A stretch of 64,000 nucleotides of DNA. Source: a virus. Lineage: Duplodnaviria > Heunggongvirae > Uroviricota > Caudoviricetes. The notes beneath the pieces were generated by a model. The model saw only the letters and a program-made list of their open reading frames with translations. It ran no database searches and was not told the DNA's origin. A program made the translations under genes and the position numbers. This document shows, in pieces, positions 1 to 64,000 of the stretch (positions are counted from its first letter, which is position 1; the number at the start of each line of letters is the position of its first letter). The stretch lies in IMG/VR virus record IMGVR_UViG_3300042892_004104, one strand, 5' to 3'.

Positions 1-39
1 GAGTTAAAGTAAAAATTACAAAGAAACAAAAAGATTATT

Positions 40-126
40 GCGAGTATGGTGAAATAGGTAGACACAAGAGACTTAAAATCTCTCGCTCGCAAGGGCATGC
101 CGGTTCAATTCCGGCTACTCGTACCA
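40..126 (+). tRNA. tRNA-Leu (anticodon TAA), class II with long variable arm, CCA encoded
   Basis: Acceptor gcgagta/tactcgt, anticodon stem agaga/tctct with loop cttaaaa, T-arm gccgg-ttcaatt-ccggc, ends ACCA. Confidence 0.8.
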
Positions 127-142
127 CAACAAAAGGAACATT

Positions 143-388
143 ATGAGCACAATTAAAAAACTGCAAGTGGAATTTGCCCCCGGAGCGTTTGACACCTTTG
201 AAGGCACCCAAGAAGAACTAGACCAGCTGATGGCAGAGATTACTGATACATTTAGCAACATGACAACTGAAGATTTTGAGTCCCAGAATATTATGACCTT
301 GGACGAAAACAACTTGACCGAAGCAGAGTGGGATCTATTAGATGCAGAAGATGCATTGTTTCTCAGCCGCGGCCAATATCTACAATGA
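143..388 (+). CDS. small acidic hypothetical protein (81 aa)
   Basis: ORF in track; D/E-rich; directly after the tRNA. Confidence 0.5.
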   Translation: MSTIKKLQVEFAPGAFDTFEGTQEELDQLMAEITDTFSNMTTEDFESQNIMTLDENNLTEAEWDLLDAEDALFLSRGQYLQ

Positions 389-402
389 TCAGTTAAAAAA
401 AC

Positions 403-1575
403 GTGAAAAATTACTGGCCCGCCTACCAAGACATTGAGCTGGCCAGCACAGCCTTGAAGTGGGGCTACTACATACCCGGACTAATCGGTCAATACAGACC
501 TGACATTGAACTGATTGAAATCAGACTGGATTTTAAAAAAAACACTGATTGTTACGGCAATGTCAAACACCATCATCGGGACGTGGACTACAGTGACTTG
601 TCTGGCCAAATTGAATCGGCGCTTGCGTCAGGCAAAAAAGTTGGACTGTTGGTAGAAGATGAGCATGTGTACTATGAAAAAAATCATCAGTTAACTGCAA
701 TAGTGAATCGCTACCAAGACCATGCGGTGTATTGGCTAACACAATACGATTCAAAAAGAATCAAGTTGATATATCAGGATCAGCACGGACTTGAATGCAA
801 AATACTAGAATTGCCTTGGTTGATCTTGAATGAATGCTTGGTGTACAACTACATCAAACGCGTTCGGATACCTACTATAATTTTGTCACGGCGACATTAT
901 CAAGATCCCACTAGTAATTTTTTCACCGTGACCGGCAAGTACGAACCTTTTAGGAAGCAACTGCTGGAAGCCCTGGTAGATCATGGTCTAGATCAATACG
1001 GACTGCTTACTGTGCCCAAAGATTCGCACGACTGGTATCACTCGGACAAATATCAAATTGGTCAACAGGTGCAGATCGAATCGCATGCCCCGTATGGCAC
1101 ACCGCCCAGGAGAGATCATGACAAAATGGCTGCACAATTTTTTGAGAACAATGTGTGGCTCAGCTGCAATACGCAAAACTTTCTTCACCTGGAAAGAACC
1201 TACATAAACTATCCTCTGGCCATCATACCCGAAACTACTATGACCAATTTTTTTGCCACTGAAAAAAGCGTGTGGCCTGCGCTGCTGGGCAAGATGTTTT
1301 TGATTCTAGGGCCTGCAGGATGCATGAGCTACATTCAGCGATTCTACGATGTTGACCTGTCACAATTTATGAATCTTGATTTTGATCAAATAGATCCATT
1401 GACACATGAACATTTTTCTGAAAAAATAAATTGTATGTTGAGTCAAAATCGAGATTTTGTTGTTAACGCCAAACAGATACATGCACAGTACCGGGATCAA
1501 TTTCAAGCAGCGCAAAACACCATTGGACCAAACATCTACAAGTTTGTGCTGGCACAATTGGATCTGATTCAATAG
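403..1575 (+). CDS. hypothetical protein (390 aa, GTG start)
   Basis: Long uninterrupted ORF; no recognisable motif. Confidence 0.6.
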   Translation: MKNYWPAYQDIELASTALKWGYYIPGLIGQYRPDIELIEIRLDFKKNTDCYGNVKHHHRDVDYSDLSGQIESALASGKKVGLLVEDEHVYYEKNHQLTAIVNRYQDHAVYWLTQYDSKRIKLIYQDQHGLECKILELPWLILNECLVYNYIKRVRIPTIILSRRHYQDPTSNFFTVTGKYEPFRKQLLEALVDHGLDQYGLLTVPKDSHDWYHSDKYQIGQQVQIESHAPYGTPPRRDHDKMAAQFFENNVWLSCNTQNFLHLERTYINYPLAIIPETTMTNFFATEKSVWPALLGKMFLILGPAGCMSYIQRFYDVDLSQFMNLDFDQIDPLTHEHFSEKINCMLSQNRDFVVNAKQIHAQYRDQFQAAQNTIGPNIYKFVLAQLDLIQ

Positions 1576-1684
1576 ACTCAAACCCACTTGACAGCATACG
1601 AGAATAAATATATACTGCAAGTTAAGACTGTATGAAGTAGATAGAAAAGGATTCTGGACGCGGGTCCTTTTAAGCGGCATCGAA

Positions 1685-2482
1685 GTGTCGTCTGACATAA
1701 ATACACTTATGTATTACTATGTCTATCAAATAACAAACTTGTTGAACGACAAAATCTATGTCGGGAAACATAAATCTGCCAAACACCCTTCTGAAAACGA
1801 ATATTACGGCTCTGGGAAACAAATAACAGCCGCTATTAAAAAATACGGTATAGAAAACTTCAAGAAAGAAGTCTTATACTACTGCTCGTCATTGGAAGAA
1901 ATGGCAGACAAAGAAGCAGAAGTGGTCACTGAAGATTTTGTAAAAAGACCCAACACTTACAATATGCACAAAGGTGGTACAGGAGGATGGGATCACTACA
2001 ACGGTAGCAAAGAACACAGTGCTAATTCACGCAAAGGCGGCGTAAAAGGCGCAAAACGATTGAACGATTTTATAGCAGAGCAAAAGTTCAACGACACAGA
2101 GTGGTGGCAAAATTGGCACAGCAAAGTAGTAGAATCCAACAGATCTAAAAATAATAATAGCTGGTTGAACATTTCTGAAGATGAAATGCAAAGAAGAAAA
2201 AAACAACAGAGTGAAAATGCGGTAGGCAATAAGAATAGTCAGTATGGCAAGATTTGGATTTCAAATATATTGACAAAAGAAGTAAAACGCATTACAATAA
2301 ATGATACTATTCCACAAGGATGGGCAAGGGGCAAGAAAGGCCATGCTCCTACCAAACTTTGGGTAAATAATGGTGTTAAGGAGCATTATATCTTACTTGA
2401 AAAACAGCAAGAATATGTCCTTAAAGGTTTTAGTAGTGGCAGACTTAAATCAAGTATGTCGCGAACGAGTATGGTAGTTTAA
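1685..2482 (+). CDS. GIY-YIG homing endonuclease (alternative ATG start at 1709)
   Basis: N-terminal YVYQITNLLNDKIYVGKH...YYGSGK is a GIY-YIG motif; basic C-terminal half resembles NUMOD DNA-binding regions. Confidence 0.8.
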   Translation: MSSDINTLMYYYVYQITNLLNDKIYVGKHKSAKHPSENEYYGSGKQITAAIKKYGIENFKKEVLYYCSSLEEMADKEAEVVTEDFVKRPNTYNMHKGGTGGWDHYNGSKEHSANSRKGGVKGAKRLNDFIAEQKFNDTEWWQNWHSKVVESNRSKNNNSWLNISEDEMQRRKKQQSENAVGNKNSQYGKIWISNILTKEVKRITINDTIPQGWARGKKGHAPTKLWVNNGVKEHYILLEKQQEYVLKGFSSGRLKSSMSRTSMVV

Positions 2483-2803
2483 CGCTTTGATAGAAAGAAG
2501 TTCTGGACCCGGCTAGCATTATGCCGGCAGGTCCACCATAAACATTTTGTAACCATCGAAAGATGAGTCAAATACCATAAGGTTAGAATAAAAACGGCTC
2601 TAACTACAAAATGTTTTTGATGGGCTTGAAAAGATTCGACAGGGCAACAAGTATTGACAAGATCTACTCGGCAATGTAGAAGCCGTTAGGGTTGGAGTAT
2701 TTCGGCCGTAGACACAAAAAAAGTAAAAGCAAACGACTCACAGTTCGCATTGGCTGCTTGAAAAAGCAATCTAGGGTAAGACATACCTCGTAACAGAAAC
2801 TCA

Positions 2804-2829
2804 GAACCCGCTTTGGCGGGTTTCTTTTA
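2804..2829 (+). terminator. rho-independent terminator
   Basis: aacccgc-tttg-gcgggtt followed by tcttttaaa. Confidence 0.6.
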
Positions 2830-2851
2830 AATACAAAAACAGAATGAGATA

Positions 2852-3541
2852 ATGAACAAACCAATTATGTTCTTGGGAAGCGGCCAGCAAATTACAGAAT
2901 TTGCAGAGACTTGCGATCTTAATGGGCAAAGTGTTGCAGGAATCGTCGATAGTGACTACTACGGCAATACCACAGACTATCAGGGCATACCTTATGTTGG
3001 TAGAGAAGATGATTTTGATTTTTCTGATGCTGCTGACAAGTATGATTTTTTCATTGGGTCAACGGCAGTTGCTGGAATGCCTCGCACTATACAACGCCGC
3101 AGACAATTTGTCGATCTAGTTGATCAATTGAATTTGCCATGTGCAAATATTATTGATCCTCAATGCAGAATCAGTCCCGGGGCCAAGTTAGGCAAAGGAG
3201 TATACATTGGATATTCGTCCTGGATTTCTCACCAGGTTGTGATTCACGATCACTGTATAATGCATTCATTGGCAGGATTAGGACACGGTTGTGTGATAGG
3301 AAAAAATACTACGTTCCAAAGAGCTAGTACTGCAGGTAGTAACGTGACATTTGGAGAAAATGTTATTGCTTTAATAGGTTCAAGATTTTTAGGATTTCCA
3401 TCTATGAGCGTAGGAAACAATGCAATTATATATCCCGGAATGGTAGTAATGCGAGATGTTGCCGCCGAAGAAATAGTTAAATTCAGTAGTAGAAAAATTT
3501 ACTCAGGACTTGCGGAACAAGTCCCAACACAAGAGACTTAG
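2852..3541 (+). CDS. hexapeptide-repeat sugar O-acyltransferase (NeuD/PglD-like)
   Basis: N-terminal Rossmann-like MFLGSGQQ, C-terminal left-handed beta-helix repeats (VIHDHCIMHSLAGLGHGCVIGKNTTF...). Confidence 0.5.
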   Translation: MNKPIMFLGSGQQITEFAETCDLNGQSVAGIVDSDYYGNTTDYQGIPYVGREDDFDFSDAADKYDFFIGSTAVAGMPRTIQRRRQFVDLVDQLNLPCANIIDPQCRISPGAKLGKGVYIGYSSWISHQVVIHDHCIMHSLAGLGHGCVIGKNTTFQRASTAGSNVTFGENVIALIGSRFLGFPSMSVGNNAIIYPGMVVMRDVAAEEIVKFSSRKIYSGLAEQVPTQET

Positions 3542-3558
3542 AATCTCTTGCTTGCACC

Positions 3559-4137
3559 ATGAAAGAACATATGATTTCTAGCAGTCCAGATCGTTACACT
3601 TTCCAGAAAGACAAGTACATTGAGCGTCGTCTTGAAGAAGGTCGCGATCTTGATGATCCCAATGTACAGGCCGTGATCCAACTCTATGATGATGCACGGG
3701 CCCAGGCTGATCAACATGCCCAGGATCCCGAGTGGCAAAAACACAACCTGGAGTTTGATCTGCGTACCGCAGACTGGATGGTTGCCAAGGTTCAAGAAAG
3801 CAGAGTGTACGCTCAAAATCTCTATGCTGCCTTGTGCAACAACCAGTTCCAGAAACAAGAAGTATGGCCCATACTGAAAGATCAGGTCTGGTCATGTTCG
3901 TGGCGCTATGCTGGCGGCATTGTGGCTGACATGCGTGGCGAGGGTGACTACATTGACTGGTACTGTAGCGGCATCAAGGGCTATGAAGCCAGCCAGGAAC
4001 AATCTGAGTGGAACATGCTGACTCCAGAGCAGCAGATGGCCCACAAGGAAAGCACAGCGTTTGTGAGCGAAAGCACAGTGACTGATGATGTCCGTGAAGA
4101 CCTGGCTCGTCTGGGTTGGTCTGTGATTCCAGAATAA
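3559..4137 (+). CDS. hypothetical protein (192 aa)
   Basis: ORF with terminator downstream. Confidence 0.6.
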   Translation: MKEHMISSSPDRYTFQKDKYIERRLEEGRDLDDPNVQAVIQLYDDARAQADQHAQDPEWQKHNLEFDLRTADWMVAKVQESRVYAQNLYAALCNNQFQKQEVWPILKDQVWSCSWRYAGGIVADMRGEGDYIDWYCSGIKGYEASQEQSEWNMLTPEQQMAHKESTAFVSESTVTDDVREDLARLGWSVIPE

Positions 4138-4164
4138 AAACTGCCACAAATTTTGCCAAAATAG

Positions 4165-4193
4165 TTGACTTTTGTCGCAAAGGCATATATACT
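4165..4193 (+). promoter_or_regulatory. sigma70-like promoter TTGACT-17-TATACT
   Basis: Spacing and hexamers read directly. Confidence 0.5.
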
Positions 4194-4310
4194 ACACTAT
4201 GATGATGCAAACTGTACTCACACTCAATCTAATACCAACCAGCCCAGAGCTGGCCTATGAGAGCGATTGTCTTCAGGGTCTTTGCCGGTGTAGTTAACAA
4301 AAGTACTGCA

Positions 4311-4335
4311 TTCACAAAGACCCGCTAACTAGGCG
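4311..4335 (+). terminator. rho-independent terminator
   Basis: cccgc-taactag-gcggg followed by ttttttt. Confidence 0.65.
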
Positions 4336-4344
4336 GGTTTTTTT

Positions 4345-4373
4345 ATGGCGCTGGTAGACACAAAATCGCACCA
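4345..4373 (+). promoter_or_regulatory. sigma70-like promoter TAGACA-17-TATAAT
   Basis: Hexamers and 17-nt spacer upstream of the tRNA cluster. Confidence 0.5.
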
Positions 4374-4607
4374 GTGCTATAATACACACATAACAGCAGC
4401 AAACGATCGAGTAGCTGAGTAGAATTCTTTAAAAATTTACTGATATTTTTTCTTGCTACGGCAAGAAATTATATTGAAACACATTTTCAATCTGAATTGA
4501 CAGATACAAACAACCAAGGGGATCCGCTGGACTTGAGCCAGGTGCATTCTGAATTGACAGAAATAAGGTTGTAAGGAGAGCCGAGTGTGTTTCAATATAA
4601 CAAATTT

Positions 4608-4682
4608 GGAGCATTCGTCTATCGGTTAGGACAGTGGGTTTTCAGTCCACTAAGAGCGGTTCGACTCCGCTATGCTCTACCA
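4608..4682 (+). tRNA. tRNA-Glu (TTC)
   Basis: Acceptor ggagcat/atgctct, D stem gtct/ggac, anticodon loop ttttcag, T-arm agcgg-ttcgact-ccgct, CCA. Confidence 0.75.
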
Positions 4683-4684
4683 AA

Positions 4685-4783
4685 GTTTTGCACCTGGCGT
4701 AATGGAAGCGTTACAGGTTAGTATCGAAAGATATACCCGAGAGGCGATGCGGGGGGTGCAGGGTTCGATTCCCTGCGGTGCAA
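4685..4783 (+). tRNA. atypical tRNA-like element (~94 nt); canonical T-arm caggg-ttcgatt-ccctg but no clean cloverleaf; contains a GAAA-tetraloop hairpin
   Basis: T-arm and spacing in a tRNA row; acceptor tgcacct/cggtgca has one mismatch; isotype undetermined. Confidence 0.3.
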
Positions 4784-4792
4784 TCAAGTTTA

Positions 4793-4878
4793 GGACAGTT
4801 GGCCGAGTGGTTGAAGGCGACGGACTGTAAATCCGTTCTGTAAAAAGCGCAGTGGTTCAAATCCATTACTGTCCACCA
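4793..4878 (+). tRNA. tRNA-Tyr (GTA), long variable arm
   Basis: Acceptor ggacagt/actgtcc, anticodon stem acgga/tccgt with loop ctgtaaa, T-arm ttcaaat, ACCA. Confidence 0.8.
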
Positions 4879-4884
4879 AATTTA

Positions 4885-4959
4885 GGTGCGTTCATATAAC
4901 GGTCATTATCCTGGATTGTCTATCCAGAGACGGGAGTTCGACTCTCCCACGCATCGCCA
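4885..4959 (+). tRNA. tRNA-Asp (GTC)
   Basis: Acceptor ggtgcgt/acgcatc, anticodon stem ctgga/tccag with loop ttgtcta, T-arm gggag-ttcgact-ctccc, GCCA. Confidence 0.7.
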
Positions 4960-4966
4960 AGTTTTT

Positions 4967-5043
4967 GCCCCGGTGACGGAATTGGTATACGTGTTGGTCT
5001 TAGAAACCAAATTTTAGGAGTTCGAGTCTCCTCTGGGGCACCA
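4967..5043 (+). tRNA. class I tRNA with anticodon TAG (a Leu CUA-reading anticodon but a short variable arm)
   Basis: Acceptor gccccgg/ctggggc, anticodon stem ttggt/accaa with loop cttagaa, T-arm aggag-ttcgagt-ctcct, ACCA. Confidence 0.6.
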
Positions 5044-5099
5044 AGTTTAAGAGTTCGTCTAGAAACCGGTAAATTGTAGTTTGGTCTACAAGCTCTTGA

Positions 5100-5190
5100 T
5101 TAGTTTATGGCGTTATAGGATGTAACGGGGTGCGGTTTGCCTCAACCTTGAATGATCTTCAAGGTTTTCTTGCGTGGGTTCGAATCCCAC
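5100..5190 (+). tRNA. degenerate or atypical tRNA-like element (T-arm gtggg-ttcgaat-cccac, 3' ...gatgcccca)
   Basis: Perfect T-arm and the CCA-AGTT spacer convention, but I could not pair a 5' acceptor; possibly a pseudo-tRNA. Confidence 0.25.
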
Positions 5191-5273
5191 ATGATGCCCC
5201 AAGTTATGCAGTTTTTGTCTGGAGTAATATTCCTGGACACGGATAAAAACAGAAATGTTCTGCGCCAAGTTAT

Positions 5274-5343
5274 GCCCTGGACTGTGTTGCGAGTCAGATT
5301 TGAAGCTGAACGTAGACAGGTTCAATTCCTGTTAGGGGCGCCA
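5274..5343 (+). tRNA. short tRNA-like element (T-arm acagg-ttcaatt-cctgt, ...taggggcgcca)
   Basis: T-arm plus GCCA end and conserved downstream AGTT spacer; only 70 nt, D and anticodon arms not canonical. Confidence 0.25.
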
Positions 5344-5741
5344 AGTTTTGTTAGAGTGTTAGCAAGAGAAAGTCACGCTGTCTAGGTTTCTTCGAAGAAC
5401 CAAAGCAGTAGAAGGTGATGGGTTCGACACCCACCCTGCGGGGAACTGCAGGGGTCCATTGAGGCGACTAAACTGGACCGGTATCCCAAGTAACTTACCG
5501 ACTCCCGCTCGAGCTTGTTAATTCGGGTGAATGGCAGCAATAACGTGGTGCTGCTACTTTAACAAATTCAATATTTTATTTTTATAGTCAAGCATCAATA
5601 AAGGTATCGTGACGGGACGCTGTCACTATGCGGGCCTAACTGTGCGAGGAACAGGTCCTGATAAAACTGCTATTCGCTTGTCAGAGGAAGCACCTTTGTT
5701 GACAAATTGGCATCTCTTGATGCTTGACTATAAAAATTTTT

Positions 5742-5831
5742 GCCAGCGAGACTTGGAGTCCGAGGGGTCTTATATGCCCTTTCCGCCAGATTAGCGGCTT
5801 TGAGAGAGTTCGATTCTCTCCGCTGGTACCA
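5742..5831 (+). tRNA. class II tRNA-like (long variable arm ccgcc-agatta-gcgg); inferred anticodon TAT with low certainty
   Basis: Acceptor gccagcg/cgctggt perfect 7 bp, T-arm gagag-ttcgatt-ctctc, ACCA; D arm unclear. Confidence 0.4.
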
Positions 5832-5870
5832 GTTAAACTGACACAAACAAATTTAGTGTTAAATACTGCC

Positions 5871-6995
5871 ATGACAAACAAATACTGTGCCTTGCCATTT
5901 AACCATGTAAATGTTAATCCTCGAGGCGACTATCAAATTTGTTGTAAACATCCTGTCCCTGCTGAACATAGAAAAAATATCAAATTTATTTCTCACTTGG
6001 AGTGGCAGAACAATCAATACCTTAAGGAAGTACAAACAAGTTTTGAACAAGGACTAGAACATCCTGGTTGCAACGCATGTTGGAAACTTGAAGATGTAAA
6101 CGTATCAAGCCTTAGGCAAGTTCAGGCACAAGAATACCAAATTTTAGGGGCGAAACCTTTTCAGCAAAAATTGTTAAGCGTAGAACTTGCTGTAGGGAAT
6201 CTTTGTAACTTGTCCTGTATCATGTGTGACGAAGAATCAAGCAGTGCTATTCTGTCAGAGAATCGACGATTGAATGTTTCTACAAGTGATCAACAAGATT
6301 TCACCTGGCCCGACACTGCGTTTGATCATCTTGAACAGATATTAGCAACTGTTCCTAGAGTGGTCAATTTGCGTGGCGGTGAGCCAATGTACAATAAAAA
6401 AATATTGGACATTATAAACAAGTTCTCTGACCAACACCTGAATTTAACAATGTTACATCTTTCAACAAATGCAACACGTTGGTCTCCAGAATGGGAAGCC
6501 GCACTAAAAAAGTTTCAACTGGTGAGAATCATGCTGAGTGTTGATGCAGTTGGATCCTTGTTTGAATACATTCGCTATCCAGCTGACTTTTGCCAGGTTG
6601 AAGAAAATATCAAAAAAATAGTCAGCAACAGCAATATCAACCCAGTTATACATGCAACAGTACAGAATCTAAATATTCTAAGTATAGGCAAATTGGTGCA
6701 ATGGGCACATGACATAAACATTCATTTAATGATGGATTTATTGGTCTATCCCAAGCATTTACGAATTACCAACTTGCCAGATCATTTGAAAAAACAAGCA
6801 ATTGATCATCTAGAACAAACACTTGATCTTGAGCTTGATTTGCATATTCGAAATTCACTAACTCAATACAAGAATGTTTTAAAAAGCGCTCTTGAACGTC
6901 CAATGGACCATGGGATGTGGCAATTTTTTGTAGACTGGACTTCTCTTAGAGATCATGCACGAGCAAACTCTCACAAAGAATTTTTAAAATATTGA
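5871..6995 (+). CDS. radical SAM enzyme, displaced paralog of the 46-55 kb array (start adjusted from the track's 5724 to the ATG at 5871)
   Basis: N-terminal YCALPFNHVNVNPRGDYQICC motif plus CNLSCIMC (CxxxCxxC); upstream track extension overlaps the tRNA-like element. Confidence 0.75.
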   Translation: MTNKYCALPFNHVNVNPRGDYQICCKHPVPAEHRKNIKFISHLEWQNNQYLKEVQTSFEQGLEHPGCNACWKLEDVNVSSLRQVQAQEYQILGAKPFQQKLLSVELAVGNLCNLSCIMCDEESSSAILSENRRLNVSTSDQQDFTWPDTAFDHLEQILATVPRVVNLRGGEPMYNKKILDIINKFSDQHLNLTMLHLSTNATRWSPEWEAALKKFQLVRIMLSVDAVGSLFEYIRYPADFCQVEENIKKIVSNSNINPVIHATVQNLNILSIGKLVQWAHDINIHLMMDLLVYPKHLRITNLPDHLKKQAIDHLEQTLDLELDLHIRNSLTQYKNVLKSALERPMDHGMWQFFVDWTSLRDHARANSHKEFLKY

Positions 6996-7311
6996 TACAA
7001 ATTGTATCACCAAGTTAAGCAGATCATGTGGCGGAAAAACTCATTGACTATGGGCCCGACTGCCAGGGACCACGATTAAATCCTGAACCGCTGACGTTGA
7101 AAAACACGAGACTGCTAGTCACAGTCAACACATGTTCAGGAAGGAAGGGAGTGCAGTCTTGCATTCCGCACCTTTAAACGCAGGACAGTCACATGATCAG
7201 CTTATTCAAATTCAGTTGACAATCATTGTTGTTTGTTGTACATATAAAGGTCGGTTTGATTCCCTCCACTGCAACTAACATATGAATAAATAATTGTGAA
7301 CACCAACACTT

Positions 7312-8088
7312 ATGCTTAAAAAAATACAGGAATTTTACAAAATTTATGGCTATTACCACTGCAAAATGTGGGCGTGGCACTTGTTGATTATTTTATGCTT
7401 AATAGTATTGCCATTTGAATACTTTTTATGGTCCATATTAGTACATCTGATATTGATGCCTATAACGCAAACAATTTCTCATGATTATATCTGTCACGAA
7501 TATATTCAACCCAGAAACAAAGTAATAGAAATTATTTGCTTAATAGTGTTTTACGGATTAGCAGGAAGAAGTATTGATGGCAAAAGAGCATACCACGTAA
7601 GTCATCATAGATTTTGGAAAACACCAGACCTGGACCCTCCACAGCAAAAAATGAAGGAGAGTTCGTTTTGGCAATACGCATTAAATTTTCAAAAGCCAGT
7701 ATCTTACAATTTGCCGTATGTAAAAAGTAACTTGTTCAAAAACAATTCTTTGGTAAAGAAACTAGATAGTCACAGTGAAAAAATATTTTGGATTTTTCAC
7801 GGTTTACTTTTTATTATTTTACCCATTGAATGGTTTGCAGTAATTTCCATATATTACATAGGGTTTGGAACAATTATTGGTGGAATACACGATCAAATAT
7901 TTCATAGATACCACACCGCAACAGACCGATCATGGTATTTGCCAATATTTGGAAATCAGGCGTGGCATATAAAACACCACGAAGAATCTGACAGAATATA
8001 TTATGGACCAGGATTGATCAAATGGGTAAATCCATCGTTGTATATTCATAAAATATTTTTCAAACCCACTGATCATTGTTTAGTTTAA
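7312..8088 (+). CDS. membrane protein of the fatty acid hydroxylase/desaturase (histidine-box) superfamily
   Basis: Three His boxes, HDYICH (HX4H), SHHRFW (HX2HH) and KHHEE (HX2HH), plus hydrophobic segments. Confidence 0.6.
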   Translation: MLKKIQEFYKIYGYYHCKMWAWHLLIILCLIVLPFEYFLWSILVHLILMPITQTISHDYICHEYIQPRNKVIEIICLIVFYGLAGRSIDGKRAYHVSHHRFWKTPDLDPPQQKMKESSFWQYALNFQKPVSYNLPYVKSNLFKNNSLVKKLDSHSEKIFWIFHGLLFIILPIEWFAVISIYYIGFGTIIGGIHDQIFHRYHTATDRSWYLPIFGNQAWHIKHHEESDRIYYGPGLIKWVNPSLYIHKIFFKPTDHCLV

Positions 8089-8248
8089 ACAGCAAACTTG
8101 CAGAGAAATGCAGGTACATTTTGTGTAAGCATGTAATCTCAGTGTTCCACTATTCTAAAACACATTTTGATGCCTTTAAGGTCATAAGGTTGATCGCTTA
8201 TGATACGGTGCGTGATGAGTGTGTTTCACAATAGATAAATAAATTATC

Positions 8249-8323
8249 GCGGGAAGGGTCCGGTCACCGGCAGGGTCTCATAAGCCTTTGCAATCCTTGG
8301 TTCAAATCCAAGTCCCGCAACCA
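8249..8323 (+). tRNA. probable tRNA-Met (CAT); D arm irregular
   Basis: T-arm cttgg-ttcaaat-ccaag, loop ctcataa, AACCA end; acceptor pairing imperfect. Confidence 0.4.
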
Positions 8324-8376
8324 AACACAACATTTTTGCTGTGAGTCATAAATAACTTGCAACAAAAATTCAGTGG

Positions 8377-8405
8377 TTGACAACAATCACTAAATACCTT
8401 ATAAT
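8377..8405 (+). promoter_or_regulatory. consensus sigma70 promoter TTGACA-17-TATAAT
   Basis: Perfect hexamers, 17-nt spacer. Confidence 0.6.
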
Positions 8406-8569
8406 ACAAACATGATGAACAAAAACACTTTCGACCGCATGCATTCCGTACAGACCTTGGCACAGCCCTGGTCACGTGCCTTTGCCTGCGGCAAAAGTAT
8501 TACAGGGAATCACCGGGTCCGAGAAGGAATCAGTTGCGCCTAACAGCAGTAACTCACAAACTTCAAGGA

Positions 8570-8600
8570 CCCTGGAACTAAAAACTCCAGGGTTTTTCTT
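8570..8600 (+). terminator. rho-independent terminator
   Basis: ccctgga-(9 nt)-tccaggg followed by tttttcttt. Confidence 0.55.
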
Positions 8601-8743
8601 TATGTGCAATGAGTAACGAGGACTCAGCCAGCACACTAAACCAGGCAAACGGGCGGACAGGACACATGAACGTGTGGCGATAACACACTAGTAAGACTCC
8701 TGGTCGGGGTATCAACCCCGTCATGTCCAGTAGCAATACTGGG

Positions 8744-8802
8744 CATTCTAAAACGCACTAAGTTGATATGGACTGTGATGTCGCATCTAGTGCGTTTTAG
8801 AA
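8744..8802 (+). repeat. 15-bp perfect inverted repeat hairpin (attctaaaacgcact ... agtgcgttttagaat) immediately 5' of tRNA-Ala
   Basis: Read directly; 29-nt loop. Confidence 0.7.
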
Positions 8803-8807
8803 TGTAT

Positions 8808-8882
8808 GGGCTGTAGGTGTTGTTGGGGGCACACGGGCTTTGCAAGCCTGGAGGAACGGTTCGATCCCGTTACGGTCCACCA
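8808..8882 (+). tRNA. tRNA-Ala (TGC) with G3:U70
   Basis: Acceptor gggctgt/acggtcc with G3-U70, D stem gtgt/gcac, anticodon loop tttgcaa, T-arm aacgg-ttcgatc-ccgtt, ACCA. Confidence 0.75.
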
Positions 8883-8891
8883 TATGTTAAT

Positions 8892-8967
8892 GTATCGCTA
8901 GCTCAATTGGCAGAGTTCTGGTCTCCAAAACCAGCGGTTCGGGGTTCGAATCCCTGGCGGTACGCCA
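8892..8967 (+). tRNA. tRNA-Trp (CCA)
   Basis: Acceptor gtatcgc/gcggtac, anticodon stem ctggt/accag with loop ctccaaa, T-arm ttcgaat, GCCA. Confidence 0.8.
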
Positions 8968-8977
8968 AGTTTTTTGT

Positions 8978-9051
8978 TGGGGGTTAGTGTAGCGGTAACA
9001 CTACAGACTTTGACTCTGTCATCACTGGTTCGATCCCAGTACCCTCTGCCA
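8978..9051 (+). tRNA. tRNA-Gln (TTG), 1-72 mismatch
   Basis: Anticodon stem acaga/tctgt with loop ctttgac, T-arm actgg-ttcgatc-ccagt, GCCA. Confidence 0.65.
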
Positions 9052-9055
9052 ATAT

Positions 9056-9130
9056 TGCCGTGTAGCTCAGAGGAAGAGCAAACGCTTGATAAGCGTTAGG
9101 TCGACATTTCGAAATTGTCCATGGCAACCA
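9056..9130 (+). tRNA. tRNA-Ile (GAT), unusual T-arm
   Basis: Acceptor tgccgtg/catggca, D stem gctc/gagc, anticodon stem aacgc/gcgtt with loop ttgataa, ACCA. Confidence 0.65.
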
Positions 9131-9138
9131 CATATATG

Positions 9139-9167
9139 TTGACACTGTTGGTCAACTGCTATATAAT
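9139..9167 (+). promoter_or_regulatory. consensus sigma70 promoter TTGACA-17-TATAAT inside the tRNA cluster
   Basis: Perfect hexamers and spacing. Confidence 0.6.
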
Positions 9168-9183
9168 AGCAGTGTTAGTTTCA

Positions 9184-9271
9184 GGAATGGTCCCATAATG
9201 GTATTGGAGCGGCTTGCTAAGCCGTCGGTCGGTTAAACGGCTTCTCGGTTCGAGTCCGAGTCATTCCGCCA
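9184..9271 (+). tRNA. tRNA-Ser (GCT), class II
   Basis: Acceptor ggaatgg/tcattcc, anticodon loop ttgctaa, long variable arm, T-arm ctcgg-ttcgagt-ccgag, GCCA. Confidence 0.8.
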
Positions 9272-9279
9272 AGTTTTAT

Positions 9280-9355
9280 TCCTCAGTAGCACAGCGGTAG
9301 TTGCGCGACACTGTTAATGTCGATGTCCGTGGTTCGATCCCACGCTGAGGAGCCA
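9280..9355 (+). tRNA. tRNA-Asn (GTT)
   Basis: Acceptor tcctcag/ctgagga perfect, anticodon stem cgaca/tgtcg with loop ctgttaa, T-arm cgtgg-ttcgatc-ccacg. Confidence 0.8.
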
Positions 9356-9407
9356 AACAAATCCATACTCTCCCTTGAAAAGTTAGGTCCCTGGATTTTT
9401 CTTTTTT

Positions 9408-9481
9408 GCCCTACTAGTACAATGGCAGTACACTGGTTTTGTAATCCTGTGATGGCAGTTCGATTCTGTCGTGGGGCACCA
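9408..9481 (+). tRNA. tRNA-Thr (TGT); anticodon stem has two U-U mismatches
   Basis: Acceptor gccctac/gtggggc, D stem gtac/gtac, loop tttgtaa, T-arm ggcag-ttcgatt-ctgtc, ACCA. Confidence 0.55.
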
Positions 9482-9489
9482 CTTTTTAT

Positions 9490-9561
9490 CCCGGTTGTAG
9501 TGTAATGGCAACACAGGTCCGTATACAACCAATGAAGGTTCGATTCCTTCCTCCGGGGCCA
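9490..9561 (+). tRNA. tRNA-like element with good T-arm (gaagg-ttcgatt-ccttc) and GCCA end but no identifiable anticodon arm (possible pseudo-tRNA)
   Basis: Read directly; acceptor cccggtt/ctccggg has two mismatches. Confidence 0.3.
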
Positions 9562-9567
9562 CTCAAT

Positions 9568-9645
9568 GCGTCTTTAGCTCAGTCGGAATAGAGCACTGGT
9601 TTACGAAGCCGGGGGCCGGGAGTTCGAGTCTCTCAGGACGCACCA
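9568..9645 (+). tRNA. tRNA-Arg (ACG)
   Basis: Acceptor gcgtctt/aggacgc, D arm agctcagtcggaatagagc, loop ttacgaa, T-arm gggag-ttcgagt-ctctc, ACCA. Confidence 0.8.
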
Positions 9646-9652
9646 AACACAG

Positions 9653-9681
9653 TTGACAACATTCTGCGATTGTTGTATAAT
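9653..9681 (+). promoter_or_regulatory. consensus sigma70 promoter TTGACA-17-TATAAT
   Basis: Perfect hexamers; located between tRNA-Arg and tRNA-Lys. Confidence 0.6.
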
Positions 9682-9790
9682 CAAAACTTAAACGAAAGAC
9701 TATATGAAGCGAACAGCTAAAATGTAGTGTCGACCCAGATCCCATGTCGGTCTGGAGTTGGCACTGAAAAGACAATTCACGACTGAGTAT

Positions 9791-9866
9791 GGGATCATAG
9801 TGAAATGGTTATCACAGCAGACTTTTAATCTGCCAATTCCCGGTTCGAGTCCGGGTGGTCCTACCA
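9791..9866 (+). tRNA. tRNA-Lys (TTT)
   Basis: Acceptor gggatca/tggtcct, anticodon stem gcaga/tctgc with loop cttttaa, T-arm cccgg-ttcgagt-ccggg, ACCA. Confidence 0.8.
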
Positions 9867-9968
9867 TATAAAAACACATTATAGCAACGCATGAGCAGGT
9901 TGTTAACTTTCGCTGGCTACGTATAGAATCGTAGGTGAGTAAAGGTAGTGTGTTTCTATATGGTATAA
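9863..9968 (+). repeat. long-stem hairpin element: accatataaaaacaca ... tgtgtttctatatggt (15-bp stem, ~70-nt loop)
   Basis: Complementary arms read directly; member of a recurring family. Confidence 0.6.
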
Positions 9969-10019
9969 CTGTTCAAGTTCAATGGTCACACGCCCTTGCT
10001 TGAATTAGAAGTCGCCATA
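9951..10019 (+). repeat. ~69-bp dispersed direct repeat, copy A (gtgtgtttctatatggta...ttcaatggtcacacgcccttgcttgaattagaag.cgccata)
   Basis: Near-identical to 11202-11270. Confidence 0.7.
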
Positions 10020-10125
10020 TGAAAACATACTGTGAGGCGCTAGTTGCACGGCAAACTTACACAAAGTGCAACCTGTCATGTAATAGTGTACATAAAGATG
10101 ATAAGCAGTGTGTTTCTATATGGTA
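10016..10125 (+). repeat. hairpin element of the same family (ccatatgaaaacatactg ... cagtgtgtttctatatgg)
   Basis: Imperfect complementary arms. Confidence 0.4.
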
Positions 10126-10734
10126 GCTACAGATAAACACATTGGGATTAAATTCTGGTCACCCCAGCGCATAAGAGGTTGCGTACAGTGTGTTTTTCTA
10201 TGGTAAAAACAGAGGTTGACCTAGATCAACTTTGATGTTACAATAAAATTCAAGGGCGGTTTAACGTCCTATAGGCCAGCTTGCTGGTTTATGAAGAATA
10301 ACTGTGGTGACACAGCCAAAGGAGGTATGCCTACATAACTCCGCCAGCAACGGTTCGTTTAAGCAAGCCTGCTCAGGTCCGTGAGGATCCGATCACTGAT
10401 AAGACCGGTGGTTGTAACAATGACGCTGGATGTTGTGGAAAGAACGTCGACTTACAAGCCCGAAAGGGGAACTTGAGTAGATGGAAAGTAACAGGTGGTG
10501 CTGACTTCACAACTAAACCAGTCCAGTTAATTGGCATGAGAAAGGGTAGCGTATTTGTCCGAGGGGTTGCACCCAAGGGCTCGTATGCAGTTTGAGTGGT
10601 TAGTGGATACGTAGCAATACGCAGACATCGATCGCAAAAGACGACTGAGTAGTTCGCAAGACCAAAGGTACGTGGTGTGTTGTATTGTGTAGAGCAAAAC
10701 TTTATGCAGCAACTGAGTCAGCACATCGCAGTAG

Positions 10735-10812
10735 GTTCGTTATAGCTCAATTGGTAGAGCAACTCCCTGTTAAGGAGTAGGCAGAAGGTTCAAATCCCTC
10801 TAACTATTAAAA
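10735..10812 (+). tRNA. pseudo-tRNA-like (D arm gctc/gagc, anticodon arm actcc-ctgttaa-ggagt = GTT, T-arm ttcaaat) lacking a pairable acceptor and CCA
   Basis: Partial cloverleaf read directly. Confidence 0.3.
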
Positions 10813-11142
10813 AGCAAAGACTGACTCGGTCGTGTGTGAAAAGCATCTAATACTTGGCTCGCAAGAGAACCAAGTCTAACCAAGCTCGCAAGGTGAGGTT
10901 AGTTTATGCAGGAAGTTTCGTAACTGTTTAGCGACAGTGAATGGCTCTAAAGGTCAACGGGATAGAAAGCGTAGAATAGCATACGGCGACGTGACTACTG
11001 CCTGTCACTAAAAACGGCGATGTTGGCAACAGACCAGGATACTCTGCAAAGAGACTTGGTGGAAGTCGGAAGAAAGTATACTCGCAAGGTGTACAATAAT
11101 GTCCGAGGTGTTGTTGGAGAGGATGTATTCTCAGTCCTTTCA

Positions 11143-11215
11143 CCATATAAAAACACACTTCCGACAGTAGGCGGAGGTGACAATGTCCATTCGGGTGAGT
11201 GTGTTTCTATATGGT
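11143..11215 (+). repeat. hairpin element ccatataaaaacacac ... gtgtgtttctatatgg (16-bp stem)
   Basis: Arms read directly. Confidence 0.6.
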
Positions 11216-11270
11216 AAAACTATTTGAGTTCAATGGTCACACGCCCTTGCTTGAATTAGAAGTTGCCATA
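11202..11270 (+). repeat. ~69-bp dispersed direct repeat, copy B
   Basis: Matches 9951-10019 with a few substitutions. Confidence 0.7.
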
Positions 11271-11498
11271 GTTGAATACATTCATCATTGGTTGACCCGA
11301 CAGTCTGCTTGGTTAGCAGGGCGGACGCAACGAAGTAGCTTAACTAGCACGATGAAAAAGCCCTTTACGCCGAGAGTGTATTCAACTATGGTTAGTATCA
11401 GAGGATGGGAACGAAACAGGGTTGCTAGTCACAATCAATGTCGTGAACGGGTACTGAGAAGTCGCAAGAGCAGGCTTGACCGCCAGAGGGTAGCGACG

Positions 11499-11611
11499 CC
11501 ATATAAGAACACATTCAACGGTTAGTGGATACCTAGCAACTGGACGCAGGTGCTATCCCAAAGAGCAGGCATGCCGCCGTAAAGCTAGGAAACGAATGTG
11601 TTCTTATATGG
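11499..11611 (+). repeat. hairpin element with 18-bp perfect stem (ccatataagaacacattc ... gaatgtgttcttatatgg), ~78-nt loop
   Basis: Perfect complementarity read directly. Confidence 0.7.
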
Positions 11612-11618
11612 TCAGATC

Positions 11619-11746
11619 ATATACAAACACACTAGCATAGAGTGACGAGCCCGTTTAGCGGCGGGTGTTATGGGTTACTCGAATGTCAATACTTTGGTGA
11701 GTAGCCGGCAAGGCGGTTCGATTCCGTAGTGTGTTTCTATATGGTG
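11619..11746 (+). repeat. hairpin-family element enclosing a tRNA-like fragment (…aaggcgg-ttcgatt-ccgtag), ending in gtgtgtttctatatggtg just before tRNA-His
   Basis: Arms catatacaaacacact / agtgtgtttctatatgg. Confidence 0.4.
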
Positions 11747-11819
11747 TAGTTAGTGTCAGCGGTCAGCACTACGGATTGTGATTCCGTCAGCATGGATTCG
11801 AATTCCATACTATACCCCA
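11743..11819 (+). tRNA. tRNA-His (GTG) with encoded G-1
   Basis: G-1 pairs with discriminator C, acceptor gtgtagt/actatac, anticodon stem acgga/tccgt with loop ttgtgat, T-arm atgga-ttcgaat-tccat, CCCA. Confidence 0.8.
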
Positions 11820-11825
11820 GAATCA

Positions 11826-11900
11826 GGTTGTGTGGCGTAGACGGATGCGCACGGGCTTCATAAGCCCTGGAGGAAGGATCGATACCTTCCACAACCACCA
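11826..11900 (+). tRNA. tRNA-Met (CAT); three G-C pairs in anticodon stem, unusual T-loop atcgata
   Basis: Acceptor ggttgtg/cacaacc perfect, loop ttcataa, ACCA. Confidence 0.65.
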
Positions 11901-12079
11901 GTCAGAGTTTCTGAACAAAAGTCATTGCTGTTTCGACGTTGTTGAAAAACTTCATGGTCAATTTGAAGTTGTCAATATCAAACACAAGAATGTAAAAAGT
12001 GTGTTCTTGACTCATGGACAAGTGTATTAATAATCCAGTCTTGGTGATAGCATTGTAAATATACATGAACGTATTTAAC

Positions 12080-12153
12080 GCGGGGTTCGTATAGTGGTAA
12101 TACCTTAGCCTTCCAAGCTAAAGCGAGGAGTTCGATTCTCCTACCCCGCTCCA
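12080..12153 (+). tRNA. tRNA-Gly (TCC)
   Basis: Acceptor gcggggt/accccgc perfect, anticodon stem ttagc/gctaa with loop cttccaa, T-arm aggag-ttcgatt-ctcct, TCCA. Confidence 0.8.
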
Positions 12154-12159
12154 CATTTT

Positions 12160-12234
12160 GCATCCTTAGCTCAGTGGTAGAGCGTTTCCTTTACACGGAA
12201 AGGGTCCGCGGTTCGAAACCGTGAGGATGTACCA
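12160..12234 (+). tRNA. tRNA-Val (TAC)
   Basis: Acceptor gcatcct/aggatgt, D arm agctcagtggtagagc, anticodon stem tttcc/ggaaa with loop tttacac, T-arm ttcgaaa, ACCA. Confidence 0.8.
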
Positions 12235-12369
12235 AGTTTTGTAGCCATATCCCGGAGATAGGGTAAAGGGTGTTGCGGGAGTCACATGCGCTGCCTGTAT
12301 CATGTGAACCGATAAAGATCGAAGCGCAACTTAATCAGTTTTTGTTCGGCCTGCTACAAATTCAATTTT

Positions 12370-12443
12370 CTCAGTATGGTGAAATGGTATCACTCTTGGT
12401 TTGGGACCAAGGAGCGTAGGTTCGATTCCTGCTACCGAGACCA
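12370..12443 (+). tRNA. tRNA-Pro (TGG)
   Basis: Anticodon stem cttgg/ccaag with loop tttggga, D stem gtga/tcac, T-arm gtagg-ttcgatt-cctgc, ACCA; one A-C mismatch in acceptor. Confidence 0.7.
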
Positions 12444-12449
12444 AGTTAT

Positions 12450-12527
12450 GCACAGGTGGCGGAGCGGCCCAACGCAAGGGATTGCAAATCCCTAAAACCG
12501 TGAGTTCAAATCTCACCCTGTGTTCCA
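12450..12527 (+). tRNA. tRNA-Cys (GCA)
   Basis: Acceptor gcacagg/cctgtgt, anticodon stem aggga/tccct with loop ttgcaaa, T-arm gtgag-ttcaaat-ctcac, TCCA. Confidence 0.7.
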
Positions 12528-12533
12528 CTCAAC

Positions 12534-12625
12534 GGAAAGTAATGCAGCGGGGATGGTCCTGCGACTGGCCTTGAAAACCAGGTTCTCAGAAATGGGATGG
12601 GGTTCGACTCCTCTGCTTTCCACCA
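12534..12625 (+). tRNA. tRNA-Ser (TGA), class II
   Basis: Acceptor ggaaagt/gctttcc, loop cttgaaa, long variable arm, T-arm ttcgact, ACCA. Confidence 0.65.
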
Positions 12626-12649
12626 AATTTTATCACAAAGGAGAATGAT

Positions 12650-13252
12650 ATGCCCAGTGTATTTTTAGTCAGCGACACGCACTTTGGTCACATGGGTGTG
12701 TGCAAGTTTACTCGCAGCGATGGTGTTACAAAACTTCGTCCCTGGGACAGTGCCGAAGAAATGGATGAAGCCATGGTCAAGTCCTGGAACGAAACTGTCA
12801 AGCCCTCTGACAAAGTTTATCATTTGGGTGACGTGGTAATCAACCGCAAGAGCTTGAAGACCCTGGCTCGCTTGAACGGTGATAAAGTTTTGATCCGCGG
12901 TAACCATGACATCTTTAGAGACGACGAGTATCGAGAATACTTTCGAGAACTTCGTGCATACCATGTGATGAACGGCATGATCCTTAGTCATATTCCTGTA
13001 CACAGTGACAGCCTGGGTCGTTTTGGTGTTAACATACACGGACACACTCACGCAAACCGTGTGAAGAAAGCTCGTGGTGTTGACGCCAAGACAGGCACAG
13101 TGTTGTACAGTGATGAAATTGATCCTCGTTATCATTGTGTTTGTGTTGAGCAAACAGACTTTCGACCCATCTTGTTCGAAGACGTGATCAAGCGTATTGA
13201 AGCAGAAGGTGGGTCTGTGGGTTTTCGCAATGGCAACGGACCAACCATGTGA
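12650..13252 (+). CDS. calcineurin-like metallophosphoesterase (phage Ser/Thr protein phosphatase-like)
   Basis: Motifs DTHFGH, GDVV, RGNHD, GHTH in order. Confidence 0.8.
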   Translation: MPSVFLVSDTHFGHMGVCKFTRSDGVTKLRPWDSAEEMDEAMVKSWNETVKPSDKVYHLGDVVINRKSLKTLARLNGDKVLIRGNHDIFRDDEYREYFRELRAYHVMNGMILSHIPVHSDSLGRFGVNIHGHTHANRVKKARGVDAKTGTVLYSDEIDPRYHCVCVEQTDFRPILFEDVIKRIEAEGGSVGFRNGNGPTM

Positions 13253-13294
13253 GTTCAGGAGAGTGTGGGGTATACTTGCACTCTCCGCCATGAC

Positions 13295-13370
13295 GCCGCG
13301 GTAGCTCATCAGGTAGAGCAGCAGATTGAAAATCTGTGTGTGGCTGGTTCGAGTCCAGCTCGTGGCACCA
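13295..13370 (+). tRNA. tRNA-Phe (GAA)
   Basis: Acceptor gccgcgg/tcgtggc, D arm agctcatcaggtagagc, anticodon stem gcaga/tctgt with loop ttgaaaa, T-arm gctgg-ttcgagt-ccagc, ACCA. Confidence 0.8.
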
Positions 13371-13376
13371 AGTCAA

Positions 13377-13451
13377 GTTTCCATAGTTCAAGGGATAGAA
13401 CACATTCCTCCTAAGAATGAAATACAGGTTCGAGTCCTGTTGGAGACACCA
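13377..13451 (+). tRNA. tRNA-Arg (CCT)
   Basis: Acceptor gtttcca/tggagac, anticodon stem cattc/gaatg with loop ctcctaa, T-arm acagg-ttcgagt-cctgt, ACCA. Confidence 0.75.
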
Positions 13452-13497
13452 ACCTCTCCCTGACATACGGAGTACAATGTGATAAGTTGTATGTTTC

Positions 13498-13571
13498 AGG
13501 TCATTAGCTCAAAGGCAGAGCACTAGGTCGACATCCTAGACACAGCGGTTCGATACCGTTATGACCCACCA
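13498..13571 (+). tRNA. tRNA-Val (GAC), low certainty; loop tcgacat has C at position 33
   Basis: D arm gctc/gagc, anticodon stem ctagg/cctag, T-arm agcgg-ttcgata-ccgtt, ACCA; A1-C72 mismatch. Confidence 0.55.
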
Positions 13572-13652
13572 GCCCCAGTAGACAAATTGGCAAAGTCGTC
13601 TCTCTCAAAAGGAGAAATTTAGATGCGGGTTCGACTCCCGCCTGGGGCACCA
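13572..13652 (+). tRNA. tRNA-Leu (CAA), low certainty, 9-nt variable region; directly abuts the previous tRNA
   Basis: Acceptor gccccag/ctggggc perfect, anticodon stem tctct/ggaga with loop ctcaaaa, T-arm gcggg-ttcgact-cccgc, ACCA. Confidence 0.55.
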
Positions 13653-13702
13653 TGTTGTTTCTCTTGACACAAAATTAGTCATTATAAATACACTTAGAGT
13701 TA

Positions 13703-14245
13703 TTGCAAAATCTAATGAAAAAAAATATACTTAAATTTACGCTACGATCAACCAATGTCAACGGATGGCCAATGGTACGTGCTAAATTCAATCAGGACCT
13801 GTTCCGTGATATATGCATTCAACAAGAGCTCACAACCTTTGAAATTTCTGTGCCATTAGAAATTTTACCAAATTGCAAAGTAACCATTGAACGTTACGGA
13901 AAAACGTCAGACAACCAATCTCAAACAGATGATCAAATTGTTGAAATTATTGCTGCAACAATTGATGGATCCCTTGTGCCTGATTTTGTTTTTTCTAAAT
14001 TTTCTAAATTTGAATTTGACAGTCAAAGTCACAACGGCAGTAGATACTTTGGCCCAAATGGTACCTGGATCTTTGAATTTAACACTCCCATAATAACCTG
14101 GTTGTTGGACCAAAAAATAATGCACGAAAGTCAGTACGATCAAAGTTACATTTATCCTTGGAGCTACAAGCTGGGGCCTGACTCAGTAAACACTCTCGGA
14201 TCGCAGCTAGAATCAGTAACTCTCAAAGTAAATAATATTTTATGA
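13703..14245 (+). CDS. hypothetical protein; C-terminal motif shared with 18236-18724
   Basis: FEFNTPIITWLLDQK compared with IPFSTPIYRWLFDNQK. Confidence 0.55.
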   Translation: MQNLMKKNILKFTLRSTNVNGWPMVRAKFNQDLFRDICIQQELTTFEISVPLEILPNCKVTIERYGKTSDNQSQTDDQIVEIIAATIDGSLVPDFVFSKFSKFEFDSQSHNGSRYFGPNGTWIFEFNTPIITWLLDQKIMHESQYDQSYIYPWSYKLGPDSVNTLGSQLESVTLKVNNIL

Positions 14246-15729
14246 GCAAAAAAATAACTTGCATCAGCATTGATTTAATCAATGCCGACAAGCCTCCGGC
14301 TGCATTAGCATTTATGGCAGGAGCCTGTGAAAAGGTCAACGCAGATTATCAATGTATTAGCTTGAACTCAGTGTTTTATCATAAACTATCACAAAAAAAA
14401 TATAATGATATATATTCAAGCGTCAAAATTGGAAATATAGAAAATTTTTTACCTACTGTTGGTCCTGTTGTTCAGAAGATCATAGAACATGTAAAAAATT
14501 TCAACAGCGATTTGATCATGATAAGTGTGTTTAGCTACATGCAATATCAATTGGCAGAATTTTTCTTGCAACTTCTAAAAGAACAAATTCCCAATGTGGA
14601 AATAATTGCCGGGGGGCCAGGAATTGGGCACGAGATACACAGCATGACCAATGGCCGACGGCTACTAGAAAAAAATTTAATAGATTTTTATTGCCTAGGC
14701 GAAGGCGACGAAGTGCTGGTTAATTTTTTAAAAGGTAGTCGCTCTGAACTAGGAATAAACTCAAAAAGCAACTTTTATGAATCCTGGACCCCGCAAATCA
14801 ATGATTTAGATAAACACTATGTATTTCCTAGCTATAAAAAAATTGAGTCAGGCAACTATAAAAATTTAGAAAATAAAAATTCTACAGTGTTTAGCCTAAG
14901 CACAAGTCGAGGATGTGTAAGATCTTGCACTTTTTGTGATGTTGGTAAAACTTGGAAAAAATTTAAATTTAGAAGCGGGTCAAATGTTGTAGATGAAGTA
15001 ATAAAACATCATCAGGATATTGGTGCAGTGCATTTTACCATTGTAGATAGTTTGATCAATGGTAGTTTAAAAAGTTTTCAAGACTTTAATCTTAGAATGA
15101 TCAAAGTCAAACAACAATATCCTGGACTTAAAGATTTTAGTTATAATGGAATGTTTATTGTAAGAGATCGACACTCACACAAAGAAGATCTGTTTAAAAT
15201 TATGAAGCAGGCCGGATGCGACAGCTTGTCCATTGGGGTTGAGACGGGCAGTGATCACCTTCGAGCACAGATGAACAAAAAATTTACCAATAAAGATTTA
15301 GACTATCATTTGGAAATGTGCGACAAGTATGGTATCAGAAATAGCTTGTTTATGTTTGTTGGGTATCCAACAGAGACTGCCAAAGATTTTGAAGAGTCAG
15401 TGGCTATGTTATACAAATATCAACGGTATTTGATCAATGACACTATTATTGGTATCAACCATTCGGGCATCTTTAGTATGTTGCCTGACACCCCGTCATA
15501 CGATCACCGGCAGGAGTTGGGCATTGAAATTGTTGAAGACACCAGCAACACTGGTATTTTAAATTGGATCAATCACAATAACTTAGAATTGACTGTCAAA
15601 GAGAGAATACTAAGAGACCTAGAGTTTAGACAGCATGCACTAGATCTAAGATACCCTGTTCCGTATGCTGCTCGATACCTAGAGTATTTGAGCAAGGTAC
15701 ATCCAGAATTTGTACCTCAAAGTGATTGA
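14242..15729 (+). CDS. B12-binding-domain radical SAM enzyme (class B radical SAM)
   Basis: N-terminal cobalamin-binding-like region, SRGCVRSCTFC (CxxxCxxC), FVGYPTETAKDFEES motif. Confidence 0.75.
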   Translation: MSKKITCISIDLINADKPPAALAFMAGACEKVNADYQCISLNSVFYHKLSQKKYNDIYSSVKIGNIENFLPTVGPVVQKIIEHVKNFNSDLIMISVFSYMQYQLAEFFLQLLKEQIPNVEIIAGGPGIGHEIHSMTNGRRLLEKNLIDFYCLGEGDEVLVNFLKGSRSELGINSKSNFYESWTPQINDLDKHYVFPSYKKIESGNYKNLENKNSTVFSLSTSRGCVRSCTFCDVGKTWKKFKFRSGSNVVDEVIKHHQDIGAVHFTIVDSLINGSLKSFQDFNLRMIKVKQQYPGLKDFSYNGMFIVRDRHSHKEDLFKIMKQAGCDSLSIGVETGSDHLRAQMNKKFTNKDLDYHLEMCDKYGIRNSLFMFVGYPTETAKDFEESVAMLYKYQRYLINDTIIGINHSGIFSMLPDTPSYDHRQELGIEIVEDTSNTGILNWINHNNLELTVKERILRDLEFRQHALDLRYPVPYAARYLEYLSKVHPEFVPQSD

Positions 15730-15792
15730 TCTTGACTATTAGCAATGTAGTCATTGACTAATTGTTAGTCTAACTACAAAAGAAAGAACCAT

Positions 15793-16263
15793 ATGAAAAA
15801 AATTGATCTAGAAAAAGTCTGCGCATTTATTGAAGCTCAGTCGCCGGAAACCAAGATTTATCTGGGTTGCGATAGTGAACGTGTAAAAATAGATGGCGTA
15901 TGGCATGCTGACTATGTGTTGGCCATTGTGGTTCACATCAACGGCAACAACGGCTGCAAACTGTTTGGTGAAGTACATCGAGAACGCGACTATGACTCCA
16001 AGCCCGGCAAACCTGCCATGAGACTCATGACAGAAGTATACAAGGTCAGCGAGTTGTATCTAAAACTGGCCGAAGTACTGGATGGTCGTGATGTTGAAGT
16101 ACACCTGGATATCAATCCTGACGAAATGCATGGCTCAAGTTGTGTGATTTCACAAGCCATAGGCTACATCAAGGGCACATGCAATGTGGTTCCTTTTGTC
16201 AAGCCCGAAGCCTTTGCTGCCAGCTATGCTGCTGACCGTTTTAGGTCACTCCGCGTAGCTTGA
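15793..16263 (+). CDS. hypothetical protein (156 aa)
   Basis: ORF with AAAGAA SD-like sequence upstream. Confidence 0.6.
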   Translation: MKKIDLEKVCAFIEAQSPETKIYLGCDSERVKIDGVWHADYVLAIVVHINGNNGCKLFGEVHRERDYDSKPGKPAMRLMTEVYKVSELYLKLAEVLDGRDVEVHLDINPDEMHGSSCVISQAIGYIKGTCNVVPFVKPEAFAASYAADRFRSLRVA

Positions 16264-16270
16264 CGATTTT

Positions 16271-16344
16271 GCGTGGTTAGTTTAATGGTAAAACTTCTCG
16301 TTGCCAACGAGAGGTCAAGGGTTCGATTCCCTTACCCCGCACCA
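16271..16344 (+). tRNA. tRNA-Gly (GCC)
   Basis: Anticodon stem tctcg/cgaga with loop ttgccaa, T-arm aaggg-ttcgatt-ccctt, ACCA. Confidence 0.75.
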
Positions 16345-16352
16345 AATTATGG

Positions 16353-16408
16353 CCCAGTCCTCTGGCACATGACCTCTTTTAATGTTGTGTGTTACGACTG
16401 GGTTTTTC
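16353..16408 (+). terminator. hairpin (cccagtc ... gactggg, 7-bp stem, large loop) followed by TTTTTCT; possible terminator or processing site between tRNAs
   Basis: Read directly. Confidence 0.3.
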
Positions 16409-16413
16409 TACAA

Positions 16414-16487
16414 GCTCTTGTAGTTAAGTGGTATAACAAATCCATGGTAAGGATTAATCGACAGTTCGATTCTGTACTAGAGCACCA
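16414..16487 (+). tRNA. tRNA-Thr (GGT)
   Basis: Acceptor gctcttg/ctagagc, anticodon stem atcc/ggat with loop atggtaa, T-arm gacag-ttcgatt-ctgtc, ACCA. Confidence 0.75.
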
Positions 16488-16562
16488 GGGCCTTTGGTGA
16501 AATGGATATCATGCTGGTCTTCGAAACCAGCGGTGGGAGTTCGATCCTCTCAGGGCCCGCCA
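16488..16562 (+). tRNA. tRNA-Arg (TCG); abuts previous CCA
   Basis: Acceptor gggcctt/agggccc, anticodon stem ctggt/accag with loop cttcgaa, T-arm gggag-ttcgatc-ctctc, GCCA. Confidence 0.75.
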
Positions 16563-16573
16563 ATAAATACCGT

Positions 16574-16726
16574 ATGAAACTTTTTGAAGCAACCATACGC
16601 ACAGCCGACGGCAAAGAATTCAAAGACCGTGTTGGCGCAGATACAGCTCAAGCAGCTCGATTTCTTCTGCAACAAAAATATGGGCCCAGGGCGGTACCAT
16701 ACATTCCCAAACTTATACCCGGCTAG
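16574..16726 (+). CDS. small hypothetical protein (~50 aa)
   Basis: ATG after the tRNA; the track ORF 16502-16726 overlaps the tRNA, so it is trimmed here. Confidence 0.25.
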   Translation: MKLFEATIRTADGKEFKDRVGADTAQAARFLLQQKYGPRAVPYIPKLIPG

Positions 16727-16753
16727 CAGTTACCCAATAAATAAAGACAGACC

Positions 16754-17032
16754 ATGAATGTTATTAATCACAACTTTTACAAAATTCTACTGCTGAATTC
16801 TGTAGAAAAAAAAGTTGCCGACGAAAGACAAAAATTAATCAACGAATTAATTGATGCCGGTAATGATCCGGTTGTGTGGAAACGAAGATTTAGAATGTTG
16901 TCGCAGTTGAGTCAATGGCACAGCAACATTGTGAAAAAAATTTATCAATTCGAAACAGACTCAATAGAAGAGTATCAACAACTTGACATGGTGTGTCAAG
17001 AACTAGCGACTATAGTATCAAGAAATGCATAA
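16754..17032 (+). CDS. hypothetical protein (92 aa)
   Basis: ORF; stop overlaps the next start. Confidence 0.5.
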   Translation: MNVINHNFYKILLLNSVEKKVADERQKLINELIDAGNDPVVWKRRFRMLSQLSQWHSNIVKKIYQFETDSIEEYQQLDMVCQELATIVSRNA

Positions 17033-18188
17033 TTGTTCTCCTACTGTGATGTGTACTAGTCCAATGTACATAGAAAAGTTGTTAAAATATTTAGACGTTG
17101 AATATACCATGCACGGACGATTGTTTTCACAATCTGGTTTTGATCAACACAACCATCTAGTTAATATTAATTCGTTGTTTTCTTTAAACCCAAATTTTGA
17201 TCTTGTGGACCGAACATCAACAGTTCTACACCCATTAAAATACTATGTAGATCGCCCTTGGCGTATCCCTGACCAAGAAATTTCATTAGAACAAGCCATG
17301 CAGTCTCGTGTTGAAAATATATCAACTGAACCTGGACCAATTAACATTTTTTGGAGTGGCGGGATTGATTCTACCGCAGTGGTTACTGCATTTTTAAAAT
17401 ATTGTAATGACTTGTCACGCATAAGAATTCTGTACAGTCCTTGGTCAACCTATGAACATCCTGAATTTTTAAATTTTATCAAGCAATGGCCAGAAATTGA
17501 CCTTGTTGATATCAGCGGTGATGTGTACATGAATCATGAGTTTGACGGAGTATTTGTCACAGGCGACGGAGGTGACGAGACTAATGCCAGCTTAGATCAG
17601 AGTTTTTTTTCAGCACATGGTGCAGACACATTGTCTAAATCCTGGAAAGATTTTTTTTATAAACAAAATCACAATATAAAATTCATTGAGTTTTGCGAAC
17701 AGTATTTTACTCTGTCTGGAAGGCCTATTAGCACTGTACTTGAAGCCAAGTGGTGGTTCTATATCAGTTGCAAGATGACCAGTATTATGTATAATCTAAA
17801 ACTTCCGTACTTTGTAAGCTCGTATCAAAATTTTGATCATCAAAAATTAATATCTTTTTTTAATTGCGACGAATACGAAAGTTTCATTTACTTTAACATA
17901 GATAAAATACTGCCCACCAACGAGTACATTTCGTGGAAACAGTATCTTAAAGATTTTTGTTACCAACACAACAAACTAGAAACATGGTATCAACAACATC
18001 GAAAAGTCAGCAGTAGTCAGATAATTGACTATGCTTTTAAAAAAATAGCTCTGGGTGACAGCCAATTTTTAATGATACTTAGTGACGGTTCATTGATACG
18101 AACACCCAACTTACCGTTATTCAGTGCCAAAGAACTAAAACAACATTGCCATTACCAACTTCGGAGTGTAATCAATGATCCCAATTAA
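17025..18188 (+). CDS. PP-loop ATP pyrophosphatase (asparagine-synthase-like or QueC-like amidoligase family)
   Basis: INIFWSGGIDSTAV is the SGGxDS PP-loop motif. Confidence 0.6.
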   Translation: MHNCSPTVMCTSPMYIEKLLKYLDVEYTMHGRLFSQSGFDQHNHLVNINSLFSLNPNFDLVDRTSTVLHPLKYYVDRPWRIPDQEISLEQAMQSRVENISTEPGPINIFWSGGIDSTAVVTAFLKYCNDLSRIRILYSPWSTYEHPEFLNFIKQWPEIDLVDISGDVYMNHEFDGVFVTGDGGDETNASLDQSFFSAHGADTLSKSWKDFFYKQNHNIKFIEFCEQYFTLSGRPISTVLEAKWWFYISCKMTSIMYNLKLPYFVSSYQNFDHQKLISFFNCDEYESFIYFNIDKILPTNEYISWKQYLKDFCYQHNKLETWYQQHRKVSSSQIIDYAFKKIALGDSQFLMILSDGSLIRTPNLPLFSAKELKQHCHYQLRSVINDPN

Positions 18189-18235
18189 GTATCATGCACC
18201 ATGGCATCCGTTAAAACAAGGAGTCAAAGAACAAT

Positions 18236-18724
18236 ATGTTAACTGACTGGGATTTTATAAAACAAAACAAGCCATTGGTAACCAAAACTGGTGAATTAAG
18301 CATGCGGATGTCAATGGGCAAACTAACCGGGCAAATATGGGACACTACTTTCTGTGATCGTTGGACAACAGTGATCACCACAGTGCGACTCAATCAGCAA
18401 GAGATTTTTTCTGGAGTTATTAGGGAACCGTTGAAGTTGACCTGGCTGTTTGAAGATACTGAAGATCTGCAGGCTCACCAACTGACTGTGACAGTGCAGG
18501 GCCTGGATCAACTGGCAGAAAAAAATGTTATGATATCAATGACTGACTTTACGATTGAACATCTGCCTTTGAGCAAAGTCATAGAGTGCACTGGCACGTA
18601 TCAGGACAGCACTCAACACATGAACATTGCTGGAGAATTCATGGGCAAAGACGGTCAAACTACAATACCGTTTTCAACACCAATTTATCGCTGGCTTTTT
18701 GACAATCAAAAATATTTCATTTGA
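18236..18724 (+). CDS. hypothetical protein, paralog of 13703-14245
   Basis: Shared C-terminal motif. Confidence 0.5.
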   Translation: MLTDWDFIKQNKPLVTKTGELSMRMSMGKLTGQIWDTTFCDRWTTVITTVRLNQQEIFSGVIREPLKLTWLFEDTEDLQAHQLTVTVQGLDQLAEKNVMISMTDFTIEHLPLSKVIECTGTYQDSTQHMNIAGEFMGKDGQTTIPFSTPIYRWLFDNQKYFI

Positions 18725-18840
18725 TAATCTTGTATTAATGGAGTCCAAAAGTTTTAAAAACTTTTGGACACAGATAACAAGTGTGAAAATCTGACTGATC
18801 AGAACCCAACGGTCCTGGAGAATCTTCACACTCGTAATCA

Positions 18841-19032
18841 TTACTTCTTAGCTGAATCAGCAGGCTTGGCTTCTTCTTTTTTAGCTGCTGGCTTTTTGGC
18901 TTCTTCTTTCTTGGCAGCAGGAGCAGCAGCAGGAGCGGCAGCAGGTTTTGCAGCAGCAGGAGCAGCAGCAGGTGCTTGAGCAAATGCAGTAGCAACGGTC
19001 AGGGTAGCGATAATAGCGATAAGTTGTTTCAT
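18841..19032 (-). CDS. small secreted Ala/Pro/Lys-rich low-complexity protein (63 aa)
   Basis: Signal-peptide-like MKQLIAIIATLTVATAFA followed by (PAAA)n and KKEEAKKPAA repeats; AAGGAAAA before the ATG. Confidence 0.55.
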   Translation of the reverse strand: MKQLIAIIATLTVATAFAQAPAAAPAAAKPAAAPAAAPAAKKEEAKKPAAKKEEAKPADSAKK

Positions 19033-19152
19033 GGTATTTTCCTTAAGGTTAGAAACTTGTGTACAAAACTATTCTGTACACATGTATTTAATACACCAGC
19101 AGTAGACCTGGTTTAATTTGACCGGTGGCTTTGGGACAGTTTGCCAAAGCAG

Positions 19153-19181
19153 TTGACGTCTTGTGCTGAGTGTGTTATAGT
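19153..19181 (+). promoter_or_regulatory. sigma70-like promoter TTGACG-17-TATAGT
   Basis: Hexamers and spacing; 30 nt upstream of the 19212 gene. Confidence 0.5.
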
Positions 19182-19211
19182 GCAGCATAGTGTAGATTCA
19201 CAAGGAACTCA

Positions 19212-19499
19212 ATGAGCACTGAACAAGACCGATTCAAAAACTCAAGGCGCCGCCTCAGTGATGAGTCAGCCGTAAAAAAGCAGACCAGGATTGCAAAACA
19301 GTATGGAAGCAATGTTGAGGAACCTCATAGGTTTGCCAAACATCATGCCATGAACTGCGGTGATCCCCGATGCATGATGTGCGGTAACCCACGCAAGGTG
19401 TTCAACGAACCTACTACACAAGAGAAGCGACTGTTTCAGGACACTGATGCAGTACGCAAACGTCATTCAAACGGAAAAACATCAGAAAGTACACCATGA
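19212..19499 (+). CDS. hypothetical basic protein with CxxC...CxxC (CGDPRCMMCGNPRK) zinc-ribbon-like motif
   Basis: ORF and motif. Confidence 0.5.
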   Translation: MSTEQDRFKNSRRRLSDESAVKKQTRIAKQYGSNVEEPHRFAKHHAMNCGDPRCMMCGNPRKVFNEPTTQEKRLFQDTDAVRKRHSNGKTSESTP

Positions 19500-19747
19500 G
19501 AGATTTTGAAAGAACTGCTGGGCTCACTAGCCAGGCTGCTGTAGAAGCTGTTGGCAATCGTTACGATTTGGTCTTGATTGCGTCTTTACGCATGCGAGAA
19601 CTAGCTCGAGGCCACCTGGCTCGAGTCCCAAGCAAACACGGGCACGGCGTCACTGCCTTGTTGGAAATTGAGCAAGGAAAAGTAGGCCGCGAATACCTCA
19701 TGCGTGACGCTGCTGCTGCACCCCGTAAAAGATCTTATCCTGATTAA
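19496..19747 (+). CDS. hypothetical protein (83 aa)
   Basis: ORF overlapping ATGA junction. Confidence 0.4.
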   Translation: MRDFERTAGLTSQAAVEAVGNRYDLVLIASLRMRELARGHLARVPSKHGHGVTALLEIEQGKVGREYLMRDAAAAPRKRSYPD

Positions 19748-20240
19748 TAGCAACGACAATCAGGTGTCAACTGTATACATATTGGTAGGAGTGCCAGGCT
19801 CCGGCAAGAGTACCTGGTACCGCAATCAAGATTGGTTGGGCAAAGATAAAAAAGATCACAAGTATGTTTCTACAGATCAGCATGTAGAAGCATACGCTCA
19901 AGATCAGGATAAAACATACAGTGAAGTGTTTGAGGAATACATGCCCACTGCTGTCAAGCAGATGATGGTAAATGTTAATATGGCAGCAGCTTTTGGGCTG
20001 GACATTGTGTGGGACCAGACCAGCACCACAGTTAAAAGCCGCAGGAAAAAGTTTGTTGAGTTGCCCAACTACAAGCACATTGCAGTGGTGTTTCGAACTC
20101 CCGAGCCAGACGAATTGACTCGGCGGTTAGCAAGTCGTCCGGGCAAGGTAATCCCGGACGAAGTTGTTCAGAACATGATTAATAATTTTGAAATGCCAAC
20201 GTTAGAAGAGGGCTTTGATGAGGTCTGGTACGCAGGCTAG
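19704..20240 (+). CDS. P-loop nucleoside/polynucleotide kinase-like protein (start uncertain, GTG 19704 or GTG 19764)
   Basis: Walker A ILVGVPGSGKST. Confidence 0.6.
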   Translation: MTLLLHPVKDLILINSNDNQVSTVYILVGVPGSGKSTWYRNQDWLGKDKKDHKYVSTDQHVEAYAQDQDKTYSEVFEEYMPTAVKQMMVNVNMAAAFGLDIVWDQTSTTVKSRRKKFVELPNYKHIAVVFRTPEPDELTRRLASRPGKVIPDEVVQNMINNFEMPTLEEGFDEVWYAG

Positions 20241-20642
20241 CTATTGCAGAAATCAAAGGTCATCATGTTTGACAACAAGTTTAGTAATAGTGGCGACGGT
20301 CCAAGCGGCGGTATTCATAAAGAACATCACCAATTGCGCACAAGTAATCAAATACCGAATTAAATAATTTTTTCATCATAGCCATCTTTTGTGTTGACGT
20401 ATTTCAAACTGGCGTTGCCAGTAATCTGCTTCTCCAGCAGTTTGTATATTCTTGCTGATCAAGTACTGTTCCATGCAAGAATGGGCATCAGTTCCCGGGA
20501 ATATCTTTTTTAGTAGATTCACTAGAGTTTTCAACATTGCTGTTCCTTCTCAGTATTTACCATGAGACTCTCATGGTTTCTACTAATACATTACCCTGAT
20601 TTAACCGGCAATTTTTGTTGTTTTTTAGCAACATTATTTCGG

Positions 20643-20671
20643 TTGACCCAAAATGCCCATTCTGCTATAAT
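20643..20671 (+). promoter_or_regulatory. sigma70-like promoter TTGACC-17-TATAAT
   Basis: Read directly. Confidence 0.55.
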
Positions 20672-20700
20672 TAATACTTAAACAGCAAACAGGAGTCAGA

Positions 20701-20976
20701 ATGTTTTATATCGTTGCTAAAGGTACTGGTTTAATCGTAACAGACGGTCCTAACAAGACTCGTGCATACAAAACTTTCCCTGCGGCTCACGCCACCCGGA
20801 CTCGTTTGTGCCGCAAAGCAGGTTGGAGCGTGGACCAACTGAACATTGTGAGCCGTGACACTTACCGGGCTCCCAAGATGACTGTGAAGAACCTGATGAG
20901 CGGCGCTCCGGTGGAAATTGATGCAGACACGCCTTGGTGTTGCAACCCTGCGTCAGAAACTTACTGGTCAATGTAA
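20701..20976 (+). CDS. hypothetical protein (91 aa)
   Basis: ORF with AGGAG SD. Confidence 0.55.
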   Translation: MFYIVAKGTGLIVTDGPNKTRAYKTFPAAHATRTRLCRKAGWSVDQLNIVSRDTYRAPKMTVKNLMSGAPVEIDADTPWCCNPASETYWSM

Positions 20977-20981
20977 AACGG

Positions 20982-21010
20982 TTGACGATAAATCACCAAA
21001 ATGCTATAAT
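20982..21010 (+). promoter_or_regulatory. sigma70-like promoter TTGACG-17-TATAAT
   Basis: Read directly. Confidence 0.55.
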
Positions 21011-21035
21011 ATACACATCGCAACAAGGAGTCACT

Positions 21036-21293
21036 ATGTCAGCACTGAACACTTATTTGGATCGTAAAAATTCTTTTGCCAAACTGTTTGGACAAAAGGC
21101 TCTGAGCCTGCAGGTGGCTGCGGATCGTCAGAGTATTGCCAACAGCATTGATGCAGATCTCAGTCCTGAGAATTTGACCTGCGATGGTGAACTGAGCCGT
21201 AGTCAGGTGCAGACCCGCTACCGGGCCTTGACTGCCGCAGCCAAAGAGCTCAAGCAGTTGGATCCTGGTGTTAAATTTTACGAATTTGCCTAA
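21036..21293 (+). CDS. hypothetical protein (85 aa)
   Basis: AAGGAG SD 8 nt upstream of the ATG. Confidence 0.55.
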   Translation: MSALNTYLDRKNSFAKLFGQKALSLQVAADRQSIANSIDADLSPENLTCDGELSRSQVQTRYRALTAAAKELKQLDPGVKFYEFA

Positions 21294-21303
21294 GGAGAGC
21301 AAT

Positions 21304-21516
21304 ATGAACATGAGCTACTGCATGTTTCAAAACACCGCAAACGATCTGCGTCAGTGCCTGGAGGCCATGGATGCAGCCGAGACCATGGCTGAACTGGAAC
21401 TGAGCCGTGACGAAAAGCGCAGTTACGATCTCATGCGAGAATACTGCGAAAACTTCCTGAACATTGCTGAACGACTGGATGATGCTGACGCTGACGCTTT
21501 TGGAGTTGCAAAATGA
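21304..21516 (+). CDS. hypothetical protein (70 aa)
   Basis: AAGGAGAG SD. Confidence 0.55.
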   Translation: MNMSYCMFQNTANDLRQCLEAMDAAETMAELELSRDEKRSYDLMREYCENFLNIAERLDDADADAFGVAK

Positions 21517-21731
21517 ACGAACGAATTCGAGAACTACTGAAACAGGCAACTAAAGCAGTTGATCCCGAAAACCGTGTATGGGTGTTTTCTAAGGTTGACC
21601 AAGCAAAGTTCGCCGAGTTGATTGTGCGGGAATGTGCTAATATTGATTTTAGACGCGAGGTCGGGTTAACTGCTGATGATGATTACGAAATCGGCAAGGT
21701 TATAAAAGAACACTTTGGAGTCGAATCGTGA
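21513..21731 (+). CDS. small paralog family member (MNERIREL...KFAELIVREC...EHFGVES)
   Basis: Conserved termini; ATGA-overlapped start. Confidence 0.6.
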   Translation: MNERIRELLKQATKAVDPENRVWVFSKVDQAKFAELIVRECANIDFRREVGLTADDDYEIGKVIKEHFGVES

Positions 21732-21928
21732 AAGTGACCCATCCCTACACCTTGATAAAGCGGCGTATTGATGTTGTGGTCCGAGTGCCAGCCTGGGCGG
21801 TTGGAGAGATAAACAAAGGCGATCTGGTCATACGCCTGGATGCTCAAACTGTTTTGCGAGACAATGGCAGATACAAGGTGGGCGAATCCTACACCAAGTT
21901 CTGGGGCTACACAGGAGAAAATGCATGA
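21728..21928 (+). CDS. hypothetical protein (66 aa, GTG start)
   Basis: ORF between two family members. Confidence 0.45.
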   Translation: MKVTHPYTLIKRRIDVVVRVPAWAVGEINKGDLVIRLDAQTVLRDNGRYKVGESYTKFWGYTGENA

Positions 21929-22152
21929 ACAAACGAATTCAACAACTTGCCGAACAGGCTACATCTTACAATAACAGTGATGGTTGGCTTTTTGATAAAG
22001 AAAAGTTCGCCCAGTTGATTGTTCAGAAATGTATATCAGTTATTAATACTGAGGCTGCCGAAGTTCCTGCTGAAGATGAATATGAAAGAATGTGGAAGAT
22101 GGGAACGGAATTTGCTGTATATCAGATTGAAAAACATTTCGGAGTTGAATGA
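21925..22152 (+). CDS. small paralog family member
   Basis: MNKRIQQLAEQA...KFAQLIVQKC...EKHFGVE. Confidence 0.6.
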   Translation: MNKRIQQLAEQATSYNNSDGWLFDKEKFAQLIVQKCISVINTEAAEVPAEDEYERMWKMGTEFAVYQIEKHFGVE

Positions 22153-22529
22153 TGAACACACGAATTCGAGAACTTGTCGTTGAGGCTAGGAACTATGCCC
22201 TAGATGAAAAGCGAATTTATGAACGAGTGCATAACACCGAACAATGTATGGAAGAATATCGTGATGTGTATAACAAAAAGTTCGCTGAACTGATTGTGGC
22301 TGAATGTTTGGCCCAGGTTGCCCGGGTGGATGACATGTTGGAAGATGAGCCTGCACAACATGCGGCAGTGGCCTGGGTGGCCCGGTCAATTGCAGACCAT
22401 TTTGACGTTGCAAAACCACAGTCAGACTGGGATCAAGAAGCAGCTGAATTTATTGCCGCAGAGAATAAAAAGGTTGCCAGCAGATACGGATATATCCCAA
22501 AACTTCATCCATCAGAATGGCAAGACTAA
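22149..22529 (+). CDS. small paralog family member (extended)
   Basis: MMNTRIRELVVEA...KFAELIVAEC...DHFDVAKP. Confidence 0.6.
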   Translation: MMNTRIRELVVEARNYALDEKRIYERVHNTEQCMEEYRDVYNKKFAELIVAECLAQVARVDDMLEDEPAQHAAVAWVARSIADHFDVAKPQSDWDQEAAEFIAAENKKVASRYGYIPKLHPSEWQD

Positions 22530-22735
22530 TGAACACACGAATTAAAGAGTTGGCTGAACAATGCTGGGACAAGCGTCCAGAAGGCCAACTACATTTTGAC
22601 AATGAAAAGTTCGCCGAGTTGATTGTTAAGAAATGTATGGATATTGCCAAGTATCACACGCCCGACACAGAAGAATGTGAATATACATGGTTGATCCATG
22701 CCAAGATTCAAGAACATTTCGGAGTTGCGGAATGA
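22529..22735 (+). CDS. small paralog family member
   Basis: MNTRIKELAEQ...KFAELIVKKC...EHFGVAE. Confidence 0.55.
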   Translation: MNTRIKELAEQCWDKRPEGQLHFDNEKFAELIVKKCMDIAKYHTPDTEECEYTWLIHAKIQEHFGVAE

Positions 22736-22962
22736 ACCAACGAATTCGACAACTTGCTGAAAAAGCAAACATTGAGTTTACCTATGACCCAACAGAAAAA
22801 CCTGTTAGAGCATTTGCCGAGTGTTGGGAAGATGAACTTGAAAAGTTCGCTGACATGATTGTGCAGGAATGCGGTGTAGCATTGAGTCCTATGTTGCGTG
22901 ATATGATCAGCCGTGGGCAGGCTGTGGAGTTGATTAAGAAACATTTTGGAGTTGAACTATGA
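22732..22962 (+). CDS. small paralog family member
   Basis: MNQRIRQLAEKA...KFADMIVQEC...KHFGVEL. Confidence 0.55.
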   Translation: MNQRIRQLAEKANIEFTYDPTEKPVRAFAECWEDELEKFADMIVQECGVALSPMLRDMISRGQAVELIKKHFGVEL

Positions 22963-23078
22963 CACAGAACGATTGGGTATTACTAATGTGTCTAGCAATT
23001 GGATGGCTACAGGGTCTGTATATTGGATGGTTACTGTGGCGTAGACCACAATTGAAATATCACGGAGTTGCAGAATGA
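22959..23078 (+). CDS. 39-aa hydrophobic peptide ending ...YHGVAE
   Basis: ATGA-coupled at both ends; transmembrane-like core. Confidence 0.35.
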   Translation: MTQNDWVLLMCLAIGWLQGLYIGWLLWRRPQLKYHGVAE

Positions 23079-23314
23079 ACCCACGAATTCAAGAACTTTT
23101 AAAACAAGCTGGGGTCACTGACAACTGGAACAAGGCAGACTGGTACAGTATGAGTCCAGAGATGATTGAAAAATTCGCCCAGTTGATTGTGCAGGAATGT
23201 GTGGAACTGGTATCTGTTAACAGAGACCTGGCTATCGAAGATGAATGGAATGTGGATGAAGCAATGTCCACAGCAATCAATGATATTGAAGAACATTTCG
23301 GAGTTGAATCGTGA
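23075..23314 (+). CDS. small paralog family member
   Basis: MNPRIQELLKQA...KFAQLIVQEC...EHFGVES. Confidence 0.6.
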   Translation: MNPRIQELLKQAGVTDNWNKADWYSMSPEMIEKFAQLIVQECVELVSVNRDLAIEDEWNVDEAMSTAINDIEEHFGVES

Positions 23315-23478
23315 TCACACTGTTTATCTGGACTGTGGTCGGCTACGCTGGTATGAACAATAGCATCAGTACTAAAATGGACTGGCGGGCTTTGGCTCAG
23401 TTTGAGACAGTCGCGCTCTGTGAGGAGGCTGTGCGATCCATGAACCTACAGGACAGGCACCGTTGCCTGAAGACCAAA
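23311..23478 (+). CDS. 55-aa hypothetical protein (GTG start)
   Basis: Coupled GTGA and ATGA junctions. Confidence 0.35.
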
Positions 23479-23741
23479 TGAACAAACAAATTCAACAACT
23501 TGCCGAACAGGCTCATTGCTATGCTTGTGAATATGCTCGACAACCAGATTACAATCCACACAACCCTTACAATCAAGGAATGTATAAACAGCGATACGAT
23601 TCAAAGTTCGCCCAGTTGATTGTGCAGGAATGTATGGATGCAGTGGGTGATGGACCAATGCAAAGACCAGAAATTCAACGGATCAAAGCCAGGTTTGGGG
23701 TTGAGTATTACGAGCCAATTGAAAAAGCATTTGGGAGTTGA
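23478..23741 (+). CDS. small paralog family member
   Basis: MNKQIQQLAEQA...KFAQLIVQEC...ARFGVEY. Confidence 0.55.
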   Translation: MNKQIQQLAEQAHCYACEYARQPDYNPHNPYNQGMYKQRYDSKFAQLIVQECMDAVGDGPMQRPEIQRIKARFGVEYYEPIEKAFGS

Positions 23742-23744
23742 ATC

Positions 23745-24140
23745 GTGAACATAACTGTATACAGCTGGAATCTACTAAAAGAATCCTGTGAGCGTTGGTC
23801 GGTGCCCAGAGACTTTGCCGACCCCATGCTGAACTATCTGGTGTATGGATATAGTCCGGGTAGTTGTTTCTATGCGGTGCTGGCCAATGACTGGCGTGGG
23901 GCAATAGGATCCAGCCATTCCATGAACAGTGTAGAAGCCTTCAAGGCCTTGACCGGCTGGATACACAACGACTTTCCTGCCGAAGCACGTGGCAGTTACC
24001 AAGCTGTCGACCAGTGGTGTCAGCTTGATGCTGTGGTTCGACGAGCAATCCTTGAACGACAGGGACTGATCTATACCCAGCACGAAGAAGTGTTTAAAAT
24101 TCTACGGAATGAGCACACCGTGGAACCTGTGTTGTATTAA
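23745..24140 (+). CDS. hypothetical protein (131 aa, GTG start)
   Basis: ORF. Confidence 0.5.
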   Translation: MNITVYSWNLLKESCERWSVPRDFADPMLNYLVYGYSPGSCFYAVLANDWRGAIGSSHSMNSVEAFKALTGWIHNDFPAEARGSYQAVDQWCQLDAVVRRAILERQGLIYTQHEEVFKILRNEHTVEPVLY

Positions 24141-24156
24141 GCATGAGAGTTGAACC

Positions 24157-24447
24157 ATGATGCAAGATTTCGTGTATGAGCAAACTCGAGCCACTGTGAC
24201 CGACACATGGGATGACGAGATATCACAGTCTGTGATTGCAGCCGCAGTCAATGCGCCTCGAGCCAGCTACCGGATTTATTATTCCCAGGACAACCTGACC
24301 CGTAGGATTTTTGTTCATCGCGGCTGGCCCAACTGCACACCCACAGAGATTGACGCATTGTTGGGCTTGGGCTTTGTGGTGGCACAGCCTGGTGATGCAG
24401 ACAACATTCCTGATCATGCACCTGTGTTTGAAAGGCTTTTGAAATGA
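24157..24447 (+). CDS. hypothetical protein (96 aa)
   Basis: ORF. Confidence 0.5.
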   Translation: MMQDFVYEQTRATVTDTWDDEISQSVIAAAVNAPRASYRIYYSQDNLTRRIFVHRGWPNCTPTEIDALLGLGFVVAQPGDADNIPDHAPVFERLLK

Positions 24448-24659
24448 ACCAACGAATTCGAGAACTTGCTGAACAGGCTACATCAATTGTAGAAATGGTT
24501 GGTCCACAAGGTTATACAAGTTCATATGCTAACTTTGATAGAGAAAAGTTCGCCGAATTGATTGTGCGGGAATGTGCTGGCCGAGTTGATTGGATACTTG
24601 CCGAAGGTGGCCGGACACAGGGTGATTTGATTAGAGAACATTTTGGAGTTGAAGAATGA
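24444..24659 (+). CDS. small paralog family member
   Basis: MNQRIRELAEQA...KFAELIVREC...EHFGVEE. Confidence 0.6.
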   Translation: MNQRIRELAEQATSIVEMVGPQGYTSSYANFDREKFAELIVRECAGRVDWILAEGGRTQGDLIREHFGVEE

Positions 24660-24874
24660 ATACGCCCATCGTTCCTGATAATAAATTCAAGTTCTGGGCT
24701 GATCCTAGATTTGAAATTCTGGCAGAAATGGACAAACTATTGAACGGTAGCAAGATCTGGGGTGGCCAGGAATGGGTCTACCATCCCATCCATCCTGTGA
24801 AATATCAGCCTGTGGCCGAAAAGATTCGTCTAGCAATGGATGCGTTAAAAGCAGAATACGGAGTTGAAGAATGA
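24656..24874 (+). CDS. small protein ending ...EYGVEE (family-related C-terminus)
   Basis: ORF with junction motif. Confidence 0.5.
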   Translation: MNTPIVPDNKFKFWADPRFEILAEMDKLLNGSKIWGGQEWVYHPIHPVKYQPVAEKIRLAMDALKAEYGVEE

Positions 24875-25101
24875 GTGACTCCATCATGCCCGTAACTCAA
24901 TTTGCCAACAGCTTCACTGGCGTGTTGCCCATTGCCACTGTGGGCAAAGGTGTTGTCAAACAGGAAAGTTGGCAACAGACCACTTATCCCAATGGTGCCA
25001 CGGTCACCAGGGTTTATCACGCCAGTATTGAAGTGTATGACAACCGTGCAGTGGTGACCCGGCACAATGAACCAAACATCATTGACATTTTGATCAAGTA
25101 A
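24871..25101 (+). CDS. hypothetical protein (76 aa)
   Basis: ORF. Confidence 0.5.
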   Translation: MSDSIMPVTQFANSFTGVLPIATVGKGVVKQESWQQTTYPNGATVTRVYHASIEVYDNRAVVTRHNEPNIIDILIK

Positions 25102-25128
25102 TATTACAATAACTCACCGGGAGAAATC

Positions 25129-25575
25129 ATGTTTGCAGTGCTGAAATTTATCTACATCTTGTTCAAGGCGTTCAGAGACGGGCTCAATCCCAATGTCAAC
25201 AGTCTAAGACATGCACCAACTTATTTGAAATACTTTGCCAGCATTGTGTTGGCCTGTTTCTGGTGCCTGGCCTTTGGTCTTTACATTGGTGAACTCATGA
25301 CCATTGGCTACAACATGATTGGTCACATTGCCCTAATCACCATGGCATTCAGCACTGGCTATGTCATGCAAGTGTTCAGGAAAACATATAACCCTGGCCA
25401 AGTCACTGTGAGACAAGGCACTGTGGAATATCTACGCATGCCTGATCGAAGCAGTCGCTGTGATGAACTTACTGAAGAACAACGCCTGGCCAAAATTCAA
25501 GAATGGAATCAGCGCAATGTTTGGAATGATCCCAAACTGGCCAAAAAAGACAAAGAAACCTACTACGGAGCATGA
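25129..25575 (+). CDS. membrane protein (148 aa), 3 predicted transmembrane helices
   Basis: Hydrophobic segments. Confidence 0.55.
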   Translation: MFAVLKFIYILFKAFRDGLNPNVNSLRHAPTYLKYFASIVLACFWCLAFGLYIGELMTIGYNMIGHIALITMAFSTGYVMQVFRKTYNPGQVTVRQGTVEYLRMPDRSSRCDELTEEQRLAKIQEWNQRNVWNDPKLAKKDKETYYGA

Positions 25576-25679
25576 CCATGACCGTTGATGAAATTATTTC
25601 TACCATAATTATTGTAACCGTAGTGGGAGCAGTACTATGGGACATGTACAAGAAAGAAGAACATGAACCCGGAGAATAA
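25572..25679 (+). CDS. 35-aa single-TM peptide
   Basis: ATGA-coupled; hydrophobic core IISTIIIVTVVGAVLW. Confidence 0.3.
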   Translation: MTMTVDEIISTIIIVTVVGAVLWDMYKKEEHEPGE

Positions 25680-25794
25680 AGAACCAGAAAAAGATCCAGT
25701 GGACGATGTGGTTGAACACATACACATTGTGTTGCCCATTGTGGGAGCCGTCTTGGTGTTCATGCTGGCTTTTATTGCTGTTACAATGGCCTAA
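25663..25794 (+). CDS. 43-aa single-TM peptide
   Basis: Hydrophobic core VLPIVGAVLVFMLAFIAV. Confidence 0.3.
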   Translation: MNPENKEPEKDPVDDVVEHIHIVLPIVGAVLVFMLAFIAVTMA

Positions 25795-25807
25795 CACTAG
25801 GCAATAT

Positions 25808-25836
25808 TTGACTTAAAATACCTCTTCTGCTATAAT
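25808..25836 (+). promoter_or_regulatory. sigma70-like promoter TTGACT-17-TATAAT
   Basis: Read directly. Confidence 0.55.
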
Positions 25837-25867
25837 ACATGTATAGCAAAACAAAACAGGAGAGAAC

Positions 25868-26143
25868 ATGAGCATTCAAAGCATCAACACTGAGATCATC
25901 GCAGGTAATTTTACCAACGATCAACTCACCAGCATCATTGATGCTGTGAAATATGCTCGGGCTCAACTAGCCCAGAAAAACAAACGGGCCTTGACATTGC
26001 AGAGCAACGTGGAATTCACCAGTGCTAAAACTGGTCGAGTCATGCGTGGTTTTGTGCAAAAGATTGCCATCAAATATGTGACTGTAGACACAGGCGGGGG
26101 CCTGTGGCGGGTTCCTGCCAACATGCTGAAGGTAGTAGCATGA
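25868..26143 (+). CDS. hypothetical protein (91 aa)
   Basis: AGGAGAG SD. Confidence 0.55.
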   Translation: MSIQSINTEIIAGNFTNDQLTSIIDAVKYARAQLAQKNKRALTLQSNVEFTSAKTGRVMRGFVQKIAIKYVTVDTGGGLWRVPANMLKVVA

Positions 26144-26310
26144 GTCGCATTAAAGATTATTTTGCCCCTATAGAGGAACCGGACAACATGCCTTATGCCC
26201 CAGAACCAGAACCAGAACCAGACCAGGCAGAAGATCAGGGTCAACAAGTGTTTGCTCACATGATTCGCGAGCTTACACAACGTTTTCGGCCAGAACTTGA
26301 TTTTGACTAA
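26140..26310 (+). CDS. hypothetical acidic protein (56 aa)
   Basis: ATGA-coupled. Confidence 0.4.
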   Translation: MSRIKDYFAPIEEPDNMPYAPEPEPEPDQAEDQGQQVFAHMIRELTQRFRPELDFD

Positions 26311-26331
26311 AAATCACAGATCACGTATAAT
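26303..26331 (+). promoter_or_regulatory. sigma70-like promoter TTGACT-17-TATAAT
   Basis: Upstream of the MoxR-like gene. Confidence 0.55.
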
Positions 26332-26364
26332 ACAATTTTCAACCACTCCACCAAGGAAATTTCC

Positions 26365-27450
26365 ATGTCAGATACCCGCACTGTTACTTCTGCACAAGCC
26401 CGCAAGAGCCTGCTCAAAGCATTCCGCGTCCAGCGTCCGTTGTTCCTGTGGGGTCCTCCGGGTATTGGCAAAAGCGAACTGGTGGAAAATATCACCAAAG
26501 AGCTAGGTGGCCTAATGATTGATCTGCGCCTGGGCCAGATGGAACCCACCGACATTCGTGGCATTCCGTTCTACAACAAGGACATTGGCAAGATGGATTG
26601 GGCACCTCCTGTGGAATTGCCCGACGAAGAAATGGCCAAGGACTATCCCATTGTGGTCCTGTTCCTGGACGAGTTGAATTCAGCCGCACCCAGCGTTCAA
26701 AGTGCCGCATATCAGTTGATTCTGAATCGACGCATTGGCAAATATCGCCTGCCTAAAAATGTTGTTATGGTTGCCGCAGGCAACAGGGAAAGCGACAAGG
26801 GCGTTACTTACCGCATGCCTACTCCGCTGGCAAACCGTTTCTTGCACCAAGAGATGAAGGTGGATTTTGCTAGTTGGCAAGAGTGGGCTGTAACCAACAA
26901 AGTTCACAAGGACGTGGTTGGCTACTTGAGCTTTGCTAAACAGGACCTGTACGACTTTGATTCTAAGTCCAGCTCACGTGCGTTTGCTACACCGCGTACC
27001 TGGAGTTTTGTAAGCGAGCTCCTGCAAGAAGATGACAGCGACGACAACACCATGACCAACCTGATTGCAGGCACTGTGGGCGAAGGTCTTGCTGTGAAGT
27101 TCATGGCACATCGCAAGATTGCCGGACGCATGCCCAACCCTGCAGATATCTTGAGTGGCAAGGTTACCACTCTTGACGTCAAAGAAGTCAGTGCCATGTA
27201 CAGCCTGGTGATCTCCATGTGCTACGAGCTCAAGGCCGCTGTGGAGAACAAGGTGGAGGACAAAAAGTTTCAGGACATGGCCGACCACTTCCTGGGCTAC
27301 ATGATGAAAAACTTTGAAACAGAGTTGACTGTGATGGGTGCTAGAATTGCCCTTACTACTTATAACTTGCCCATGATGCCTACCAAGCTGAAAAACTTTG
27401 ACGAGTTCCATCAACGCTTTGGCAAGTACATTTTGGCTGCTAGTACCTAA
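26365..27450 (+). CDS. MoxR-family AAA+ ATPase (CobS-like)
   Basis: Walker A LWGPPGIGKSE, Walker B VVLFLDELN, sensor regions; ~360 aa as in phage CobS homologs. Confidence 0.85.
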   Translation: MSDTRTVTSAQARKSLLKAFRVQRPLFLWGPPGIGKSELVENITKELGGLMIDLRLGQMEPTDIRGIPFYNKDIGKMDWAPPVELPDEEMAKDYPIVVLFLDELNSAAPSVQSAAYQLILNRRIGKYRLPKNVVMVAAGNRESDKGVTYRMPTPLANRFLHQEMKVDFASWQEWAVTNKVHKDVVGYLSFAKQDLYDFDSKSSSRAFATPRTWSFVSELLQEDDSDDNTMTNLIAGTVGEGLAVKFMAHRKIAGRMPNPADILSGKVTTLDVKEVSAMYSLVISMCYELKAAVENKVEDKKFQDMADHFLGYMMKNFETELTVMGARIALTTYNLPMMPTKLKNFDEFHQRFGKYILAAST

Positions 27451-27456
27451 ATTGAT

Positions 27457-27489
27457 CGGGGCTGTTTAATCACAGCCCCGGTGTTTCTT
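27457..27489 (+). terminator. rho-independent terminator
   Basis: cggggctgt-ttaatc-acagccccg followed by gtgtttctt. Confidence 0.6.
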
Positions 27490-27506
27490 ATCACAAGGAC
27501 CAGAGT

Positions 27507-27749
27507 ATGGGATGGATAGTGTATACTAAAAAATCTGGCGAGATTTTGAGATATTACGATACTGAATCCAAGGCACGGTCGCAGGTGACTGGACACAATA
27601 AAAAACTATTTTGGTCAAGATTACAGTCAACCCGAATCGACTATAAAGAAGAATGGGCACATTGTGACTGGCAAGACTACGAAAATATTTTTAAGAAATA
27701 CTACGAAGTTCATAAACCCTACATGTTGCAGAGCAGCAGTTACAAATGA
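27507..27749 (+). CDS. hypothetical protein (80 aa)
   Basis: ORF. Confidence 0.5.
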   Translation: MGWIVYTKKSGEILRYYDTESKARSQVTGHNKKLFWSRLQSTRIDYKEEWAHCDWQDYENIFKKYYEVHKPYMLQSSSYK

Positions 27750-28084
27750 AATATCAAGTAACCGATATGGACCGCCGCTTCAGCCATAGCGCGAGCTTCA
27801 ACTATATGCTAGAGTTTTCCAAAAATACCTGGGGACATAGCACTGGTGTGTTGGATTTTGACCGAGCTCGTCGCTGGATGAATCGCACCTGGGGCTGGGG
27901 GCAGGATGTGGAAACTCGTACCGCTATCAAGCGTTGTAAAATGCTTAATCCTGCTGTTGCGGTACAGGATGAAGATATCAATCAGCACTGGGCATATTCG
28001 GTTGCATACAAAGACTATCGTATCTATCTTGCTAGTGAAAAAGAACTGGCATTTTTTCAACTGGCACATTCAGGCACTGAATAG
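27746..28084 (+). CDS. hypothetical protein (112 aa)
   Basis: ORF. Confidence 0.55.
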   Translation: MKYQVTDMDRRFSHSASFNYMLEFSKNTWGHSTGVLDFDRARRWMNRTWGWGQDVETRTAIKRCKMLNPAVAVQDEDINQHWAYSVAYKDYRIYLASEKELAFFQLAHSGTE

Positions 28085-28416
28085 TGGGACAGGTAACTGT
28101 AAAAAAGAATCTTGTGGTATTTCATGATCCTGCTGACTGGACAAAGATTCTAGATCAATTGACTCAGACTTATGGCAACACAATTCGCATGCGGCACATA
28201 ATGCGGCGTGAGCTAGGTTTTACTGCCCGTGACCATCAAGGACTAGAACCCTACTATGCACCAATTTCAACCGCCGCAGTAATATATCCTGGGCTAGTCT
28301 CTGTGGAAAAACGGCATCACTACAGTCCGCAGGTACACTTGGATTTTTTTACAGAGGCTGCGCACTCTTGGTTCCAGTTAAAGTACCTAAACCGTGAACG
28401 TCAGAACAATAGCTGA
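28084..28416 (+). CDS. hypothetical protein (110 aa)
   Basis: ORF; its 3' end lies in the tandem duplication. Confidence 0.55.
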   Translation: MGQVTVKKNLVVFHDPADWTKILDQLTQTYGNTIRMRHIMRRELGFTARDHQGLEPYYAPISTAAVIYPGLVSVEKRHHYSPQVHLDFFTEAAHSWFQLKYLNRERQNNS

Positions 28417-28481
28417 TTTGACCATTAATCGCTACCTAAACCGTGAACGTCAGAACAATAGCTGATTTGACCATTAATCGC
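28384..28481 (+). repeat. 49-bp perfect tandem direct repeat (2 copies) spanning the stop of 28084-28416
   Basis: tacctaaaccgtgaacgtcagaacaatagctgatttgaccattaatcgc x2 read directly. Confidence 0.9.
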
Positions 28482-28495
28482 TATTGTGCTATAAT
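28467..28495 (+). promoter_or_regulatory. sigma70-like promoter TTGACC-17-TATAAT; the -35 lies in repeat copy 2 and the -10 just beyond it
   Basis: Read directly; drives the VWA gene. Confidence 0.55.
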
Positions 28496-28520
28496 TACAC
28501 ATAAGCAACAAAGGACTCGC

Positions 28521-29798
28521 ATGACATCTACTACTGCTACAAAAGAAGACCACAAGAAGTTTGCCAACTTGCTGGGCAAAACTGATCCCAAAATTGATCG
28601 AGAAGTACGTGAGCTTTTGATCACTGCCCGTGTGGGCTTGCTGTTGAAAGCCAGTTTCTTTGGCAACTTGGCCACTAGATTGAAACTGGTCAATGCCGAC
28701 GAATGGTGCAGTACCGCCGCAACAGACGGCAGAAACTTCTATTACAACAGCCGTTTCATCAAACTGTTGCGTCCCAAAGAAATTGAATTCTTGTTTGGCC
28801 ACGAAGTCTTGCATTGTGTATATGATCACTTTGGCCGTAGGGGTGATAGAGATCCTCAACTGTTTAACATTGCCAATGACTTTTGCGTTAATGCAGACCT
28901 AATCAAACACAAAGTAGGTGAAAAGATCACGTCAGTGCCTTGTTTGTATGATCCCAAGTATGATGGCATGAGCTCCGAAGAAATCTACGATATCTTGTAT
29001 GAAAAAGCAGACAAGATTGACATTGGCAAATTGCTGGATCAAATGATCGACGAGCACCTGGATGGTGAAGGCGACAGCGACAGTGACGACGATCAAGATG
29101 GCAAAGGCAAAGGTCGTCCCAAACTCACTGCCGAAGAACGTCAAGCCATCAAGGATGAGATCAAGGAAGCCATGCTGGCAGCGGCTGCCACAGTGGACGG
29201 AGCAGGCAACTTGCCCGCAGGTGTCAAGCGACTGATCCAGGAGCTCACCGAGCCACAAATGAACTGGCGTGAACTGTTGCGTATGCAATTGGAGAGCACT
29301 ATCAAAAGTGACTACACCTGGATGCGAGCAAGCCGTAAAGGCTGGCACATGGATGCAGTCATGCCTGGCATGAAACTGGATCCCATGATTGATATTGCTG
29401 TGGCTCTGGATGCATCTGGCAGTATTAGCGAAACCATGCTGAAAGACTTCTTGGGTGAGATTCAAGGCATCATGGAATCGTTCCCAGCATACCGTATTCA
29501 TGTGGTCACATTTGATACCGAAGCATACAACCCTGTGCAGTATGACAGTGAAAACTTAGATGACATCTGCGATTACGAAATCAAGGGTGGTGGTGGCACA
29601 GACTTTGAATGTATCTTCAACTACCTGAAAGAGAACGAGATTGAACCCAAGCGCCTGGTAGTGTTCACAGACGGCTACCCGTTTGGTTCATGGGGTGATG
29701 AGAACTACGCAGACACTGTGTGGATCTTGCATGGCACTACAACCATTGTGCCACCTTGGGGACAGCATGCCTACTACGATGAGGAGAAAAACAAATGA
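28521..29798 (+). CDS. VWA-domain protein with N-terminal HExxH metallopeptidase-like domain (CobT-like or MoxR-associated)
   Basis: HEVLH; MIDAS motif DASGS; C-terminal FTDGYP. Confidence 0.8.
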   Translation: MTSTTATKEDHKKFANLLGKTDPKIDREVRELLITARVGLLLKASFFGNLATRLKLVNADEWCSTAATDGRNFYYNSRFIKLLRPKEIEFLFGHEVLHCVYDHFGRRGDRDPQLFNIANDFCVNADLIKHKVGEKITSVPCLYDPKYDGMSSEEIYDILYEKADKIDIGKLLDQMIDEHLDGEGDSDSDDDQDGKGKGRPKLTAEERQAIKDEIKEAMLAAAATVDGAGNLPAGVKRLIQELTEPQMNWRELLRMQLESTIKSDYTWMRASRKGWHMDAVMPGMKLDPMIDIAVALDASGSISETMLKDFLGEIQGIMESFPAYRIHVVTFDTEAYNPVQYDSENLDDICDYEIKGGGGTDFECIFNYLKENEIEPKRLVVFTDGYPFGSWGDENYADTVWILHGTTTIVPPWGQHAYYDEEKNK

Positions 29799-30223
29799 TT
29801 GTTAGACTAGAGCAAGATGCCAACGGCGATTTGATTCTGCCACTCAGCGACGAACTGTTGCAGTCAGTTGGTTGGCAAATTGGTGACACTGTTGTGTGGA
29901 CTGATAACAAAGATGGTTCCTGGACCATGAGCAAGAAGCCCAAGACCAGGATTGTGCTGGTTGATGCACTGGTATCATATCGCATGCGTTATGCTGTGGA
30001 ACTGGCAGAAGATTCACCGGAAGAGTGGGCCAGAGACACTGTGACCATGGAACAGGCTGTAGAGTTTAGCCAGGAGTGCCTGGGCGAGCAGATTGTGTCA
30101 CACAGAGTGATTACTGAGGATGAATTTTTACAACAGTTTGACAAGGACAACGGTTATCTTGCAGACTGGCCCGCAGACAAAAAGTTTGACTCAGCACTGA
30201 CCCGGCTGGAGATCACAAAGTGA
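29795..30223 (+). CDS. hypothetical protein (142 aa)
   Basis: ORF. Confidence 0.55.
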   Translation: MIVRLEQDANGDLILPLSDELLQSVGWQIGDTVVWTDNKDGSWTMSKKPKTRIVLVDALVSYRMRYAVELAEDSPEEWARDTVTMEQAVEFSQECLGEQIVSHRVITEDEFLQQFDKDNGYLADWPADKKFDSALTRLEITK

Positions 30224-30495
30224 ACGAACGAATTCAACTACTGATTGAGCAGGCCACTACCCGCATTGATCCCACGGCTCATGACGGAGCGTGTTGGGAC
30301 TTTGATAAAGAAAAGTTCGCCGAGTTGATTGTAGCAGAATGTATTGCACAATGCGAGCAAGTTGCTACAGATGCTGATGCTATGACTAATAGTAAATTTG
30401 TAACTGATGCAGGTCGTATGCTTCACGAAGGTATGTGGGGTGGCGCCAAGAATTGTACCGCCCAGATTCAAACACATTTTGGAGTAGAAGAATGA
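30220..30495 (+). CDS. small paralog family member (GTG start)
   Basis: MNERIQLLIEQA...KFAELIVAEC...THFGVEE. Confidence 0.55.
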   Translation: MNERIQLLIEQATTRIDPTAHDGACWDFDKEKFAELIVAECIAQCEQVATDADAMTNSKFVTDAGRMLHEGMWGGAKNCTAQIQTHFGVEE

Positions 30496-30644
30496 CTCCG
30501 GCTGAGATTATTTTATTAGTAATTCTTTCTCCGTTGTATTTGGGGATAACAGTAGCAGGAGTAGGAGTTGTAATAGTCTCGTGGATATGTGTATTCGCCC
30601 TGCTGGGTAATCAGAAAGCACGAGACTTTATACGGAGATTTTAA
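30492..30644 (+). CDS. 50-aa transmembrane protein
   Basis: ATGA-coupled; two hydrophobic segments. Confidence 0.4.
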   Translation: MTPAEIILLVILSPLYLGITVAGVGVVIVSWICVFALLGNQKARDFIRRF

Positions 30645-30646
30645 GA

Positions 30647-30862
30647 ATGAACGAACGAATTCTAAAACTTGGTGCAGAGGCCGGACTGTATGTGGATCTC
30701 GACGGTGCGCCGTGGCCGCGAGCCATGTCAGCCGAAGAATCTGAAGCAGCCTATAAAAAGTTCGCCGAGTTGATTGTTCAGGATGTGTTAAACGAAGTGC
30801 TACAGGCAATAGATGATGGTATGGACGTCTACTACACAGTGGCAGATAAATTTCGGAGTTGA
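30647..30862 (+). CDS. small paralog family member
   Basis: MNERILKLGAEA...KFAELIVQD. Confidence 0.55.
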   Translation: MNERILKLGAEAGLYVDLDGAPWPRAMSAEESEAAYKKFAELIVQDVLNEVLQAIDDGMDVYYTVADKFRS

Positions 30863-30865
30863 AGA

Positions 30866-31033
30866 ATGAAGGAAATCATAGCATTGATCACTGCGTATTT
30901 TACAGCATTCATAGTTACTTACGGGCATGCCTATCAGCAGGTAGATTCTACCTTTGCCGGAGAGAATGCTGTTGGAGCATTCGTTTCATCACTCTTCTGG
31001 CCACTCTATTGGTCTGTGCAGGTGTGGAAATAG
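30866..31033 (+). CDS. 55-aa membrane protein (ATG-initiated; preferred over the track's TTG-initiated 30859-31176 ORF)
   Basis: ATG lies 9 nt after GGAG of the junction motif; hydrophobic. Confidence 0.4.
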   Translation: MKEIIALITAYFTAFIVTYGHAYQQVDSTFAGENAVGAFVSSLFWPLYWSVQVWK

Positions 31034-31052
31034 TTGTTAATGGAGTTGAACT

Positions 31053-31286
31053 ATGTCGACTGATTGTAACTCACACGAATTTCTATGGAAGGCAGATCGC
31101 GCCATTCCTATGTGGAGTGGAGAATGGACTCCGCCAGAAGGTTCAAGTATGGCTAGAGGATATGCTCATGAGATAACCAATGAATGGAGACAGTATTGGA
31201 TTGCTCAGAATGCTAAAGATGGTTGGAAACAGGTAGCAAGACAGATACAAGATAGCGTTAATAGACATTTTGGAGTTGAATCATGA
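31053..31286 (+). CDS. small protein ending ...RHFGVES
   Basis: ORF with family-like C-terminus. Confidence 0.5.
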   Translation: MSTDCNSHEFLWKADRAIPMWSGEWTPPEGSSMARGYAHEITNEWRQYWIAQNAKDGWKQVARQIQDSVNRHFGVES

Positions 31287-31368
31287 TTGAACTATTGGTC
31301 CTTGTGTGTGTAATTGGTCCCACTGTGGTTGTTCACTACTTGGGCAAGTAATATTTTGGAGTTGAAGA

Positions 31369-31545
31369 ATGATTAGACTTTGGTTGGTATTTTTTGTTTC
31401 GGTTGCTGTGATACATTTTGCCATTGCGGCCTGGCGAAAGATAGACGGAAAAGAACGCTGGTCCTTGACAAAATCTCTAGGATACAGTATAATTGTTTCA
31501 CTGCTAACAGTAATGCTGATGACAGCAATTGTGGTAATTTTTTAA
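31369..31545 (+). CDS. 58-aa two-TM membrane protein
   Basis: Preceded by an intergenic copy of the TTTTGGAGTTGAAGAATGA motif. Confidence 0.4.
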   Translation: MIRLWLVFFVSVAVIHFAIAAWRKIDGKERWSLTKSLGYSIIVSLLTVMLMTAIVVIF

Positions 31546-31553
31546 GGAACTGT

Positions 31554-31643
31554 ATGTTTTCTGAAGTGGTTGGACGCCTGGCGTATGTTGCGCTGGGTAT
31601 TGTGATTGGTATCAATCTTTTTCTTTTTTTTGGAGTTATCTAA
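31554..31643 (+). CDS. 29-aa hydrophobic peptide ending ...FFGVI
   Basis: Coupled to the 31643 start. Confidence 0.3.
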   Translation: MFSEVVGRLAYVALGIVIGINLFLFFGVI

Positions 31644-32440
31644 TGAATCGTGTTATTAAACTTTCTATCGTAGCCGCGGCTGTGGCTCTTACTAGTGCTT
31701 GCACTCGCATTGAAACCGGCGAGGTCGGTGTGCGTGTGGGCTTTGACAAACAGGTAAAATCTGGCGAACTGTTGCCAGGCTCGTTCAATCAAACCTTGAT
31801 TGGTGAAGTGCTCACATTCCCTATCAAGGATGTCAATGTAGTTCTGGACAACATGACTCCTGTGGCCAAAGACAACAGCACCATGAAAGAGGTGGATGCC
31901 GTGGTTGTTTATAACATCAACCCACAAAGTGTTGCAGAGTTGTACAGTACCAAGAACAAGAGCTTTCATGCTGAGTTCAAGGGCGATACCTATGTGATGT
32001 ACAACTACATTGTACAGAATGCTCGTAACGCCATCTACAAGGCTGCTCGCAAGTACGAGGCCCTGGACATGGCAGATGCTCGTGGTGACATGGAAACCTT
32101 TATCAAGGAAGAAATTGTTCGTAATCTTACCGAAGAAAAACTAGACAGTAGCATCACTATCAGTCAGGTGTTGATTCGTAATATTGTGCCAGCCGACACT
32201 GTGGTTGAAAGCGCCAATGCATTGGTTCGCAGTAAAAACGAACTCAAGCAGAAGGAAGTTGAAGTCAAGACCGCTGAAGCTGAAAGCCGTCGTATGGCAG
32301 CATTGGCCAACAACTCAGGTGCAAGCATTGCGTTCATGCAGGCACAGGCCATGTTGAACATTTCGGAAGGTATCAAGAACGGTCAAGTGCAGACCATTGT
32401 TGTTCCCTCAAACTTCAACGCACTCATGATGAACAAGTAA
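31643..32440 (+). CDS. SPFH/band-7 (prohibitin/HflKC-like) domain lipoprotein
   Basis: Lipobox-type signal (…ALTSAC), SPFH-like core, coiled-coil C-terminus (KQKEVEVKTAEAESRRMAAL). Confidence 0.7.
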   Translation: MNRVIKLSIVAAAVALTSACTRIETGEVGVRVGFDKQVKSGELLPGSFNQTLIGEVLTFPIKDVNVVLDNMTPVAKDNSTMKEVDAVVVYNINPQSVAELYSTKNKSFHAEFKGDTYVMYNYIVQNARNAIYKAARKYEALDMADARGDMETFIKEEIVRNLTEEKLDSSITISQVLIRNIVPADTVVESANALVRSKNELKQKEVEVKTAEAESRRMAALANNSGASIAFMQAQAMLNISEGIKNGQVQTIVVPSNFNALMMNK

Positions 32441-32441
32441 T

Positions 32442-32627
32442 ATGCTCTGGACTCTAATACTATTTGCACATGTTGGTATGATGAGTGATAAGGATTCCAT
32501 GGCGCTGACTTCAGTGCCTGGTTTCCGAACTCAACAAGAATGTGCAGCAGCTGGTAAAACTGCTGAAAAGATGGCTGCTGGAACAACTAAGGTAATGAAA
32601 TTTACCTGTGTTGAGGTTACTAAATGA
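32442..32627 (+). CDS. small protein (61 aa)
   Basis: ORF. Confidence 0.4.
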   Translation: MLWTLILFAHVGMMSDKDSMALTSVPGFRTQQECAAAGKTAEKMAAGTTKVMKFTCVEVTK

Positions 32628-32644
32628 ACAAGTAAGGCATACTC

Positions 32645-32872
32645 ATGTACAAAACAGTTTACAAAGAAGTTGAAGTTGATGTTGACTTGCACGACTTTGA
32701 CACCGATGATCTGATTGAAGAACTAGAAGAACGCGGAGAACTACCTTCCAGCACCGGGCCATACGACAGTAACGAATTGGTGCAACAAATCTGGATGCTT
32801 CGACGCAACGGAAAAGACTACCAACGTGTGTTGGATGATTTGATCTATGCTGTGACCGGACGGATTGTGTGA
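32645..32872 (+). CDS. acidic small protein (75 aa)
   Basis: ORF. Confidence 0.45.
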   Translation: MYKTVYKEVEVDVDLHDFDTDDLIEELEERGELPSSTGPYDSNELVQQIWMLRRNGKDYQRVLDDLIYAVTGRIV

Positions 32873-33042
32873 TATGACTGAGTTTGTCAATGCACTTGTG
32901 CCCTTTGTGTATGGCTTTGCTATTGGTTTTTTCTACAACCCGTTGTGGAAACTGTTCAAGAGGATAGTTGAAGAGGCCAAGGCGGCCAAAAAAGAGTGGT
33001 AATGGACTGATTTGAGTCTATGATTAAAAAAGGAAAAATATT

Positions 33043-33222
33043 ATGATGAGCAAATTTAGAGCATGGTATGTTGAATACCAAGATGAGATCTCTTGGTTTT
33101 TGATTGGTTGGTTGAGTCTGGCCACTATTGAACATTTTGTAGAGCAAAAGTACATCTGGGCCGCATTCGATGCAGTGATGGTATATGCCAACTACAAGAT
33201 GTCCAAGTTTCAGATGAAGTGA
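33043..33222 (+). CDS. 59-aa hypothetical protein
   Basis: ORF just below the track cutoff. Confidence 0.3.
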   Translation: MMSKFRAWYVEYQDEISWFLIGWLSLATIEHFVEQKYIWAAFDAVMVYANYKMSKFQMK

Positions 33223-33225
33223 TGT

Positions 33226-33468
33226 GTGGCCAGTCTAGCTGAGTATTTTGCTGCCAATCGTCCGGTTGCAAAATACAACATTGGCGATCGGGTTATAGGC
33301 AAATATCATGGAGTGCCGTTTGTGGGCACATGCGGCGCTGATATCATGGTCAACGAAAGCGTAGGACCGCTGGTAACTGTGTTCCTGGATTTGCCTCTAA
33401 AGCACAATGATCAATGGCATGAGCTGTTTGTCAAGGTCAAATACAAAGACATCAAGCTGTATTGTTAA
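33226..33468 (+). CDS. hypothetical protein (80 aa)
   Basis: ORF. Confidence 0.45.
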   Translation: MASLAEYFAANRPVAKYNIGDRVIGKYHGVPFVGTCGADIMVNESVGPLVTVFLDLPLKHNDQWHELFVKVKYKDIKLYC

Positions 33469-33526
33469 ATGTCAGTATATTGATTTAAAAATATTGCCGT
33501 TGTATTTTTATAGATTAAATATCTAT

Positions 33527-33721
33527 ATGGAAAACGCACAACTTACCATTGCTGACATGGCTTCACTCAAAAGTCTATTAGAAGCTGCTGCCAATCGCGG
33601 TGCCTTCAAAGCACAAGAAATGAGCACTGTAGGTGCCATTTATGACAAACTCTCAAAGTTTGTAGAAGTAACAACAGCTCAACTGGCTGAACAACAAGCA
33701 CAAGGAGAACAAAATGCTTAA
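33527..33721 (+). CDS. hypothetical protein (64 aa)
   Basis: Internal ATG of the track ORF. Confidence 0.45.
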   Translation: MENAQLTIADMASLKSLLEAAANRGAFKAQEMSTVGAIYDKLSKFVEVTTAQLAEQQAQGEQNA

Positions 33722-34442
33722 ACATATTGGACGTCATGGTGATCGCAAGGTCGCAATTTTATTTAGAGAAGTACCTGGTGAAGATCACATGTGCTTGGTT
33801 GTGTATCCAGAAACACTGCCCACACACATTCACAACTCAATCATGAGCACTTTGGAAAGTCTACCTGGGCAAGCAGCACCCAATCTAGCAGATGTGCTGG
33901 GACGAAATTTATTGCCCGACGGTAGACCACAACTAGAGGCTTTGCATCGTGAAGGAATGATCAAGAAAATTCCCGCAAGCCAAGTGATTGTAACACCCAC
34001 AGCACAAAGCAGTGTCAAGCTGGATGAAATGAATCAGATCATTCGCGAGATGGAAACAGGTGAGTCGGCCCACAAGCGACTGCAAGAACTAGATGCCAGC
34101 GCTGGCTTTGTTGATCCTGCACAGAAACGCAAGGCCGAAGCTGAATACAAACGCAGCCGCGAACGTCAAGCCCAACCAGCTGCCGCGCCCTTGACCAGTG
34201 ATGCCAACAGTGCATTGGACGACAAAACCTTGGCCACCAACATGCTAGCACAGGCCAAACGTATGGAACTGGAAGCTCGTAGCCTGGTTGCTGAAGCTGC
34301 CCGAATGAAAAAAGATGCACAACGCATGTTCCCAGGTGTGCAAAACACCGGTGAAGTTGTTGCAGCAGCAACACCAACAGAAGCAGTCCCTGCCAAAATT
34401 CGCAGTCGCAAAAAGGTAGTGACTGCCGATGCCGTTCAGTGA
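33714..34442 (+). CDS. hypothetical protein (242 aa), charged coiled-coil C-terminus
   Basis: ORF. Confidence 0.6.
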   Translation: MLKHIGRHGDRKVAILFREVPGEDHMCLVVYPETLPTHIHNSIMSTLESLPGQAAPNLADVLGRNLLPDGRPQLEALHREGMIKKIPASQVIVTPTAQSSVKLDEMNQIIREMETGESAHKRLQELDASAGFVDPAQKRKAEAEYKRSRERQAQPAAAPLTSDANSALDDKTLATNMLAQAKRMELEARSLVAEAARMKKDAQRMFPGVQNTGEVVAAATPTEAVPAKIRSRKKVVTADAVQ

Positions 34443-34734
34443 TGAATTCCTTGCTATGTGGGAGCATATAATTGAGGAGGTACACAAGACCGAGGTACCT
34501 CTCGAGTGTATCAAAAAAGTAGTAATCAAGCTACATAGCAAGCGACAAAAAACAATAAATCTACAAACTCTACGACGCCAGGGCTTGGACAGCAATGAAC
34601 TTGAAACCATACTAACTCGCACACTGCTGGAGTTGGATGATCAGGTTCGTGACGTTGAATTCGTGGTAGATATCGGTGCTGTGGCCGAACTAGTACAACC
34701 TGAAACCGATAAACTCTTGACCAATTTAAAATAG
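34429..34734 (+). CDS. hypothetical protein (101 aa)
   Basis: ORF. Confidence 0.5.
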   Translation: MPFSDEFLAMWEHIIEEVHKTEVPLECIKKVVIKLHSKRQKTINLQTLRRQGLDSNELETILTRTLLELDDQVRDVEFVVDIGAVAELVQPETDKLLTNLK

Positions 34735-34735
34735 C

Positions 34736-35422
34736 ATGAATGTTAGACTTATCTCCTCTTCAGAACCCACTGCAGAATTTACCAACCAGGGCATCAGCGA
34801 TGCCCAAGAGCTCATTGCGTATTGTGCCCGTGTCAGCAATCCTGCCAATCAGTTCAACACAGACACATCAGAAAAACTCATCCGATACTTGGTCAAACAC
34901 CAGCACTGGAGTCCACTCGAGATGGTCAGTGCCTGCATGGAAATTGTCACCACCAGAGACATTGCCCGACAGATTCTACGTCACAGAAGTTTCAGCTTCC
35001 AGGAGTTCAGTCAGAGATATGCTGATCCTACAGCTGAACTTGATGAAGCGTTTGTGCTACGTGAGGCAAGATTCCAGGACACAAAGAATCGACAGAACAG
35101 TGTAGAGCTAGACATGAGTGACGAAGCACAAAAGCTCCTGGCCATTGAATGGGAACGTGCTCAGAAGCGTGTGCTGTTCAGCGTCAAACAAGAATACTCC
35201 TGGGCCATTGCCAATGGCATTGCCAAAGAACAGGCTCGGGCTGTGCTGCCAGAAGGACTAACTGTGAGTCGCATGTACATGAACGGTACCTTGCGCAGCT
35301 GGATTCATTACATTGAGCTTCGTGCCAGCAACGGTACTCAAAAAGAACACATGGACATTGCTCGTGCTTGCGCCCAGGCCATTGCAGCAATTTTTCCAAT
35401 GACCTCGACACTGATAAAATAA
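34736..35422 (+). CDS. thyX: flavin-dependent thymidylate synthase
   Basis: ThyX signature RHRSFSFQEFSQRYAD (RHRxxSxxxxSxRY). Confidence 0.85.
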   Translation: MNVRLISSSEPTAEFTNQGISDAQELIAYCARVSNPANQFNTDTSEKLIRYLVKHQHWSPLEMVSACMEIVTTRDIARQILRHRSFSFQEFSQRYADPTAELDEAFVLREARFQDTKNRQNSVELDMSDEAQKLLAIEWERAQKRVLFSVKQEYSWAIANGIAKEQARAVLPEGLTVSRMYMNGTLRSWIHYIELRASNGTQKEHMDIARACAQAIAAIFPMTSTLIK

Positions 35423-35433
35423 TCTGCTATAAT
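35405..35433 (+). promoter_or_regulatory. sigma70-like promoter TCGACA-17-TATAAT within the thyX 3' end
   Basis: Read directly. Confidence 0.45.
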
Positions 35434-35438
35434 GTGTT

Positions 35439-35774
35439 ATGGCAATGGTACATAACAAACAAGACGAATACAAGCACTGGCGTGCTGCCGAAACAAAAAT
35501 TTTGGACAACAAGCCAGTGCGTTTTCGTGACGTGTGTGTGCATGAAATTAGAATGGGTGATGTAGAGGATCCGGACATATATGTTGCTGCACCAATCTGG
35601 GAATGGCAACAAACAGACGCAGGCAAGTTTGTGATGGAGCATGCTGTATCAAAACCTTACTGGACTCATCATATGGATCACACAGGCTACCATCAGGTGT
35701 ATCGTATCGTGGCACGACTCAGCGAATCCAACGAAACTTTTTGGAGGCTCAAATATGTGGACACAAAAAATTGA
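35439..35774 (+). CDS. hypothetical protein (111 aa)
   Basis: ORF. Confidence 0.55.
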   Translation: MAMVHNKQDEYKHWRAAETKILDNKPVRFRDVCVHEIRMGDVEDPDIYVAAPIWEWQQTDAGKFVMEHAVSKPYWTHHMDHTGYHQVYRIVARLSESNETFWRLKYVDTKN

Positions 35775-36030
35775 ATATGTAGATGCTGAAGTCACACTGC
35801 CGCCGCCTGTGAAGAAACAAGTGTGGGATGGTGAACAGTTTGTGCCAATCACACTGTACAAGATAAAAGGGTGGCCAGGTATGGCTGCAGAAAACTGGCT
35901 GCTCACGAGTTTTGGACACGCAGGAACATATCGAGACGGAAGATACTGGGAATACAGCAGAGCCGGAGACTTTACTGTGATGGATGAAAAAGTGTATACA
36001 TGGTATCAAATGAAATGGGGCAACCAATGA
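35755..36030 (+). CDS. hypothetical protein (91 aa)
   Basis: GGAGG SD 8 nt upstream of the ATG. Confidence 0.5.
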   Translation: MWTQKIEYVDAEVTLPPPVKKQVWDGEQFVPITLYKIKGWPGMAAENWLLTSFGHAGTYRDGRYWEYSRAGDFTVMDEKVYTWYQMKWGNQ

Positions 36031-36995
36031 AAGTATTGATAACCGGCGGACTAGGGCTGATTGGGCACAATGTGGCGGCTCGTTTGCAGCAGCGCAATGA
36101 CACAGTGAGCATTGTGGATAGCCAAACCACCTACGGTATTATTCCGCGTGAAGAAGTTGACTATTTGATTGGTGAACGTCTTAAAAAACTAGCACCATGT
36201 AGTCACTATCACGACTACATTGAAAATGCAGATCGTATGGATGCCATTATTGGTAAAGAGACACCAGAGGTAATCATACACTGTGCCAGCTTTCCCAGAC
36301 AAAAAGTAGTCAATGCCAACCCTGCATTGGCTGCTGATGTCATGATGCGTGGTCTAATCAATCTTCTTGAGAGTGCCAAAAAACACCAGGTCCGCCGCTT
36401 TGTGTACATGTCCAGCAGCATGGTCTACGGCGACTTTGAAGATCAAGTGTTAGAGGACGACGAGTGCAGGCCGCAAGGACAGTATGGTATCATGAAGCTG
36501 GCCGGTGAATGGTTGGTCAAAGATTATGCTCGCAGAACCGGCATGGAGTATGTGATACTTCGTCCCAGTGCTGTGTACGGACCGCTCGATGTGGAGGATC
36601 GTGTGGTGGCCAAGTTCATGCTGACCGCCATGCGTGGCGGTGTGCTGAAAGTCAATGGTGCAGGCGAAACACTGGACTTTACCTATGTGGATGATGCTGC
36701 CGATGGTGTGGTTGCTGCTGCAACTAGAATCATGAGTGCCAACCGAACATACAACATTACCAAATCACATTCAGTGAGTTTGTTACAAGCAGCCGAAATG
36801 ATTGTGAAGATCGTGGGTTCTGGTACCATTGAATGTCGAGATCGAGATGCAGACTTTCCCAGTCGTGGCGCATTAAACATCGATCGTGCAAGAACCATAC
36901 TGGGCTTTGATCCCCGAGTAGACGTTGAACAAGGATTCCAAAATTACTATGAGTGGCTTTCAAATAGCGTTTACTGGTCTACAAAGACAGTATAA
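36027..36995 (+). CDS. NAD-dependent epimerase/dehydratase (extended SDR family)
   Basis: MKVLITGGLGLIGHN Rossmann motif, catalytic YGIMK (YxxxK). Confidence 0.8.
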   Translation: MKVLITGGLGLIGHNVAARLQQRNDTVSIVDSQTTYGIIPREEVDYLIGERLKKLAPCSHYHDYIENADRMDAIIGKETPEVIIHCASFPRQKVVNANPALAADVMMRGLINLLESAKKHQVRRFVYMSSSMVYGDFEDQVLEDDECRPQGQYGIMKLAGEWLVKDYARRTGMEYVILRPSAVYGPLDVEDRVVAKFMLTAMRGGVLKVNGAGETLDFTYVDDAADGVVAAATRIMSANRTYNITKSHSVSLLQAAEMIVKIVGSGTIECRDRDADFPSRGALNIDRARTILGFDPRVDVEQGFQNYYEWLSNSVYWSTKTV

Positions 36996-38034
36996 TAATC
37001 TCAGAGAGGAGATACTGGATGCAACGGACCAGGTTCTAGCATCTGGCAATCTCATGAACGGCCAGTTCACTCAACAGTTTGAGGAATGGTTGGCTCAAAA
37101 AAATCATTCGAATTATGCAGTACTGTGCCATTCGGGTACACAGGCTCTGGAGATACTGGCTGGCTATTACCGCACAGAGCATAGCCTGCATCCCCAGCCA
37201 ACACCACCTACAGTGTTAATTCCTGCCATGACATTTCCTGCCAGTGCAAATGCATTTGTACGAGCAGGATGGAACATACACTTGGTTGACACCGATGCCA
37301 ATGGCAACATGCAATTTAGAGATAAACCACCACACCTGAGTTACGAAGCCATACTTGGCATTGGATTGTATGGCGCAGCATTGTCTGATAGTCTACGCCG
37401 TGTTAGCCACCTGATAATTGAAGATGCAGCACAACACTGGTTGTCTGACCGTTGCCATCGTGTGGGCGAAGCCAGTGCTATCAGTTTTGATCCCATGAAA
37501 AATCTAAACAACTACGGCAACGGTGGTGCCGTAGTCACCAACGACCGCAATCTAAGTGACTATGCTCGTAACTGGAGTGACAACGGTAAACGATCTGGTC
37601 ATACACAAACAGGCACTAACTCACGCATGAGCGAAGTAGACTGTGCGCAAATGATGGTCAAGACTGTGTATCTAGATGCGTGGCAAGCTCGCAGGGAAAA
37701 AATTGCACTGCGCTACATAGACGCATTTGGTAAAGCACCGTTTCGTTGTTTGATCGACGATTCAAATGTGTCTACTCACTGTTTTCACAAATTTGTTATT
37801 GATACCAGCAATCGGGATCAACTGCAAGCAGATCTGAAGTCTGCGGGCATAGAGACTCGAGTACATTACCAACATCCATTGCACGAACTGGCGGCATATC
37901 AACAGTATGCTGGACCTAGTATTCTTAGTGCTGCAAGTTCATTGAGTAGACGAGCACTGAGTCTGCCTATCTATCCTGAGCTCACAGACTCAGAAGTAGA
38001 ATACATTATTAGTTCGGTACTAGACTGCGTTTGA
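36949..38034 (+). CDS. DegT/DnrJ/EryC1-type PLP-dependent sugar aminotransferase
   Basis: N-terminal FTGLQRQY...EIL...VL.SG, active-site Lys in ISFDPMKNL. Confidence 0.8.
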   Translation: MSGFQIAFTGLQRQYNNLREEILDATDQVLASGNLMNGQFTQQFEEWLAQKNHSNYAVLCHSGTQALEILAGYYRTEHSLHPQPTPPTVLIPAMTFPASANAFVRAGWNIHLVDTDANGNMQFRDKPPHLSYEAILGIGLYGAALSDSLRRVSHLIIEDAAQHWLSDRCHRVGEASAISFDPMKNLNNYGNGGAVVTNDRNLSDYARNWSDNGKRSGHTQTGTNSRMSEVDCAQMMVKTVYLDAWQARREKIALRYIDAFGKAPFRCLIDDSNVSTHCFHKFVIDTSNRDQLQADLKSAGIETRVHYQHPLHELAAYQQYAGPSILSAASSLSRRALSLPIYPELTDSEVEYIISSVLDCV

Positions 38035-40207
38035 TAAAAGCATAACTAGCTAGCCACTCCCACTCGTAGCTTTTCTTCAGCGCATCAAAGTTGCCGTTGA
38101 CTGCATCGTAGTAATTCACAGCATCCTCTGCACCCCATCGGCTCCACTGAGGATCTGCTTCGTCGCTGTTGACATCAAGCCATTTGCCTAACCGATATTC
38201 ACTTTCCACATCAGGCAAGCTGGCTTTCAATTTGATACATTCACGAAACGCTGTGCGCCAGCTTGACCACGGTGAAGTGTTATAGTGTGCCACGCCACTC
38301 AAGATAGGCACCACTTCATGCGGTGAGTCCAGTGTGAAGTCCAGGCCTATACCCGGGTTATCCAATACTAATTGCCGGTTGTATGCAATCATGGCCTGGT
38401 GTCCGTATACTAGGCCATTAACAGGATTCTGGGCATGGAAGATGTAGTGCTTGGCCTGTTGCATGCGATCAGGTTGCCAAGTAAAGTCAAAGTCAATGTC
38501 CACTTCCAGCTTGGCAAACACAGCAAAGAACCAGGGTGTGGTGCTGGCCTCAGCTGCTGCATGATATGCTGCTGCACGACCATTGATGTTGCTCACACGC
38601 ACCAGGCGATTAGCCTTGGGCAACAAACTCAATCTTTTGTAATGTTGCTCAGCATTGGGTTCACCGTTGGAGATGAACACAATATCCTGTAGCTGATCCT
38701 TTAGCATGCAGTGCGTCTTGTCTACATAGGGATAATCATATAGCTGCGTCTTGATGTAGGGTATGGCCGTTCGAGGTACAACCACACTGCTGGCACCAGG
38801 ATTCAACGGAACTATGGTCTTGGTTTGTTCTCTCCATAGTGGCACAGTGACCAAGTTTGTGCTCATGTAGTCGGACTGTGTGAACACTGCCAGTGGACCG
38901 GCAAAGTTTCGGGTACGAACCACATCCACATGACTGTCTTGATCGTGTTGTACTACGGGCATGGGTCTGCGAGGTACACCAACACTGACAAAATTGCAAT
39001 CATACCATTCCAGCAATTCCTTGCGTTCTGCATACTCAGCAAAGGTAGGCACATGCATGAAGAATGTGTCTCCAAACTTTTCTGTATCACTTGCAAACAC
39101 ATGCAGCATTGTGGCTTGCCATTGTTCGGGATGCCACGAGAAGTCAAAGTCAGTGTAATCACAGATGCTGCTGCATACCCAGACATATTCATGTTCTGTG
39201 CCTATGCTCTTGGCCAAGCGTATCAAGGTATCTCTATAGTTGTCAAAGTATCGCACTCGACGAGTGATGTTGGGTATCTGTCCAGCGGCGCCATCCATGT
39301 GATCAATTTCGTATATGGCTGTGGCTTTGCCCACTGTGCGAATTTTTAGTTCAGCAAGGTACTTGACTTCTACCGCACCGGGCACACGATAAACAGGTCC
39401 GCCAGTCTTTTGATGTTGTGTAGCAAACTGATACACATAGGGCGGTTCTCCAGGATCAGGTACCCAGCTAAAGTCTACACCAGCAGGATCAACTGAATCA
39501 GGCACAGTCCATCTAGCAGAGTTTGCTAGCAAACTAGCACGTGGCCATGCAACATACTTGCGTTCAGTTGCGCCTGGCACACGATACTCCACAGTGGGCA
39601 TGATCTCTGCTGGCCACCACTGGTTGCCAAACACATAGATGTAAGGAACATCTCCAGGATCAGGTACCCATGAATAGTCCATGTCGCTGTTGACCACGTT
39701 GTACCAGGGTCGATTGGGATTTTGTGTCAGCTCAGCTCTTGGTGTTGTCATGTACTTGCGTTCAGTTGCACCCGGCACATGATATTCTACTGTGGGCATG
39801 ATCTCTGCTGGCCACCACTGGTTGCCAAACACATAGATGTAAGGAGGATCATGCGGATGTGGTGCCCAGGAGTAATCAAACTCTGCGTTTGACATTGCAG
39901 TATAGAAATGCATAGTCGAACTTTTGTTTGGAATAATTCGATCATGAAAGTGATATTTGATCTCGCCGCCCCTGGGCACAAGGTATGTGCCCGAATACTC
40001 ATGATGTTGACTGGGCCATGTGTGAGTGTACTCGCTTTGCCAAGGCACAGGTTGAAAATCCCAATCATGTGTGCTATAATCAGCTAAGTATGTGATCCAC
40101 CAGAAATACCTAGTACGACTCAGAGTCTGCGCATGCTCAATGCTGTCAGCTTCCTGCTCATGCACAAACAAGTTGGGTTTCTTTCCAGAATAAAATACGT
40201 CAAACAT
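38009..40207 (-). CDS. large repeat-containing hypothetical protein (732 aa) with 4-5 copies of a D(F/Y)SW.P.P motif and two near-identical ~55-aa repeats
   Basis: YIYVFGNQWWPAEIMPTVEY.VPGATERKY occurs twice; DNA-level repeat at 39.4-39.9 kb. Confidence 0.7.
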   Translation of the reverse strand: MFDVFYSGKKPNLFVHEQEADSIEHAQTLSRTRYFWWITYLADYSTHDWDFQPVPWQSEYTHTWPSQHHEYSGTYLVPRGGEIKYHFHDRIIPNKSSTMHFYTAMSNAEFDYSWAPHPHDPPYIYVFGNQWWPAEIMPTVEYHVPGATERKYMTTPRAELTQNPNRPWYNVVNSDMDYSWVPDPGDVPYIYVFGNQWWPAEIMPTVEYRVPGATERKYVAWPRASLLANSARWTVPDSVDPAGVDFSWVPDPGEPPYVYQFATQHQKTGGPVYRVPGAVEVKYLAELKIRTVGKATAIYEIDHMDGAAGQIPNITRRVRYFDNYRDTLIRLAKSIGTEHEYVWVCSSICDYTDFDFSWHPEQWQATMLHVFASDTEKFGDTFFMHVPTFAEYAERKELLEWYDCNFVSVGVPRRPMPVVQHDQDSHVDVVRTRNFAGPLAVFTQSDYMSTNLVTVPLWREQTKTIVPLNPGASSVVVPRTAIPYIKTQLYDYPYVDKTHCMLKDQLQDIVFISNGEPNAEQHYKRLSLLPKANRLVRVSNINGRAAAYHAAAEASTTPWFFAVFAKLEVDIDFDFTWQPDRMQQAKHYIFHAQNPVNGLVYGHQAMIAYNRQLVLDNPGIGLDFTLDSPHEVVPILSGVAHYNTSPWSSWRTAFRECIKLKASLPDVESEYRLGKWLDVNSDEADPQWSRWGAEDAVNYYDAVNGNFDALKKSYEWEWLASYAFIKRSLVPN

Positions 40208-40209
40208 TA

Positions 40210-41337
40210 ATGATTAGAATAGATGAAATTTACAACAACACATTCTGGCCCTGGCTGAAGGCTAACCGTCCTGGTTTTAGAGCATTCTTTTGCGAACCGT
40301 TTGGACGCAGTGATCCTGCCAGTGTGATGAATTATGGCAGAGATGACATACATGAACACAATTATATATTCTTTTTTGACCAAGAGCCAATAAATTTGGA
40401 CATACACATGCCTACTTTTGCAAGAGTAGTTGTTTGTAATGTAGATATATTAAAAAATACAAGCATACAACAGCTAGTGATGTTACATAATCTCGGATAT
40501 CTTGTAACCAGCGAAAAAAACAGCGACAATGTTGCTGCTTTGTGCAAACAGCATTGGTGGACGCCTTTGTATTATTTCTTTCACGGTTGGGCAGCACTAG
40601 ATTGGTATCGAGGTTACGATAAAACTTTCTTGATCCAGCCGGCGTCTGAGCGTGTTATTACAAAGACATTCATTGCACCTAATCGAATTATAGCAGGAGA
40701 GCGACAACACCGGCTGGAGATGCTGTACCACATCTTTAAGAACGGAATGGCACACAATCATATCAGCTGCCCTTCTGTGTGTCCTTCAGAAAATATCAGC
40801 ATACTAGATGCTGTAAAACCATTGTCAAACAAGTATCCTGATATAGAATCAGTGTTTGCCGCACAAACTTTGCCTATAAATTTTGCCAACGAAACTGATC
40901 ATCCCATGCACTCGTGTTGGCTCAGCTTGTTTGATGAGTCAGCTGAAAGCCTGTTGTACTTGGTTACAGAAACTGTGGCCACAGGCCAACGACTTCACTT
41001 GACTGAAAAAACATTCAAACCCATTGCCCTGGGCATGCCGTTTGTAATTGTGGGCACCAAGGGCAGTCTGGAGTATTTGCGCAGTTACGGATTTCAAACA
41101 TTTGGAGATATCTGGGACGAGAGCTATGATTCTGCAGACGATGATGTACGTATAGAACGCATTACTAGCCTGTTACGTAGTCTCGACGAGTTGCCTGCTG
41201 AAGCCAAACAAGACCTGTTTGAGCAGTGTCACCAAGTCATAGAACACAACTGGAATCACTTTTATAGGGGTGGATTTGAAGCTGTGTTATGGCAAGAACT
41301 AAATGAGATGCTAAATGGAATTAAATCTAATAGCTGA
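40210..41337 (+). CDS. GT10-like glycosyltransferase (alpha-1,3-fucosyltransferase-like C-terminal motif), paralog 1
   Basis: HLTEKTFKPIALGMPFVIVG resembles the GT10 YxTEKxW...VPVVLG motif. Confidence 0.6.
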   Translation: MIRIDEIYNNTFWPWLKANRPGFRAFFCEPFGRSDPASVMNYGRDDIHEHNYIFFFDQEPINLDIHMPTFARVVVCNVDILKNTSIQQLVMLHNLGYLVTSEKNSDNVAALCKQHWWTPLYYFFHGWAALDWYRGYDKTFLIQPASERVITKTFIAPNRIIAGERQHRLEMLYHIFKNGMAHNHISCPSVCPSENISILDAVKPLSNKYPDIESVFAAQTLPINFANETDHPMHSCWLSLFDESAESLLYLVTETVATGQRLHLTEKTFKPIALGMPFVIVGTKGSLEYLRSYGFQTFGDIWDESYDSADDDVRIERITSLLRSLDELPAEAKQDLFEQCHQVIEHNWNHFYRGGFEAVLWQELNEMLNGIKSNS

Positions 41338-42496
41338 TCGCGTTGATAAAGGACGCATCTATCCTGCACTTGCTACTCACCAAGCAAGGCCTTACACACA
41401 GAGCTGGCGTGAGTTTGATCTGCATTTTCCCTACACCATTCCCTTACGACTGCAAGAATACTGTGACCATCATGAAGTCAAAATCAACATTCATTACATT
41501 CACAACAACTTGCCAGCCAATACGTTTTACCCAATAGGTCTGAGCTTTTTCAATTTTAGCATTGATTATTTTACTTTGTTGCCTGCTGAAATTTTTACTG
41601 CTGTGTGCCAGAAGAAAATTCGTGTGTTGTTTTACTATCACGAAGGGGACAATCCTGCCAGGATCAAACAAAGATTGGACAAATTAGCTGTACAAGTACG
41701 ACTACCAGCCAACTGTTATATTTTTGTTAGTGCTAACTCTGCTGCACGAGATATTCCAGGCTTTGTGTACTTCAATGACTTTGAACTTTGGTACTATCAG
41801 CGCAACCGTGAACAAGCACCTCTGGCCATACATTCTAAACCAAGAGAACGTGAATTCACTGTGTTAAATCGACTACACAAAAGCTGGAGAGCCACTGCAA
41901 TGGCAGATTTGTCACGAACAGGTGTGCTGGACCGCAGTTACTGGAGCTACTGCGAAACTGGTGAGTTAGATAACGACAACCCCATTGAGATAGACGCTGT
42001 ACCCGGACTGCGTGAAGCCACTGTGAAGTTTCTTGGCCAGGCACCTTATGTCAGCGACGAACTTGATCAGGACAGCCGCAACAATCATTCTGAAACTGAA
42101 TCCAAATATCACGTCAACAGTTATTGCAACATTGTGATGGAAACACACTGGGACGCAGATCAGTCCGGTGGCGCATTCTTAACTGAAAAAACTTTCAAGC
42201 CAATCAAGCACGGACAACTGTTCTTTGTTGCCGGTCCTGCGGGCAGTTTACAAGCTCTGCGTGATCTAGGCTACAAGACCTTTGACACAGTGTTGGACAC
42301 CATGTATGATCGCATTGAGGATAACACCCAACGCTGGATACGCCTATGTGATGCAGTTGCTCAGGCACGGCATAGATTGGCAGATCGGTTTGAAACTGCA
42401 CGAGCAGACATAGAACACAACCAACAGTTATTTGCCGAACTCAAGACGCAGCGTTTAAATAGCTTGATCAAGGACATTCATGAGCAATACAATTAA
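41315..42496 (+). CDS. GT10-like glycosyltransferase, paralog 2
   Basis: FLTEKTFKPIKHGQLFFVAG; alignable with paralog 1. Confidence 0.6.
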   Translation: MELNLIADRVDKGRIYPALATHQARPYTQSWREFDLHFPYTIPLRLQEYCDHHEVKINIHYIHNNLPANTFYPIGLSFFNFSIDYFTLLPAEIFTAVCQKKIRVLFYYHEGDNPARIKQRLDKLAVQVRLPANCYIFVSANSAARDIPGFVYFNDFELWYYQRNREQAPLAIHSKPREREFTVLNRLHKSWRATAMADLSRTGVLDRSYWSYCETGELDNDNPIEIDAVPGLREATVKFLGQAPYVSDELDQDSRNNHSETESKYHVNSYCNIVMETHWDADQSGGAFLTEKTFKPIKHGQLFFVAGPAGSLQALRDLGYKTFDTVLDTMYDRIEDNTQRWIRLCDAVAQARHRLADRFETARADIEHNQQLFAELKTQRLNSLIKDIHEQYN

Positions 42497-43523
42497 TTCA
42501 TACACCAGCTGGCAACCACTTGAAGAAGTGATTGTGGGGCAAGCATACACACCTGACTATTTTGATTTTATCGAAAACCCACAGGTGCGCAATCAACTGC
42601 AACAGATCTTGTCGGAAACAGCCGAAGATCTAGACAACTTGCAAAAAACCATTGAGAAGTTTGGTGCTCGAGTGCGGCGTCCTGATCTGCCCAACAAACA
42701 CAATTTCCAACAACAACAAATCACAGGGGACGGCGCGCCGCTGCCGCCGCTGACGCCACGTGACTGGCAGATCACTCTAGGCAACAAACTGTTACGTGTG
42801 TTGCCCATGCAAGAGCTTGACGCAGTTTGTGCCGAGTACGAAGCAGCTGATCCTGGCAGTGTGATTAATCCTCATGGACCGTCAGGCTGGGATGAAAACT
42901 GTATTCTAAATGGTGCCAGTGCCAGTTGTATTGTGCGAGTGGGTCGCGATGTGTTCTTTGACAACTCAGACTTCCTAAAACCTGAACAATCACGCTGGAT
43001 TGTGGACAATGTACTGGGTCCTGAGTACCGCATACACGAAGCTATCACCGACGGGCATGGCGATGCTGTGTTTGCTATACTCAAGCCTGGTGTGTTGTTG
43101 AGCAGCAAGCACGATGTGAATCTAAATCTTGCAGCAGATTTTCCTGGCTGGGACGTTTGCAAGATTTGGGATAGCTCAATCTGGGCTGCTATGGAAGTGG
43201 GCAAGTTCAAATACGAACAAAGCCCTGGTGCATGGTATGTGCAAGGACAAACACCCACAGCAGAGTTTACAGACTTTGTAAACACCTATCTAACCAAGTG
43301 GACAGGTTTTGTTGCTGAGACTGTGTTTGATGTCAACTGTCTTGTGCTAGACGAAAGTCACGTTATCTTTAGTGCCTATAACCGAGAAGTGTTTGACTAC
43401 TGTCGTAAGCACAAGATTGAACCTATCATTAGTGAACTGCGTCACAGCTACTTCTGGGATGGCGGCATCAGTTGCTGTACTCAAGACATTCGCCGACGTG
43501 GCGGGCTAGAAACTTACTTTTAA
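42480..43523 (+). CDS. amidinotransferase/deiminase-superfamily protein (pentein fold)
   Basis: C-terminal FWDGGGISCCTQ resembles the catalytic-Cys motif of amidinotransferases and arginine deiminases. Confidence 0.5.
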   Translation: MSNTINSYTSWQPLEEVIVGQAYTPDYFDFIENPQVRNQLQQILSETAEDLDNLQKTIEKFGARVRRPDLPNKHNFQQQQITGDGAPLPPLTPRDWQITLGNKLLRVLPMQELDAVCAEYEAADPGSVINPHGPSGWDENCILNGASASCIVRVGRDVFFDNSDFLKPEQSRWIVDNVLGPEYRIHEAITDGHGDAVFAILKPGVLLSSKHDVNLNLAADFPGWDVCKIWDSSIWAAMEVGKFKYEQSPGAWYVQGQTPTAEFTDFVNTYLTKWTGFVAETVFDVNCLVLDESHVIFSAYNREVFDYCRKHKIEPIISELRHSYFWDGGISCCTQDIRRRGGLETYF

Positions 43524-45001
43524 CTACAAACTCGAACGCCGTACTCACGTTCAAAGCGGTCCGCATCTGCTCGATCATTGACCATGGGCTCTCCGCGTAT
43601 GTTCAATGACGTGTTGAGCAGCATAGGACAATCAGTCATCACGTACCATTTTTCCAAGAGTTCTCTAATGCCTGAACCATCCGCAGGAACTGTCTGCACT
43701 CTACTAGTGCCGTCATGATGCACAATAGCAGGAAAAAGATCAGGATACCAGCAGTTGGCGACTGCTTGCATATACCTACTAGTGCTGAAACCCCTAGGCA
43801 TATCAAAATACTGATCAGCGTATTCTTCAAGGATAACTGGTGCAAATGGTCTGAATTGTTGTCTACGTTTGATCTCATTTACTTGATCCTTTATTTCCGA
43901 GCCACGAGGGTCTGCTAACAAACTTCTATTGCCCAGGGCCCTGGGTCCAAATTCTGCTCGACCACTAGCCACTCCCACAATTTTTCTAGTGACCAACTCA
44001 TCCAGGATGGCATTGACAGGATAAGCACCGAGGATATTGTGGCCAAGATAAGCATTGGTCCAGTTGATTCGACCACCATGTGCCAAGGCAGCAGCGCCAA
44101 GACTACTGCCTGCGTCACCAGGACAAGGCATGATCCAGATGTTGTCAAAATAATTTCCAATCCGTTGGTTGGCACTACAGTTAAGAGCAACACCGCCCAT
44201 GTAAACTAGGTTCCGGCTCCAGTTCAGTTTCTTAGCACGAACCATCACATTCAAAATAAGGTCTTCTGCTAGAGCCTGTGCCCCGGCGGCAATATCAAAC
44301 TCTGAATAATCATTTAGATATTCAGCTTCAAGACCTGTATGTAGATTCTCTTTGAATCGAATTTCATATTCATTGTCGATAAGATCGTAGCGCAGTCGAT
44401 TGCTGATATTGTTTTGTCCGTATGCAGCCATGCCCATTAGAATGTATTCTTCGTCCAGGGGTCTAAGACCCACACGAGCAGTGACTGCACTGTAGAACAA
44501 TCCTATGCTGTGCGGATACCCGCGGGACCAAAGTTTTCGATAAGTTGCTCGGCCCTGAGAATTGTATTCAGCGCCCCAGATGGTTATGGTGTCCCACTCA
44601 CCCACAGCGTCTATTACCACAACTGTGGCTCGATCAAATGGGCTGGTCTGAAATCCGCCTGCGGCATGACTTAGATGATGATTGTAACTGGACACATGCT
44701 CAGGCTTGATCTGATTGCCCAGTTGTGCCTTCAAGATCTGTCCTACAGTGAGTTTGTTCCACTCGATACCTTGTCCTGAATACCATTGTCGCAGTTGTTT
44801 ACGCCAAGGACGCTCATAGTAAGCAACTTGTTCAGGCTGACCATAATACAGTACGTCGGCAATCAGTCCTAAACTGATATCAGCGTCATTTTTCTTTTTG
44901 CTGTAGCGTTCTGAATGGCCGGCAAAAAGAATGTTGCCGTCATGATCCAGTACCGTGGCAGCAGCATCATGGAATCCTGCCGATATTCCCAGTATGTTCA
45001 T
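43520..45001 (-). CDS. carbamoyltransferase (NodU/CmcH family)
   Basis: N-terminal MNILGISAGFHDAAATVL...GHSERY and overall length. Confidence 0.8.
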   Translation of the reverse strand: MNILGISAGFHDAAATVLDHDGNILFAGHSERYSKKKNDADISLGLIADVLYYGQPEQVAYYERPWRKQLRQWYSGQGIEWNKLTVGQILKAQLGNQIKPEHVSSYNHHLSHAAGGFQTSPFDRATVVVIDAVGEWDTITIWGAEYNSQGRATYRKLWSRGYPHSIGLFYSAVTARVGLRPLDEEYILMGMAAYGQNNISNRLRYDLIDNEYEIRFKENLHTGLEAEYLNDYSEFDIAAGAQALAEDLILNVMVRAKKLNWSRNLVYMGGVALNCSANQRIGNYFDNIWIMPCPGDAGSSLGAAALAHGGRINWTNAYLGHNILGAYPVNAILDELVTRKIVGVASGRAEFGPRALGNRSLLADPRGSEIKDQVNEIKRRQQFRPFAPVILEEYADQYFDMPRGFSTSRYMQAVANCWYPDLFPAIVHHDGTSRVQTVPADGSGIRELLEKWYVMTDCPMLLNTSLNIRGEPMVNDRADADRFEREYGVRVCS

Positions 45002-45095
45002 TTATAAATGAAAGGGTCTCTTTTGCGTAGCTCTTTGAGTTTCTTGCGGTAACGATATTCCAGGGAGATTCTTGCCCATAATTTTTTTAGCCAGT

Positions 45096-46133
45096 TCATG
45101 TTAATTTCCTTATCTGCTGTAGATCATAGTCAGGATCACTCCAGCGATACTGGTATGTGGTCTGTGCCATGCTAGTACTTATTCTATAAACGTCTTGATG
45201 CTGCGACAACTGTGCCCATATTTCTCGGTAATCTACTGTGCCAAAACTGCGAACTAGATCCACTTGTGCCACTCTAGGATGCCCAATTGTTAGAGATTTA
45301 TCTTCAGGATCAAAGTTGTTGTCTATTAGCCAGGCACGAAAGTCTTTGAGTGATGCAATCTGCCACAGGAATGATCCAGGATTGTTGGCCCATTCTATAT
45401 CAAAATCTCCAGCTGCTTGAGTTTGGGATTTCAGTGTACTGGTCACAAGTTCGCTTACACGACTGTCTCTGCCTTCGTCTGTGAACACTTCCCAATGATG
45501 TTTGCCCACAGCTTTGTTCACTCCTACATATACGCCGCCCAGGGATCTATTGATAGTTTCTATTCCAAACAGTTCATAATCTTCATCTGACAGTTCAAAG
45601 CGTGGTGCTGCCAACCAGCACATCAACTGTGACGGACGTTGCCATTCAGGCGCTATTTTCAACATACGATTGCTTAATACCAAACTTTCTAGTTCGTGAC
45701 ACAGCAAATTTAATTGACGTATGTGCCAACGAGTTGTGTCATTGGCTGCTGTGTAATACGGGCTCATGGCACCCGACACACCTTGTAGGTCTTCAAAATA
45801 TTTGTGCAACTGATTTAGGTGGGTATGATTGATCCCAAGACTCGCATCAATTGTGTTGGCAGGTGTAAAAAAGTCTTGTATGACATATCCTAGATTGGCT
45901 GAATTAACAGCATGTATACTGCGATTGAGTTGTGTGCAGATGTATTCGTGGTTGCGATCACTCTCTGCCCAGCCCAACCAGCAATAGTTCTTTTCCAGAT
46001 GATTTTGATTCTGAATTAGCTGATTCAATGCTGCCAGCCATTTGCGTGAGAGACTGTTGTCTTCTACGTCAATATACACTGACAGCTCTTGATTGTCCGT
46101 GCTTCTTAGGTCCATCTGGATAGTATCAAGCAT
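45096..46133 (-). CDS. hypothetical protein (345 aa)
   Basis: ORF; ATGA-coupled to the downstream radical SAM gene. Confidence 0.6.
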   Translation of the reverse strand: MLDTIQMDLRSTDNQELSVYIDVEDNSLSRKWLAALNQLIQNQNHLEKNYCWLGWAESDRNHEYICTQLNRSIHAVNSANLGYVIQDFFTPANTIDASLGINHTHLNQLHKYFEDLQGVSGAMSPYYTAANDTTRWHIRQLNLLCHELESLVLSNRMLKIAPEWQRPSQLMCWLAAPRFELSDEDYELFGIETINRSLGGVYVGVNKAVGKHHWEVFTDEGRDSRVSELVTSTLKSQTQAAGDFDIEWANNPGSFLWQIASLKDFRAWLIDNNFDPEDKSLTIGHPRVAQVDLVRSFGTVDYREIWAQLSQHQDVYRISTSMAQTTYQYRWSDPDYDLQQIRKLT

Positions 46134-47424
46134 GTTGGTTCCACCATTCTAGCACCGCGGGCCTTGCTGACAAAATATCAGCCATGGACGTTGATGATTT
46201 GCGTATGCTTTCTAATTGTAACACTCTAGCCCGACCTTTAGCAACTCCTTGAGCATGGGTATCTGGCCATTGTTGTTCAAACGTGGGGCGTGATTTCAAT
46301 TGCATCAGCACATCACGCATGGCGCCTGAACTGGCTTCAATCAGTTCATCCAGCCAGGGATGCAGCAGATTTTTGGGCAGGGCCAATGGGCTCATCACAA
46401 TATCTGGGCCAAAACTAAACACCACTTTGGCCAGCAATTGCACACCCAGTTCTTGAGCCAGTTGCTGTATGGCCAGGACCTGTGTCATGCCCGGCAGGGT
46501 CAGTGTAAAGTCTATGCGCATCTGTCGCGGATTTGAACTGTGTTTTAATCCTTGACGGAAGTTTGCAAGCCAGGTGTTGTAGTCAAGCCCTGTTCGGATG
46601 TATTCTCCTGTGGCACCTGTACCGTCCAGACTTGCGCATATTTGCCAATCACGAATATGAGCCAGTATATCACCAAATAGATTGCGCCCACCATAGTCAA
46701 CTCTGCTAAGATTGGTATTATACCTTGCATATACTCGACCTCCGTCATTTAATTCAACAATACGAGCCATGTAACGCCAGTGCTGTTCGTACATCAGCGG
46801 TTCACCGCCGACCCAGTACACTTCTTCCACACGATGTTGTTCCACAGCGTCCGAGAATTCTTTTTCAATCTGACTGTCCTGGAATGCAGAAATCTCTTGA
46901 CGAATCTCAGGCTGCATCCATGCATTTTTGGGATTAGTCCAGTCAATCATGTGGTGTTGTCGTTGTTCACTTTCCCATGCACTAGATAACATGTCACCAC
47001 ATGTTCTACACTTGAAGTTGCACAGGTTGCTGAAACGATAGTCCCAGCTTACGGGTTGCATTGTGGTGCTGCCGTCTGGGGCAGTACTGCTGATTACTTC
47101 GGGCAACTTGTGACTGAACAGGTGTTCAAAATAGGTACGATACACATCAGTGTTCAACAACTGATCGTTGCACACTTCACACTCGGACAGGGTTTCTCCA
47201 GCCAACATGCGTCTACGCACACCGCGCATGTGTTCACCATTCCAGTGCTGTTCAAGTGTGATAGGAATATACCGGCCTGTACCTGCGGCCGTGTCTATGT
47301 ACTGAGCAAAGTTCTGCGCAGGTTCTCGACTGGCACAGCACATTCTACGTTCAGTTTGCGGGCTAAGATAGGTGTGTGTCCACGGAGCAAGACACAAGGA
47401 ACTAGCCATTGAACTTGTACTCAA
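46126..47424 (-). CDS. radical SAM paralog A
   Basis: LCLAPWTHTYLSP...MCC N-terminal motif; CNFKCRTCGDMLSSAW. Confidence 0.8.
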   Translation of the reverse strand: MSTSSMASSLCLAPWTHTYLSPQTERRMCCASREPAQNFAQYIDTAAGTGRYIPITLEQHWNGEHMRGVRRRMLAGETLSECEVCNDQLLNTDVYRTYFEHLFSHKLPEVISSTAPDGSTTMQPVSWDYRFSNLCNFKCRTCGDMLSSAWESEQRQHHMIDWTNPKNAWMQPEIRQEISAFQDSQIEKEFSDAVEQHRVEEVYWVGGEPLMYEQHWRYMARIVELNDGGRVYARYNTNLSRVDYGGRNLFGDILAHIRDWQICASLDGTGATGEYIRTGLDYNTWLANFRQGLKHSSNPRQMRIDFTLTLPGMTQVLAIQQLAQELGVQLLAKVVFSFGPDIVMSPLALPKNLLHPWLDELIEASSGAMRDVLMQLKSRPTFEQQWPDTHAQGVAKGRARVLQLESIRKSSTSMADILSARPAVLEWWNQHA

Positions 47425-48616
47425 TCAACTGTGCCATTTCGGGCGCCACCGCGGCAAAGTCTTGATTTCTTTTGCGGTCTAGGTCTGCTATTTTCATTCG
47501 GGTCATAAAGCCGTCGGTGCTGGCGCCACCATTCATGAAGTCTACTATTCGTGCAAACTCTTCACGATACAGGGGCGGCACATCTGCTGTGCGTAAGTGT
47601 TCAGTAATGCCGGCCTTGACAGTGTCAGGCAGTGTGGCAATACTAAAGTACCAGGCGTCATGCATCATGTTCCAGTACACAAAGTCAAACTTCTGCCGTG
47701 CTATCCAATGTGCCAACTCATTGATGTAGCGCACGTTGAATATGTTCACAGTCGAACAACACTGCAACTGAATGTTGGGCATTTGATCTTTGAGATATTG
47801 AAAACTTGTGATTGTGTCCAGGACCACTGCCCAGTCAGCATTGGTGCGCTGGTATTCAAATCTTTCTCCAATGTCATCTATACTAAAAGCAATTTCCACA
47901 GTCTTAAAATGTTTCCAAATGTCTGGACCTCGCTCGGGCCATTGTGTGCCATTGGTGTTGTAGTGTATTTCAACTTGATGTGCAATACCACGATCAATGA
48001 TGCCTTGTAACATGTCAAAGTGTTCGTTGATCATAAACGGCTCGCCGCCAGTGAATTCAATATAGCGTATGTCTGTCAGCACCGTGTCAATTTGGCTCCA
48101 GAATTGCTCATTTTCTCGGGGCCAGGCGCCGGCGCGCAGCATTTGATATGCATGAGAGCTTTTTTGTTCTTCGCGTGGCATGAAGTTCAATTCTTCTGTG
48201 GCAAACTGGCTTGAACTCCAAGGGCCACATATACGACATTTTAGATTGCAGATGTTGCCCAGTTTAAGATCCAGGAACATCAAGGGCTTGGCGTTAGTGG
48301 TCCAGTCCTGATCAGGCAGCATGTGTTTGAGTCTGTTCAAGGTGTGTATGCGTTTGCTGTCACGTCCTGCACGTTCTTCATTCCAGCACTTGCGGCATGT
48401 CTGCGGCTTTTCCTCTGCAAGAAACTGTGCTCTAAGATTGCGCATGTGATTTGAGTTCTGAATGTCTTGGAAATTGGCCGTGCTCAATTTGAACTTTTGT
48501 CCAGAATTGTCTACTATTTCATCATCGGCCAGGCAGCAGGGTCGTACAGTACCAATGGGACTGGCTTCCAGACTAACCCAGGGTAATACACAGAATTTAT
48601 CGTGTGGCAAATTCAT
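47402..48616 (-). CDS. radical SAM paralog B
   Basis: FCVLPWVSLEASPIGTVRPCC; CNLKCRICGPWSSSQF. Confidence 0.8.
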   Translation of the reverse strand: MNLPHDKFCVLPWVSLEASPIGTVRPCCLADDEIVDNSGQKFKLSTANFQDIQNSNHMRNLRAQFLAEEKPQTCRKCWNEERAGRDSKRIHTLNRLKHMLPDQDWTTNAKPLMFLDLKLGNICNLKCRICGPWSSSQFATEELNFMPREEQKSSHAYQMLRAGAWPRENEQFWSQIDTVLTDIRYIEFTGGEPFMINEHFDMLQGIIDRGIAHQVEIHYNTNGTQWPERGPDIWKHFKTVEIAFSIDDIGERFEYQRTNADWAVVLDTITSFQYLKDQMPNIQLQCCSTVNIFNVRYINELAHWIARQKFDFVYWNMMHDAWYFSIATLPDTVKAGITEHLRTADVPPLYREEFARIVDFMNGGASTDGFMTRMKIADLDRKRNQDFAAVAPEMAQLIEYKFNG

Positions 48617-49872
48617 TTCAGCGCCCTTAATTCAGGAATTACGTCTAGGATATTTTCTTTTCTAATAGCGTCTAGCTCGTGTGTTTTGCGCCAGAATGTG
48701 TCTATTAGTTGTGTGTTGTCTGTGGCTGTCATAAAGGTGATAGCACTTTCAAAACCTTGTGTGGCTCGCTGTAATGGATCTTGGCCGCGAAGCCATTCAA
48801 TGTGTTCGCGATACCGAGCCATCAATGACCCTTTGTACGCAGCAGGCGCAATGTCTATTCTATAGTGCAGGGGATCTTGCAAGATATTTACATTTAAATC
48901 CTGCGCTCGAATAAGTCCTTTCGCAACCCAGTCACGATGAAAGTCCGGCAAGTGCCATGCATTCATAATGCTAAGAGTAGGGCTGACATAAAAGTCCACC
49001 TCGGGACAGATTGACAGCATGTCTCTACGATTTTGTTCTACCACAGTCCAGTCTGTGCCTTTGCGTATGTATTCAGCACGTGGCCCTTGTCCGTCCAGGC
49101 TGGCGCCCACTGCAACTGAATCAAACTGTTTCCAGTATTCAAATACACTACGGCCTTTTAGGTCAGTGTGCGTAAAGTTGGTGTTGTAGATCAAGCGTAC
49201 ATCAAAGCGTTTTCTCCTGACCAGCTCGTCTAGGATTCGATAGTGTTCTTCCATCAGCAAGGGTTCGCCGCCTGCAAAGTAGATTTGCTCAACATAGTCT
49301 AGATGCGGTTCCAACTGAGTCCACATGTCTGTTTCTGTGCGGCCAGCATAGTTGAGAACTGTGTTATTGAGCTTCCAGGCAGGTCCTGCTAGTTTAGCTT
49401 GATCTTGATACCACTGACTACTGAATATGTGGCCGCAGCTACGACATTTTAGGTTGCAAAGATTGCTGAAACGAATATCCCAGTAGGTCATTTCAAAAGG
49501 ATTAGCTTCTAGCTTTTTGATCTGATGTCCGTGATGTTTGTTGGCACTTCGACGTCCCGAAAAGAATCCTGATTCTTCTTGTTCATAACAGCGTGTGCAA
49601 GCTGCATTGGGTGTTTCACTCAGCATGTCAGCTCGTAGGCGTTGCATAGGAACATCAGTCCATATTTCTTCCAGGGTATTCTCACGACAATTGCCCACTT
49701 GCCCCACACCCATTTCAGCATGACAGCAAGGATATGCTTCCCCTGTGGGGTATGCATGTAAATGAATCCAAGGATAGATACAAAATGTCTTGGAATCTTT
49801 TAAAAGAAATCGCTCACGCTCGGACAATTCCGTAGCACGTACCAGATCTGTGCTGTTGTAATTATAGGTCAT
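48613..49872 (-). CDS. radical SAM paralog C
   Basis: FCIYPWIHLHAYPTGEAYPCC; CNLKCRSCGHIFSSQW. Confidence 0.8.
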   Translation of the reverse strand: MTYNYNSTDLVRATELSERERFLLKDSKTFCIYPWIHLHAYPTGEAYPCCHAEMGVGQVGNCRENTLEEIWTDVPMQRLRADMLSETPNAACTRCYEQEESGFFSGRRSANKHHGHQIKKLEANPFEMTYWDIRFSNLCNLKCRSCGHIFSSQWYQDQAKLAGPAWKLNNTVLNYAGRTETDMWTQLEPHLDYVEQIYFAGGEPLLMEEHYRILDELVRRKRFDVRLIYNTNFTHTDLKGRSVFEYWKQFDSVAVGASLDGQGPRAEYIRKGTDWTVVEQNRRDMLSICPEVDFYVSPTLSIMNAWHLPDFHRDWVAKGLIRAQDLNVNILQDPLHYRIDIAPAAYKGSLMARYREHIEWLRGQDPLQRATQGFESAITFMTATDNTQLIDTFWRKTHELDAIRKENILDVIPELRALK

Positions 49873-51199
49873 TGTACCATTCTTTTAGTTCAGGAAATGC
49901 TGTGACAAAATCTTTTCCACGACGTTGATCATACTGCTGATAAAACTGTTTGAAGTCATTCAGTAACTTGGGCTGTTCAAATGCATCCGAATGCGGCGTT
50001 TTGACCACGTCCAGGTAATCTATTAGACGCTGGGTATGATTTATTTCATGCTCATGCAGACACGGGTTGTCACGATTTCGATACAGCCATTCTTCAAGTA
50101 CTACTCTGTAGCCAGTTCGAATGTGTTCGGGCAACACCAGGGCCGACTGAAAGCTGGGAAAGCGTAGAATGTTCAATGTAAAATTAACTCTTTCGCGACC
50201 ATAAACTTGTTTTAATTTAAGTAACTGGTACAATAAATCAGGAAGTTGTTCCAAACAAAGAGCATTGATTGTACACATACAATGCACAGCTTTTATATGA
50301 TCATGTTCTAGTAGCTCTTGTACATTGTGCATCCAGAGATCGTAGTCAAGCCCATCACGAATATACTCAGCTTGTTGATCCACACTCTCCATGCTGGTGT
50401 ATATCTCTAGGTGTGGGATATCTCGGACTCGTTCAATAAACTCCTGCAGCTTGATGCGATCCATACCCAGATTTGAGTTGATCGCCAGGCGGGTAGAGCT
50501 TTTGTTTTTGTTTGTTTTGAACCAATCGATCAGCTTCCAGGTCTCTCCTGACATTAGCGGTTCACCGCCGGTGATTCTTAGCTCTTGAAGAGTCCGGTGA
50601 AGATCTGTTTCCCACCACTTAAAGAACGCTTCAACGTAGGGATTAGTTTCGCCAAACTTGTATAGTTGAGCACTATCGTGAGTGTGAGTAAAGTGGTTAC
50701 GCCCATCAGACACCAGGTGCTCATAGGCACCATGCTTTCGGATATCATTAACCCATGTGCTACTGAAAGCAGGGTTACAATAGCTACAAGCAAATTGGCA
50801 AGTGCGGTCGAATGCAATTTCAAGTGTGCGTAAATTGATGTCTTGATCAGGTGGAGTTTCATATGCTTCTTTCAGTGTGTTAATGGGATAAATCTTGCTC
50901 TTGTACACGCGGTCGCTCACAGCGTCTCGACCCATGTCTTCAATCTTCCAGCAGTATTCGCAACCTGCAGGACGCTCGCCTGCAATCATCTTGCGACGGT
51001 CTTCTTTCTTCTGAACAGTATTGTGCAGCAGCCTAGGGTTGATACTGACTTTATCTTTGTCGACCAAATGAGCTGGCGGGTGATGACAACTTGTGGTCTG
51101 TCCACTTCCTAACCAAATGGTAGCATTGTACCATTTCGCTGCACAAAAACTGTCACTCAGTGGGTCTAGCACTGTGCGTTTAAATTCTAGATCATTCAT
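49862..51199 (-). CDS. radical SAM paralog D
   Basis: FCAAKWYNATIWLGSGQTTSCHHPP; CQFACSYCNPAFSSTW. Confidence 0.8.
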   Translation of the reverse strand: MNDLEFKRTVLDPLSDSFCAAKWYNATIWLGSGQTTSCHHPPAHLVDKDKVSINPRLLHNTVQKKEDRRKMIAGERPAGCEYCWKIEDMGRDAVSDRVYKSKIYPINTLKEAYETPPDQDINLRTLEIAFDRTCQFACSYCNPAFSSTWVNDIRKHGAYEHLVSDGRNHFTHTHDSAQLYKFGETNPYVEAFFKWWETDLHRTLQELRITGGEPLMSGETWKLIDWFKTNKNKSSTRLAINSNLGMDRIKLQEFIERVRDIPHLEIYTSMESVDQQAEYIRDGLDYDLWMHNVQELLEHDHIKAVHCMCTINALCLEQLPDLLYQLLKLKQVYGRERVNFTLNILRFPSFQSALVLPEHIRTGYRVVLEEWLYRNRDNPCLHEHEINHTQRLIDYLDVVKTPHSDAFEQPKLLNDFKQFYQQYDQRRGKDFVTAFPELKEWYNDL

Positions 51200-52301
51200 T
51201 TAGATATGTTATTAAATTCTGTGGGAGACGGTTTCGTTCACGAGCATTGTGTTCGCGCAGGTGTTGATAATTGTATTTACACACCTCTCGAGCAGCAGTC
51301 AAGAAACTGCTAGCACCATTATAGCATATATCTTTGACTGTTGCAACCACGGCGTCAGCCCGATCCTGTGCGTTGTCTATCATGTCAAATGATTCATCAA
51401 TCAGATGGCCAAAGGTTTGAAATCCTGCATTCCGTAGATCTCGATAGTAGCCTGTGTTAGCAGCCACTACAAATGGATGACACATGATCATGGGCTTCCA
51501 GATTTTTTCTGTTCTGAATGAGTGGGGGTAATCAAAAATGGTTTCTGTTACTAGGCTAAAACATGTGTCCATGTATGCCTGCGGATTGACAATGGCGTCA
51601 CCCCAGGTATTGCCAAACAATTCATGCTTGACAAATCCTGAATTCAAACTGGCCTTGAGATTGGGCCTGGCACGAGGTATTTCATATTCCGGGGGCAGCA
51701 GTCTAACGTGTTCTAGTTTGGCTGTTTGCAGCACAGACGTAAACTCCATTTCAACCTGACTGCCCAAATTGGTCCACAGTGCATCTCTCAACAGATCCTG
51801 ACTGCGTAGTGCATCTATTAGATACTTGCGATGTGGTCTGAGGCGTCCATTTAGAAACAAAAATTCATAGCGTTTGACTGGATCAGCAAACACATCTGAC
51901 TCGGCTGCCGCTAGATTTTCAGTGTATTCTACTATGTTACTAAAGTAACAGTCTGTGCTGAGTTCATGAAACCCTGCTTCTAGATTGCCACTGGCGATCA
52001 TGCGTATGTTGCGATTCTGCACCAGCTCAGTGATTCTCAGTCTTGAGAGCTGTAGTTTGATTGTTTCAGATCCTTCGGCAGGATTACAAAACACAATGCG
52101 TCCCGGGTGTTGGCGTGCTAGGTCAGTGATTGACTGCCAGTTTTCTTTCAATACCACACGCCCTACAATATAAAACTTGTTGGGATCAAAGGTTACTGAT
52201 TTCCAGTCCCAGAAGCTTTCCACAGCATAGGGCTTTAATAAATCCCATACTTCAGCCCATTCGTCCACTACTATGTTATGCGGCCCTAGCATGATACTCA
52301 C
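51192..52301 (-). CDS. GT10-like glycosyltransferase, paralog 3
   Basis: FRTEKIWKPMIMCHPFVVAA...GFQTFG. Confidence 0.6.
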   Translation of the reverse strand: MSIMLGPHNIVVDEWAEVWDLLKPYAVESFWDWKSVTFDPNKFYIVGRVVLKENWQSITDLARQHPGRIVFCNPAEGSETIKLQLSRLRITELVQNRNIRMIASGNLEAGFHELSTDCYFSNIVEYTENLAAAESDVFADPVKRYEFLFLNGRLRPHRKYLIDALRSQDLLRDALWTNLGSQVEMEFTSVLQTAKLEHVRLLPPEYEIPRARPNLKASLNSGFVKHELFGNTWGDAIVNPQAYMDTCFSLVTETIFDYPHSFRTEKIWKPMIMCHPFVVAANTGYYRDLRNAGFQTFGHLIDESFDMIDNAQDRADAVVATVKDICYNGASSFLTAAREVCKYNYQHLREHNARERNRLPQNLITYLNE

Positions 52302-53676
52302 ATTCTGCCCACCATGACTTCATTTCAGGAAAGGTCTTCAAGAAGTTGGTGCCACGCCGACGATCATGTTCACTAAAGAAACGCCAAAAGTCTGCTTTGG
52401 CAACACTATGATCTTTGTCCTGTCCCGCTCGCATCCAGGCTATGTCTCGGTCCAGTCGACTGAGTTCGTAGTCTTTGAATCCTTGAAACGGTGTTTCGGC
52501 CGTTTCAATTTGACGTACCATCCAGGCCCACAAATGCTCCAGTTTGTCAGCATAGGGTTCAGGAAGAATCTGCAGACTCTGCCAGGCTGGCTCACGCAGC
52601 ACAGGAGTATCAAACCACACACGCTGATAGGTCTTGCTGTAGGTTTTTCTCAGACCCAGAATGCCAGCAAACAAGTTTTCCAGACTTGGTACACTGAGAT
52701 TGTTCATTGTGACAATAAATGTCAGACTTGAGTAATTGGGAACTTCAGTTAAGAATTGATTTACTCGGTCCCACAGCAGATCAAAGTCCAGGCCATGCCG
52801 TATGTATTCTGCTTGAGCTCCCCAGGTGTCTAGACTCACGTACTGCATGAAATGTTCTATGCGTCCATCGCATAGCTGTTTCACATAGGACAGATACTTT
52901 TGCCAGGACTTTTCATCCACACTAAAGTTTGACGTGACATTTAGGTGCAGTTTAGCACTGGGGTTGGCCAGCACATAGTCAAATACTCGGTAAGTGTTCT
53001 TGTCAAGAAGTGGCTCGCCGCCAGTCATACGGAAGTGTTCCAGTTCGGGGTATAACGTGGGCCACCAAGACCAGAAGGCATCTACATAGGGATTGTGATC
53101 ACGGGCAGGAATAGGACGATTACGGCCGGTAAAGTGACCAGGATCGTTATGCACAGTGCTAGTAGGATATCCGCCATGTCGATCGACTTCTTGTTGCCAG
53201 CTTGAACTAAACTGCGGGCTGCAATAGCTGCAAGACAAGTTACAAGCATTATTAAAATTAACTTCCACATAACTAGGTATGGCATCCTCATCTCCTGTTG
53301 ATTGGGTAATTACTGAATAATCTTTGGCTGCCCAGGGTTCACCTGATCTATAGTGTCTATCACTCAGCTTGTCATGTGCTTCCATGTTCCAGCAATAGCT
53401 GCACTCTGCAGGTTTGGTGCCTGCTAGCATGAGTTTGCGCTGCGATTTTTTAAACGGTGTATTGTGCAATGCACTTGGATTGCGGCCAATATCTTCTATG
53501 GGTATTTGGTGTAAAGGTGGATGATAGCATGAGTTGTTGAGCCCTGTGGGCAGGTGTAGGCTAACTTGTTTCCATTTAGCCAAGCACAAGGCAGGTCCCA
53601 GATCAGCCTGCATTTTTTCTGCGGCTGTTAGGAAATGACTTTTGTTGTCAGTAGTTTCATCGCCTTTGTTACTCAT
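52276..53676 (-). CDS. radical SAM paralog E
   Basis: LCLAKWKQVSLHLPTGLNNSCYHPP; CNLSCSYCSPQFSSSW. Confidence 0.8.
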   Translation of the reverse strand: MSNKGDETTDNKSHFLTAAEKMQADLGPALCLAKWKQVSLHLPTGLNNSCYHPPLHQIPIEDIGRNPSALHNTPFKKSQRKLMLAGTKPAECSYCWNMEAHDKLSDRHYRSGEPWAAKDYSVITQSTGDEDAIPSYVEVNFNNACNLSCSYCSPQFSSSWQQEVDRHGGYPTSTVHNDPGHFTGRNRPIPARDHNPYVDAFWSWWPTLYPELEHFRMTGGEPLLDKNTYRVFDYVLANPSAKLHLNVTSNFSVDEKSWQKYLSYVKQLCDGRIEHFMQYVSLDTWGAQAEYIRHGLDFDLLWDRVNQFLTEVPNYSSLTFIVTMNNLSVPSLENLFAGILGLRKTYSKTYQRVWFDTPVLREPAWQSLQILPEPYADKLEHLWAWMVRQIETAETPFQGFKDYELSRLDRDIAWMRAGQDKDHSVAKADFWRFFSEHDRRRGTNFLKTFPEMKSWWAECEYHARAA

Positions 53677-54826
53677 ATTCGTAATTTCGTAAAATGTTAT
53701 CTACTGCAATTGATTTAAACGGTAATAGTTCAAATAATTTTTCTCCGCGCAAGTTGTCTAATAGCAATACGTGCGAAATAGTTTGCTGAAATAAAAATTG
53801 ATTGCGATTGTTATTAATCAAATTTTTAATATGTTGTACAATTTTTTTGTCTATAGGGTAACTGGATTCAATGTTGGTGATTTTTTCCAGGGCTAGAGAT
53901 TTTAATTCGTCTGGAATTACGTCTATTGCTAGATAGTCAGGACCTGTCAGTATAATTGGTTCAACAGTAATGTTGTTTGACCAAGCATATTTGTATAATT
54001 CATCAACAAACCACATGTTTAAAATACTCACCACAGGTGCCAACACGACTGTGATATTTGATTTTTGTGACACTAATATCAAATGTGTTAAATTAAATTT
54101 TATTTTTTCCCAGCTTGTACCAGATCTAATATATTCTAATGGGGCGCCTACTGCGTCAATGCTACATCGTACTCTGACATTTTTAAATTGTTTCCAAATG
54201 TCAATAACATTTTTATCTTTGTATTTTATTGTAGTCAAATTGGTATTATAAACCAACGATATGCTATTAGATTTCCCACTATCAATCAATTCCTCAAGCA
54301 GGTCCCAGTGTTCTCTGTTAATCAGTGGTTCTCCACCTGTAAAATACATCCAATGCAATGAATCAGTGATTAGTATATCTTTGTAATCAGTTATGTCTTG
54401 CTGTTGTATTGACGGAAATTTGTCAAGTTCTTCCGCCCATTGACTGCTAAAATGTGGGCCGCAGTATCTACATTTTAAATTACAAAGATTAGTATTTCTG
54501 ATATCAACAAACTGCAACCCAGGAGCCGATGTCACTGTACTATCAAATGATTTTCTATAGCTTGGTAGTCCATGATATTCTGCCACCGAACATGTATTAC
54601 ACGGGTGGTCCGGCGGGCAGTCTTGAGTCTTTAAATCTGCAAATCTGTCAGGATTTGATAATTCTGATATGGGTTTTAGATAATCTGCGGCAATTTGACA
54701 GCAAGGTCCAATTTTCCCATTGGGGAAAACAGTAACTCCATGATCAATAGCGGCACAATTCCAGGTCATATTACCAACCTTCTTGAGCTCGAATAACATC
54801 CATTTCTCGGACCATGATACCTTCAT
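53669..54826 (-). CDS. radical SAM paralog F
   Basis: NCAAIDHGVTVFPNGKIGPCC; CNLKCRYCGPHFSSQW. Confidence 0.8.
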   Translation of the reverse strand: MKVSWSEKWMLFELKKVGNMTWNCAAIDHGVTVFPNGKIGPCCQIAADYLKPISELSNPDRFADLKTQDCPPDHPCNTCSVAEYHGLPSYRKSFDSTVTSAPGLQFVDIRNTNLCNLKCRYCGPHFSSQWAEELDKFPSIQQQDITDYKDILITDSLHWMYFTGGEPLINREHWDLLEELIDSGKSNSISLVYNTNLTTIKYKDKNVIDIWKQFKNVRVRCSIDAVGAPLEYIRSGTSWEKIKFNLTHLILVSQKSNITVVLAPVVSILNMWFVDELYKYAWSNNITVEPIILTGPDYLAIDVIPDELKSLALEKITNIESSYPIDKKIVQHIKNLINNNRNQFLFQQTISHVLLLDNLRGEKLFELLPFKSIAVDNILRNYEYE

Positions 54827-55736
54827 TGTGCCAGTTGCTTCGGTAGTGGTGCTTGAAAAACTTGCTTTGTTCTGCTTCCAGCATGGCCATTGGCAGATCC
54901 AGTTGTTGATCTAGATCTTCTGCCACACGGCCTGCTAGCAATCTTGGATCACTGGATTCCACAGTCTTCCACAGTTCAGCCAGTGCATCAAAGTTCTGCA
55001 CTTGAGTATGATCCCAGTTTGTGAGCATGGTCATGTAGGTGCCTTGTCTTGCGCCGGCCATGCTCCAGTAGCCGTGGTCAACATCTGCACCTATGTTGTG
55101 CCAGATGGTGAGATGGTCCAGATTGCGTTGATGCACACGATCCTTAAATTCTTCCAGTGTGGGCTTGGCTCCGCGATTCAGGCACATCTTTACACCTTCG
55201 CGGAATCCTGCACGCCAGGCATGAAAAGCAGATCCATTGGGATAGGTTGTTGAGTAGCAGTCATGCATGGCCCAGTACAAGGGATCAAAACAAAACTCCA
55301 CCTGTGTTTCTGTGCGGCCGTCTGTGGCTTCGTGTGTGCGCATGCTGTTCACAAAGGTTTTTGTCCAAGAGCTCAGTCCACCATTGCCATACATGAGTCC
55401 GTTGACGGCATTTCTCGCTCTCCAACGGAACACAGCAGATTCATAATCTGCCGTAGCAAATGCCAAGGTCTGATTGAAGAATTTGGCGTCAGGCATGTTG
55501 TCCCCGTCGATCAGGATGAATCGTTCTGTAGTGCTAGCAGCCGCAGCGGCCTTGTGTGCTGCGTCGGACCCGCGAACGCCGTCCACACGCTGCGCCCAGG
55601 GCACCATGTTGCGTATGATTGCCCAGTATTCTTCTTTCTTGGGTTCATCAAATGTCAAAAATATCACGTCTAGGTCTGCTATGTCAATTTGTTTCATAAG
55701 TTTTCTTGGTCCATTTTTGATGGGGTCGGTGCTCAC
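54771..55736 (-). CDS. putative GT-A-fold glycosyltransferase (DxD: [10 protein letters not shown])
   Basis: DxD motif and context only. Confidence 0.4.
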
Positions 55737-56058
55737 TGACGATTACAGCGACATTGCGAAGATCGCAAGGGGATCCAGAGTCAGCAGGCACAAGTTTTGT
55801 GATTGTTTTCCACACACGTTGCGTTAGTTTTCCATCACGCACATGTACATGCATGGGGCTACGAGCATACGTTGCAGCATCTATTTCAATGTATGTACCT
55901 GGCACATCATCCATGCTGTAAAATAATGGTCGGCCATCGGAGTCATGATACAATCTATAACTCACAGGGTATGTTTCAGGCACTGCATGCAGTATGCTCC
56001 AGAATTCATCTGGTGTCATGGCTGCCACTCCTTGATGTGATAATGGAATGCACCCCAT
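55684..56058 (-). CDS. hypothetical protein (124 aa)
   Basis: ORF. Confidence 0.45.
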
Positions 56059-56777
56059 TGTGCCACTGTGTTTATCCGTAACGGATCATGTTCCCAGATC
56101 AGTTCGTGTGTCCACTGATCGGTTGTGCCTGCATGATGCGGTTTCATGTGAACAATTTGTGGATATGTGGCAAAGGGCATGGTAACTCTGTGTTCACCCA
56201 TGATCTGTGCAGCCATGGCATACACCAGATCAGTGTCTGCTACTGCTGGCGCAAACTTTATTAGTGTGCGAACGTGTTCCCAGTTGGCAAAGATATCTTG
56301 TGTCAGGTCAAAGAATTCTTTTGCAGTTTCACTCAGGCGCCAGTAGGTAATAGCGTTGTACACATCAGGCAAGTGATTTTGATCAAATACTCGGCGATAA
56401 TGCCGAGCAGTGCTGACATCGCCGCACCAGTTTCTACAGCCTGTGCTGATCACAACATCACGGTGTCTGAACAGGTCCCACCAGTGTGAGATAGGACTGG
56501 CTATCAGCATGTCTGCTTCCAGCTTGATTGTTTCACGAAACGGCGTTAACTGAAATACTGCTGCGTCATTGGCATAGGCATTGTCTGACACAACCGGCAG
56601 CACATGCACATAATCAAACACAGAATCTTCTACTGGTTGATCTGTGATCAGGCATACTCTTGCAGTAGGATGCTGTGTCTTTAGACTTTGCACCAACATA
56701 GCAGCGCAACGAACATAGTCAACTGTGGCAGTGTTGACTGCTAGCACAACATAACCTTGTTCTTCAATGGGTCGCAA
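56016..56777 (-). CDS. nucleotide-diphospho-sugar transferase-like protein (GT-A, GT8-like)
   Basis: N-terminal [25 protein letters not shown]...VCLITDQ resembles GT8/glycogenin-type starts. Confidence 0.45.
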
Positions 56778-57576
56778 TTATGTTCTCCAGGTGCTGTTTG
56801 CCCATGGCATGAAAATCTGTAGTATGCCATTGAATGTATTTTGATTGGTTGTCTGGGTCGCGATATGTGATGCGGTATGTATCAGTTTGGTGTGCAATTT
56901 TGGTCAGCACTGTGTCTGGCATTACAGTCAGTAAGGGCCAGGGCATTTCATCTACCCGGCCTGTGTGGCCGCTCACAATTCCCAGAGCAATACTCAAGGC
57001 AAAATCATTACGATAGGTCTTGTTGTCAATGCCATACAGTGCGCGGTAATGTTCCCAGTTGTTTCGAATCATCTGCATGCAGTCAAATATATATTGTGCA
57101 GTGTTTGACCGACGAAATAACATTACTGTGGCCCACCACATGGGCATGCTATGCCGTCCAAAAACATTGAGTCCTTTCAAAGGATGCCCAGTGCTGAAGT
57201 TGACGGCCGATCGATGACACATAAAGTCTGTGTTGTATTCTAAAATTCTTTTGAGATCTGAACTGGCTACTACATAGTCTGCATCCAAGACCAGAGTCTG
57301 ATCCCAGGGCGTTAGATCATATGCGTTGACCCTACCGGCGTTGTGCCAGGTCACTGTGCTGGCATAGTCTTCAAACCATCGTGTGCCACCGGCGTCTGGT
57401 TTTGCATGTACCACTTGATCAAATGCGTTGAGTCTGGGATCTGCAGGATCCGCGTTAGTGACCACTGCAACAGGAATGTTTAAGTGCCGACGAATGTTTT
57501 CAGCACTCCAGGCGGCCAAGCGCACATAATCAGTGGCTTCGTTGTTGAAGGCAAATATCAGTGCGCCTGTGGTCAT
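56764..57576 (-). CDS. nucleotide-diphospho-sugar transferase-like protein, paralog of 56016-56777
   Basis: GALIFAFNNEATDYVRLAAWSAENIRRHLNIPVAVVTN parallels the neighbouring gene's N-terminus. Confidence 0.45.
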   Translation of the reverse strand: MTTGALIFAFNNEATDYVRLAAWSAENIRRHLNIPVAVVTNADPADPRLNAFDQVVHAKPDAGGTRWFEDYASTVTWHNAGRVNAYDLTPWDQTLVLDADYVVASSDLKRILEYNTDFMCHRSAVNFSTGHPLKGLNVFGRHSMPMWWATVMLFRRSNTAQYIFDCMQMIRNNWEHYRALYGIDNKTYRNDFALSIALGIVSGHTGRVDEMPWPLLTVMPDTVLTKIAHQTDTYRITYRDPDNQSKYIQWHTTDFHAMGKQHLENIIATH

Positions 57577-57881
57577 CGCTGTTGACGTTGTTGGTCAAAT
57601 TCCACAAGCCATGCATTCATTTGTTCTTGCCAACGATCAAATGCCAGGTGTTGTAATTCTAACGGACTTATCTTTACAGGAGTATCATAAAGATCCAGTA
57701 ACACTACATGGTCCTCAACAGGAACAGACTGCAGCACTGCCAGCAGTTCAGGGCCAGCACGCCACATTCCGCCGCTGTGGGCAAACAGCATACGGGCCTG
57801 GTATTTTTCTTTGAGCACACGGCGTGCAGTTGCATGATCAAAACGTGTTCGTGCGTGGGCAATTAAAGCATCAGTATCCAT
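57573..57881 (-). CDS. hypothetical protein (102 aa)
   Basis: ORF. Confidence 0.45.
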   Translation of the reverse strand: MDTDALIAHARTRFDHATARRVLKEKYQARMLFAHSGGMWRAGPELLAVLQSVPVEDHVVLLDLYDTPVKISPLELQHLAFDRWQEQMNAWLVEFDQQRQQR

Positions 57882-57936
57882 GCTGTATTATATTACAAAT
57901 CTAGATAAAAGTAAAGGGGCAGCAGCCCCTTTTTGG

Positions 57937-58905
57937 TTAAGTTGTTGTGGCAGCCACAGTTGGCGTGCCCCAAGAAGCTGTGGTCAGATAAGTTGATGAT
58001 GGCGGGAAATAAGTCACAATTGTGGTGGGTGCTGTGCCTGGAGTTGCGCCCGAACTAGCTGTGCCGCCTGTAATTGCATCGCCGTCCGATGCTGACCAAA
58101 GTGTTGTGATAACCAATGTGTCCGAACCAGCACCTTTGGCAATTGAGTGTTGAATAAAGTTTGCGGTGTAGGGAGCAGTGTCGGCAAATTGCTTGTACAC
58201 AATGGTAGCAGCCGCGCCTGCCGTCAAGTCATACCAACCAGTTGTGGTCAGCAGTATAGTAGGAGTTCCTGTGCCGCCGGTTTTGGTGGTGCCTGTGTAG
58301 TTGGCACCAGAAATGGTTTGTGTGGCTGTACCGCCTGTGATAAAAATATCACCGCACAAGGTGTTGGCCAGGTCGTTCCATTCTGGGTCGCCCACGTCGC
58401 CTGTGGCAGTTTTGCTCACGTCGATCTTGATTCGGCCACCGGCGTTGAAGAAATAACGGGCAGCGTCAGCTGATGCAAATGTCACTGTGTTCACAAATGA
58501 GATAGTCCAGGTTGCGCCCGAAGTGGCTGCTGTTTTTGAATTGGTGCCGGTGTAGCCGGTGAACTGTGTGCCATTGGCCACAGCGTTTTGGCGGTTGGTA
58601 GTAATATTGGTCAGGTCAGTGTTGAGTGCAGCCAGAATGTCAATGGTGTTGCCAGTTACTGGGGCAGTTCTAGCAGTGATAGTTGTACCTGTTTGGCTGC
58701 CCATGCTGCTAATGGTGTTTACCAGGCTGGCCCATTGGGTAGCACTAATTGATCCTGCTGCTGCCACCGTAGCCAGTGCTGATTGTCCCCACCCTGAATC
58801 AGTTGAGCCAGTGCTCCATACGTTGTTGATGTTGGCTCCTGCTGTGGTGCTTACAAACCCGTTGTAGTCTGTGGCTTCAATTAATTGACCCGCTGAATAT
58901 GTCAT
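57937..58905 (-). CDS. tail-fibre-like structural protein (Thr/Gly/Ala-rich, 322 aa)
   Basis: Composition and position next to the tail fibre gene. Confidence 0.5.
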   Translation of the reverse strand: MTYSAGQLIEATDYNGFVSTTAGANINNVWSTGSTDSGWGQSALATVAAAGSISATQWASLVNTISSMGSQTGTTITARTAPVTGNTIDILAALNTDLTNITTNRQNAVANGTQFTGYTGTNSKTAATSGATWTISFVNTVTFASADAARYFFNAGGRIKIDVSKTATGDVGDPEWNDLANTLCGDIFITGGTATQTISGANYTGTTKTGGTGTPTILLTTTGWYDLTAGAAATIVYKQFADTAPYTANFIQHSIAKGAGSDTLVITTLWSASDGDAITGGTASSGATPGTAPTTIVTYFPPSSTYLTTASWGTPTVAATTT

Positions 58906-58919
58906 TTTGGTATCCTATA

Positions 58920-60707
58920 TTAGTTCTTGATTGTAACAATTGCTTCAATTGTACCTGATTCAGGGGTTAGTTTGTCAACCAGACTTCGTCCAATCACGTT
59001 GAATGCTGTGGCTTCGCCAGGTTGTGCTGCTCGAGCAACACCGTCACCGGCACTGACCAAGCGATCACCTTTGCGTACCCGCCCCACTATCTTGACTGGC
59101 ACACGACCAGTCATGGCCACTGCAGGGTGAGTATCATCTTCGCCTGCACCACCGTTCATCATGAAAGCAGGATTGGTTGAAATAACTCCAAACACCTGCT
59201 CGCTTAGATCATTGGTAGCACGAGTAATTTCTTTGGTGCCGCCAAGTTCGACCACTGTGCCTGGCTCCATGACTTCGTCAGCTGCAAAACGTTCTGCAAC
59301 GTCAGCGTATAGGGCAGTGGTTGCTGTGGCAAACACACGGTTAAAGTAATTAACGGAACTGCCAATGTTGCCCACAGCGTTAGTTCCTGATTTGGCAATA
59401 CTAGCTGTTGTGAGTCCTAAAAACACGCCGCCTGTGGTTGTGAACACAGCCACGTTTGATGTTCCGGCTACGTTGAAGTTGATGTTACCACCTGATTCGC
59501 CAACGTTGCCTTCTGATGTTCCATTCACAAACTTAGTGACACTAACGCCCAGGCTCAGTCCAGTCAGTTGTGAACCGTTACCAATAAAAAATGTGCCAGC
59601 AACATTGGCTGCACTGGTGATATTGCCTGCAGCACTGACCAGGCCTGCTGTGCGCAAGTTGCCGCCTGTGACGTTGGCAGTACTGGTAATTGCACCTGTT
59701 GCAGTGATCAAACCTGCAGTCACAATGTTGCCGCCAGTGACGTTGCCTGTGGCCACAACTTGTGCACCTGTGTTCAAGTTTGCACCAGTAATATTGCCAG
59801 TCACGCTGAGTGTTGTGCCTACTGTGGCAGCATTGCTGACTGCAAATGTGCCACTGGCTCCCAGTGCACGAGCAACGTCAAACAATGTTCCGCCCACGTT
59901 GGATTGAATTACCAAGTTACCGCCTGAAATTCCGCTGCGTACAACACCATCGTTGCCAGTTTCAGAAATAATAGCAGCGTTGCCAGTTCCCACAAACAAA
60001 CCTAGATCATTGTTGATTCGCACTGTGCCGCTGGTGGCGGTGTTGGCAGTGGCTCGCATGAAGTCGGTTGAGTCCAGGCTGTCCAGCAGCTGGGCATTGG
60101 TTGCACTTCCGCCAAACACAGGAGATCCTGAATTCCACAGTGTGATACCGTTGAAGATCGACGGGAAATCTGTGTTGATAGGAGCAGCAGGAGTAAAAGT
60201 AGCGTCTTTGCTCACAATAGCCACTCGTGTGTTGTTCACATACAAGCTGGTTATAAAGTGAGGACTTGCGCTGGAGTCATTGATGGTTTCAGGAATAGCA
60301 CCTGTGGTACCCTGAGTGCTGGAGAAAGCAGGACCTACCACAATAAATGCAGCACCTGTCCAAACTTTCAGTTGCTGGTTTACTGTGTCATACCATAGAT
60401 CGCCTTGCACATTGGAAGTGGGAGCAGTGGCACTGGATGTGGCTGCTGAAATTGTTTTGAAAATGGTACCGTTGTAGACCTTGAGCAAGAAATTGGTCTT
60501 GTCCCACCACAGTTGCCCTGTCAGCGGAGCAGCAGGAGCAGTGGTGTTTGAACCGCATTCCAGCAAGTGAATAAAGTTTTCGTCCAAAAACTCACCGTAT
60601 CCAGCGTAGTTTTTGCCCACCAAGATCATGCTAGAGCTGGTGTTTACTGTACCGTCTGCAATTGTTGCAAAAACGTTACCGTCGGTAAGATTGATTATGT
60701 ATGCCAT
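58920..60707 (-). CDS. tail fibre protein with G-N-(I/V)-T-G-(A/G)-N repeat beta-structure
   Basis: N-terminal GQLWWDKTN...LKVYNG and GDLWYDTVNQQLKVWTG motifs typical of phage fibre N-termini; ~10 tandem 7-11-aa repeats (GNITGANLNTGAQVVATGNVTGGNIVTAG...). Confidence 0.7.
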   Translation of the reverse strand: MAYIINLTDGNVFATIADGTVNTSSSMILVGKNYAGYGEFLDENFIHLLECGSNTTAPAAPLTGQLWWDKTNFLLKVYNGTIFKTISAATSSATAPTSNVQGDLWYDTVNQQLKVWTGAAFIVVGPAFSSTQGTTGAIPETINDSSASPHFITSLYVNNTRVAIVSKDATFTPAAPINTDFPSIFNGITLWNSGSPVFGGSATNAQLLDSLDSTDFMRATANTATSGTVRINNDLGLFVGTGNAAIISETGNDGVVRSGISGGNLVIQSNVGGTLFDVARALGASGTFAVSNAATVGTTLSVTGNITGANLNTGAQVVATGNVTGGNIVTAGLITATGAITSTANVTGGNLRTAGLVSAAGNITSAANVAGTFFIGNGSQLTGLSLGVSVTKFVNGTSEGNVGESGGNINFNVAGTSNVAVFTTTGGVFLGLTTASIAKSGTNAVGNIGSSVNYFNRVFATATTALYADVAERFAADEVMEPGTVVELGGTKEITRATNDLSEQVFGVISTNPAFMMNGGAGEDDTHPAVAMTGRVPVKIVGRVRKGDRLVSAGDGVARAAQPGEATAFNVIGRSLVDKLTPESGTIEAIVTIKN

Positions 60708-60735
60708 GTTGGTCGCCTATTCCTGTTGTCAATAT

Positions 60736-61344
60736 TTATACAGCATTGATGTTACTCAATGTCTGGATTCGTACGGTGTAGTCAATTTGAATTTGTCGGT
60801 TCAAACTCTTTTGCACCGGGTGAAAAATCACATGTGTGATCAAGCGTAAATCGTCTGCTGCACCGTTCCAGACTTTGAGTCCCAGTTCGTCAAACACAAA
60901 TTCGCCGTTGAAGTCGGTTGAGTTGTCAAATGCCTGCTGTGTTGGCGGCTCGCCGTAGTCCAGCAAACATGTGACCAAGATATCAGTGTACACGTTGCCT
61001 GAAGTATGCAACACAGTCATGCGGTTGTTTACAGGATCTTGGTTGGCTGCACTTTGATCATCCACTACTTTTTGATAGGTTTGATTGTACAAGTCAGCGT
61101 TTTGTCCGATGGTATTAGGGGGCAAATAGGTAATAACACCTGTGGGGTCAACTGAACTGCCGCCGTTACCAAAAGCCATTTCGTAGACGTAACCCAAATT
61201 TCTGTTGCTCAGAGTCTGTGCCATTGCAATTGAGATGTTTTCGTAGTGAATAGCATTCTTTTTGTCCACCAACACTTCACCTGTTACAGGGTCGTGGATT
61301 TTGATAAATCCTTCAATTTTTGCAAGACCAGGAGTGATAATCAT
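60736..61344 (-). CDS. structural or hypothetical protein (202 aa)
   Basis: ORF within the structural block. Confidence 0.5.
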   Translation of the reverse strand: MIITPGLAKIEGFIKIHDPVTGEVLVDKKNAIHYENISIAMAQTLSNRNLGYVYEMAFGNGGSSVDPTGVITYLPPNTIGQNADLYNQTYQKVVDDQSAANQDPVNNRMTVLHTSGNVYTDILVTCLLDYGEPPTQQAFDNSTDFNGEFVFDELGLKVWNGAADDLRLITHVIFHPVQKSLNRQIQIDYTVRIQTLSNINAV

Positions 61345-61493
61345 GCTCGACCCTCCACGTAGGTTTTTTGGGTAGCAGGATCAAAAATTCGCATGTGTGC
61401 CTGTACTGAAATAGACCCTTTTTCGTTGGGTCTTGCAGGACGCTGCTGAACAGCAGGTACTGTGGGTTTTGTCGACTGTGTGTTTGTCATGAT
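61344..61493 (-). CDS. 49-aa small protein
   Basis: ATGA-coupled to the downstream gene. Confidence 0.3.
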
Positions 61494-61512
61494 CTTTTAT
61501 TTACCTTGTTTA

Positions 61513-63975
61513 TTACCCACGCAAGAACCTTGCTGCACGAGTATTGGTATCTTGTAAGGCAACGCCGTTGCTGGCAGTGCCCACACCTGGTTCGTACCAA
61601 CTTACACCACGGCGAATCAAGATTGTAACTTCAATTCCTTCTGGTGGTAATGCTTCCAGAAATTCCACAGCCACAGGGTCAAAATTGGTCACAACCCAAG
61701 GGTACGGCGATTCTGTAATAAAAGCAGGATACTGACGTTGGCCGCCCACATACACTTCAATAGCATCAACAAACACACTACTAGAATCTCCAAAATCAAC
61801 ATCAGTTATACTTGGTGCGTAATACACCACAGTTGACCCATCGCCTAGTGCAGTGTCACTGACCACACGATCTTGATATTCTGGATCCAACAAGTTGCCA
61901 CGACCAAGATCAGTTACACTTGCTCCCACTGCATGGTCAGCAGCGGCTGTGCCTGCAGTGCCCCGCAACAAACTACTGATGGTTTTGGCAGCAAGATCAC
62001 GTGTGCGATACATGATACGTTCGCCATCAATAATTACCACACCAAAAATGCCCAACTCTAAATTAGGCTCGCTTAGTGCTGCAGCGTCTACCACCTGGAT
62101 AGAATCCGCAGCAGCAGACACGGCTGCCGCCAGTTCTGTGGTTGTGGTACGAGTAATTCTGTAAACTGCTTGTACTCCACGCATGTCCTGGAATATACGG
62201 AAATCCAGTTCTTCAGGAGTCACACTGTTGGTAAATTGAGTCACAGCCATTATCTGTGTTGACCCAATTGCACCAGAACTCAAGATCACAAATCCATTAT
62301 CCACGGTGTAGTCTGCACCTTCAAACAGTCTATAGCCATCCAGTGTGACCCAAAGTCTGCTGGCCACAATGTCTGTACGTCCTAGATTAAACTGATTGTT
62401 GGCCACTGACGTACCAGCGGTGTAATCATAAGATCCAGGAGTGTTGTTGACAACTGCAGGATCGTAATCAGTGCTGTCATAGGGCTCGTTGATGGTGATG
62501 CCTGATGTCACTGGACCTACAAATACCTGTGTCAAGATATCTTGTTGGGCAGTGTCGTTCCAGGTAGTAATTTCAAATACATCTCCAGAATTCACTGTGC
62601 CCACAATCTGAACTTGACTGGCTCCTATTATATAATCAGCTACAGTGTTGACTGATATCAAGATCTTGGCTCCTGCTGCAGGCGGAGTTGCAAATATCAC
62701 TTGGCGGCCTGGAGTGTTTGAGCCGTCCCAGTTGGACACACTAAAATTTCCCACAAACGATCCAAGACTTTGTGTCTGGACTGCACCGTCTACCCATACT
62801 AGAACATCAGTGGCAGGGTCAATGATGTTTTGTTGATAACCACCTCGCTGTGGCAATCCAAAACTCACGCTGCTGTCGTCACCAATCCATTCAATGCCTT
62901 CTGCAGGACGAAGTCTCAAGCCGTTGCGTGTCACAATCATGTTGGCAGGGTTGGTGCCTCGGAGACTGTTGGTGGTTGTGATAGTTTTGGTGATGGCCAA
63001 TGCTGCACCCGCGACTACTGTTTGTATTTGCGGGGTGCTCCAGGAGTATTGAATTGGACTCGTTGTGCCCAGGGCCACCAACGAAACACCATCGTTGACA
63101 CCCAGGGTTGTACCAAAATTTACCTGAGACTCCAGAGTTGGTGCAAATTCAAACCAGTACAATACGTTGTCGATAGCAACGCCGTCCGGAACTGGTTGCA
63201 ATGCACGATAATATGTGTTGTCATCAATGACCACTGCTGATTGTTCATACGAATCAAGAATTGACCAGACTGCAGCGTCAAAGTACGGTTCCCAGGTCAC
63301 GTTGTCAATCAGTTGACCATTTACAAACACAGCCACATCAAAAATTTCAGCTTCGTTGACTGGAATAATCACTGAACTGCCAACATCTGCTCCGATGTAG
63401 TTGGCACGATACAATTGACTTCCGCCGCCAGCTTCGTAGACAGAAATATTCACAATGTCGTTGTTGGCAACGCCTGACACAAAAGACACAGTCTGGTTCA
63501 CCCAGTTCACTGTGTAGTTGACGTCTCGAGCTAGGTCACGACCTGTGGTCAAATTGCTGACCAACACTTGCACAGGATTTTCAACCACATTGGCCCAGCT
63601 GTATGTTCCGGTCACAGCAGGTTCGTAGGTGTATCGTACAGTGCCAATTTCAAAACCGTGTCCGTCAAGGCTCCAGTCGCTGCCAGGGCGTGTGAACACT
63701 CGGAAATCTAGTGTGTCAAATTCTGAACCGTTGACTAGTTCTTCAGGAGCATGTCCTTCGTAGGGTCCAATGAATTCTCCGCCGTTGACATTGATGTCAG
63801 AAAAACGATTGCCTAGCGTAGTGTCAGTAAATTCACTTTGATACACTGCATCTAATGCATTTGGATCGCCTAGAAAATATTCTCCGTATACCTGTACTCC
63901 TGGATAGTCTATGCCGTCGATCAACAACGGCAGTTCTAGACCAGGTGAGTTAACTCCTGCAACATACAAACCCAT
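61513..63975 (-). CDS. large virion structural protein (820 aa; baseplate or fibre-associated)
   Basis: Size, composition and position; no catalytic motif. Confidence 0.6.
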   Translation of the reverse strand: MGLYVAGVNSPGLELPLLIDGIDYPGVQVYGEYFLGDPNALDAVYQSEFTDTTLGNRFSDINVNGGEFIGPYEGHAPEELVNGSEFDTLDFRVFTRPGSDWSLDGHGFEIGTVRYTYEPAVTGTYSWANVVENPVQVLVSNLTTGRDLARDVNYTVNWVNQTVSFVSGVANNDIVNISVYEAGGGSQLYRANYIGADVGSSVIIPVNEAEIFDVAVFVNGQLIDNVTWEPYFDAAVWSILDSYEQSAVVIDDNTYYRALQPVPDGVAIDNVLYWFEFAPTLESQVNFGTTLGVNDGVSLVALGTTSPIQYSWSTPQIQTVVAGAALAITKTITTTNSLRGTNPANMIVTRNGLRLRPAEGIEWIGDDSSVSFGLPQRGGYQQNIIDPATDVLVWVDGAVQTQSLGSFVGNFSVSNWDGSNTPGRQVIFATPPAAGAKILISVNTVADYIIGASQVQIVGTVNSGDVFEITTWNDTAQQDILTQVFVGPVTSGITINEPYDSTDYDPAVVNNTPGSYDYTAGTSVANNQFNLGRTDIVASRLWVTLDGYRLFEGADYTVDNGFVILSSGAIGSTQIMAVTQFTNSVTPEELDFRIFQDMRGVQAVYRITRTTTTELAAAVSAAADSIQVVDAAALSEPNLELGIFGVVIIDGERIMYRTRDLAAKTISSLLRGTAGTAAADHAVGASVTDLGRGNLLDPEYQDRVVSDTALGDGSTVVYYAPSITDVDFGDSSSVFVDAIEVYVGGQRQYPAFITESPYPWVVTNFDPVAVEFLEALPPEGIEVTILIRRGVSWYEPGVGTASNGVALQDTNTRAARFLRG

Positions 63976-64000
63976 GGTACGGTCAACGCCGCTGAGCCCT

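What the first reader, a model, noticed from the sequence alone, without database searches (positions are those of the whole stretch)
9863..11746. Family of long-stem hairpin and dispersed repeats (GTGTGTTTCTATATGGT with its complement ACCATATA(A/G)AAACAC) filling the non-coding gap between tRNA sub-clusters
At least six copies of the 17-mer and five complementary copies pair into hairpins with 15-18-bp perfect stems and 40-80-nt loops (9863-9968, 10016-10125, 11143-11215, 11499-11611, 11619-11746). There is also a 69-bp near-identical direct repeat (9951-10019 / 11202-11270) and recurring GGTTAGTGGATAC(G/C)TAGCAA segments. Related copies (gtgtgtttcaatata 4583, gagtgtgtttcaca 8215) flank other tRNA groups. 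No ORFs cover the ~1.8 kb. Candidates are RNase III-type processing sites for the polycistronic tRNA precursor, stable small RNAs like those in the T4 tRNA region, or a miniature mobile element.
Basis: seen in the sequence. Interest (0 to 1): 0.7.

Follow-up and report, generated by a model that had tools for sequence, protein, structure and literature searches.

The report
Phage tRNA-island hairpin spacers flanking GOLLD
The "empty" 1.9 kb between tRNA genes of this uncultured giant phage holds a known giant RNA (GOLLD, with a tRNA inside it) and seven copies of an apparently undescribed long-stem RNA hairpin, which in hundreds of related phage fragments sits exactly between the finished ends of neighbouring tRNAs, tmRNA pieces and GOLLD, most likely as a cut-out spacer.

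Summary
Half of the "gap" is a GOLLD RNA (Rfam 188.6 bits against a cut-off of 150) with tRNA-Asn embedded in it.

The region holds seven hairpins, not five. Three lie before GOLLD and four after it. Each has a helix of about 19 bp, AU-rich, with consensus ACCAUAUAAAAACACAUU…AGUGUGUUUCUAUAUGGU.

The exact 17-mer marks phage tRNA arrays: 118 of 119 IMG/VR loci that carry it are tRNA arrays. The stem covaries (15 of 19 pairs) yet keeps a mismatch at position 9 (A·C in 61% of copies). G·U pairs are strongly favoured on the tRNA-sense strand.

The 5' arm starts at the ACCA end of the upstream tRNA, and 80% of tRNA-Lys(UUU) genes are followed by a hairpin. The 3' arm often ends at the next tRNA's 5' end. 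A hairpin follows GOLLD in 6 of 6 loci. In the phages' two-piece tmRNAs the hairpin is the intervening sequence that must be removed.

Best reading (confidence about 0.5): these are transcribed, excised punctuation spacers whose double-stranded stem is the handle for an RNase III-type cut. The loops are exchangeable cassettes, and about 10% are tRNA-like.

The family is absent from Rfam 15, from isolate phages and from the literature searched. Function is unproven.

The parts
9653..9681 (+). Perfect sigma-70-type promoter (TTGACA-17-TATAAT). Probable start of the transcript that carries tRNA-Lys, the hairpins and GOLLD.
   Evidence: 12 of 12 matches. No terminator-like site on the + strand between here and 11900.
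9791..9866 (+). tRNA-Lys(UUU). Its 3' ACCA forms the first four bases of hairpin H1.
   Evidence: 66.5 bits. One search shows an overlap of 3 nt.
9863..9964 (+). Hairpin H1, with canonical stem and an A.C mismatch at position 9.
   Evidence: -37.1 kcal/mol, z -4.7. R1 61.7 bits.
9965..10013 (+). 49-nt inter-hairpin spacer, copy 1 of the direct repeat.
   Evidence: D10; it recurs at 11218-11263 and after hairpins in L018 and L081.
10014..10124 (+). Hairpin H2, with a degenerate 5' arm (GCCAUAUGAAAACAUAC).
   Evidence: z -3.0.. (35 bits).
10126..10204 (+). Its 5' arm is CUACAGAUAAACACAUU.
   Evidence: z -2.9. (47.1 bits). The loop is closely matched in L115 (nhmmer E 5e-9).
10216..10244 (+). Promoter-like site (TTGACC-17-TACAAT with an upstream TG) at the start of the GOLLD 5' domain.
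   Evidence: 10 of 12 matches. This is a consensus match only.
10206..10734 (+). GOLLD 5' (less conserved) domain.
   Evidence: nhmmer homology to the equivalent region in L025, L106, L057, L039 and L002 (E 1e-91 to 1e-121).
10735..10809 (+). tRNA-Asn(GUU), embedded in the GOLLD linker.
   Evidence: 57.8 bits. The same arrangement is seen in L039, L057, L025 and L002, and L106 has tRNA-Lys there. Published as a GOLLD feature (PMC12286853, PMC6582537).
10672..11137 (+). GOLLD RNA, the part covered by Rfam RF02032 (linker plus conserved 3' domain).
   Evidence: 188.6 bits, gathering score 150, E 5e-52, model positions 1-416 of 416.
11142..11215 (+). Hairpin H4, which starts 4 nt after the GOLLD 3' end.
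   Evidence: z -4.1. (65.9 bits, the best hit in the window); the same position in 6 of 6 GOLLD loci.
11216..11265 (+). Inter-hairpin spacer, copy 2 of the direct repeat.
   Evidence: D10..
11266..11391 (+). Hairpin H5. Its stem has diverged with compensating changes (CCAUAGUUGAAUACAUUC / GAGUGUAUUCAACUAUGG). Its loop is a conserved cassette.
   Evidence: I15. (z -4.9); the loop is conserved in L110, L085, L011, L092 and L020, where it is closed by more canonical stems.
11392..11497 (+). Unassigned segment between H5 and H6.
   Evidence: conserved in L103 (E 8e-18) and L115. No Rfam match.
11498..11612 (+). Hairpin H6, with a perfect stem of 18-19 bp. Its loop contains GGTTAGTGGATACCTAGCAA.
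   Evidence: I9. (z -5.1). (40.4 bits); the loop is conserved in L108 and L039.
11616..11745 (+). Hairpin H7. Its loop carries a T-arm-like GGUUCGAUUCC directly before the 3' arm. The hairpin ends at the 5' end of tRNA-His.
   Evidence: z -3.8.; a compensatory change in an inner hairpin compared with L110 and L115.
11744..11819 (+). tRNA-His(GUG), which starts at the last bases of H7.
   Evidence: distance -1.
8147..8237 (+). Outlying family hairpin.
   Evidence: 39.1 bits; homologous to the post-GOLLD hairpin of L025.
8740..8808 (+). Outlying hairpin with a 17-bp perfect stem, ending at tRNA-Ala (8808).
   Evidence: I13. (27.7 bits).
4468..4601 (+). Outlying family hairpin that ends 7 nt before tRNA-Glu(UUC).
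   Evidence: I22.. (13.5 bits, weak); conserved in L016 and L075.
2535..2621 (+). Intervening sequence of the window's permuted tmRNA. It is a long hairpin (about 3 of 4 basal pairs and 12 clean bp, separated by unpaired bases) that starts at the ACCA of the acceptor piece and ends at the 5' G of the coding piece. It has the same architecture as the family but a more distant sequence.
   Evidence: Searches show clearer family members in the same place in L039, L007 and L113.

Best explanation
The interval is a stretch of structured-RNA genes inside a phage tRNA island. In order it reads: tRNA-Lys(UUU), three hairpins, GOLLD RNA with tRNA-Asn in its linker, four hairpins, tRNA-His.

The hairpins belong to a large family found in uncultured freshwater-type phage tRNA arrays. 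They are transcribed on the tRNA strand as part of the polycistronic precursor. They act as removable punctuation between a finished 3' end (usually ...ACCA) and the next RNase P-generated 5' end.

Inferred mechanism:
1. The AU-rich helix of about 19 bp, with its conserved position-9 mismatch, sequesters the upstream CCA and the downstream leader.
2. The helix is the recognition handle for a double-strand-specific endonuclease of the RNase III type.
3. That cut leaves short single-stranded tails on both neighbours.
4. RNase P and 3' exonucleases then trim those tails.
5. The released stem-loops may persist as stable by-product RNAs.

What is shown: the anatomy, strand, covariation, position at RNA ends, and distribution.
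What follows from established tmRNA biology: the hairpin must be removed when it lies between the two tmRNA pieces.
What is only inferred: the identity of the nuclease, the order of cuts, and any role of the loops.
For: GOLLD:
- Rfam gives 188.6 bits against a gathering score of 150.
- The 5' domain, embedded tRNA and 3' domain are conserved in five other loci.

The family is real and specific:
- The 17-mer is found in at least 119 IMG/VR loci, and 118 of them are tRNA arrays (2046 tRNAs, never on mixed strands).
- 240 hairpins were found in 116 sources.
- In 596 Gb of prokaryote genomes only 6 short freshwater-MAG contigs carry the arm pair together with tRNAs. The other 34 hits show no tRNA-array context: 33 have no partner arm, and L123 has an arm pair but no tRNAs.

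RNA-level structure:
- 92% of cells are paired and 15 of 19 pairs change on both sides. No shuffle out of 500 reaches this, and slid controls give 29-58%.
- Outside position 9 there are 312 G.U cells against 20 A.C cells on the tRNA strand. An independently ascertained set gives 23 against 1.
- In post-GOLLD hairpins four pairs flip while the A.C mismatch is kept.

Position at RNA ends:
- In 133 of 240 hairpins the 5' arm overlaps an upstream tRNA's 3' end by 3 nt.
- In 111 of 240 the 3' arm ends within -6 to +10 nt of the next tRNA.
- A hairpin starts 4 nt after GOLLD in 6 of 6 loci.
- In L039, L007 and L113 the hairpin is the intervening sequence of the permuted tmRNA. The window's own tmRNA has a more distant version in the same place.
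- That transcript is published as 'cleaved by tRNA processing enzymes', with the intervening sequence absent from mature tmRNA (PMC11915505).

Other points:
- The helix has a median of 19 paired positions (range 17-22), about two turns.
- There are promoters but no terminators around the cluster, which fits co-transcription.
Against: - There are no expression or end-mapping data.
- No RNase III or other candidate nuclease was seen among the roughly 44 window ORFs scanned against Pfam or PHROGs. The host is unknown.
- A stem of 17-22 bp is at the lower limit for RNase III.
- A pure processing signal would not need a stem sequence this strongly conserved, nor a fixed mismatch.
- Loops are not junk. 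Each type is conserved in a few other contigs. Inner helices covary, and about 10% are miniature tRNA-like cloverleaves. This suggests functions beyond being a spacer.
- The strong preference for following tRNA-Lys, tRNA-Glu and tRNA-Gln (UUN anticodons) is not predicted by a generic punctuation role.
- Only 133 of 240 copies abut an upstream tRNA.
- The stem-conservation figure (96%) is inflated, because loci were found through the exact 17-mer.
- G.T wobble is also tolerated in single-stranded DNA hairpins.
Confidence: 0.5

Rival explanations
1. The hairpins are trans-acting small RNAs in their own right. A shared 'handle' (the sequence-conserved stem with its mismatch) is bound by a dedicated phage or host protein. 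The exchangeable 'payload' loops, some of them tRNA mimics, do the work. In architecture this resembles Y RNAs (YrlA) or viral decoy RNAs. Possible roles include countering tRNA-targeting defences or partnering GOLLD. Release by tRNA-processing enzymes would be only their route of biogenesis.
For: - The stem is conserved in sequence, not only in pairing, and the position-9 mismatch is kept.
- Loop types are conserved across contigs and have covarying inner helices.
- 23 of 240 loops carry a sense-strand T-loop motif, against 0 antisense.
- There are several different paralogues per genome.
- The hairpins are enriched after tRNA-Lys, tRNA-Glu and tRNA-Gln (UUN) (binomial 8e-11).
- The arrays also encode a phosphoesterase and a P-loop polynucleotide-kinase-like protein.
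Against: - No partner protein was identified.
- There is no TROVE/Ro60 domain among the scanned window ORFs, and no Rfam Y RNA match at E<=1.
- Loops at the same genomic position are unrelated between phages.
- As a tmRNA intervening sequence the hairpin is by definition discarded material.
Confidence: 0.22
2. The hairpins are passive structural insulators. As self-contained stable stem-loops they keep neighbouring tRNAs, tmRNA pieces and GOLLD from misfolding with each other in a long precursor. Normal RNase P and RNase E/Z cuts at their ends remove them. On this view stem similarity reflects duplication and gene conversion, not recognition.
For: - They abut structured RNAs on both sides.
- Other, unrelated long stems occupy comparable gaps in the same arrays, for example 5578-5737.
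- Tandem copies and cassette shuffling between contigs fit recombination between repeated arms.
Against: - Insulation needs no particular sequence and no conserved mismatch.
- The hairpin pairs with the upstream CCA and the downstream leader, which should hinder rather than help RNase P and exonucleases.
- Because the arms are mutually complementary, tandem copies can mispair in nested registers. That is the opposite of insulation.
Confidence: 0.13
3. The element works at the DNA level. It would be either a miniature inverted-repeat transposable element, or an attC-like single-strand recombination site that shuffles tRNA and ncRNA cassettes.
For: - It has terminal inverted repeats.
- It occurs in many copies.
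- The same loop cassette appears at different positions in different contigs. For example, window 8147-8237 matches the post-GOLLD hairpin of L025, and the hairpin order in L115 differs from the window.
- G.T wobble is tolerated in single-stranded DNA.
Against: - Internal sequences are heterogeneous, at the level of shuffled sequence.
- No transposase or integrase was seen among the scanned ORFs.
- The flanks are complementary rather than directly duplicated.
- The stem does not match the attC core sites RYYYAAC/GTTRRRY (own knowledge of the consensus, compared).
- The element is always on the tRNA strand and in register with RNA ends, including inside a tmRNA gene, where only an RNA-level excised insert is tolerable.
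Confidence: 0.08
4. The hairpins are transcription terminators or attenuators that divide the array into units.
For: They are stable hairpins in an intergenic position. Several promoter-like sites lie within the array.
Against: - Stems are AU-rich (29% GC).
- No U-tract follows. Typically the 3' arm runs straight into the next tRNA.
- The terminator scan finds none in 9860-11750 on the + strand.
- A terminator inside a tmRNA gene would abolish the coding piece.
Confidence: 0.02

Closest known systems
GOLLD RNA (Rfam RF02032)
   Same: The central roughly 930 nt is a bona fide member. It matches the full Rfam model above the gathering score, has a tRNA in the linker, and lies in a phage tRNA island (PMC12286853, PMC6582537).
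   Different: Here, and in five related loci, its 3' end is followed 4 nt later by the family hairpin. The GOLLD of the isolate Sinorhizobium phage Phosso lacks this. The hairpins are not part of the GOLLD model.
RNase III processing stems (rRNA operon stems, T7 early-mRNA sites, the RNase III site in the T4 tRNA precursor). Own knowledge, not tested here.
   Same: A long double-stranded stem that brackets or separates mature RNAs in a polycistronic transcript. Internal mismatches are tolerated. The loops are variable.
   Different: These stems are a single dispersed sequence family with a fixed mismatch. They lie between the mature RNAs rather than around them. Cleavage has not been shown.
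Intervening sequence (IVS) of permuted two-piece tmRNA genes
   Same: In L039, L007 and L113, and more distantly in the window, the hairpin occupies exactly the IVS slot between the acceptor-piece CCA and the coding-piece 5' end. The IVS is absent from mature tmRNA (PMC11915505).
   Different: The Rfam consensus IVS is a short AU-rich loop. Here it is a structured hairpin of 65-110 nt that is also used between ordinary tRNAs and after GOLLD.
Excised intervening sequences of 23S rRNA (Salmonella and Leptospira type). Own knowledge.
   Same: Stem-loop inserts with conserved stems and variable loops, removed by RNase III without religation.
   Different: Those interrupt a single RNA. These separate independent RNAs, except in the tmRNA case.
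T4 tRNA-region stable RNAs (species 1 and 2, rnaC/rnaD). Own knowledge.
   Same: Small structured RNAs encoded among phage tRNA genes and released by tRNA-processing enzymes. Their function is still unknown.
   Different: No sequence relation could be tested. T4 has two single genes, not a multi-copy family with a shared stem.
Bacterial Y RNAs (YrlA)
   Same: A long closing stem with a conserved irregularity plus a variable module that can mimic tRNA. Several paralogues per genome.
   Different: There is no Rfam Y RNA hit at E<=1. No Ro60/TROVE gene is seen in the window. Here the long stem continues the acceptor-like helix. Only about 10% of loops are tRNA-like.

Membership tests
GOLLD RNA (RF02032) | Covariance-model score at or above the curated gathering score, over the whole model. 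| tested here: met
   188.6 bits against 150, E 5e-52, model positions 1-416 of 416, window 10672-11137.
GOLLD RNA (RF02032) | A less conserved 5' domain upstream of the conserved 3' domain. | tested here: inconclusive
   Positions 10206-10734 are homologous to the equivalent region of five related GOLLD loci. There is no public model of the 5' domain to compare with.
GOLLD RNA (RF02032) | Phage or tRNA-island context, with a tRNA sometimes in the linker. | tested here: met
   tRNA-Asn at 10735-10809 lies inside the hit, and the window holds 29 tRNAs. PMC12286853 and PMC6582537 describe this feature.
GOLLD RNA (RF02032) | Assembly into a 14-mer nanocage. | not testable with these tools
   Needs cryo-EM or biophysics (PMC12286853).
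RNase III processing site | Double-stranded RNA helix of roughly two turns (about 20 bp or more). | tested here: inconclusive
   median 19 paired positions, 5-95% range 17-22, with one internal mismatch. This is borderline.
RNase III processing site | Located at boundaries of mature RNAs within one transcript. | tested here: met
   133 of 240 hairpins overlap an upstream tRNA 3' end, and 111 of 240 end at the next tRNA; after GOLLD in 6 of 6 loci; tmRNA intervening sequence; promoters present, no terminators.
RNase III processing site | Cleavage by RNase III. | not testable with these tools
   No expression or biochemical data. No RNase III domain among the scanned window ORFs.
Permuted-tmRNA intervening sequence | Lies between the CCA of the acceptor piece and the 5' end of the coding piece. 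| tested here: met
   (Rfam alignments); 6 of 7 ARAGORN permuted tmRNAs; model R1 hits inside the tmRNAs of L039, L113 and L007. This applies to the tmRNA copies (window 2535-2621), not to H1-H7.
MITE / DNA transposon | Copies share a homogeneous internal sequence. | tested here: not met
   loop identity is 49.5% against 48.8% for shuffled loops; loops of positional orthologues cannot be aligned.
MITE / DNA transposon | Target-site duplication flanking the terminal repeats. | tested here: inconclusive
   In alignment A1 the flanking columns 1-2 and 92-93 are complementary (CU...A), not direct repeats. No formal search for empty sites was done.
MITE / DNA transposon | Pairing constraint symmetric between strands (DNA level). 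| tested here: not met
   312 G.U against 20 A.C cells on the tRNA strand, outside position 9; 23 against 1 in an independent set. Single-stranded DNA hairpins are not excluded by this test.
Bacterial Y RNA (YrlA) | Match to the curated Y RNA covariance models. | tested here: not met
   nothing at E<=1 on any hairpin.
Bacterial Y RNA (YrlA) | Ro60/Rsr (TROVE) gene nearby. | tested here: not met
   no TROVE domain in about 40 ORFs scanned against Pfam. Only 64 kb of a probably much larger genome is visible.
Bacterial Y RNA (YrlA) | Long terminal stem plus a tRNA-like module. | tested here: inconclusive
   True for 23 of 240 hairpins, including H7. The T-stem covaries. Not true for the majority.
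Intrinsic terminator | G+C-rich stem followed by a U tract. | tested here: not met
   none found in 9860-11750 on the + strand; stem GC is 29%.
Integron attC site | R''/R' core sites (RYYYAAC / GTTRRRY) and an integrase nearby. | tested here: not met
   The consensus (…AUAAAAACAC / GUGUUUCUAU…) does not fit the core sites as I recall them. No integrase was found among the scanned ORFs.

The most novel reading that the evidence does not exclude
The hairpins are a previously undescribed superfamily of phage small RNAs built as 'handle plus payload'. The handle is an 18-19-bp sequence-conserved stem with an obligatory A.C mismatch, read by a dedicated factor. The payloads are dozens of exchangeable loops, some of them miniature tRNA mimics. 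They are attached preferentially to the three UUN-anticodon tRNAs (Lys, Glu, Gln) that anticodon nucleases attack, and they are encoded beside an RNA end-healing kit and GOLLD. On this reading they form part of an RNA-based counter-defence or tRNA-protection system, or are clients or cargo of the GOLLD nanocage, rather than mere processing spacers.
Probability: 0.15. Interest if true: 0.85.

Novelty: new variant of a known kind. Interest (0 to 1): 0.6.

Why it matters
Phage tRNA islands are usually annotated as tRNAs plus "non-coding gaps". Here the gaps turn out to be organised. They hold a conserved, covarying RNA hairpin family that marks the boundaries of tRNAs, two-piece tmRNA and GOLLD. 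The phage lineage is very abundant: the phosphoesterase gene embedded in these arrays has close relatives on at least 600 IMG/VR contigs.

If the stem is a processing handle, it defines how these phages mature long precursors of 30-plus RNAs. It would also define how the 3' end of GOLLD is made, which bears on an RNA whose function has been open since 2009.

The family offers simple, testable hooks: the fixed A.C mismatch, the preference for tRNA-Lys, tRNA-Glu and tRNA-Gln (UUN), and the tRNA-like loops. It would also be a useful annotation marker and a candidate for a new Rfam family.

Tried and rejected
- **Known RNA family for the hairpins.** An Rfam scan at E<=1 over 1-20000 found only GOLLD, tRNAs and tmRNA. 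A gathering-score scan of 11 hairpin-rich loci found the same.
- **Close isolate relatives.** blastn of the region and of single hairpins against 50,697 phage records gave only tRNA or GOLLD pieces and chance loop hits. Pelagibacter phage Mosig matched only the tRNA. Phosso has GOLLD but no flanking hairpin.
- **Presence in bacterial genomes.** The count is at roughly chance level (my estimate from database size and 17-mer complexity), apart from six mis-binned phage-like contigs.
- **Giant closing stem around GOLLD.** B3 (10187-10208) pairs 91% with the 5' arm of H4 (I5). But B3 has its own local partner (H3). A promoter-like site lies between B3 and GOLLD. Other loci have a tRNA directly upstream of GOLLD instead. 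This was kept only as an alternative register. Folding of the long transcripts does show that tandem units can nest.
- **GGTTAGTGGATAC repeat as a conserved link between GOLLD and a hairpin.** It is specific to this window.
- **Partner protein in the window.** No RNase III, Ro60/TROVE, RtcB or integrase was found. The array-embedded PF04308 'RNase H-like' protein, present in 27 hairpin loci, has no solved relative and no NCBIfam name, so it remains only a lead.
- **Unbiased ascertainment.** The radical SAM protein found nothing. The phosphoesterase gave 79 loci but only 4 tRNA-Lys(UUU) genes, so that sample is small.
- **Real ORFs in the gap.** No PHROG hits.
- **Literature.** No description of the hairpin family was found.


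Full report
**1. What is in the interval**

ARAGORN finds 29 tRNA genes in the first 16.6 kb of the window, all on the + strand. The finding's interval (9863-11746) lies between tRNA-Lys(UUU) at 9791-9866 and tRNA-His at 11744-11819. It is not one gap, because tRNA-Asn(GUU) sits at 10735-10809.

An Rfam scan places a full-length GOLLD RNA match at 10672-11137 (RF02032). The score is 188.6 bits against a gathering score of 150, with E 5e-52 and model positions 1-416 of 416. The tRNA-Asn lies inside this match. The 530 nt upstream (10206-10734) are homologous to the equivalent region in five other GOLLD-bearing loci, whose GOLLDs also pass the Rfam gathering score. That fits the published GOLLD architecture: a conserved 3' domain, a less conserved 5' domain, a variable linker that sometimes holds a tRNA, and a location in phage tRNA islands (PMC12286853, PMC6582537, PMC5737381).

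**2. The repeats**

The 17-mer GTGTGTTTCTATATGGT has 8 matches with up to 2 mismatches, against none in 100 shuffles. All lie within 9863-11745.

Folding and inverted-repeat searches give seven local hairpins:
- H1: 9863-9964
- H2: 10014-10124
- H3: 10126-10204
- H4: 11142-11215
- H5: 11266-11391
- H6: 11498-11612
- H7: 11616-11745

Z-scores run from -2.9 to -5.1. H5 has a diverged stem with compensating changes.

The 73-nt direct repeat (D10) and the duplicated 20-mer are confirmed. The 20-mer is specific to this window.

A covariance model (R1) was built from 77 short family members and run over all 64 kb with filters off. It finds members only between 4477 and 11739, that is, only in the tRNA/ncRNA island. 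The extra copies are at 8147-8237, 8740-8808 (abutting tRNA-Ala) and 4477-4593 (before tRNA-Glu).

**3. Distribution**

No isolate phage is closely related. Structural proteins are 39-44% identical to those of the jumbo phages Phosso, Atu_ph07 and PA5oct, and blastn finds only tRNA or GOLLD fragments.

Of these, 118 are tRNA arrays, with 2046 tRNAs that are never on mixed strands within a locus. In 103 of the 119 the motif recurs, usually as the complementary arm 50-115 nt upstream.

The same scan over 596 Gb of prokaryote genomes gave 40 hits, which by my estimate is about the number expected by chance. Only six short contigs from freshwater MAG bins carry tRNA arrays plus the partner arm. 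The other 34 show no tRNA-array context, and 33 of them have no partner arm. This serves as a natural negative control.

The lineage is abundant. The array-embedded phosphoesterase (12650-13252) has close relatives (87-92% aa among the 80 kept) on at least 600 IMG/VR contigs.

**4. Anatomy of the family**

In tRNA-strand orientation I found 240 hairpins in 116 sources, 1 to 8 per locus.

- The helix has a median of 19 paired positions (5-95% range 17-22).
- The stem is AU-rich (29% GC), while loops are 48% GC and 36-109 nt long.
- On alignment A1, 92% of cells pair and 15 of 19 pairs show changes on both sides. No shuffle out of 500 reaches the observed values, and slid controls give 29-58% pairing.
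- Position 9 of the stem is non-Watson-Crick in 72% of copies (A.C 146, U.U 10, C.C 10, C.A 7, out of 240).
- Position 17 is U.G in 168 copies, C-G in 55 and U-A in 16.
- In the hairpins that follow GOLLD, one clade has flipped four pairs (CCAUAUAAA to CUAUUCUAA, with matching changes on the other arm) while keeping the A.C mismatch.
- Outside position 9 there are 312 G.U cells but only 20 A.C cells on the tRNA strand. An independently ascertained set gives 23 against 1.

The pairing is therefore selected on the tRNA-sense strand, as expected for an RNA. A single-stranded DNA hairpin of that strand is not formally excluded.

**5. Position**

This is the most informative feature.

- In 133 of 240 hairpins the 5' arm begins at the discriminator-CCA of an upstream tRNA (median overlap 3 nt).
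- In 111 of 240 the 3' arm ends within -6 to +10 nt of the next tRNA's first base.
- In all six loci with a complete GOLLD, including the window, a family hairpin starts 4 nt after the Rfam-defined 3' end. The GOLLD of the isolate phage Phosso has no such hairpin.
- In L039 the Rfam alignment of the permuted (two-piece) tmRNA reads: acceptor 3' strand, then ACCA, then the family hairpin, then the acceptor 5' strand.
- ARAGORN-called permuted tmRNAs in six of seven loci have a long hairpin in that slot, starting at ACCA.
- Model R1 recognises the ones in L039, L113 and L007.
- The window's own tmRNA (2473-2761) has a more distant version at 2535-2621.

[quoted passage not shown] In that context the hairpin must therefore be excised. 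The identical geometry between tRNAs argues for the same fate there.

Three perfect sigma-70 consensus promoters lie in the island, at 8377, 9139 and 9653, and a good one lies at 10216 just before GOLLD. There are no terminator-like sites in the hairpin cluster. This fits co-transcription of tRNA-Lys, H1-H3, GOLLD, H4-H7, tRNA-His and tRNA-Met.

**6. The loops are not random filler**

Across 69 distinct hairpins that follow tRNA-Lys, loop identity equals that of shuffled loops (49.5% against 48.8%). The adjacent tRNA-Lys genes are 75% identical and the stems 96% identical. The stem figure is inflated because the loci were found through the exact 17-mer.

Even so, each loop type in the window recurs in one to five other contigs, often at a different position. 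For example, window 8147-8237 corresponds to the post-GOLLD hairpin of L025, and L115 carries H4, H3 and H7-type units in a different order. Inner helices show compensatory changes.

Twenty-three of 240 loops, including H7, contain a T-loop motif (GGTTCRAHTCC) in the sense orientation, and none in the antisense. One six-member loop family folds as a miniature cloverleaf on top of the long stem, with a covarying T-stem. The loops therefore behave as exchangeable, structured cassettes.

**7. Unexplained bias**

74 of 93 tRNA-Lys(UUU) genes are followed by a hairpin. Among the 48 tRNA-abutting hairpins that do not carry the exact 17-mer, 25 follow tRNA-Lys(UUU), tRNA-Glu(UUC) or tRNA-Gln(UUG). 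These three make up 12.9% of all tRNAs (binomial 8e-11). Nearly all tRNAs in these arrays end in NCCA, so the ACCA start of the stem does not explain the bias.

From my own knowledge, these three tRNAs share the xm5s2U34 modification and are the classical targets of anticodon nucleases. The arrays also carry a calcineurin-type phosphoesterase, a P-loop polynucleotide-kinase-like protein and a PF04308 RNase H-like protein. I could not connect these facts mechanistically.

**8. Interpretation**

The best-supported reading is that these are transcribed punctuation spacers that are excised. The roughly two-turn stem, which pairs the upstream CCA with the downstream leader, would be the substrate for an RNase III-type cut. 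That cut would free both neighbours for RNase P and exonuclease trimming. The excised stem-loops may accumulate, as the T4 tRNA-region stable RNAs do.

I put this at about 0.5, for four reasons. No nuclease was identified. The stem is at the lower length limit for RNase III. The sequence conservation, fixed mismatch, structured loops and Lys/Glu/Gln bias all suggest something more specific.

The rivals are:
- handle-plus-payload small RNAs with a dedicated binding protein (0.22);
- passive folding insulators (0.13);
- DNA-level mobile or recombination elements (0.08);
- terminators (0.02).

**9. Novelty**

GOLLD here is a new member of a known family. The hairpin family is absent from Rfam 15 at E<=1 and from the isolate phages searched, and I found no description in the literature. 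In kind it resembles known excised stem-loops (RNase III processing stems, rRNA and tmRNA intervening sequences), so I rate it a new variant of a known kind. There is a modest chance that it is something more distinctive.

Noticed in passing
window 2473-2761 (tmRNA); 1685-2482 (ORF): A permuted two-piece tmRNA gene (RF04321 84.9 bits; alpha_tmRNA 66 bits) lies directly downstream of a GIY-YIG SegE-like homing-endonuclease ORF. Its intervening sequence (2535-2621) is a long hairpin that starts at the ACCA end.
   Followed up: partly
window 5578-5598 / 5717-5737: A second, unrelated long-stem element: a 21-bp perfect inverted repeat enclosing 118 nt and ending 5 nt before tRNA-Ile(UAU) at 5742. 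It is conserved in 11 other tRNA-array loci. This suggests that long-stem spacers are a general habit of these arrays.
   Followed up: partly
window 4757-4792, 5172-5207, 5314-5349, 7253-7284, 8298-8325, 12596-12631, 9491-9558: T-arm-like GGTTCGAnTCC segments lie outside any ARAGORN tRNA call (D1/D5/D7). Rfam gives a weak tRNA-Sec-like hit at 12534-12621 (34.7 bits, cut-off 47) and a borderline tRNA hit at 9491-9558 (29.5 bits, cut-off 29). These may be unannotated or aberrant tRNA-like genes.
   Followed up: no
window 8377-8405, 9139-9167, 9653-9681, 10216-10244: Three perfect TTGACA-17-TATAAT promoters and one good one lie inside the tRNA island. They imply several transcription units and a host with a canonical sigma-70.
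   Followed up: no
window 12650-13252, 15793-16263, 19704-20240: Three small proteins are embedded in or next to the tRNA array: a calcineurin-type phosphoesterase, a PF04308 RNase H-like protein, and an AAA_33 polynucleotide-kinase-like protein. They recur in 28, 27 and 12 of the hairpin-bearing loci respectively. They may form an RNA end-healing or processing kit.
   Followed up: partly
window 43520-54826 (- strand), 36000-38034: A battery of at least six radical SAM / SPASM proteins plus a Nol-like carbamoyltransferase lies next to sugar epimerase and aminotransferase genes. This may be a large modification or RiPP-like gene cluster in a phage.
   Followed up: no
window 26365-27450 and 28443-29798; 34736-35422: A MoxR-type AAA ATPase and a DUF2201 metallopeptidase/VWA protein form a possible MoxR-VWA pair. 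A ThyX thymidylate synthase is also present.
   Followed up: no
L106 (oriented 2113-2184) versus window 10735-10809: The tRNA embedded in the GOLLD linker is tRNA-Asn in the window, L039, L057, L025 and L002, but tRNA-Lys(UUU) in L106. The linker tRNA is therefore exchangeable.
   Followed up: no
window 9786-10255 and 11125-11825: All arms are mutually complementary, so the minimum-energy folds of the long transcripts nest neighbouring units (A1 with B2, B1 with A2) instead of forming local hairpins. Which register forms would depend on co-transcriptional folding.
   Followed up: partly
L161 (Sinorhizobium phage Phosso, 33004-34049 of PV764938.1): An unannotated GOLLD RNA (186.6 bits) with an embedded tRNA lies in an intergenic gap of a cultured 469-kb phage, with an RNA ligase gene about 11 kb downstream. 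This phage could serve as an experimental system for GOLLD, though it lacks the hairpins.
   Followed up: partly

Follow-up and report, generated by a model that had tools for sequence, protein, structure and literature searches.

PeSL-mediated shuffling in T4-type phages is the closest analogue of the gene arrays described here. PeSLs (promoter-early stem-loop) are mobile regulatory cassettes of T4-type phages (Arbiol et al., 2010, PMC2839356; Comeau et al., 2014, PMC4122927); they are intergenic, span about 100 bp, combine a sigma70 promoter with a terminator stem-loop, and end in a Shine-Dalgarno sequence and a start codon (PMC2839356; PMC4122927). The ip locus of the T-even phages represents a second point of reference; it encodes polymorphic small phage proteins that possess a short conserved segment and are thought to act against defence (PMC3012670). 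For the lambdoid phages, conserved boundary or linker sequences at mosaic joints are a concept cited in PMC3974807.

We analyzed a stretch of 64,000 nucleotides from a virus of the Caudoviricetes (IMG/VR record IMGVR_UViG_3300042892_004104), which we refer to as the window. An initial annotation had described a tandem array of small paralogous ORFs with conserved N-terminal, central and C-terminal motifs, a description that is borne out both by the sequence and by a family HMM. In place of the 12 or more copies counted previously, the HMM recognizes ten true paralogs, eight at 21513-24659 and two at 30220-30862, all of which are positioned on the plus strand. Members had also been placed at 30220-31286; two are indeed present there (30220-30495 and 30647-30862), but the ORF at 31053-31286 shares only the tail. 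The surplus ORFs of the earlier count are probably those whose matches are confined to the last 15-19 profile positions; they resemble the family because their tail is encoded by a DNA cassette at the 3' end, and they have nothing else in common with it. What had been called a hypervariable middle is variable, but it actually consists of two variable segments with the central block between them. The features of the locus are the following.

20643-20671, plus strand: near-consensus sigma70-type promoter (TTGACC-17-TATAAT), upstream of the first array
20982-21010, plus strand: near-consensus sigma70-type promoter (TTGACG-17-TATAAT), upstream of the first array
21268-21516, plus strand: non-family acidic ORF ending AFGVAK-stop; carries the cassette ahead of copy 1
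21513-21731, plus strand: family copy 1, 72 aa
21925-22152, plus strand: family copy 2, 75 aa
22152-22529, plus strand: family copy 3, 125 aa, with a C-terminal extension
22529-22735, plus strand: family copy 4, 68 aa
22732-22962, plus strand: family copy 5, 76 aa
22959-23078, plus strand: non-family hydrophobic ORF, 39 aa, ending YHGVAE-stop; its tail is the cassette serving copy 6
23075-23314, plus strand: family copy 6, 79 aa, pI 4.06; 3' cassette at 23300-23313
23478-23741, plus strand: family copy 7, 87 aa; central block at about 23603
24444-24659, plus strand: family copy 8, 71 aa; subject of the first AF2 model
24656-24874, plus strand: non-family ORF, 72 aa; only the cassette-encoded tail YGVEE-stop in common with the family (at most 3.4 bits)
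30220-30495, plus strand: family copy 9, 91 aa, GTG start
30647-30862, plus strand: family copy 10, 71 aa; cassette intact at 30855-30868
31053-31286, plus strand: non-family ORF, 77 aa; C-terminal block only (..RHFGVES-stop; 9-11 bits)
31337-31372, plus strand: orphan 3' block within an 82-nt spacer, stop-YFGVEE-stop in frame (TTTTGGAGTTGAAGAATGA)
21502-31371, plus strand: fifteen copies of the junction cassette GGAGT(T/C/A)G(A/C)(A/G)nn(A/G)TG, starting at 21502, 21717, 22141, 22721, 22948, 23064, 23300, 23734, 24645, 24860, 30481, 30855, 31042, 31272 and 31358
21589-30790, plus strand: central nucleotide block AAGTTCGCCGAGTTGATTGTGCrGGAATGT, present once in each of the ten family copies; 50-nt frames starting at 21589, 21986, 22261, 22590, 22826, 23154, 23587, 24529, 30296 and 30741

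The FGVE(E/S)-stop tail is encoded by a DNA cassette, TTYGGAGTTGAAnnATGA (consensus TTYGGAGTTGAAGAATGA), in which a GGAG Shine-Dalgarno sequence is followed, after 7 nt, by a start codon that overlaps the stop codon. When the junctions were read in the sequence, the start/stop overlap reported earlier was found at nearly every one of them, in the form of ATGA, GTGA, TGATG or TAATG. A pattern search of the window yielded 14 matches to the cassette against 0.43 expected, and none was found in such a context elsewhere in the window. Some cassettes are not read in frame, and others form the end of a non-family ORF. The ORF at 21268-21516, for instance, shows no match to the C-terminal portion of the profile, and the orphan block at 31337-31372, probably the scar of a deleted cassette, serves the start of the ORF at 31369-31545. 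Copy 7 contains an internal RFGVEY that lacks GGAG, and the cassette lies out of frame at its true 3' end (23734-23747); in the extended copy 3, the motif that is now internal reads HFDVAK (TTTGACGTT) and has lost GGAG. Copy 10 ends in ADKFRS-stop; relative to its homolog P0085 (ADKFGVEE), a difference of 1 nt in a T run moves FGVEE-stop into another frame.

This pattern extends to the homologs, where the tail glycine is encoded by GGA in 270 of 276 proteins (background 23%) and the tail valine by GTT in 256 of 276 (background 33%). GGAG is present in 187 of 188 terminal motifs as opposed to three of six internal ones. The carrier loci contain 335 cassettes on the array strand and a single one on the opposite strand; 80 of the 335 are not preceded by a family member, and 174 lie ahead of a non-family gene. 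The signals in the sequence suggest that translation of the next gene begins from the 3' block, which would supply its ribosome-binding site and start codon and thereby couple its translation to that of the gene upstream; this would also explain why unrelated neighboring ORFs end in GVE(E/S). Predicted mRNA folding around starts and junctions revealed no unusual lack of structure (z −1.4 to +1.5).

The ORFs had previously been described as lying downstream of consensus sigma70 promoters. Near-consensus sites are indeed enriched on the plus strand between 19 and 33 kb (seven sites at 11/12 or better versus 0.26 in shuffled sequences), but they flank the arrays (20643, 20982, 25082, 28467, 31465) and not each gene. 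No promoter or terminator was called inside 21037-25081, and no terminator-like site was called on the plus strand inside either array; hence, the first array probably constitutes a single polycistronic unit. In other loci, the neighbors of the arrays look, by eye and in representative sequences, like genes for replication or nucleotide metabolism.

All three conserved blocks use the same codons, often rare ones: CGA for arginine (93% versus 14% in the background), CTT (80% versus 16%) and TTG (94% versus 25%) for leucine, GCC for alanine (88% versus 23%), and GAG for glutamate (90% versus 26%). At any divergence, the fraction of identical codons is 0.81 in the blocks and 0.48 in the variable segments. 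Exact matches to the 25-nt junction occur in more than 120 viral contigs, as do exact matches to the 20-nt central block, and only 0.7% of the pairs of carrier loci have at least 1 kb in common at 80% identity or more; the blocks are about 91% identical despite a locus GC content ranging from 31 to 59%. At the level of sequence, the three scaffold segments are therefore kept as nucleotide sequence across otherwise unrelated phages. Homogenization by recombination across phages of 31-59% GC, presumably of different hosts, is hard to picture, and blocks 1 and 2 may have a nucleotide-level function of another kind. The conserved termini are largely a DNA-level feature, made up of a predicted ribosome-binding site and recombination blocks, an aspect that the initial annotation had missed.

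The family comprises 7,980 clusters at 50% identity (E<=1e-3). It appears to be specific to uncultured phages, and MAG titles (e.g., Lake Erken, Aquiluna, Rhodoferax) suggest mainly freshwater sources. The proteins are about 70-125 aa in length and mostly acidic (pI 4.1-6.1). Within module types, dN/dS of the variable segments is 0.13-0.14 at a dS of 0.7-0.8, indicating purifying selection, and AF2 models of two copies reached pLDDT values of 91.5 and 90.1; the proposed diversified tandem family is accordingly a coding one. Both models share helix 1, the beginning of helix 2 and the final part of the last helix, and differ in their inserts. The predicted fold is a helical scaffold with two variable inserts, in which three conserved segments make up the scaffold: an N-terminal helix (MNERIRELAEQA), EKFAELIVxEC at the beginning of helix 2, and IxxHFGVE, with which the last helix ends. 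The earlier statement that the motifs belong to no characterized family agrees with our profile and fold searches. Nothing in Pfam-A, PHROGs v4, NCBIfam or PADLOC reached the curated cut-off, the best matches being unrelated domains at E values of about 0.002-0.01, and a fold search with the confident models found neither a fold of known function nor a PDB relative. A PUF profile matched at E 2e-4, but only over 28 residues around KFAELIVxEC, a sequence similar to the PUF motif KFASNVVEKC. We rejected a Pumilio/PUF repeat, since no stretch was significant on its own and no PUF protein emerged from the fold searches.

The variable parts fall into discrete, conserved modules 8-97 aa long. We distinguished 175 N types and 204 C types, which occur in 298 combinations among 345 proteins; all 43 N types with several members are joined to two or more C partners. 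Metagenomic homologs include chimeras of window paralogs with the joint at the central block. One strain variant (L003) matches the window at 99.98% from position 23300 onward and is unrelated upstream, the breakpoint falling exactly on the 3' cassette of copy 6, at GGAGTTGAATCGTG. A second variant (L006) is 100% identical from 23603 onward, exactly the central block of copy 7, and carries a different N-module upstream. Of 701 homology ends, 312 lie within blocks, where about 17 would be expected, an excess that is partly built into the test because conserved blocks extend alignments and the ends thus favor the far block edges. Strictly independent breakpoints between near-identical contigs number only three. 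All related sequences are metagenome assemblies, in which repeats can yield chimeras, a concern that is greatest for L006, a Logan contig; Logan assemblies are built with k=31. The same types of chimera recur, in diverged form, on many independent contigs, some of them longer than 150 kb. The only repeats detected were the three blocks and the promoters. Diversity-generating retroelements alter chiefly the adenine positions of a target relative to its template repeat and have a reverse transcriptase close by; judged by the variation and the repeats, such a target was rejected, as the variation consists of length-variable discrete modules under purifying selection.

N-modules, C-modules and whole genes are exchanged at borders marked by the blocks, probably by homologous recombination, and a combinatorial repertoire is the result. 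What had been viewed as hypervariability reflects combinatorial reassortment of discrete modules and not fast point evolution, which had escaped the initial annotation. We consider it likely that the locus is a translationally coupled operon of small early cytoplasmic proteins, representing an undescribed phage family diversified by block-bounded module shuffling. These proteins would probably act early in infection. Their conserved base would hold the fold together or contact a common partner, and the two variable inserts would confer a distinct binding specificity on each paralog, whose targets would most plausibly be host proteins shortly after infection. A putative early anti-host role, such as the anti-defence or host-takeover function suggested in the initial annotation, is plausible.

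This arrangement resembles PeSLs in that short conserved DNA motifs are positioned at the junctions of small genes without annotated function in plastic early regions, in that breakpoints of indels and replacements between close phage relatives fall at these motifs (here 23300 in L003 and 23603 in L006), and in that the motif supplies expression signals to any gene that it flanks. In contrast to a PeSL, the junction cassette has no promoter (promoters are found at the borders only: 20643, 20982, 25082) and no stem-loop terminator or attenuator; it lies inside the upstream coding sequence and would act via predicted translational coupling. Two further blocks within the gene allow half-genes to be shuffled as well, and the blocks are common to phages of 31-59% GC, whereas PeSLs belong to one lineage. 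Excision as mini-circles is a further trait of PeSLs. The T-even ip locus likewise offers a polymorphic set of small proteins that are diverse apart from a short conserved segment. There, however, only an N-terminal targeting peptide is conserved, which is cleaved off, and the protein is packaged in the virion; here, three conserved blocks are part of the predicted fold of acidic proteins encoded by an early-type operon. The lambdoid boundary sequences are similarly short, conserved and proposed to target homologous recombination for modular exchange. They are rare and lie between unrelated genes, while the blocks described here are systematic, number in the hundreds, lie inside genes too and have a definite predicted role in translation. 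Variable segments that alternate with short conserved nucleotide blocks serving for crossover, generating combinatorial variants on a fixed scaffold, are also found in bacterial families for antigenic variation such as the pilE/pilS mini-cassettes of Neisseria. These undergo segmental gene conversion between one expressed locus and silent donors, whereas every copy appears expressible here and exchange takes place among phage genomes.

A more far-reaching interpretation, which we regard as rather unlikely, is that a pan-phage diversification system uses the three blocks as dedicated recombination sites and continually reshuffles two binding modules on a fixed mini-scaffold, the blocks possibly being recognized by a specific nuclease or recombinase. 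It is equally doubtful that the blocks are kept mainly as RNA or DNA operators for a sequence-specific factor that sets the timing or amount of expression, with shuffling as a by-product; a translational repressor, a RegB-like GGAG-cutting RNase, a homing nuclease or a family protein itself would be candidates. Direct selection on the sequence explains codon-level conservation across 31-59% GC more easily than gene flow does, and the cassette includes GGAG, the target cut by T4 RegB. Small GIY-YIG-like ORFs are found near the arrays, but in a minority of loci only (17 of 94). The search yielded no candidate factor. Conserved RNA structure is likewise absent: folding near the starts shows nothing remarkable, and a 6-nt complementarity between blocks 1 and 2 lacks covariation (p=0.17).

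It is very unlikely that the proteins are virion-packaged ejection proteins like T-even IPI-III, with an N-terminus that targets the capsid and is cut by the prohead protease, and a variable remainder that counters host restriction. The N-terminus is conserved in an otherwise diverse family, and within MNERIRELAEQA the tripeptides I-R-E and L-A-E are similar to the (L/I)xE sites of the T4 prohead protease. The T-even internal proteins are themselves diverse defence inhibitors with only the targeting sequence in common (PMC3012670). However, the N-terminal helix is integral to the predicted fold (pLDDT 89-94), the center and C-terminus are conserved as well, the proteins are acidic, and the genes lie behind sigma70-type promoters and not in a late structural module, on contigs of widely varying size and GC. 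The earlier suggestion of RiPP precursors, whose conserved leader and follower enclose a variable core matured by phage radical SAM/SPASM enzymes, was prompted by the conserved ends and by several such proteins encoded in the window; it is hardly tenable given that the ends belong to confident globular helical domains (pLDDT 90-92) and the variable parts are discrete conserved modules. The radical SAM/SPASM genes of the window are at least 6 kb away or on the opposite strand. Their cluster is located on the opposite strand at a distance of 19 kb, adjoining a carbamoyltransferase gene with a nucleotide-sugar epimerase gene (36000-36995) further upstream, and a CxxxCxxC ORF of at least 220 aa lies within 10 kb on either side in just five of 94 loci. 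A non-coding or degenerate DNA repeat with accidental ORFs, an idea that draws on the conservation of the blocks as DNA, can practically be dismissed, as hundreds of copies, with inserts of widely differing length, retain an open frame, the variable segments show a dN/dS of about 0.13 at a dS of about 0.75, and the AF2 models are confident.

A family of about 8,000 clusters has been wholly unannotated. It provides an unusually clean natural case in which protein "motifs" are largely imposed by DNA-level functions, and a warning for motif-based annotation, FGVEE being a predicted ribosome-binding site read as protein. Our data extend the PeSL concept of cassette shuffling, tied to intergenic promoters, to junctions of predicted translational coupling and to intragenic crossover points. 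If the blocks were dedicated recombination sites, phages would possess an immune-repertoire-like library of inhibitors of host proteins or defences, common to lineages with very different hosts. If the variable inserts are binding surfaces, the family would represent a ready-made combinatorial library of small inhibitors and a testable model for the generation of diversity in phage early genes.

The initial annotation had described twelve or more tandem copies of a small paralogous protein. Small ORFs carrying the motifs MN.RI..L..QA, KFA.LIV.EC and HFGVE do follow one another on one strand at 21.5-24.9 and 30.2-31.3 kb, but the copy number was set too high, since a family HMM recognizes exactly 10 members in the window, eight in a first and two in a second array:

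21513-21731, + strand, family copy 1 (family HMM)
21925-22152, + strand, family copy 2 (family HMM)
22152-22529, + strand, family copy 3 (family HMM)
22529-22735, + strand, family copy 4 (family HMM)
22732-22962, + strand, family copy 5 (family HMM)
23075-23314, + strand, family copy 6 (family HMM)
23478-23741, + strand, family copy 7 (family HMM)
24444-24659, + strand, family copy 8 (family HMM)
30220-30495, + strand, family copy 9 (family HMM)
30647-30862, + strand, family copy 10 (family HMM)

The clear copies share ten invariant columns when aligned. The higher count arose because ORFs carrying only the tail were included: ORFs 24656-24874 and 31053-31286 match the profile over no more than its last 15-19 positions (≤11 bits). 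ORF 21268-21516 (end FGVAK) has no match to the C-terminal part of the profile, and the 39-aa ORF 22959-23078 (end YHGVAE*) has no profile match. Long − strand antisense ORFs lie over the family genes (window 21271-24887) and recur in 28 loci as a consequence of sense-strand conservation; they were rejected as genes and are shadow ORFs.

As far as the databases go, this is a new family. Scans against Pfam, PHROGs, NCBIfam and PADLOC yielded no family match, in keeping with the earlier statement that no characterized family is recognizable. No match was obtained by tblastn with one copy and the consensus against 50,697 phage records, a search in which the 71-aa query misses relatives below about 40% identity, and full-text literature searches, which covered the motifs as well as accounts of anything similar, returned nothing relevant. 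A profile built from the ten copies matched 7,977 of the 8,000 candidates scored in a 90%-identity database, all of them effectively 'hypothetical'. Among 50%-identity representatives, 7,980 matched at E≤1e-3 and 1,176 at E≤1e-10, almost all 65-145 aa in length. IMG/VR viral contigs of 4 kb to 374 kb frequently carry family members; within the collection of species genomes, members are confined to MAG contigs from aquatic taxa (0.5-20 kb, mostly short), which are probably binned phage fragments. Same-strand multi-copy arrays are the rule across loci, with a maximum of 14 copies in 16 kb. Two look-alikes were set aside: a PDB sequence profile gave only a helix resemblance to Pumilio, judged to be chance, and P0234, a 676-aa protein from the searches with ten repeats that include 'MNERVRELA', scores against the profile through the N-terminal helix only and is an unrelated repeat protein.

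The conserved termini, in which the initial annotation had seen a trait of the proteins, are better understood largely as DNA-level signals, namely a ribosome-binding tail and nucleotide-conserved blocks. The C-terminal motif is a predicted ribosome-binding site. The FGVE codons, TTY GGA GTT GAA, place GGAG 7 nt ahead of the next start codon, itself overlapping the stop codon; we refer to this junction as the cassette. Overlaps of this kind (ATGA, GTGA, TGATG, TAATG) are found at nearly every junction, as had been noted before. Among 276 homologs from other loci, Gly is encoded by GGA in 270 (background 23%) and Val by GTT in 256 (background 33%), and the 3' block consensus over these homologs is TTYGGAGTTGAAGAATGA. 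With at most one mismatch, GGAGTTGAAnnATG occurs 14 times in the window against 0.43 expected, confined to the two arrays. GGAG is present in 187/188 terminal motifs versus 3/6 internal ones, where the protein has a C-terminal extension; the window provides internal examples in copy 3 (TTTGACGTT) and copy 7 (TTTGGGGTT). Copies 7 and 10 carry the cassette out of frame at their true 3' ends. The cassette also ends non-family ORFs and lies in spacer DNA (31042, 31358). Across the loci, 335 cassettes are on the array strand and one on the opposite strand; the gene after the cassette is a non-family one in 174 cases, and in 80 cases the cassette does not come after a family member. Since the cassette ends non-family ORFs and precedes non-family genes, the common tail of unrelated ORFs would be a by-product of a portable translational-coupling cassette. 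The mRNA structure at the starts showed no unusual openness. The central block is unlikely to hold an internal GTG start, since its Val codon is GTG in just 44% of copies. Copy 10 (30647-30862) ends in ADKFRS*, versus ADKFGVEE in its homolog P0085, the frame being shifted by one additional T. Either this T is a sequencing error or the phage tolerates the truncation; the downstream gene's cassette at 30855-30868 is intact despite the shift.

Codon choice indicates that all three blocks, i.e., the 5' block (N-terminal helix), the central block (KFAELIVxEC) and the 3' block (FGVE tail), are conserved as DNA. At conserved block residues, Arg is CGA in 93% (14% by codon usage), Leu is CTT in 80% (16%) and at another site TTG in 94% (25%), Lys is AAG in 89% (36%), Ala is GCC in 88% (23%) and Glu is GAG in 90% (26%), so that the favored codons include rare ones. 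When sequences are compared in pairs, residues that agree are encoded by one and the same codon at 81% of block sites versus 48% of variable-segment sites, an excess that is independent of pair divergence and is seen in comparisons within one locus as well as across loci. Stretches of at least 1 kb at ≥80% identity are common to only 0.7% of locus pairs, and locus GC ranges from 31% to 59% with a block identity to the consensus of about 91% throughout; because locus pairs are so rarely alike and so diverse in GC content, relatedness of the carriers is not the source of block conservation. At least 120 viral contigs have an exact copy of the 25-nt junction (3' plus 5' block), and at least 120 have one of the 20-nt central block. 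The first two blocks may be kept up across GC-diverse phages by ongoing gene flow, by second-order selection for recombinability, or by a sequence-specific factor. The idea that block 1 (GAACTT) pairs with block 2 (AAGTTC) in the RNA was rejected, as no covariation was found (p=0.17).

The homologs are chimeras of the window paralogs, joined at the central block, which separates a variable N-module from a variable C-module. The N-module of copy 8 is found with the C-modules of copies 4, 5, 6, 8, 9, and 10, and that of copy 1 with those of copies 3 and 7. Sorting 345 non-redundant proteins yielded 175 N types and 204 C types in 298 combinations; each of the 43 N types represented more than once has at least two C partners (one has 45). 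Two loci from variants of the same phage show exact breakpoints. L003 is 99.98% identical to the window from 23300 (GGAGTTGAATCGTG) on and unrelated upstream, where a non-family 119-aa ORF ends in ..EDGVES*; L006 is 100% identical from 23603 (AAAGTTCGCCCAGTTGATTGTG) on and differs in the upstream N-module. A survey at ≥95% identity gave 11 homology ends, six of them in blocks, with three independent block breakpoints. These were too few alone, and the survey was therefore repeated at ≥80% identity: 312 of 701 internal homology ends between loci fell inside the blocks ±8 nt (share of the sequence taken up by blocks: 2.4% overall, 14.8% locally), a result that is partly built in, since conserved blocks lengthen alignments. 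By these sequence comparisons, the blocks are the module boundaries. One concern is that the chimeras are assembly artefacts: the compared loci are short-read assemblies, L006 being a Logan assembly, and Logan assemblies are built with k=31. However, the same chimera types recur with divergence on many independent contigs, some of more than 150 kb, which argues that they are real.

The initial annotation had placed the ORFs downstream of consensus sigma70 promoters. Near-consensus promoters are present near the arrays, but they lie at the array borders and none is inside 21037-25081:

20643, 20982, then 25082, + strand, near-consensus sigma70 promoters bordering the first array
28467, then 31465, + strand, near-consensus sigma70 promoters bordering the second array

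Since neither a promoter nor a + strand terminator was called within 21037-25081, the first array looks like a single polycistronic unit. Between 19 and 33 kb, seven promoters (≥11/12) are on the + strand and none on the − strand, while dinucleotide shuffles give 0.26. The whole window has 17 such promoters on the + strand over 1588-42282, several with the extended motif TTGACnnAAAATnnnnnnnnTGCTATAAT in common, and one on the − strand; the minus-strand block from 43 kb onward has none. This absence suggests a division of the genome into early and late parts.

The window belongs to a large phage known from metagenomes only. Identical copies of copy 8 are found on contigs of up to 189,773 bp, and megablast of 12 kb against the 50,697 phage records gave no nucleotide match. 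Other genes are as follows:

5724-6995, + strand, radical SAM gene among tRNA clusters
14242-15729, + strand, radical SAM gene with B12-binding domain among tRNA clusters
26365-27450, + strand, MoxR-type AAA ATPase (phrog_1297) between the arrays
28443-29798, + strand, DUF2201 VWA/metallopeptidase between the arrays
31643-32440, + strand, SPFH/Band 7 protein after the second array
43520-45001, − strand, carbamoyltransferase in a ten-ORF chain
47402-48616 and 48613-49872, − strand, radical SAM proteins with SPASM domain at the N-terminal end, in the same chain, which also has other radical SAM proteins

By its ATPase, 51% identical, the nearest cultured relative is the Pseudomonas jumbo phage PA5oct, which has no family member and no block within ±20 kb of the ATPase gene. 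The 29 clustered tRNA genes lie at 40-16562 (+) with radical SAM genes between them. The chain at 43520-55736 (−) comprises ten overlapping or abutting ORFs of 320-490 aa each, several without a Pfam match, and may represent a pathway that modifies glycans or nucleotides. A perfect 49-bp tandem duplication (28384-28481, +) at the start of the DUF2201 gene contains the -35 part of promoter 28467-28495, and the 5' end of L003 carries a related, differently arranged partial VWA gene. Two 91-aa ORFs (20701-20976 and 25868-26143, +), one ending ..CCNPASETYWSM, flank the first array, and their families accompany arrays in 11-12 other loci. GIY-YIG-like small ORFs (about 105-175 aa) lie a few kb from arrays in 17/94 loci (including L015, L025, L048, L060, L084, L090, and L091), and one abuts a family copy in L090; the window arrays contain none.

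Within module types, the variable segments have a dN/dS of 0.13-0.14 at a dS of 0.7-0.8, as befits real proteins, and two paralogs were modelled by AlphaFold2 with confidence. Copy 8 (pLDDT 91.5) has a helix at 3-11, a beta-hairpin at 13-31 and helices at 33-48 and 59-67; copy 6 (pLDDT 90.1) has helices at 3-11, 20-25, 28-56, and 60-75. Conserved sequence makes up helix 1, the beginning of helix 2 and the last part of the final helix, and the topology predicts that these segments come together at one end of the molecule. Of the two variable segments, one links helix 1 to helix 2 and the other forms the tip of the hairpin made by helices 2 and 3. All copies but one are clearly acidic (pI 4.1-5.3, nine of ten); the exception is near neutral (6.07). 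Fold searches with the models gave nothing informative. An identity as T-even-like virion internal proteins is unlikely. The suggested resemblance to RiPP precursors, prompted by conserved ends around a variable core, finds no support, given the confidently folded models and the absence of radical SAM co-occurrence around family loci.

The best-supported reading is a cassette system. The protein would be a fixed mini-scaffold with two exchangeable inserts, and the three short nucleotide blocks would be where homologous recombination crosses over. The 3' block would, in addition, give a ribosome-binding site and start codon to whichever gene comes next, and for this reason a gene inserted at the cassette would be translated by coupling. 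Cassette-based exchange recalls the PeSL-mediated shuffling of T4-type phages. Unlike PeSL, which has a promoter and a stem-loop, the cassette described here has neither, lies inside coding sequence and makes half-gene exchange possible; the genetic architecture is a new form of an already known cassette-mediated modular shuffling. Two variable surfaces on a constant base suggest that these small acidic, probably early proteins form a repertoire of host-protein binders or inhibitors. The system is of high interest both to the study of how phage genomes evolve and to the practice of annotation.

Follow-up and report, generated by a model that had tools for sequence, protein, structure and literature searches.

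A 15-nt gene-junction module in small-gene arrays of freshwater phages that probably combines translational coupling with cassette exchange

Two arrays of small genes in a 64,000-nt stretch of Caudoviricetes DNA (IMG/VR record IMGVR_UViG_3300042892_004104; hereafter the window) are punctuated by a 15-nt module, GGAG-TTGAAnn-ATGA, in which a Shine-Dalgarno core stands at a constant 7 nt from a start codon sharing bases with a TGA stop codon. Sequence comparisons suggest that this element probably has two roles, binding ribosomes and coupling stop to start at the junction while also offering a short stretch of homology at which crossovers shuffle gene cassettes. The module is kept almost letter-for-letter in hundreds of uncultivated freshwater phages.

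GGAGTTGAAnnATGA is present in the window in 16 copies plus two partial ones, on the plus strand only, in the regions 21.5-24.9 kb and 30.2-31.7 kb. The preliminary description had counted about 20 repeats, a fair figure, from 22137 onwards, whereas the array starts slightly ahead of this, at about 21.5 kb. A search with GGAGTTGAAGAATGA, allowing up to three mismatches, returned 16 plus-strand matches within 21502-24874 and 30481-31372, and the window total of 18 was reached in none of 100 shuffles (mean 2.36, maximum 9). Of 11 exact plus-strand occurrences of GGAGTTGA in the window, 10 lie at a gene junction. The motif is found at 18 of the 24 gene junctions of both arrays (16 full and two partial copies) and is absent from those at 21925, 22529, 23478, 24444, 30220, and 31556, so that its placement at nearly every junction had been overstated. 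The distance from GGAG to the start codon, previously put at 8-9 nt, is 7 nt, and this spacing is preserved in both the ..EE-TGA and the ..E-TGATG/TAATG forms. The module also holds a second TGA in another frame, such that upstream ORFs in two of the three frames terminate inside it. Genes of the window outside the arrays do not use the module.

The first array (21513..24659, plus strand) comprises genes of a single small-protein family (21513-21731, 21925-22152, 22149-22529, 22529-22735, 22732-22962, 23075-23314, 23478-23741, and 24444-24659) with unrelated small genes in between. Its leading copy, GGAGTTGCAAAATGA (21502..21516), ends an ORF at 21268-21516 (..AFGVAK*) and starts the family gene at 21513, which itself ends (HFGVES*) in the variant GGAGTCGAATCGTGA (21717..21731) with a GTG start at 21728. 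Further along are GGAGTTGAATGATGA (22141..22155; HFGVE*), which has the TGATG form with the 7-nt gap intact, GGAGTTGCGGAATGA (22721..22735), GGAGTTGAACTATGA (22948..22962; HFGVEL*), GGAGTTGCAGAATGA (23064..23078), which ends the non-family gene 22959-23078 (..YHGVAE*) encoding a hydrophobic, probably membrane-located protein of 39 aa, and GGAGTTGAATCGTGA (23300..23314). The copy at 23734..23748 is read in another frame, ..AFGS* stopping at the internal TGA with a GTG start at 23745, and a degenerate non-coding copy, AGAGTTGAACCATGA (24146..24160), follows a TAA stop and starts the gene at 24157. Two copies of the consensus, GGAGTTGAAGAATGA, complete this group, at 24645..24659 (HFGVEE*) and at 24860..24874, where the non-family gene 24656-24874 ends (..AEYGVEE*). 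In the second array (30220..30862, plus strand) the family genes are 30220-30495 and 30647-30862, the latter with a frameshifted 3′ end, and small hydrophobic ORFs continue from them to 31645. The copies here, likewise on the plus strand, are GGAGTAGAAGAATGA (30481..30495), the partial GGAGATTTTAAGAATGA (30634..30650) ahead of family gene 30647, a consensus module in another frame (30855..30869; ..KFRS*), non-coding GGAGTTGAACTATG (31042..31056), which follows a TAG stop and starts gene 31053, and GGAGTTGAATCATGA (31272..31286), which ends the non-family gene 31053-31286 (RHFGVES*). The reported copy behind a TAA stop is borne out as a non-coding consensus module (31358..31372) that lies immediately after the stop and starts gene 31369, and the partial GGAGTTATCTAATGA (31632..31646) stands ahead of a Band_7 gene (31643).

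A near-perfect sigma-70-type promoter (20982..21010, plus strand, 11/12) lies ahead of the first array. Scanning of the window detected near-perfect promoters also at 20643, 25082, 25808, 26303, 28467, and 31465, and none at any motif copy; terminator-like sites were likewise not found at the junctions. Since the promoter at 20982 is followed by the next only at 25082, the first array is probably one operon, and the sigma-70-type promoters suggest that the array proteins are probably expressed early.

The association with start codons proposed from the window extends to other phage loci. In 72 IMG/VR loci (724 kb), exact GGAGTTGAA occurs 225 times on the family strand and never on the opposite one, and a start codon is positioned at +11 in 202 of these copies (90%). 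GGAG-7nt-ATG sites in the same loci include 171 with the TTGAAnn spacer, the spacers of the other 143 being mostly one-off. Family 3′ ends that lack a +11 start are more degenerate than those that have one, with GGA retained in 10/13 vs 212/216 (Fisher p = 0.004) and GTT in 6/13 vs 198/216 (Fisher p = 9e-5), although the uncoupled class numbers only 13 and motif decay could itself have removed the start. An exact 29-mer across the junction was found in at least 120 viral stretches, and the motif is common to phages on contigs of 4-350 kb that otherwise share few features. GGAGUUGA matches the canonical tail of E. coli 16S rRNA, GGAGGUGA, at seven of eight positions, a tail that may not be that of the host.

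Exchange at motif copies can be seen between the window and variant strains that are 99.9% identical to it elsewhere, the comparison sequences all being metagenome assemblies. Contig L003/L109 is 99.98% identical to the window from the copy at 23300 rightwards and unrelated leftwards. L095 carries a one-cassette insertion at 31272 that is flanked by two direct motif copies, whereas in L103, L105, and L106 a gene swap joins the 31272 and 24860 copies, a join that contigs of three independent origins (NCBI, JGI, ENA) have in common. The breakpoint of L104 lies at the 30481 copy, which is paired with the 22721 copy; such swaps join copies 6-8 kb apart. A further breakpoint of L106, given as 30850, belongs to the consensus copy at 30855, in which this contig has the in-frame terminus (KYFGVEE*) of a different family gene. 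In L111 a different N-terminal cassette gives way to 100% identity from 23603, inside the central anchor KFAQLIVQEC (23598..23627, plus strand) of gene 23478. Five of the nine independent breakpoints thus fall within motif copies (P ∼1e-6 to 4e-4 vs random position), in keeping with the suggested recombination hotspot. There is, however, no enrichment relative to gene boundaries in general, as motif junctions account for five of eight boundary breakpoints and full-motif junctions for 16 of 24 junctions, and selection for intact genes could therefore yield part of the pattern.

If selection for intact genes were the whole explanation, the module would be an optimised ribosome-binding and coupling site at which breakpoints accumulate since recombinants survive at gene boundaries. 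This is unlikely, even though motif junctions break no more than their share of all junctions and the fixed spacing, the frequency of the +11 start, the relaxation in its absence, and the existence of non-coding TAA-GGAGTTGAAGAATG copies all agree with it, and extended pairing with the 16S tail is perhaps part of the module. Every junction event has the motif in both partners and the L095 insertion sits between two direct copies, which is the signature of homology-guided exchange. The central anchor of the family, KFAELIV, is as codon-frozen as the junction motif (GAG 88% vs 19% in the background, GCC 84% vs 21%) in a position that has no start codon, so that selection for ribosome binding is not a sufficient reason for the conservation, and crossovers occur within this anchor too, as seen in L111 and in the mosaic counts given below. 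Moreover, other genes of these phages use GGAG with many different spacers and the window genes outside the arrays do without the module.

The motif is spread chiefly as the 3′ terminus of the genes for one family of ∼70-aa mosaic phage proteins with the pattern MNERI...KFAELIV.EC...HFGVEE, in which three conserved anchors (MNERIxELAEQA, KFAELIVxEC, and HFGVEE) are separated by two hypervariable cassettes. More than 2,400 metagenomic relatives were detected and none from isolated phages, the homologue set being skewed towards the cassettes of the query. The cassettes assort independently, with 3,593 pairs that have ≥80% of the N-cassette in common but <35% of the C-cassette vs 96 pairs sharing both. 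Approximately 80% of members end in the motif and only ∼31% of family genes have it upstream, which rules it out as the ribosome-binding site of particular downstream genes; the genes downstream of the motif are mostly non-family, and family genes of the window that follow non-family genes have no motif upstream. Array proteins gave no Pfam match above cut-off and no PHROGs match, the best hit in a PDB profile search was a designed repeat protein (E = 0.016), all Foldseek matches of an array protein to the PDB had E ≥ 0.12, and BFVD matches were limited to uncharacterised proteins of uncultured phages. The family is very large, unnamed, and rapidly reshuffled, and is a candidate for a function in host interaction.

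Codon usage and the placement of odd copies indicate that the string is constrained as nucleotide sequence, as had been proposed. Relative to the non-anchor background, the glycine of the motif is encoded by GGA in 95% of family members vs 26%, valine by GTT in 93% vs 40%, and CGA is used in 88% vs 27%; the motif is frozen rather than equal to background, and the two other conserved blocks of the family, which also serve as crossover points, are frozen to the same degree. A set of 50 copies preceded by non-family ORFs or stop codons lacks conservation upstream of GGAG; the ..RS* frame is used in 14 copies, and 21 have no coding role. In the window there are two non-coding copies (24146 and 31042) besides that at 31358 and two in another frame (23734 and 30855). 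The proposal that the conserved GVEE terminus is a by-product holds for the ∼50 unrelated proteins that carry such a tail, since their similarity begins exactly at GGAG; at the family 3′ end, its main location, the preceding His and Phe are conserved as protein with the Phe wobble base free.

That protein-level conservation, together with the predominance of the motif at family ends over positions upstream of family genes, an AlphaFold model of a family protein that is confident to residue 70, and the retention of CATTTY in 23 non-family copies, which resembles a gene remnant, would fit a functional C-terminal peptide, HFGVEE, with its nucleotide identity due to codon bias and ancestry and its odd copies representing decaying genes. 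Such an account is very unlikely, as it has to contend with the codon frequencies, with 50 copies that are dissimilar upstream of GGAG, among them unrelated GVEE proteins and copies placed directly after TAA, and with the +11 start and the relaxation of start-less copies. The last residue of the tail also varies freely between E, L, S, P, Q, R, and K, which would follow if its codon were held only by the A of ATG, and the variable cassettes are unalignable, which argues that the family is not young.

A shade less probable again is that the junction RNA, GGAGUUGAAGAAUGAACGAACGAAUU, is bound by a phage or host factor, such as a RegA-like repressor or a RegB-like nuclease cutting at GGAG, that co-regulates the array. 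Conservation does reach past the needs of 16S pairing to include the spacer and five initial codons, the same question has been raised for the SAS motif of mycobacteriophages (PMC3203893), and the RNA of junction 24600-24720 folds no more stably than shuffles (z = -0.5), as expected of a single-stranded protein-binding site. No candidate factor was identified, however, phages on 4-350 kb contigs with little in common would need to share it, and the frozen central anchor and the breakpoints would be left unexplained. Chimeric assembly at a short repeat can be practically dismissed: while the variant contigs are all metagenome assemblies with joins inside a repeated string, the shared string of 15-30 nt presumably falls short of the k-mer length with which common assemblers finish, the 31272/24860 join has three independent sources, the L003 contig is listed for two samples, and the motif itself is seen in at least 120 viral stretches besides the window.

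Overlaps of the ATGA and TGATG type are a feature of ordinary translational coupling in phage and bacterial operons. The module resembles these in having GGAG 7 nt ahead of a start that overlaps the upstream stop (ATGA or TGATG/TAATG), within the 5-9 nt of a Shine-Dalgarno spacing, but ordinary coupled junctions vary from gene to gene and between unrelated phages, whereas the spacer and flanks of the module are nearly invariant. Integron gene cassettes, characterised by an integrase and an attC site of imperfect inverted repeats, do not match at the level of the site, as the junction has no inverted-repeat structure and the genes abut or overlap without a spacer of attC size. Among T-even adhesins, the His boxes of gp37 are conserved motifs for shuffling. 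The glycine-rich motifs of gp38 also mediate shuffling (PMC3157838), and the alternation of conserved blocks and hypervariable segments, with exchange at the blocks, is comparable to the KFAELIV anchor and its two cassettes. The adhesin motifs are intragenic and belong to virion adhesins; here one anchor spans a gene boundary and carries the ribosome-binding site of the next gene.

The PeSL (promoter-early stem-loop) cassettes of T4-type phages (Arbiol et al., 2010, PMC2839356; Comeau et al., 2014, PMC4122927) are likewise short conserved regulatory repeats between small non-essential genes of plastic regions, provide an incoming gene with ready-made expression signals, and coincide with the ends of indels and replacements between close relatives (here 23300, 30481, 30850, and, twice, 31272). 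PeSLs are, however, intergenic and combine a sigma-70 promoter with a terminator stem-loop, while the module, which has neither, is a putative translation-level element of 15 nt that overlaps coding sequence and is spread far beyond one phage lineage. The Start-Associated Sequences (SAS) of Cluster K mycobacteriophages (Pope et al., 2011, PMC3203893), whose function is putative, share with it a short asymmetric form containing a Shine-Dalgarno core, a position a few bases upstream of starts in one orientation, before genes of different families, conservation greater than 16S pairing requires, and location in the non-structural part of the genome. The 13-bp SAS consensus, GGGATAGGAGCCC, has only the GGAG core in common with GGAGTTGAAGAATGA, is present in 11-19 copies per genome of one phage cluster, and is not known to form the coding terminus of a protein family or to coincide with recombination breakpoints; an upstream inverted repeat (ESAS), for which the module has no counterpart, accompanies about half of the SAS copies. 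The module would therefore appear to act like T4 PeSLs and mycobacteriophage SAS while belonging to neither.

As a coupling and crossover element, the module would supply a ready-made ribosome-binding site and stop-start overlap to any downstream gene, which, from the geometry of the junction, would be translated in step with the upstream one. The same string at many junctions would serve as a short-homology site, and the strain comparisons suggest that recombination there inserts, deletes, or swaps whole cassettes with both neighbours undamaged. Repeated exchange, together with selection for ribosome binding, may keep the module near-identical across unalignable phages, and the GVEx tail, like the A with which the second codon of downstream genes begins, would largely be a by-product. 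A more far-reaching proposal, doubtful though conceivable, is that the three frozen anchors, of which the junction module is the one between genes, constitute a built-in, recombinase-independent, integron-like shuffling system whose cassettes each bring a stop codon, a ribosome-binding site, and a start codon of their own. Such a system would let freshwater phages with genomes of widely differing size vary and trade a hypervariable small protein with two loops, perhaps a factor in anti-defence or host takeover, while also picking up small genes unrelated to it, and the near-identity of the module between unrelated phages would reflect a shared exchange socket under selection for exchangeability.

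It has long been asked whether phage mosaicism arises through conserved linker sequences or through selection acting on random joins. The arrays present a 15-nt linker at the level of translation that hundreds of otherwise unalignable uncultivated phages have in common, and insertion and swapping are visible at the linker. The module also accounts for an oddity of annotation, namely unrelated proteins that end in GVEE and have N, K, T, S, or I after the initial M, and provides a short exact DNA tag for locating plastic arrays in metagenomes.

The 15-nt gene-junction module, in which a GGAG Shine-Dalgarno core and a 7-nt spacer precede a start codon overlapping a TGA stop, was located in the window with the 15-mer GGAGTTGAAGAATGA, allowing up to three mismatches. 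This gave 16 plus-strand matches within 21502–31372 and two further, unrelated matches elsewhere in the window, whereas dinucleotide shuffles of the window gave a mean of 2.36 matches and never reached 18. The exact string GGAGTTGA occurs 11 times on the plus strand, 10 of these at junctions. When the sequence was read against the ORF list, 18 of the 24 junctions (21.3–25.1 kb and 29.8–31.65 kb) were found to carry the motif, as 16 full and two partial copies. The preliminary description of the motif was accurate except that it placed copies at nearly every junction and put GGAG 8–9 nt before the start codon, a gap that is in fact 7 nt. Three plus-strand copies (24146, 31042, and 31358) are non-coding, and two others (23734 and 30855, also plus strand) are read in another frame by ORFs that end at the internal TGA (..AFGS and ..KFRS, respectively). 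TGA can be read directly from the string in two frames (positions 6–8 and 13–15), with the result that an upstream ORF terminates inside it in two of its three possible frames.

Conservation of the module was examined in 80 IMG/VR loci carrying members of the associated family of ~70-aa mosaic phage proteins (305 family ORFs, with a maximum of 14 in 12 kb). Apart from the shared family, the loci are unrelated to one another; all-against-all megablast detected only 17 pairs sharing ≥300 bp at ≥90% identity, mostly duplicates, and these few alignable pairs provided three near-motif ends. The 3′ end of the family gene is nearly invariant across the 80 loci (CAT TTY GGA GTT GAA GAA TGA). In 268 distinct genes, for which their own codons outside the anchors served as background, glycine is encoded by GGA in 95% of cases (background 26%), valine by GTT in 93% (40%), and the arginine of the N-terminal anchor by CGA in 88% (27%), while the phenylalanine wobble base is free (TTC 145, TTT 110). 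A set of 72 non-redundant loci (724 kb) contains 225 exact copies of GGAGTTGAA on the family strand and none on the other, and 202 of these copies have ATG, GTG, or TTG at +11, which bears out the enrichment at starts that had been proposed. The 7-nt spacing is identical in the ..EE-TGA and ..E-TGATG/TAATG forms. A perfect match to the 29-mer TTYGGAGTTGAAGAATGAACGAACGAATT was detected in at least 120 viral stretches, whose contigs range from 4 to 350 kb. The module is therefore constrained at the nucleotide level, strand-specific, start-associated, and 15 nt long, and the motif is both real and more general than could be seen from the window.

A constraint imposed by translation alone is the least unlikely of the rival explanations, though improbable in itself. 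Family 3′ ends lacking a start at +11 (n = 13) show clearly weaker conservation than coupled ends (n = 216), with GGA in 10/13 versus 212/216 (Fisher p 0.004), GTT in 6/13 versus 198/216 (p 9e-5), and GAA in 6/13 versus 186/216 (p 0.001). Such relaxation is expected under selection on a ribosome-binding site, although the uncoupled ends are few and a start could also be lost as a consequence of motif decay. The first array of family genes (21513–24659) is flanked by near-perfect sigma-70-type promoters at 20982 and 25082, a scan of the window found no promoter or terminator at module junctions, and the array is probably, to judge from its sequence, a single operon, where coupling would be of consequence. 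Spacers are diverse at other GGAG-7nt-ATG sites of the same loci, indicating that the module is not merely the generic ribosome-binding site of these phages; inspection of upstream regions, which relied on rough ORF calls, some of them spurious, found no use of the module by window genes outside the arrays. Junction RNA is predicted to fold no more stably than shuffles, and the invariance of the junction sequence leaves no covariation to exploit.

Translation initiation by itself nevertheless does not account for the conservation. The motif tracks the family's own 3′ end, not particular downstream genes; it lies upstream of only ~31% of family genes and is absent upstream of the window family genes at 21925, 23478, 24444, and 30220, which follow non-family genes. 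Moreover, the central anchor (KFAELIVxEC) is codon-frozen to the same degree as the junction (AAG 84%, background 26%; GCC 84%, 21%; GAG 88%, 19%; TTG 88%, 27%). The GTG of KFAELIV was considered as a possible internal start and rejected, as the valine codon is free (GTG 100, GTT 87, GTA 27, GTC 21). Since the central anchor is equally frozen and conceals no start, something besides translation initiation must keep the anchors identical.

A second rival, constraint on the protein only, is unlikely in view of the frozen codons and of copies of the module outside the family. Among 288 copies of GGAGTTGAA with at most one mismatch, ~214 terminate a family gene, and the remainder include 21 that are non-coding and 14 in the ..RS frame. 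Fifty copies lack the CATTTY of the family and show zero conservation upstream of GGAG, so the shared unit starts at GGAG. Among them are the ends of unrelated proteins (..LIGVEE, ..TLGVEE, ..IIGVEE, ..EYGVEE, and ..AEDGVES), and some copies lie directly 3′ of a TAA stop. The module is portable to unrelated genes, and the suggestion that the GVEx tail is a by-product holds for such foreign proteins. At its other end, the A following ATG dictates that the next protein starts with M and then N, K, T, S, I, or R.

Contigs near-identical to the window reveal where strain-level insertions and swaps are joined. L003 and L109 match the window at 99.98% identity starting at base 23300, which is the initial G of a motif copy; to the left of this base they encode an unrelated 119-aa protein ending ..AEDGVES, its tail specified by the same GGAGTTGAATCGTGA. 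At the 31272 copy, L095 carries an extra 95-aa family gene between two direct motif copies, and in L103, L105, and L106 (from NCBI, JGI, and ENA) the same copy leads into the gene that the window has after its 24860 copy. In L104, the gene after the 30481 copy is preceded by a relative of the 22529 gene, and L106 has a different family gene ahead of the 30855 copy, in frame (KYFGVEE) where the window has ..KFRS. Other joints fall at the ATGAAC N-terminal anchor (23478 and 30647; L088 and L103) and at the central anchor (23603; L111, in which the N cassette differs), and one, in L096 and also L103/L105, at the end of an unrelated gene (32628). Of the nine independent joints, five are within motif copies (P ~1e-6 to 4e-4 relative to random placement) and eight within an anchor of any kind (P ~5e-9 to 4e-5); measured against gene boundaries alone, however, the motif is not over-represented (5/8 boundary joints at motif junctions, 16/24 junctions carrying the motif). 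Joints of insertions and swaps thus do fall in the module, and the presence of the motif in both parents at each motif joint, together with the L095 insertion between direct copies, points to homology-guided exchange. An operator or nuclease target is a further, improbable rival and an assembly artefact the least likely one, the latter to be set against the joint shared by contigs from three sources.

The two cassettes assort independently. Among family pairs, 3,593 with N cassettes at least 80% identical have C cassettes <35% identical and only 96 share both, while 643 pairs show the reverse (C alike, N unlike); the pair set is biased by the method of collection. The central anchor TTCGCCGAGTTGATTGT (21603–21632, 22604–22633, 30310–30340, and others) resembles the junction TTCGGAGTTGAAGAATG, with TTCG..GAGTTGA in common, and a family gene of L088 has lost its N-terminal cassette between AACTTGCCGA and AAGTTCGCCGA, two strings that are alike (MNERIK/NFAELIV). 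The L088 array extends further, with a 208-aa protein from outside the family (MNKTYLVEELFEDIPGD...; 2456–3082) and additional genes missing from the window, so array content varies among near-identical phages.

Ten of the small window genes are paralogues of 68–126 aa sharing the blocks MNxRIxELAEQA, KFAELIVxEC, and HFGVE[E/S/L], between which lie two unalignable segments. Searches of Pfam and PHROGs with all ten gave no family match, and no match was found in isolated phages for the consensus protein (tblastn) or for a 59-nt junction consensus. In metagenomes the family is very large, its relatives numbering 2,484 proteins (E ≤ 0.001) among 8,000 candidates scored, with HFGVEE as the C-terminal end in 62 of the best 120; in a species-representative genome set the family was confined to short contigs placed in freshwater MAG bins. 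A confident AlphaFold model of the 24444 product (pLDDT 90.7) comprises a helix, a beta-hairpin, and two helices, and would place the variable segments on the hairpin and on the loop preceding the last helix. A PDB profile search and Foldseek against PDB detected no solved structural relative and Foldseek against BFVD matched only uncharacterised proteins of uncultured phages, so that structure gave no functional lead. In the member at 22149–22529 (plus strand) the C-terminal anchor is mutated to HFDVAK (GACGTTGCAAAA) and lacks a stop, so the protein extends ~40 residues past it, illustrating loss of the module's stop. That at 23478–23741 (plus strand) has two tandem C-terminal anchors (ending ..ARFGVEYYEPIEKAFGS), an extra G in the second causing the ORF to stop at the internal TGA. 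Interleaved with the second array, 30492–31645 (plus strand) holds very small hydrophobic ORFs (22–58 aa), probably membrane proteins, each served by a module copy.

The arrays are carried by an uncultivated large phage. No DNA relative of the segment at 21–32 kb was found among isolated phages, the window sequence is also present on contigs up to 190 kb, and a genome-collection search for hosts yielded nothing beyond short contigs assigned to freshwater MAGs from several phyla, pointing to no single host. The MoxR-like AAA ATPase, 51% identical to that of PA5oct-type jumbo phages, is paired with a DUF2201/vWA protein (26365–27450 and 28443–29798, plus strand), and a diverged vWA gene copy immediately precedes the shared array segment in L003. 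The phage carries 29 tRNA genes, clustered at 40–16562 (plus strand), including tRNA-Arg(tcg), which reads CGA, the frozen arginine codon of the N-terminal anchor, and tRNA-Gly(tcc), which reads GGA. A long minus-strand cluster (43520–57576) encoding a Nol-like carbamoyltransferase and radical-SAM proteins is possibly a modification or biosynthesis pathway. Seven near-perfect plus-strand sigma-70-type promoters (20643, 20982, 25082, 25808, 26303, 28467, and 31465; 11–12/12 positions, 17-nt spacer), each just upstream of a gene start, suggest early transcription units served by host polymerase; promoter-like sites taken together are no more numerous than in shuffles, but these seven are conspicuous as the best matches.

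We consider it likely that the module is a ribosome-binding and coupling element doubling as a short-homology crossover site. It would provide a ribosome-binding site and stop-start coupling for any gene that follows, recombination between copies would shuffle cassettes, the homology growing to ~45 nt where a family gene follows, and repeated exchange together with ribosome-binding-site selection may hold the module uniform. The initial interpretation, a start-associated nucleotide-level module acting as a recombination site and leaving by-product tails, stands but was incomplete, as the module is primarily one of three anchors of a mosaic family and ribosome binding alone does not suffice for its conservation. 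In its behaviour the module resembles the PeSL cassettes of T4-type phages (PMC2839356, PMC4122927), which unlike the module have a promoter and stem-loop; a PeSL-type promoter/terminator reading was ruled out, as the junctions have neither. The SAS repeats of Cluster K mycobacteriophages (PMC3203893) are alike in position, orientation, and excess conservation but differ in sequence and, unlike the module, have not been tied to recombination or to the coding end of a protein family. Within genes, the anchor-and-cassette layout recalls the conserved motifs of T-even adhesins (PMC3157838). None of the papers searched contains HFGVEE or KFAELIV. By analogy with these systems, the module would belong among the conserved regulatory linkers that mediate modular shuffling.
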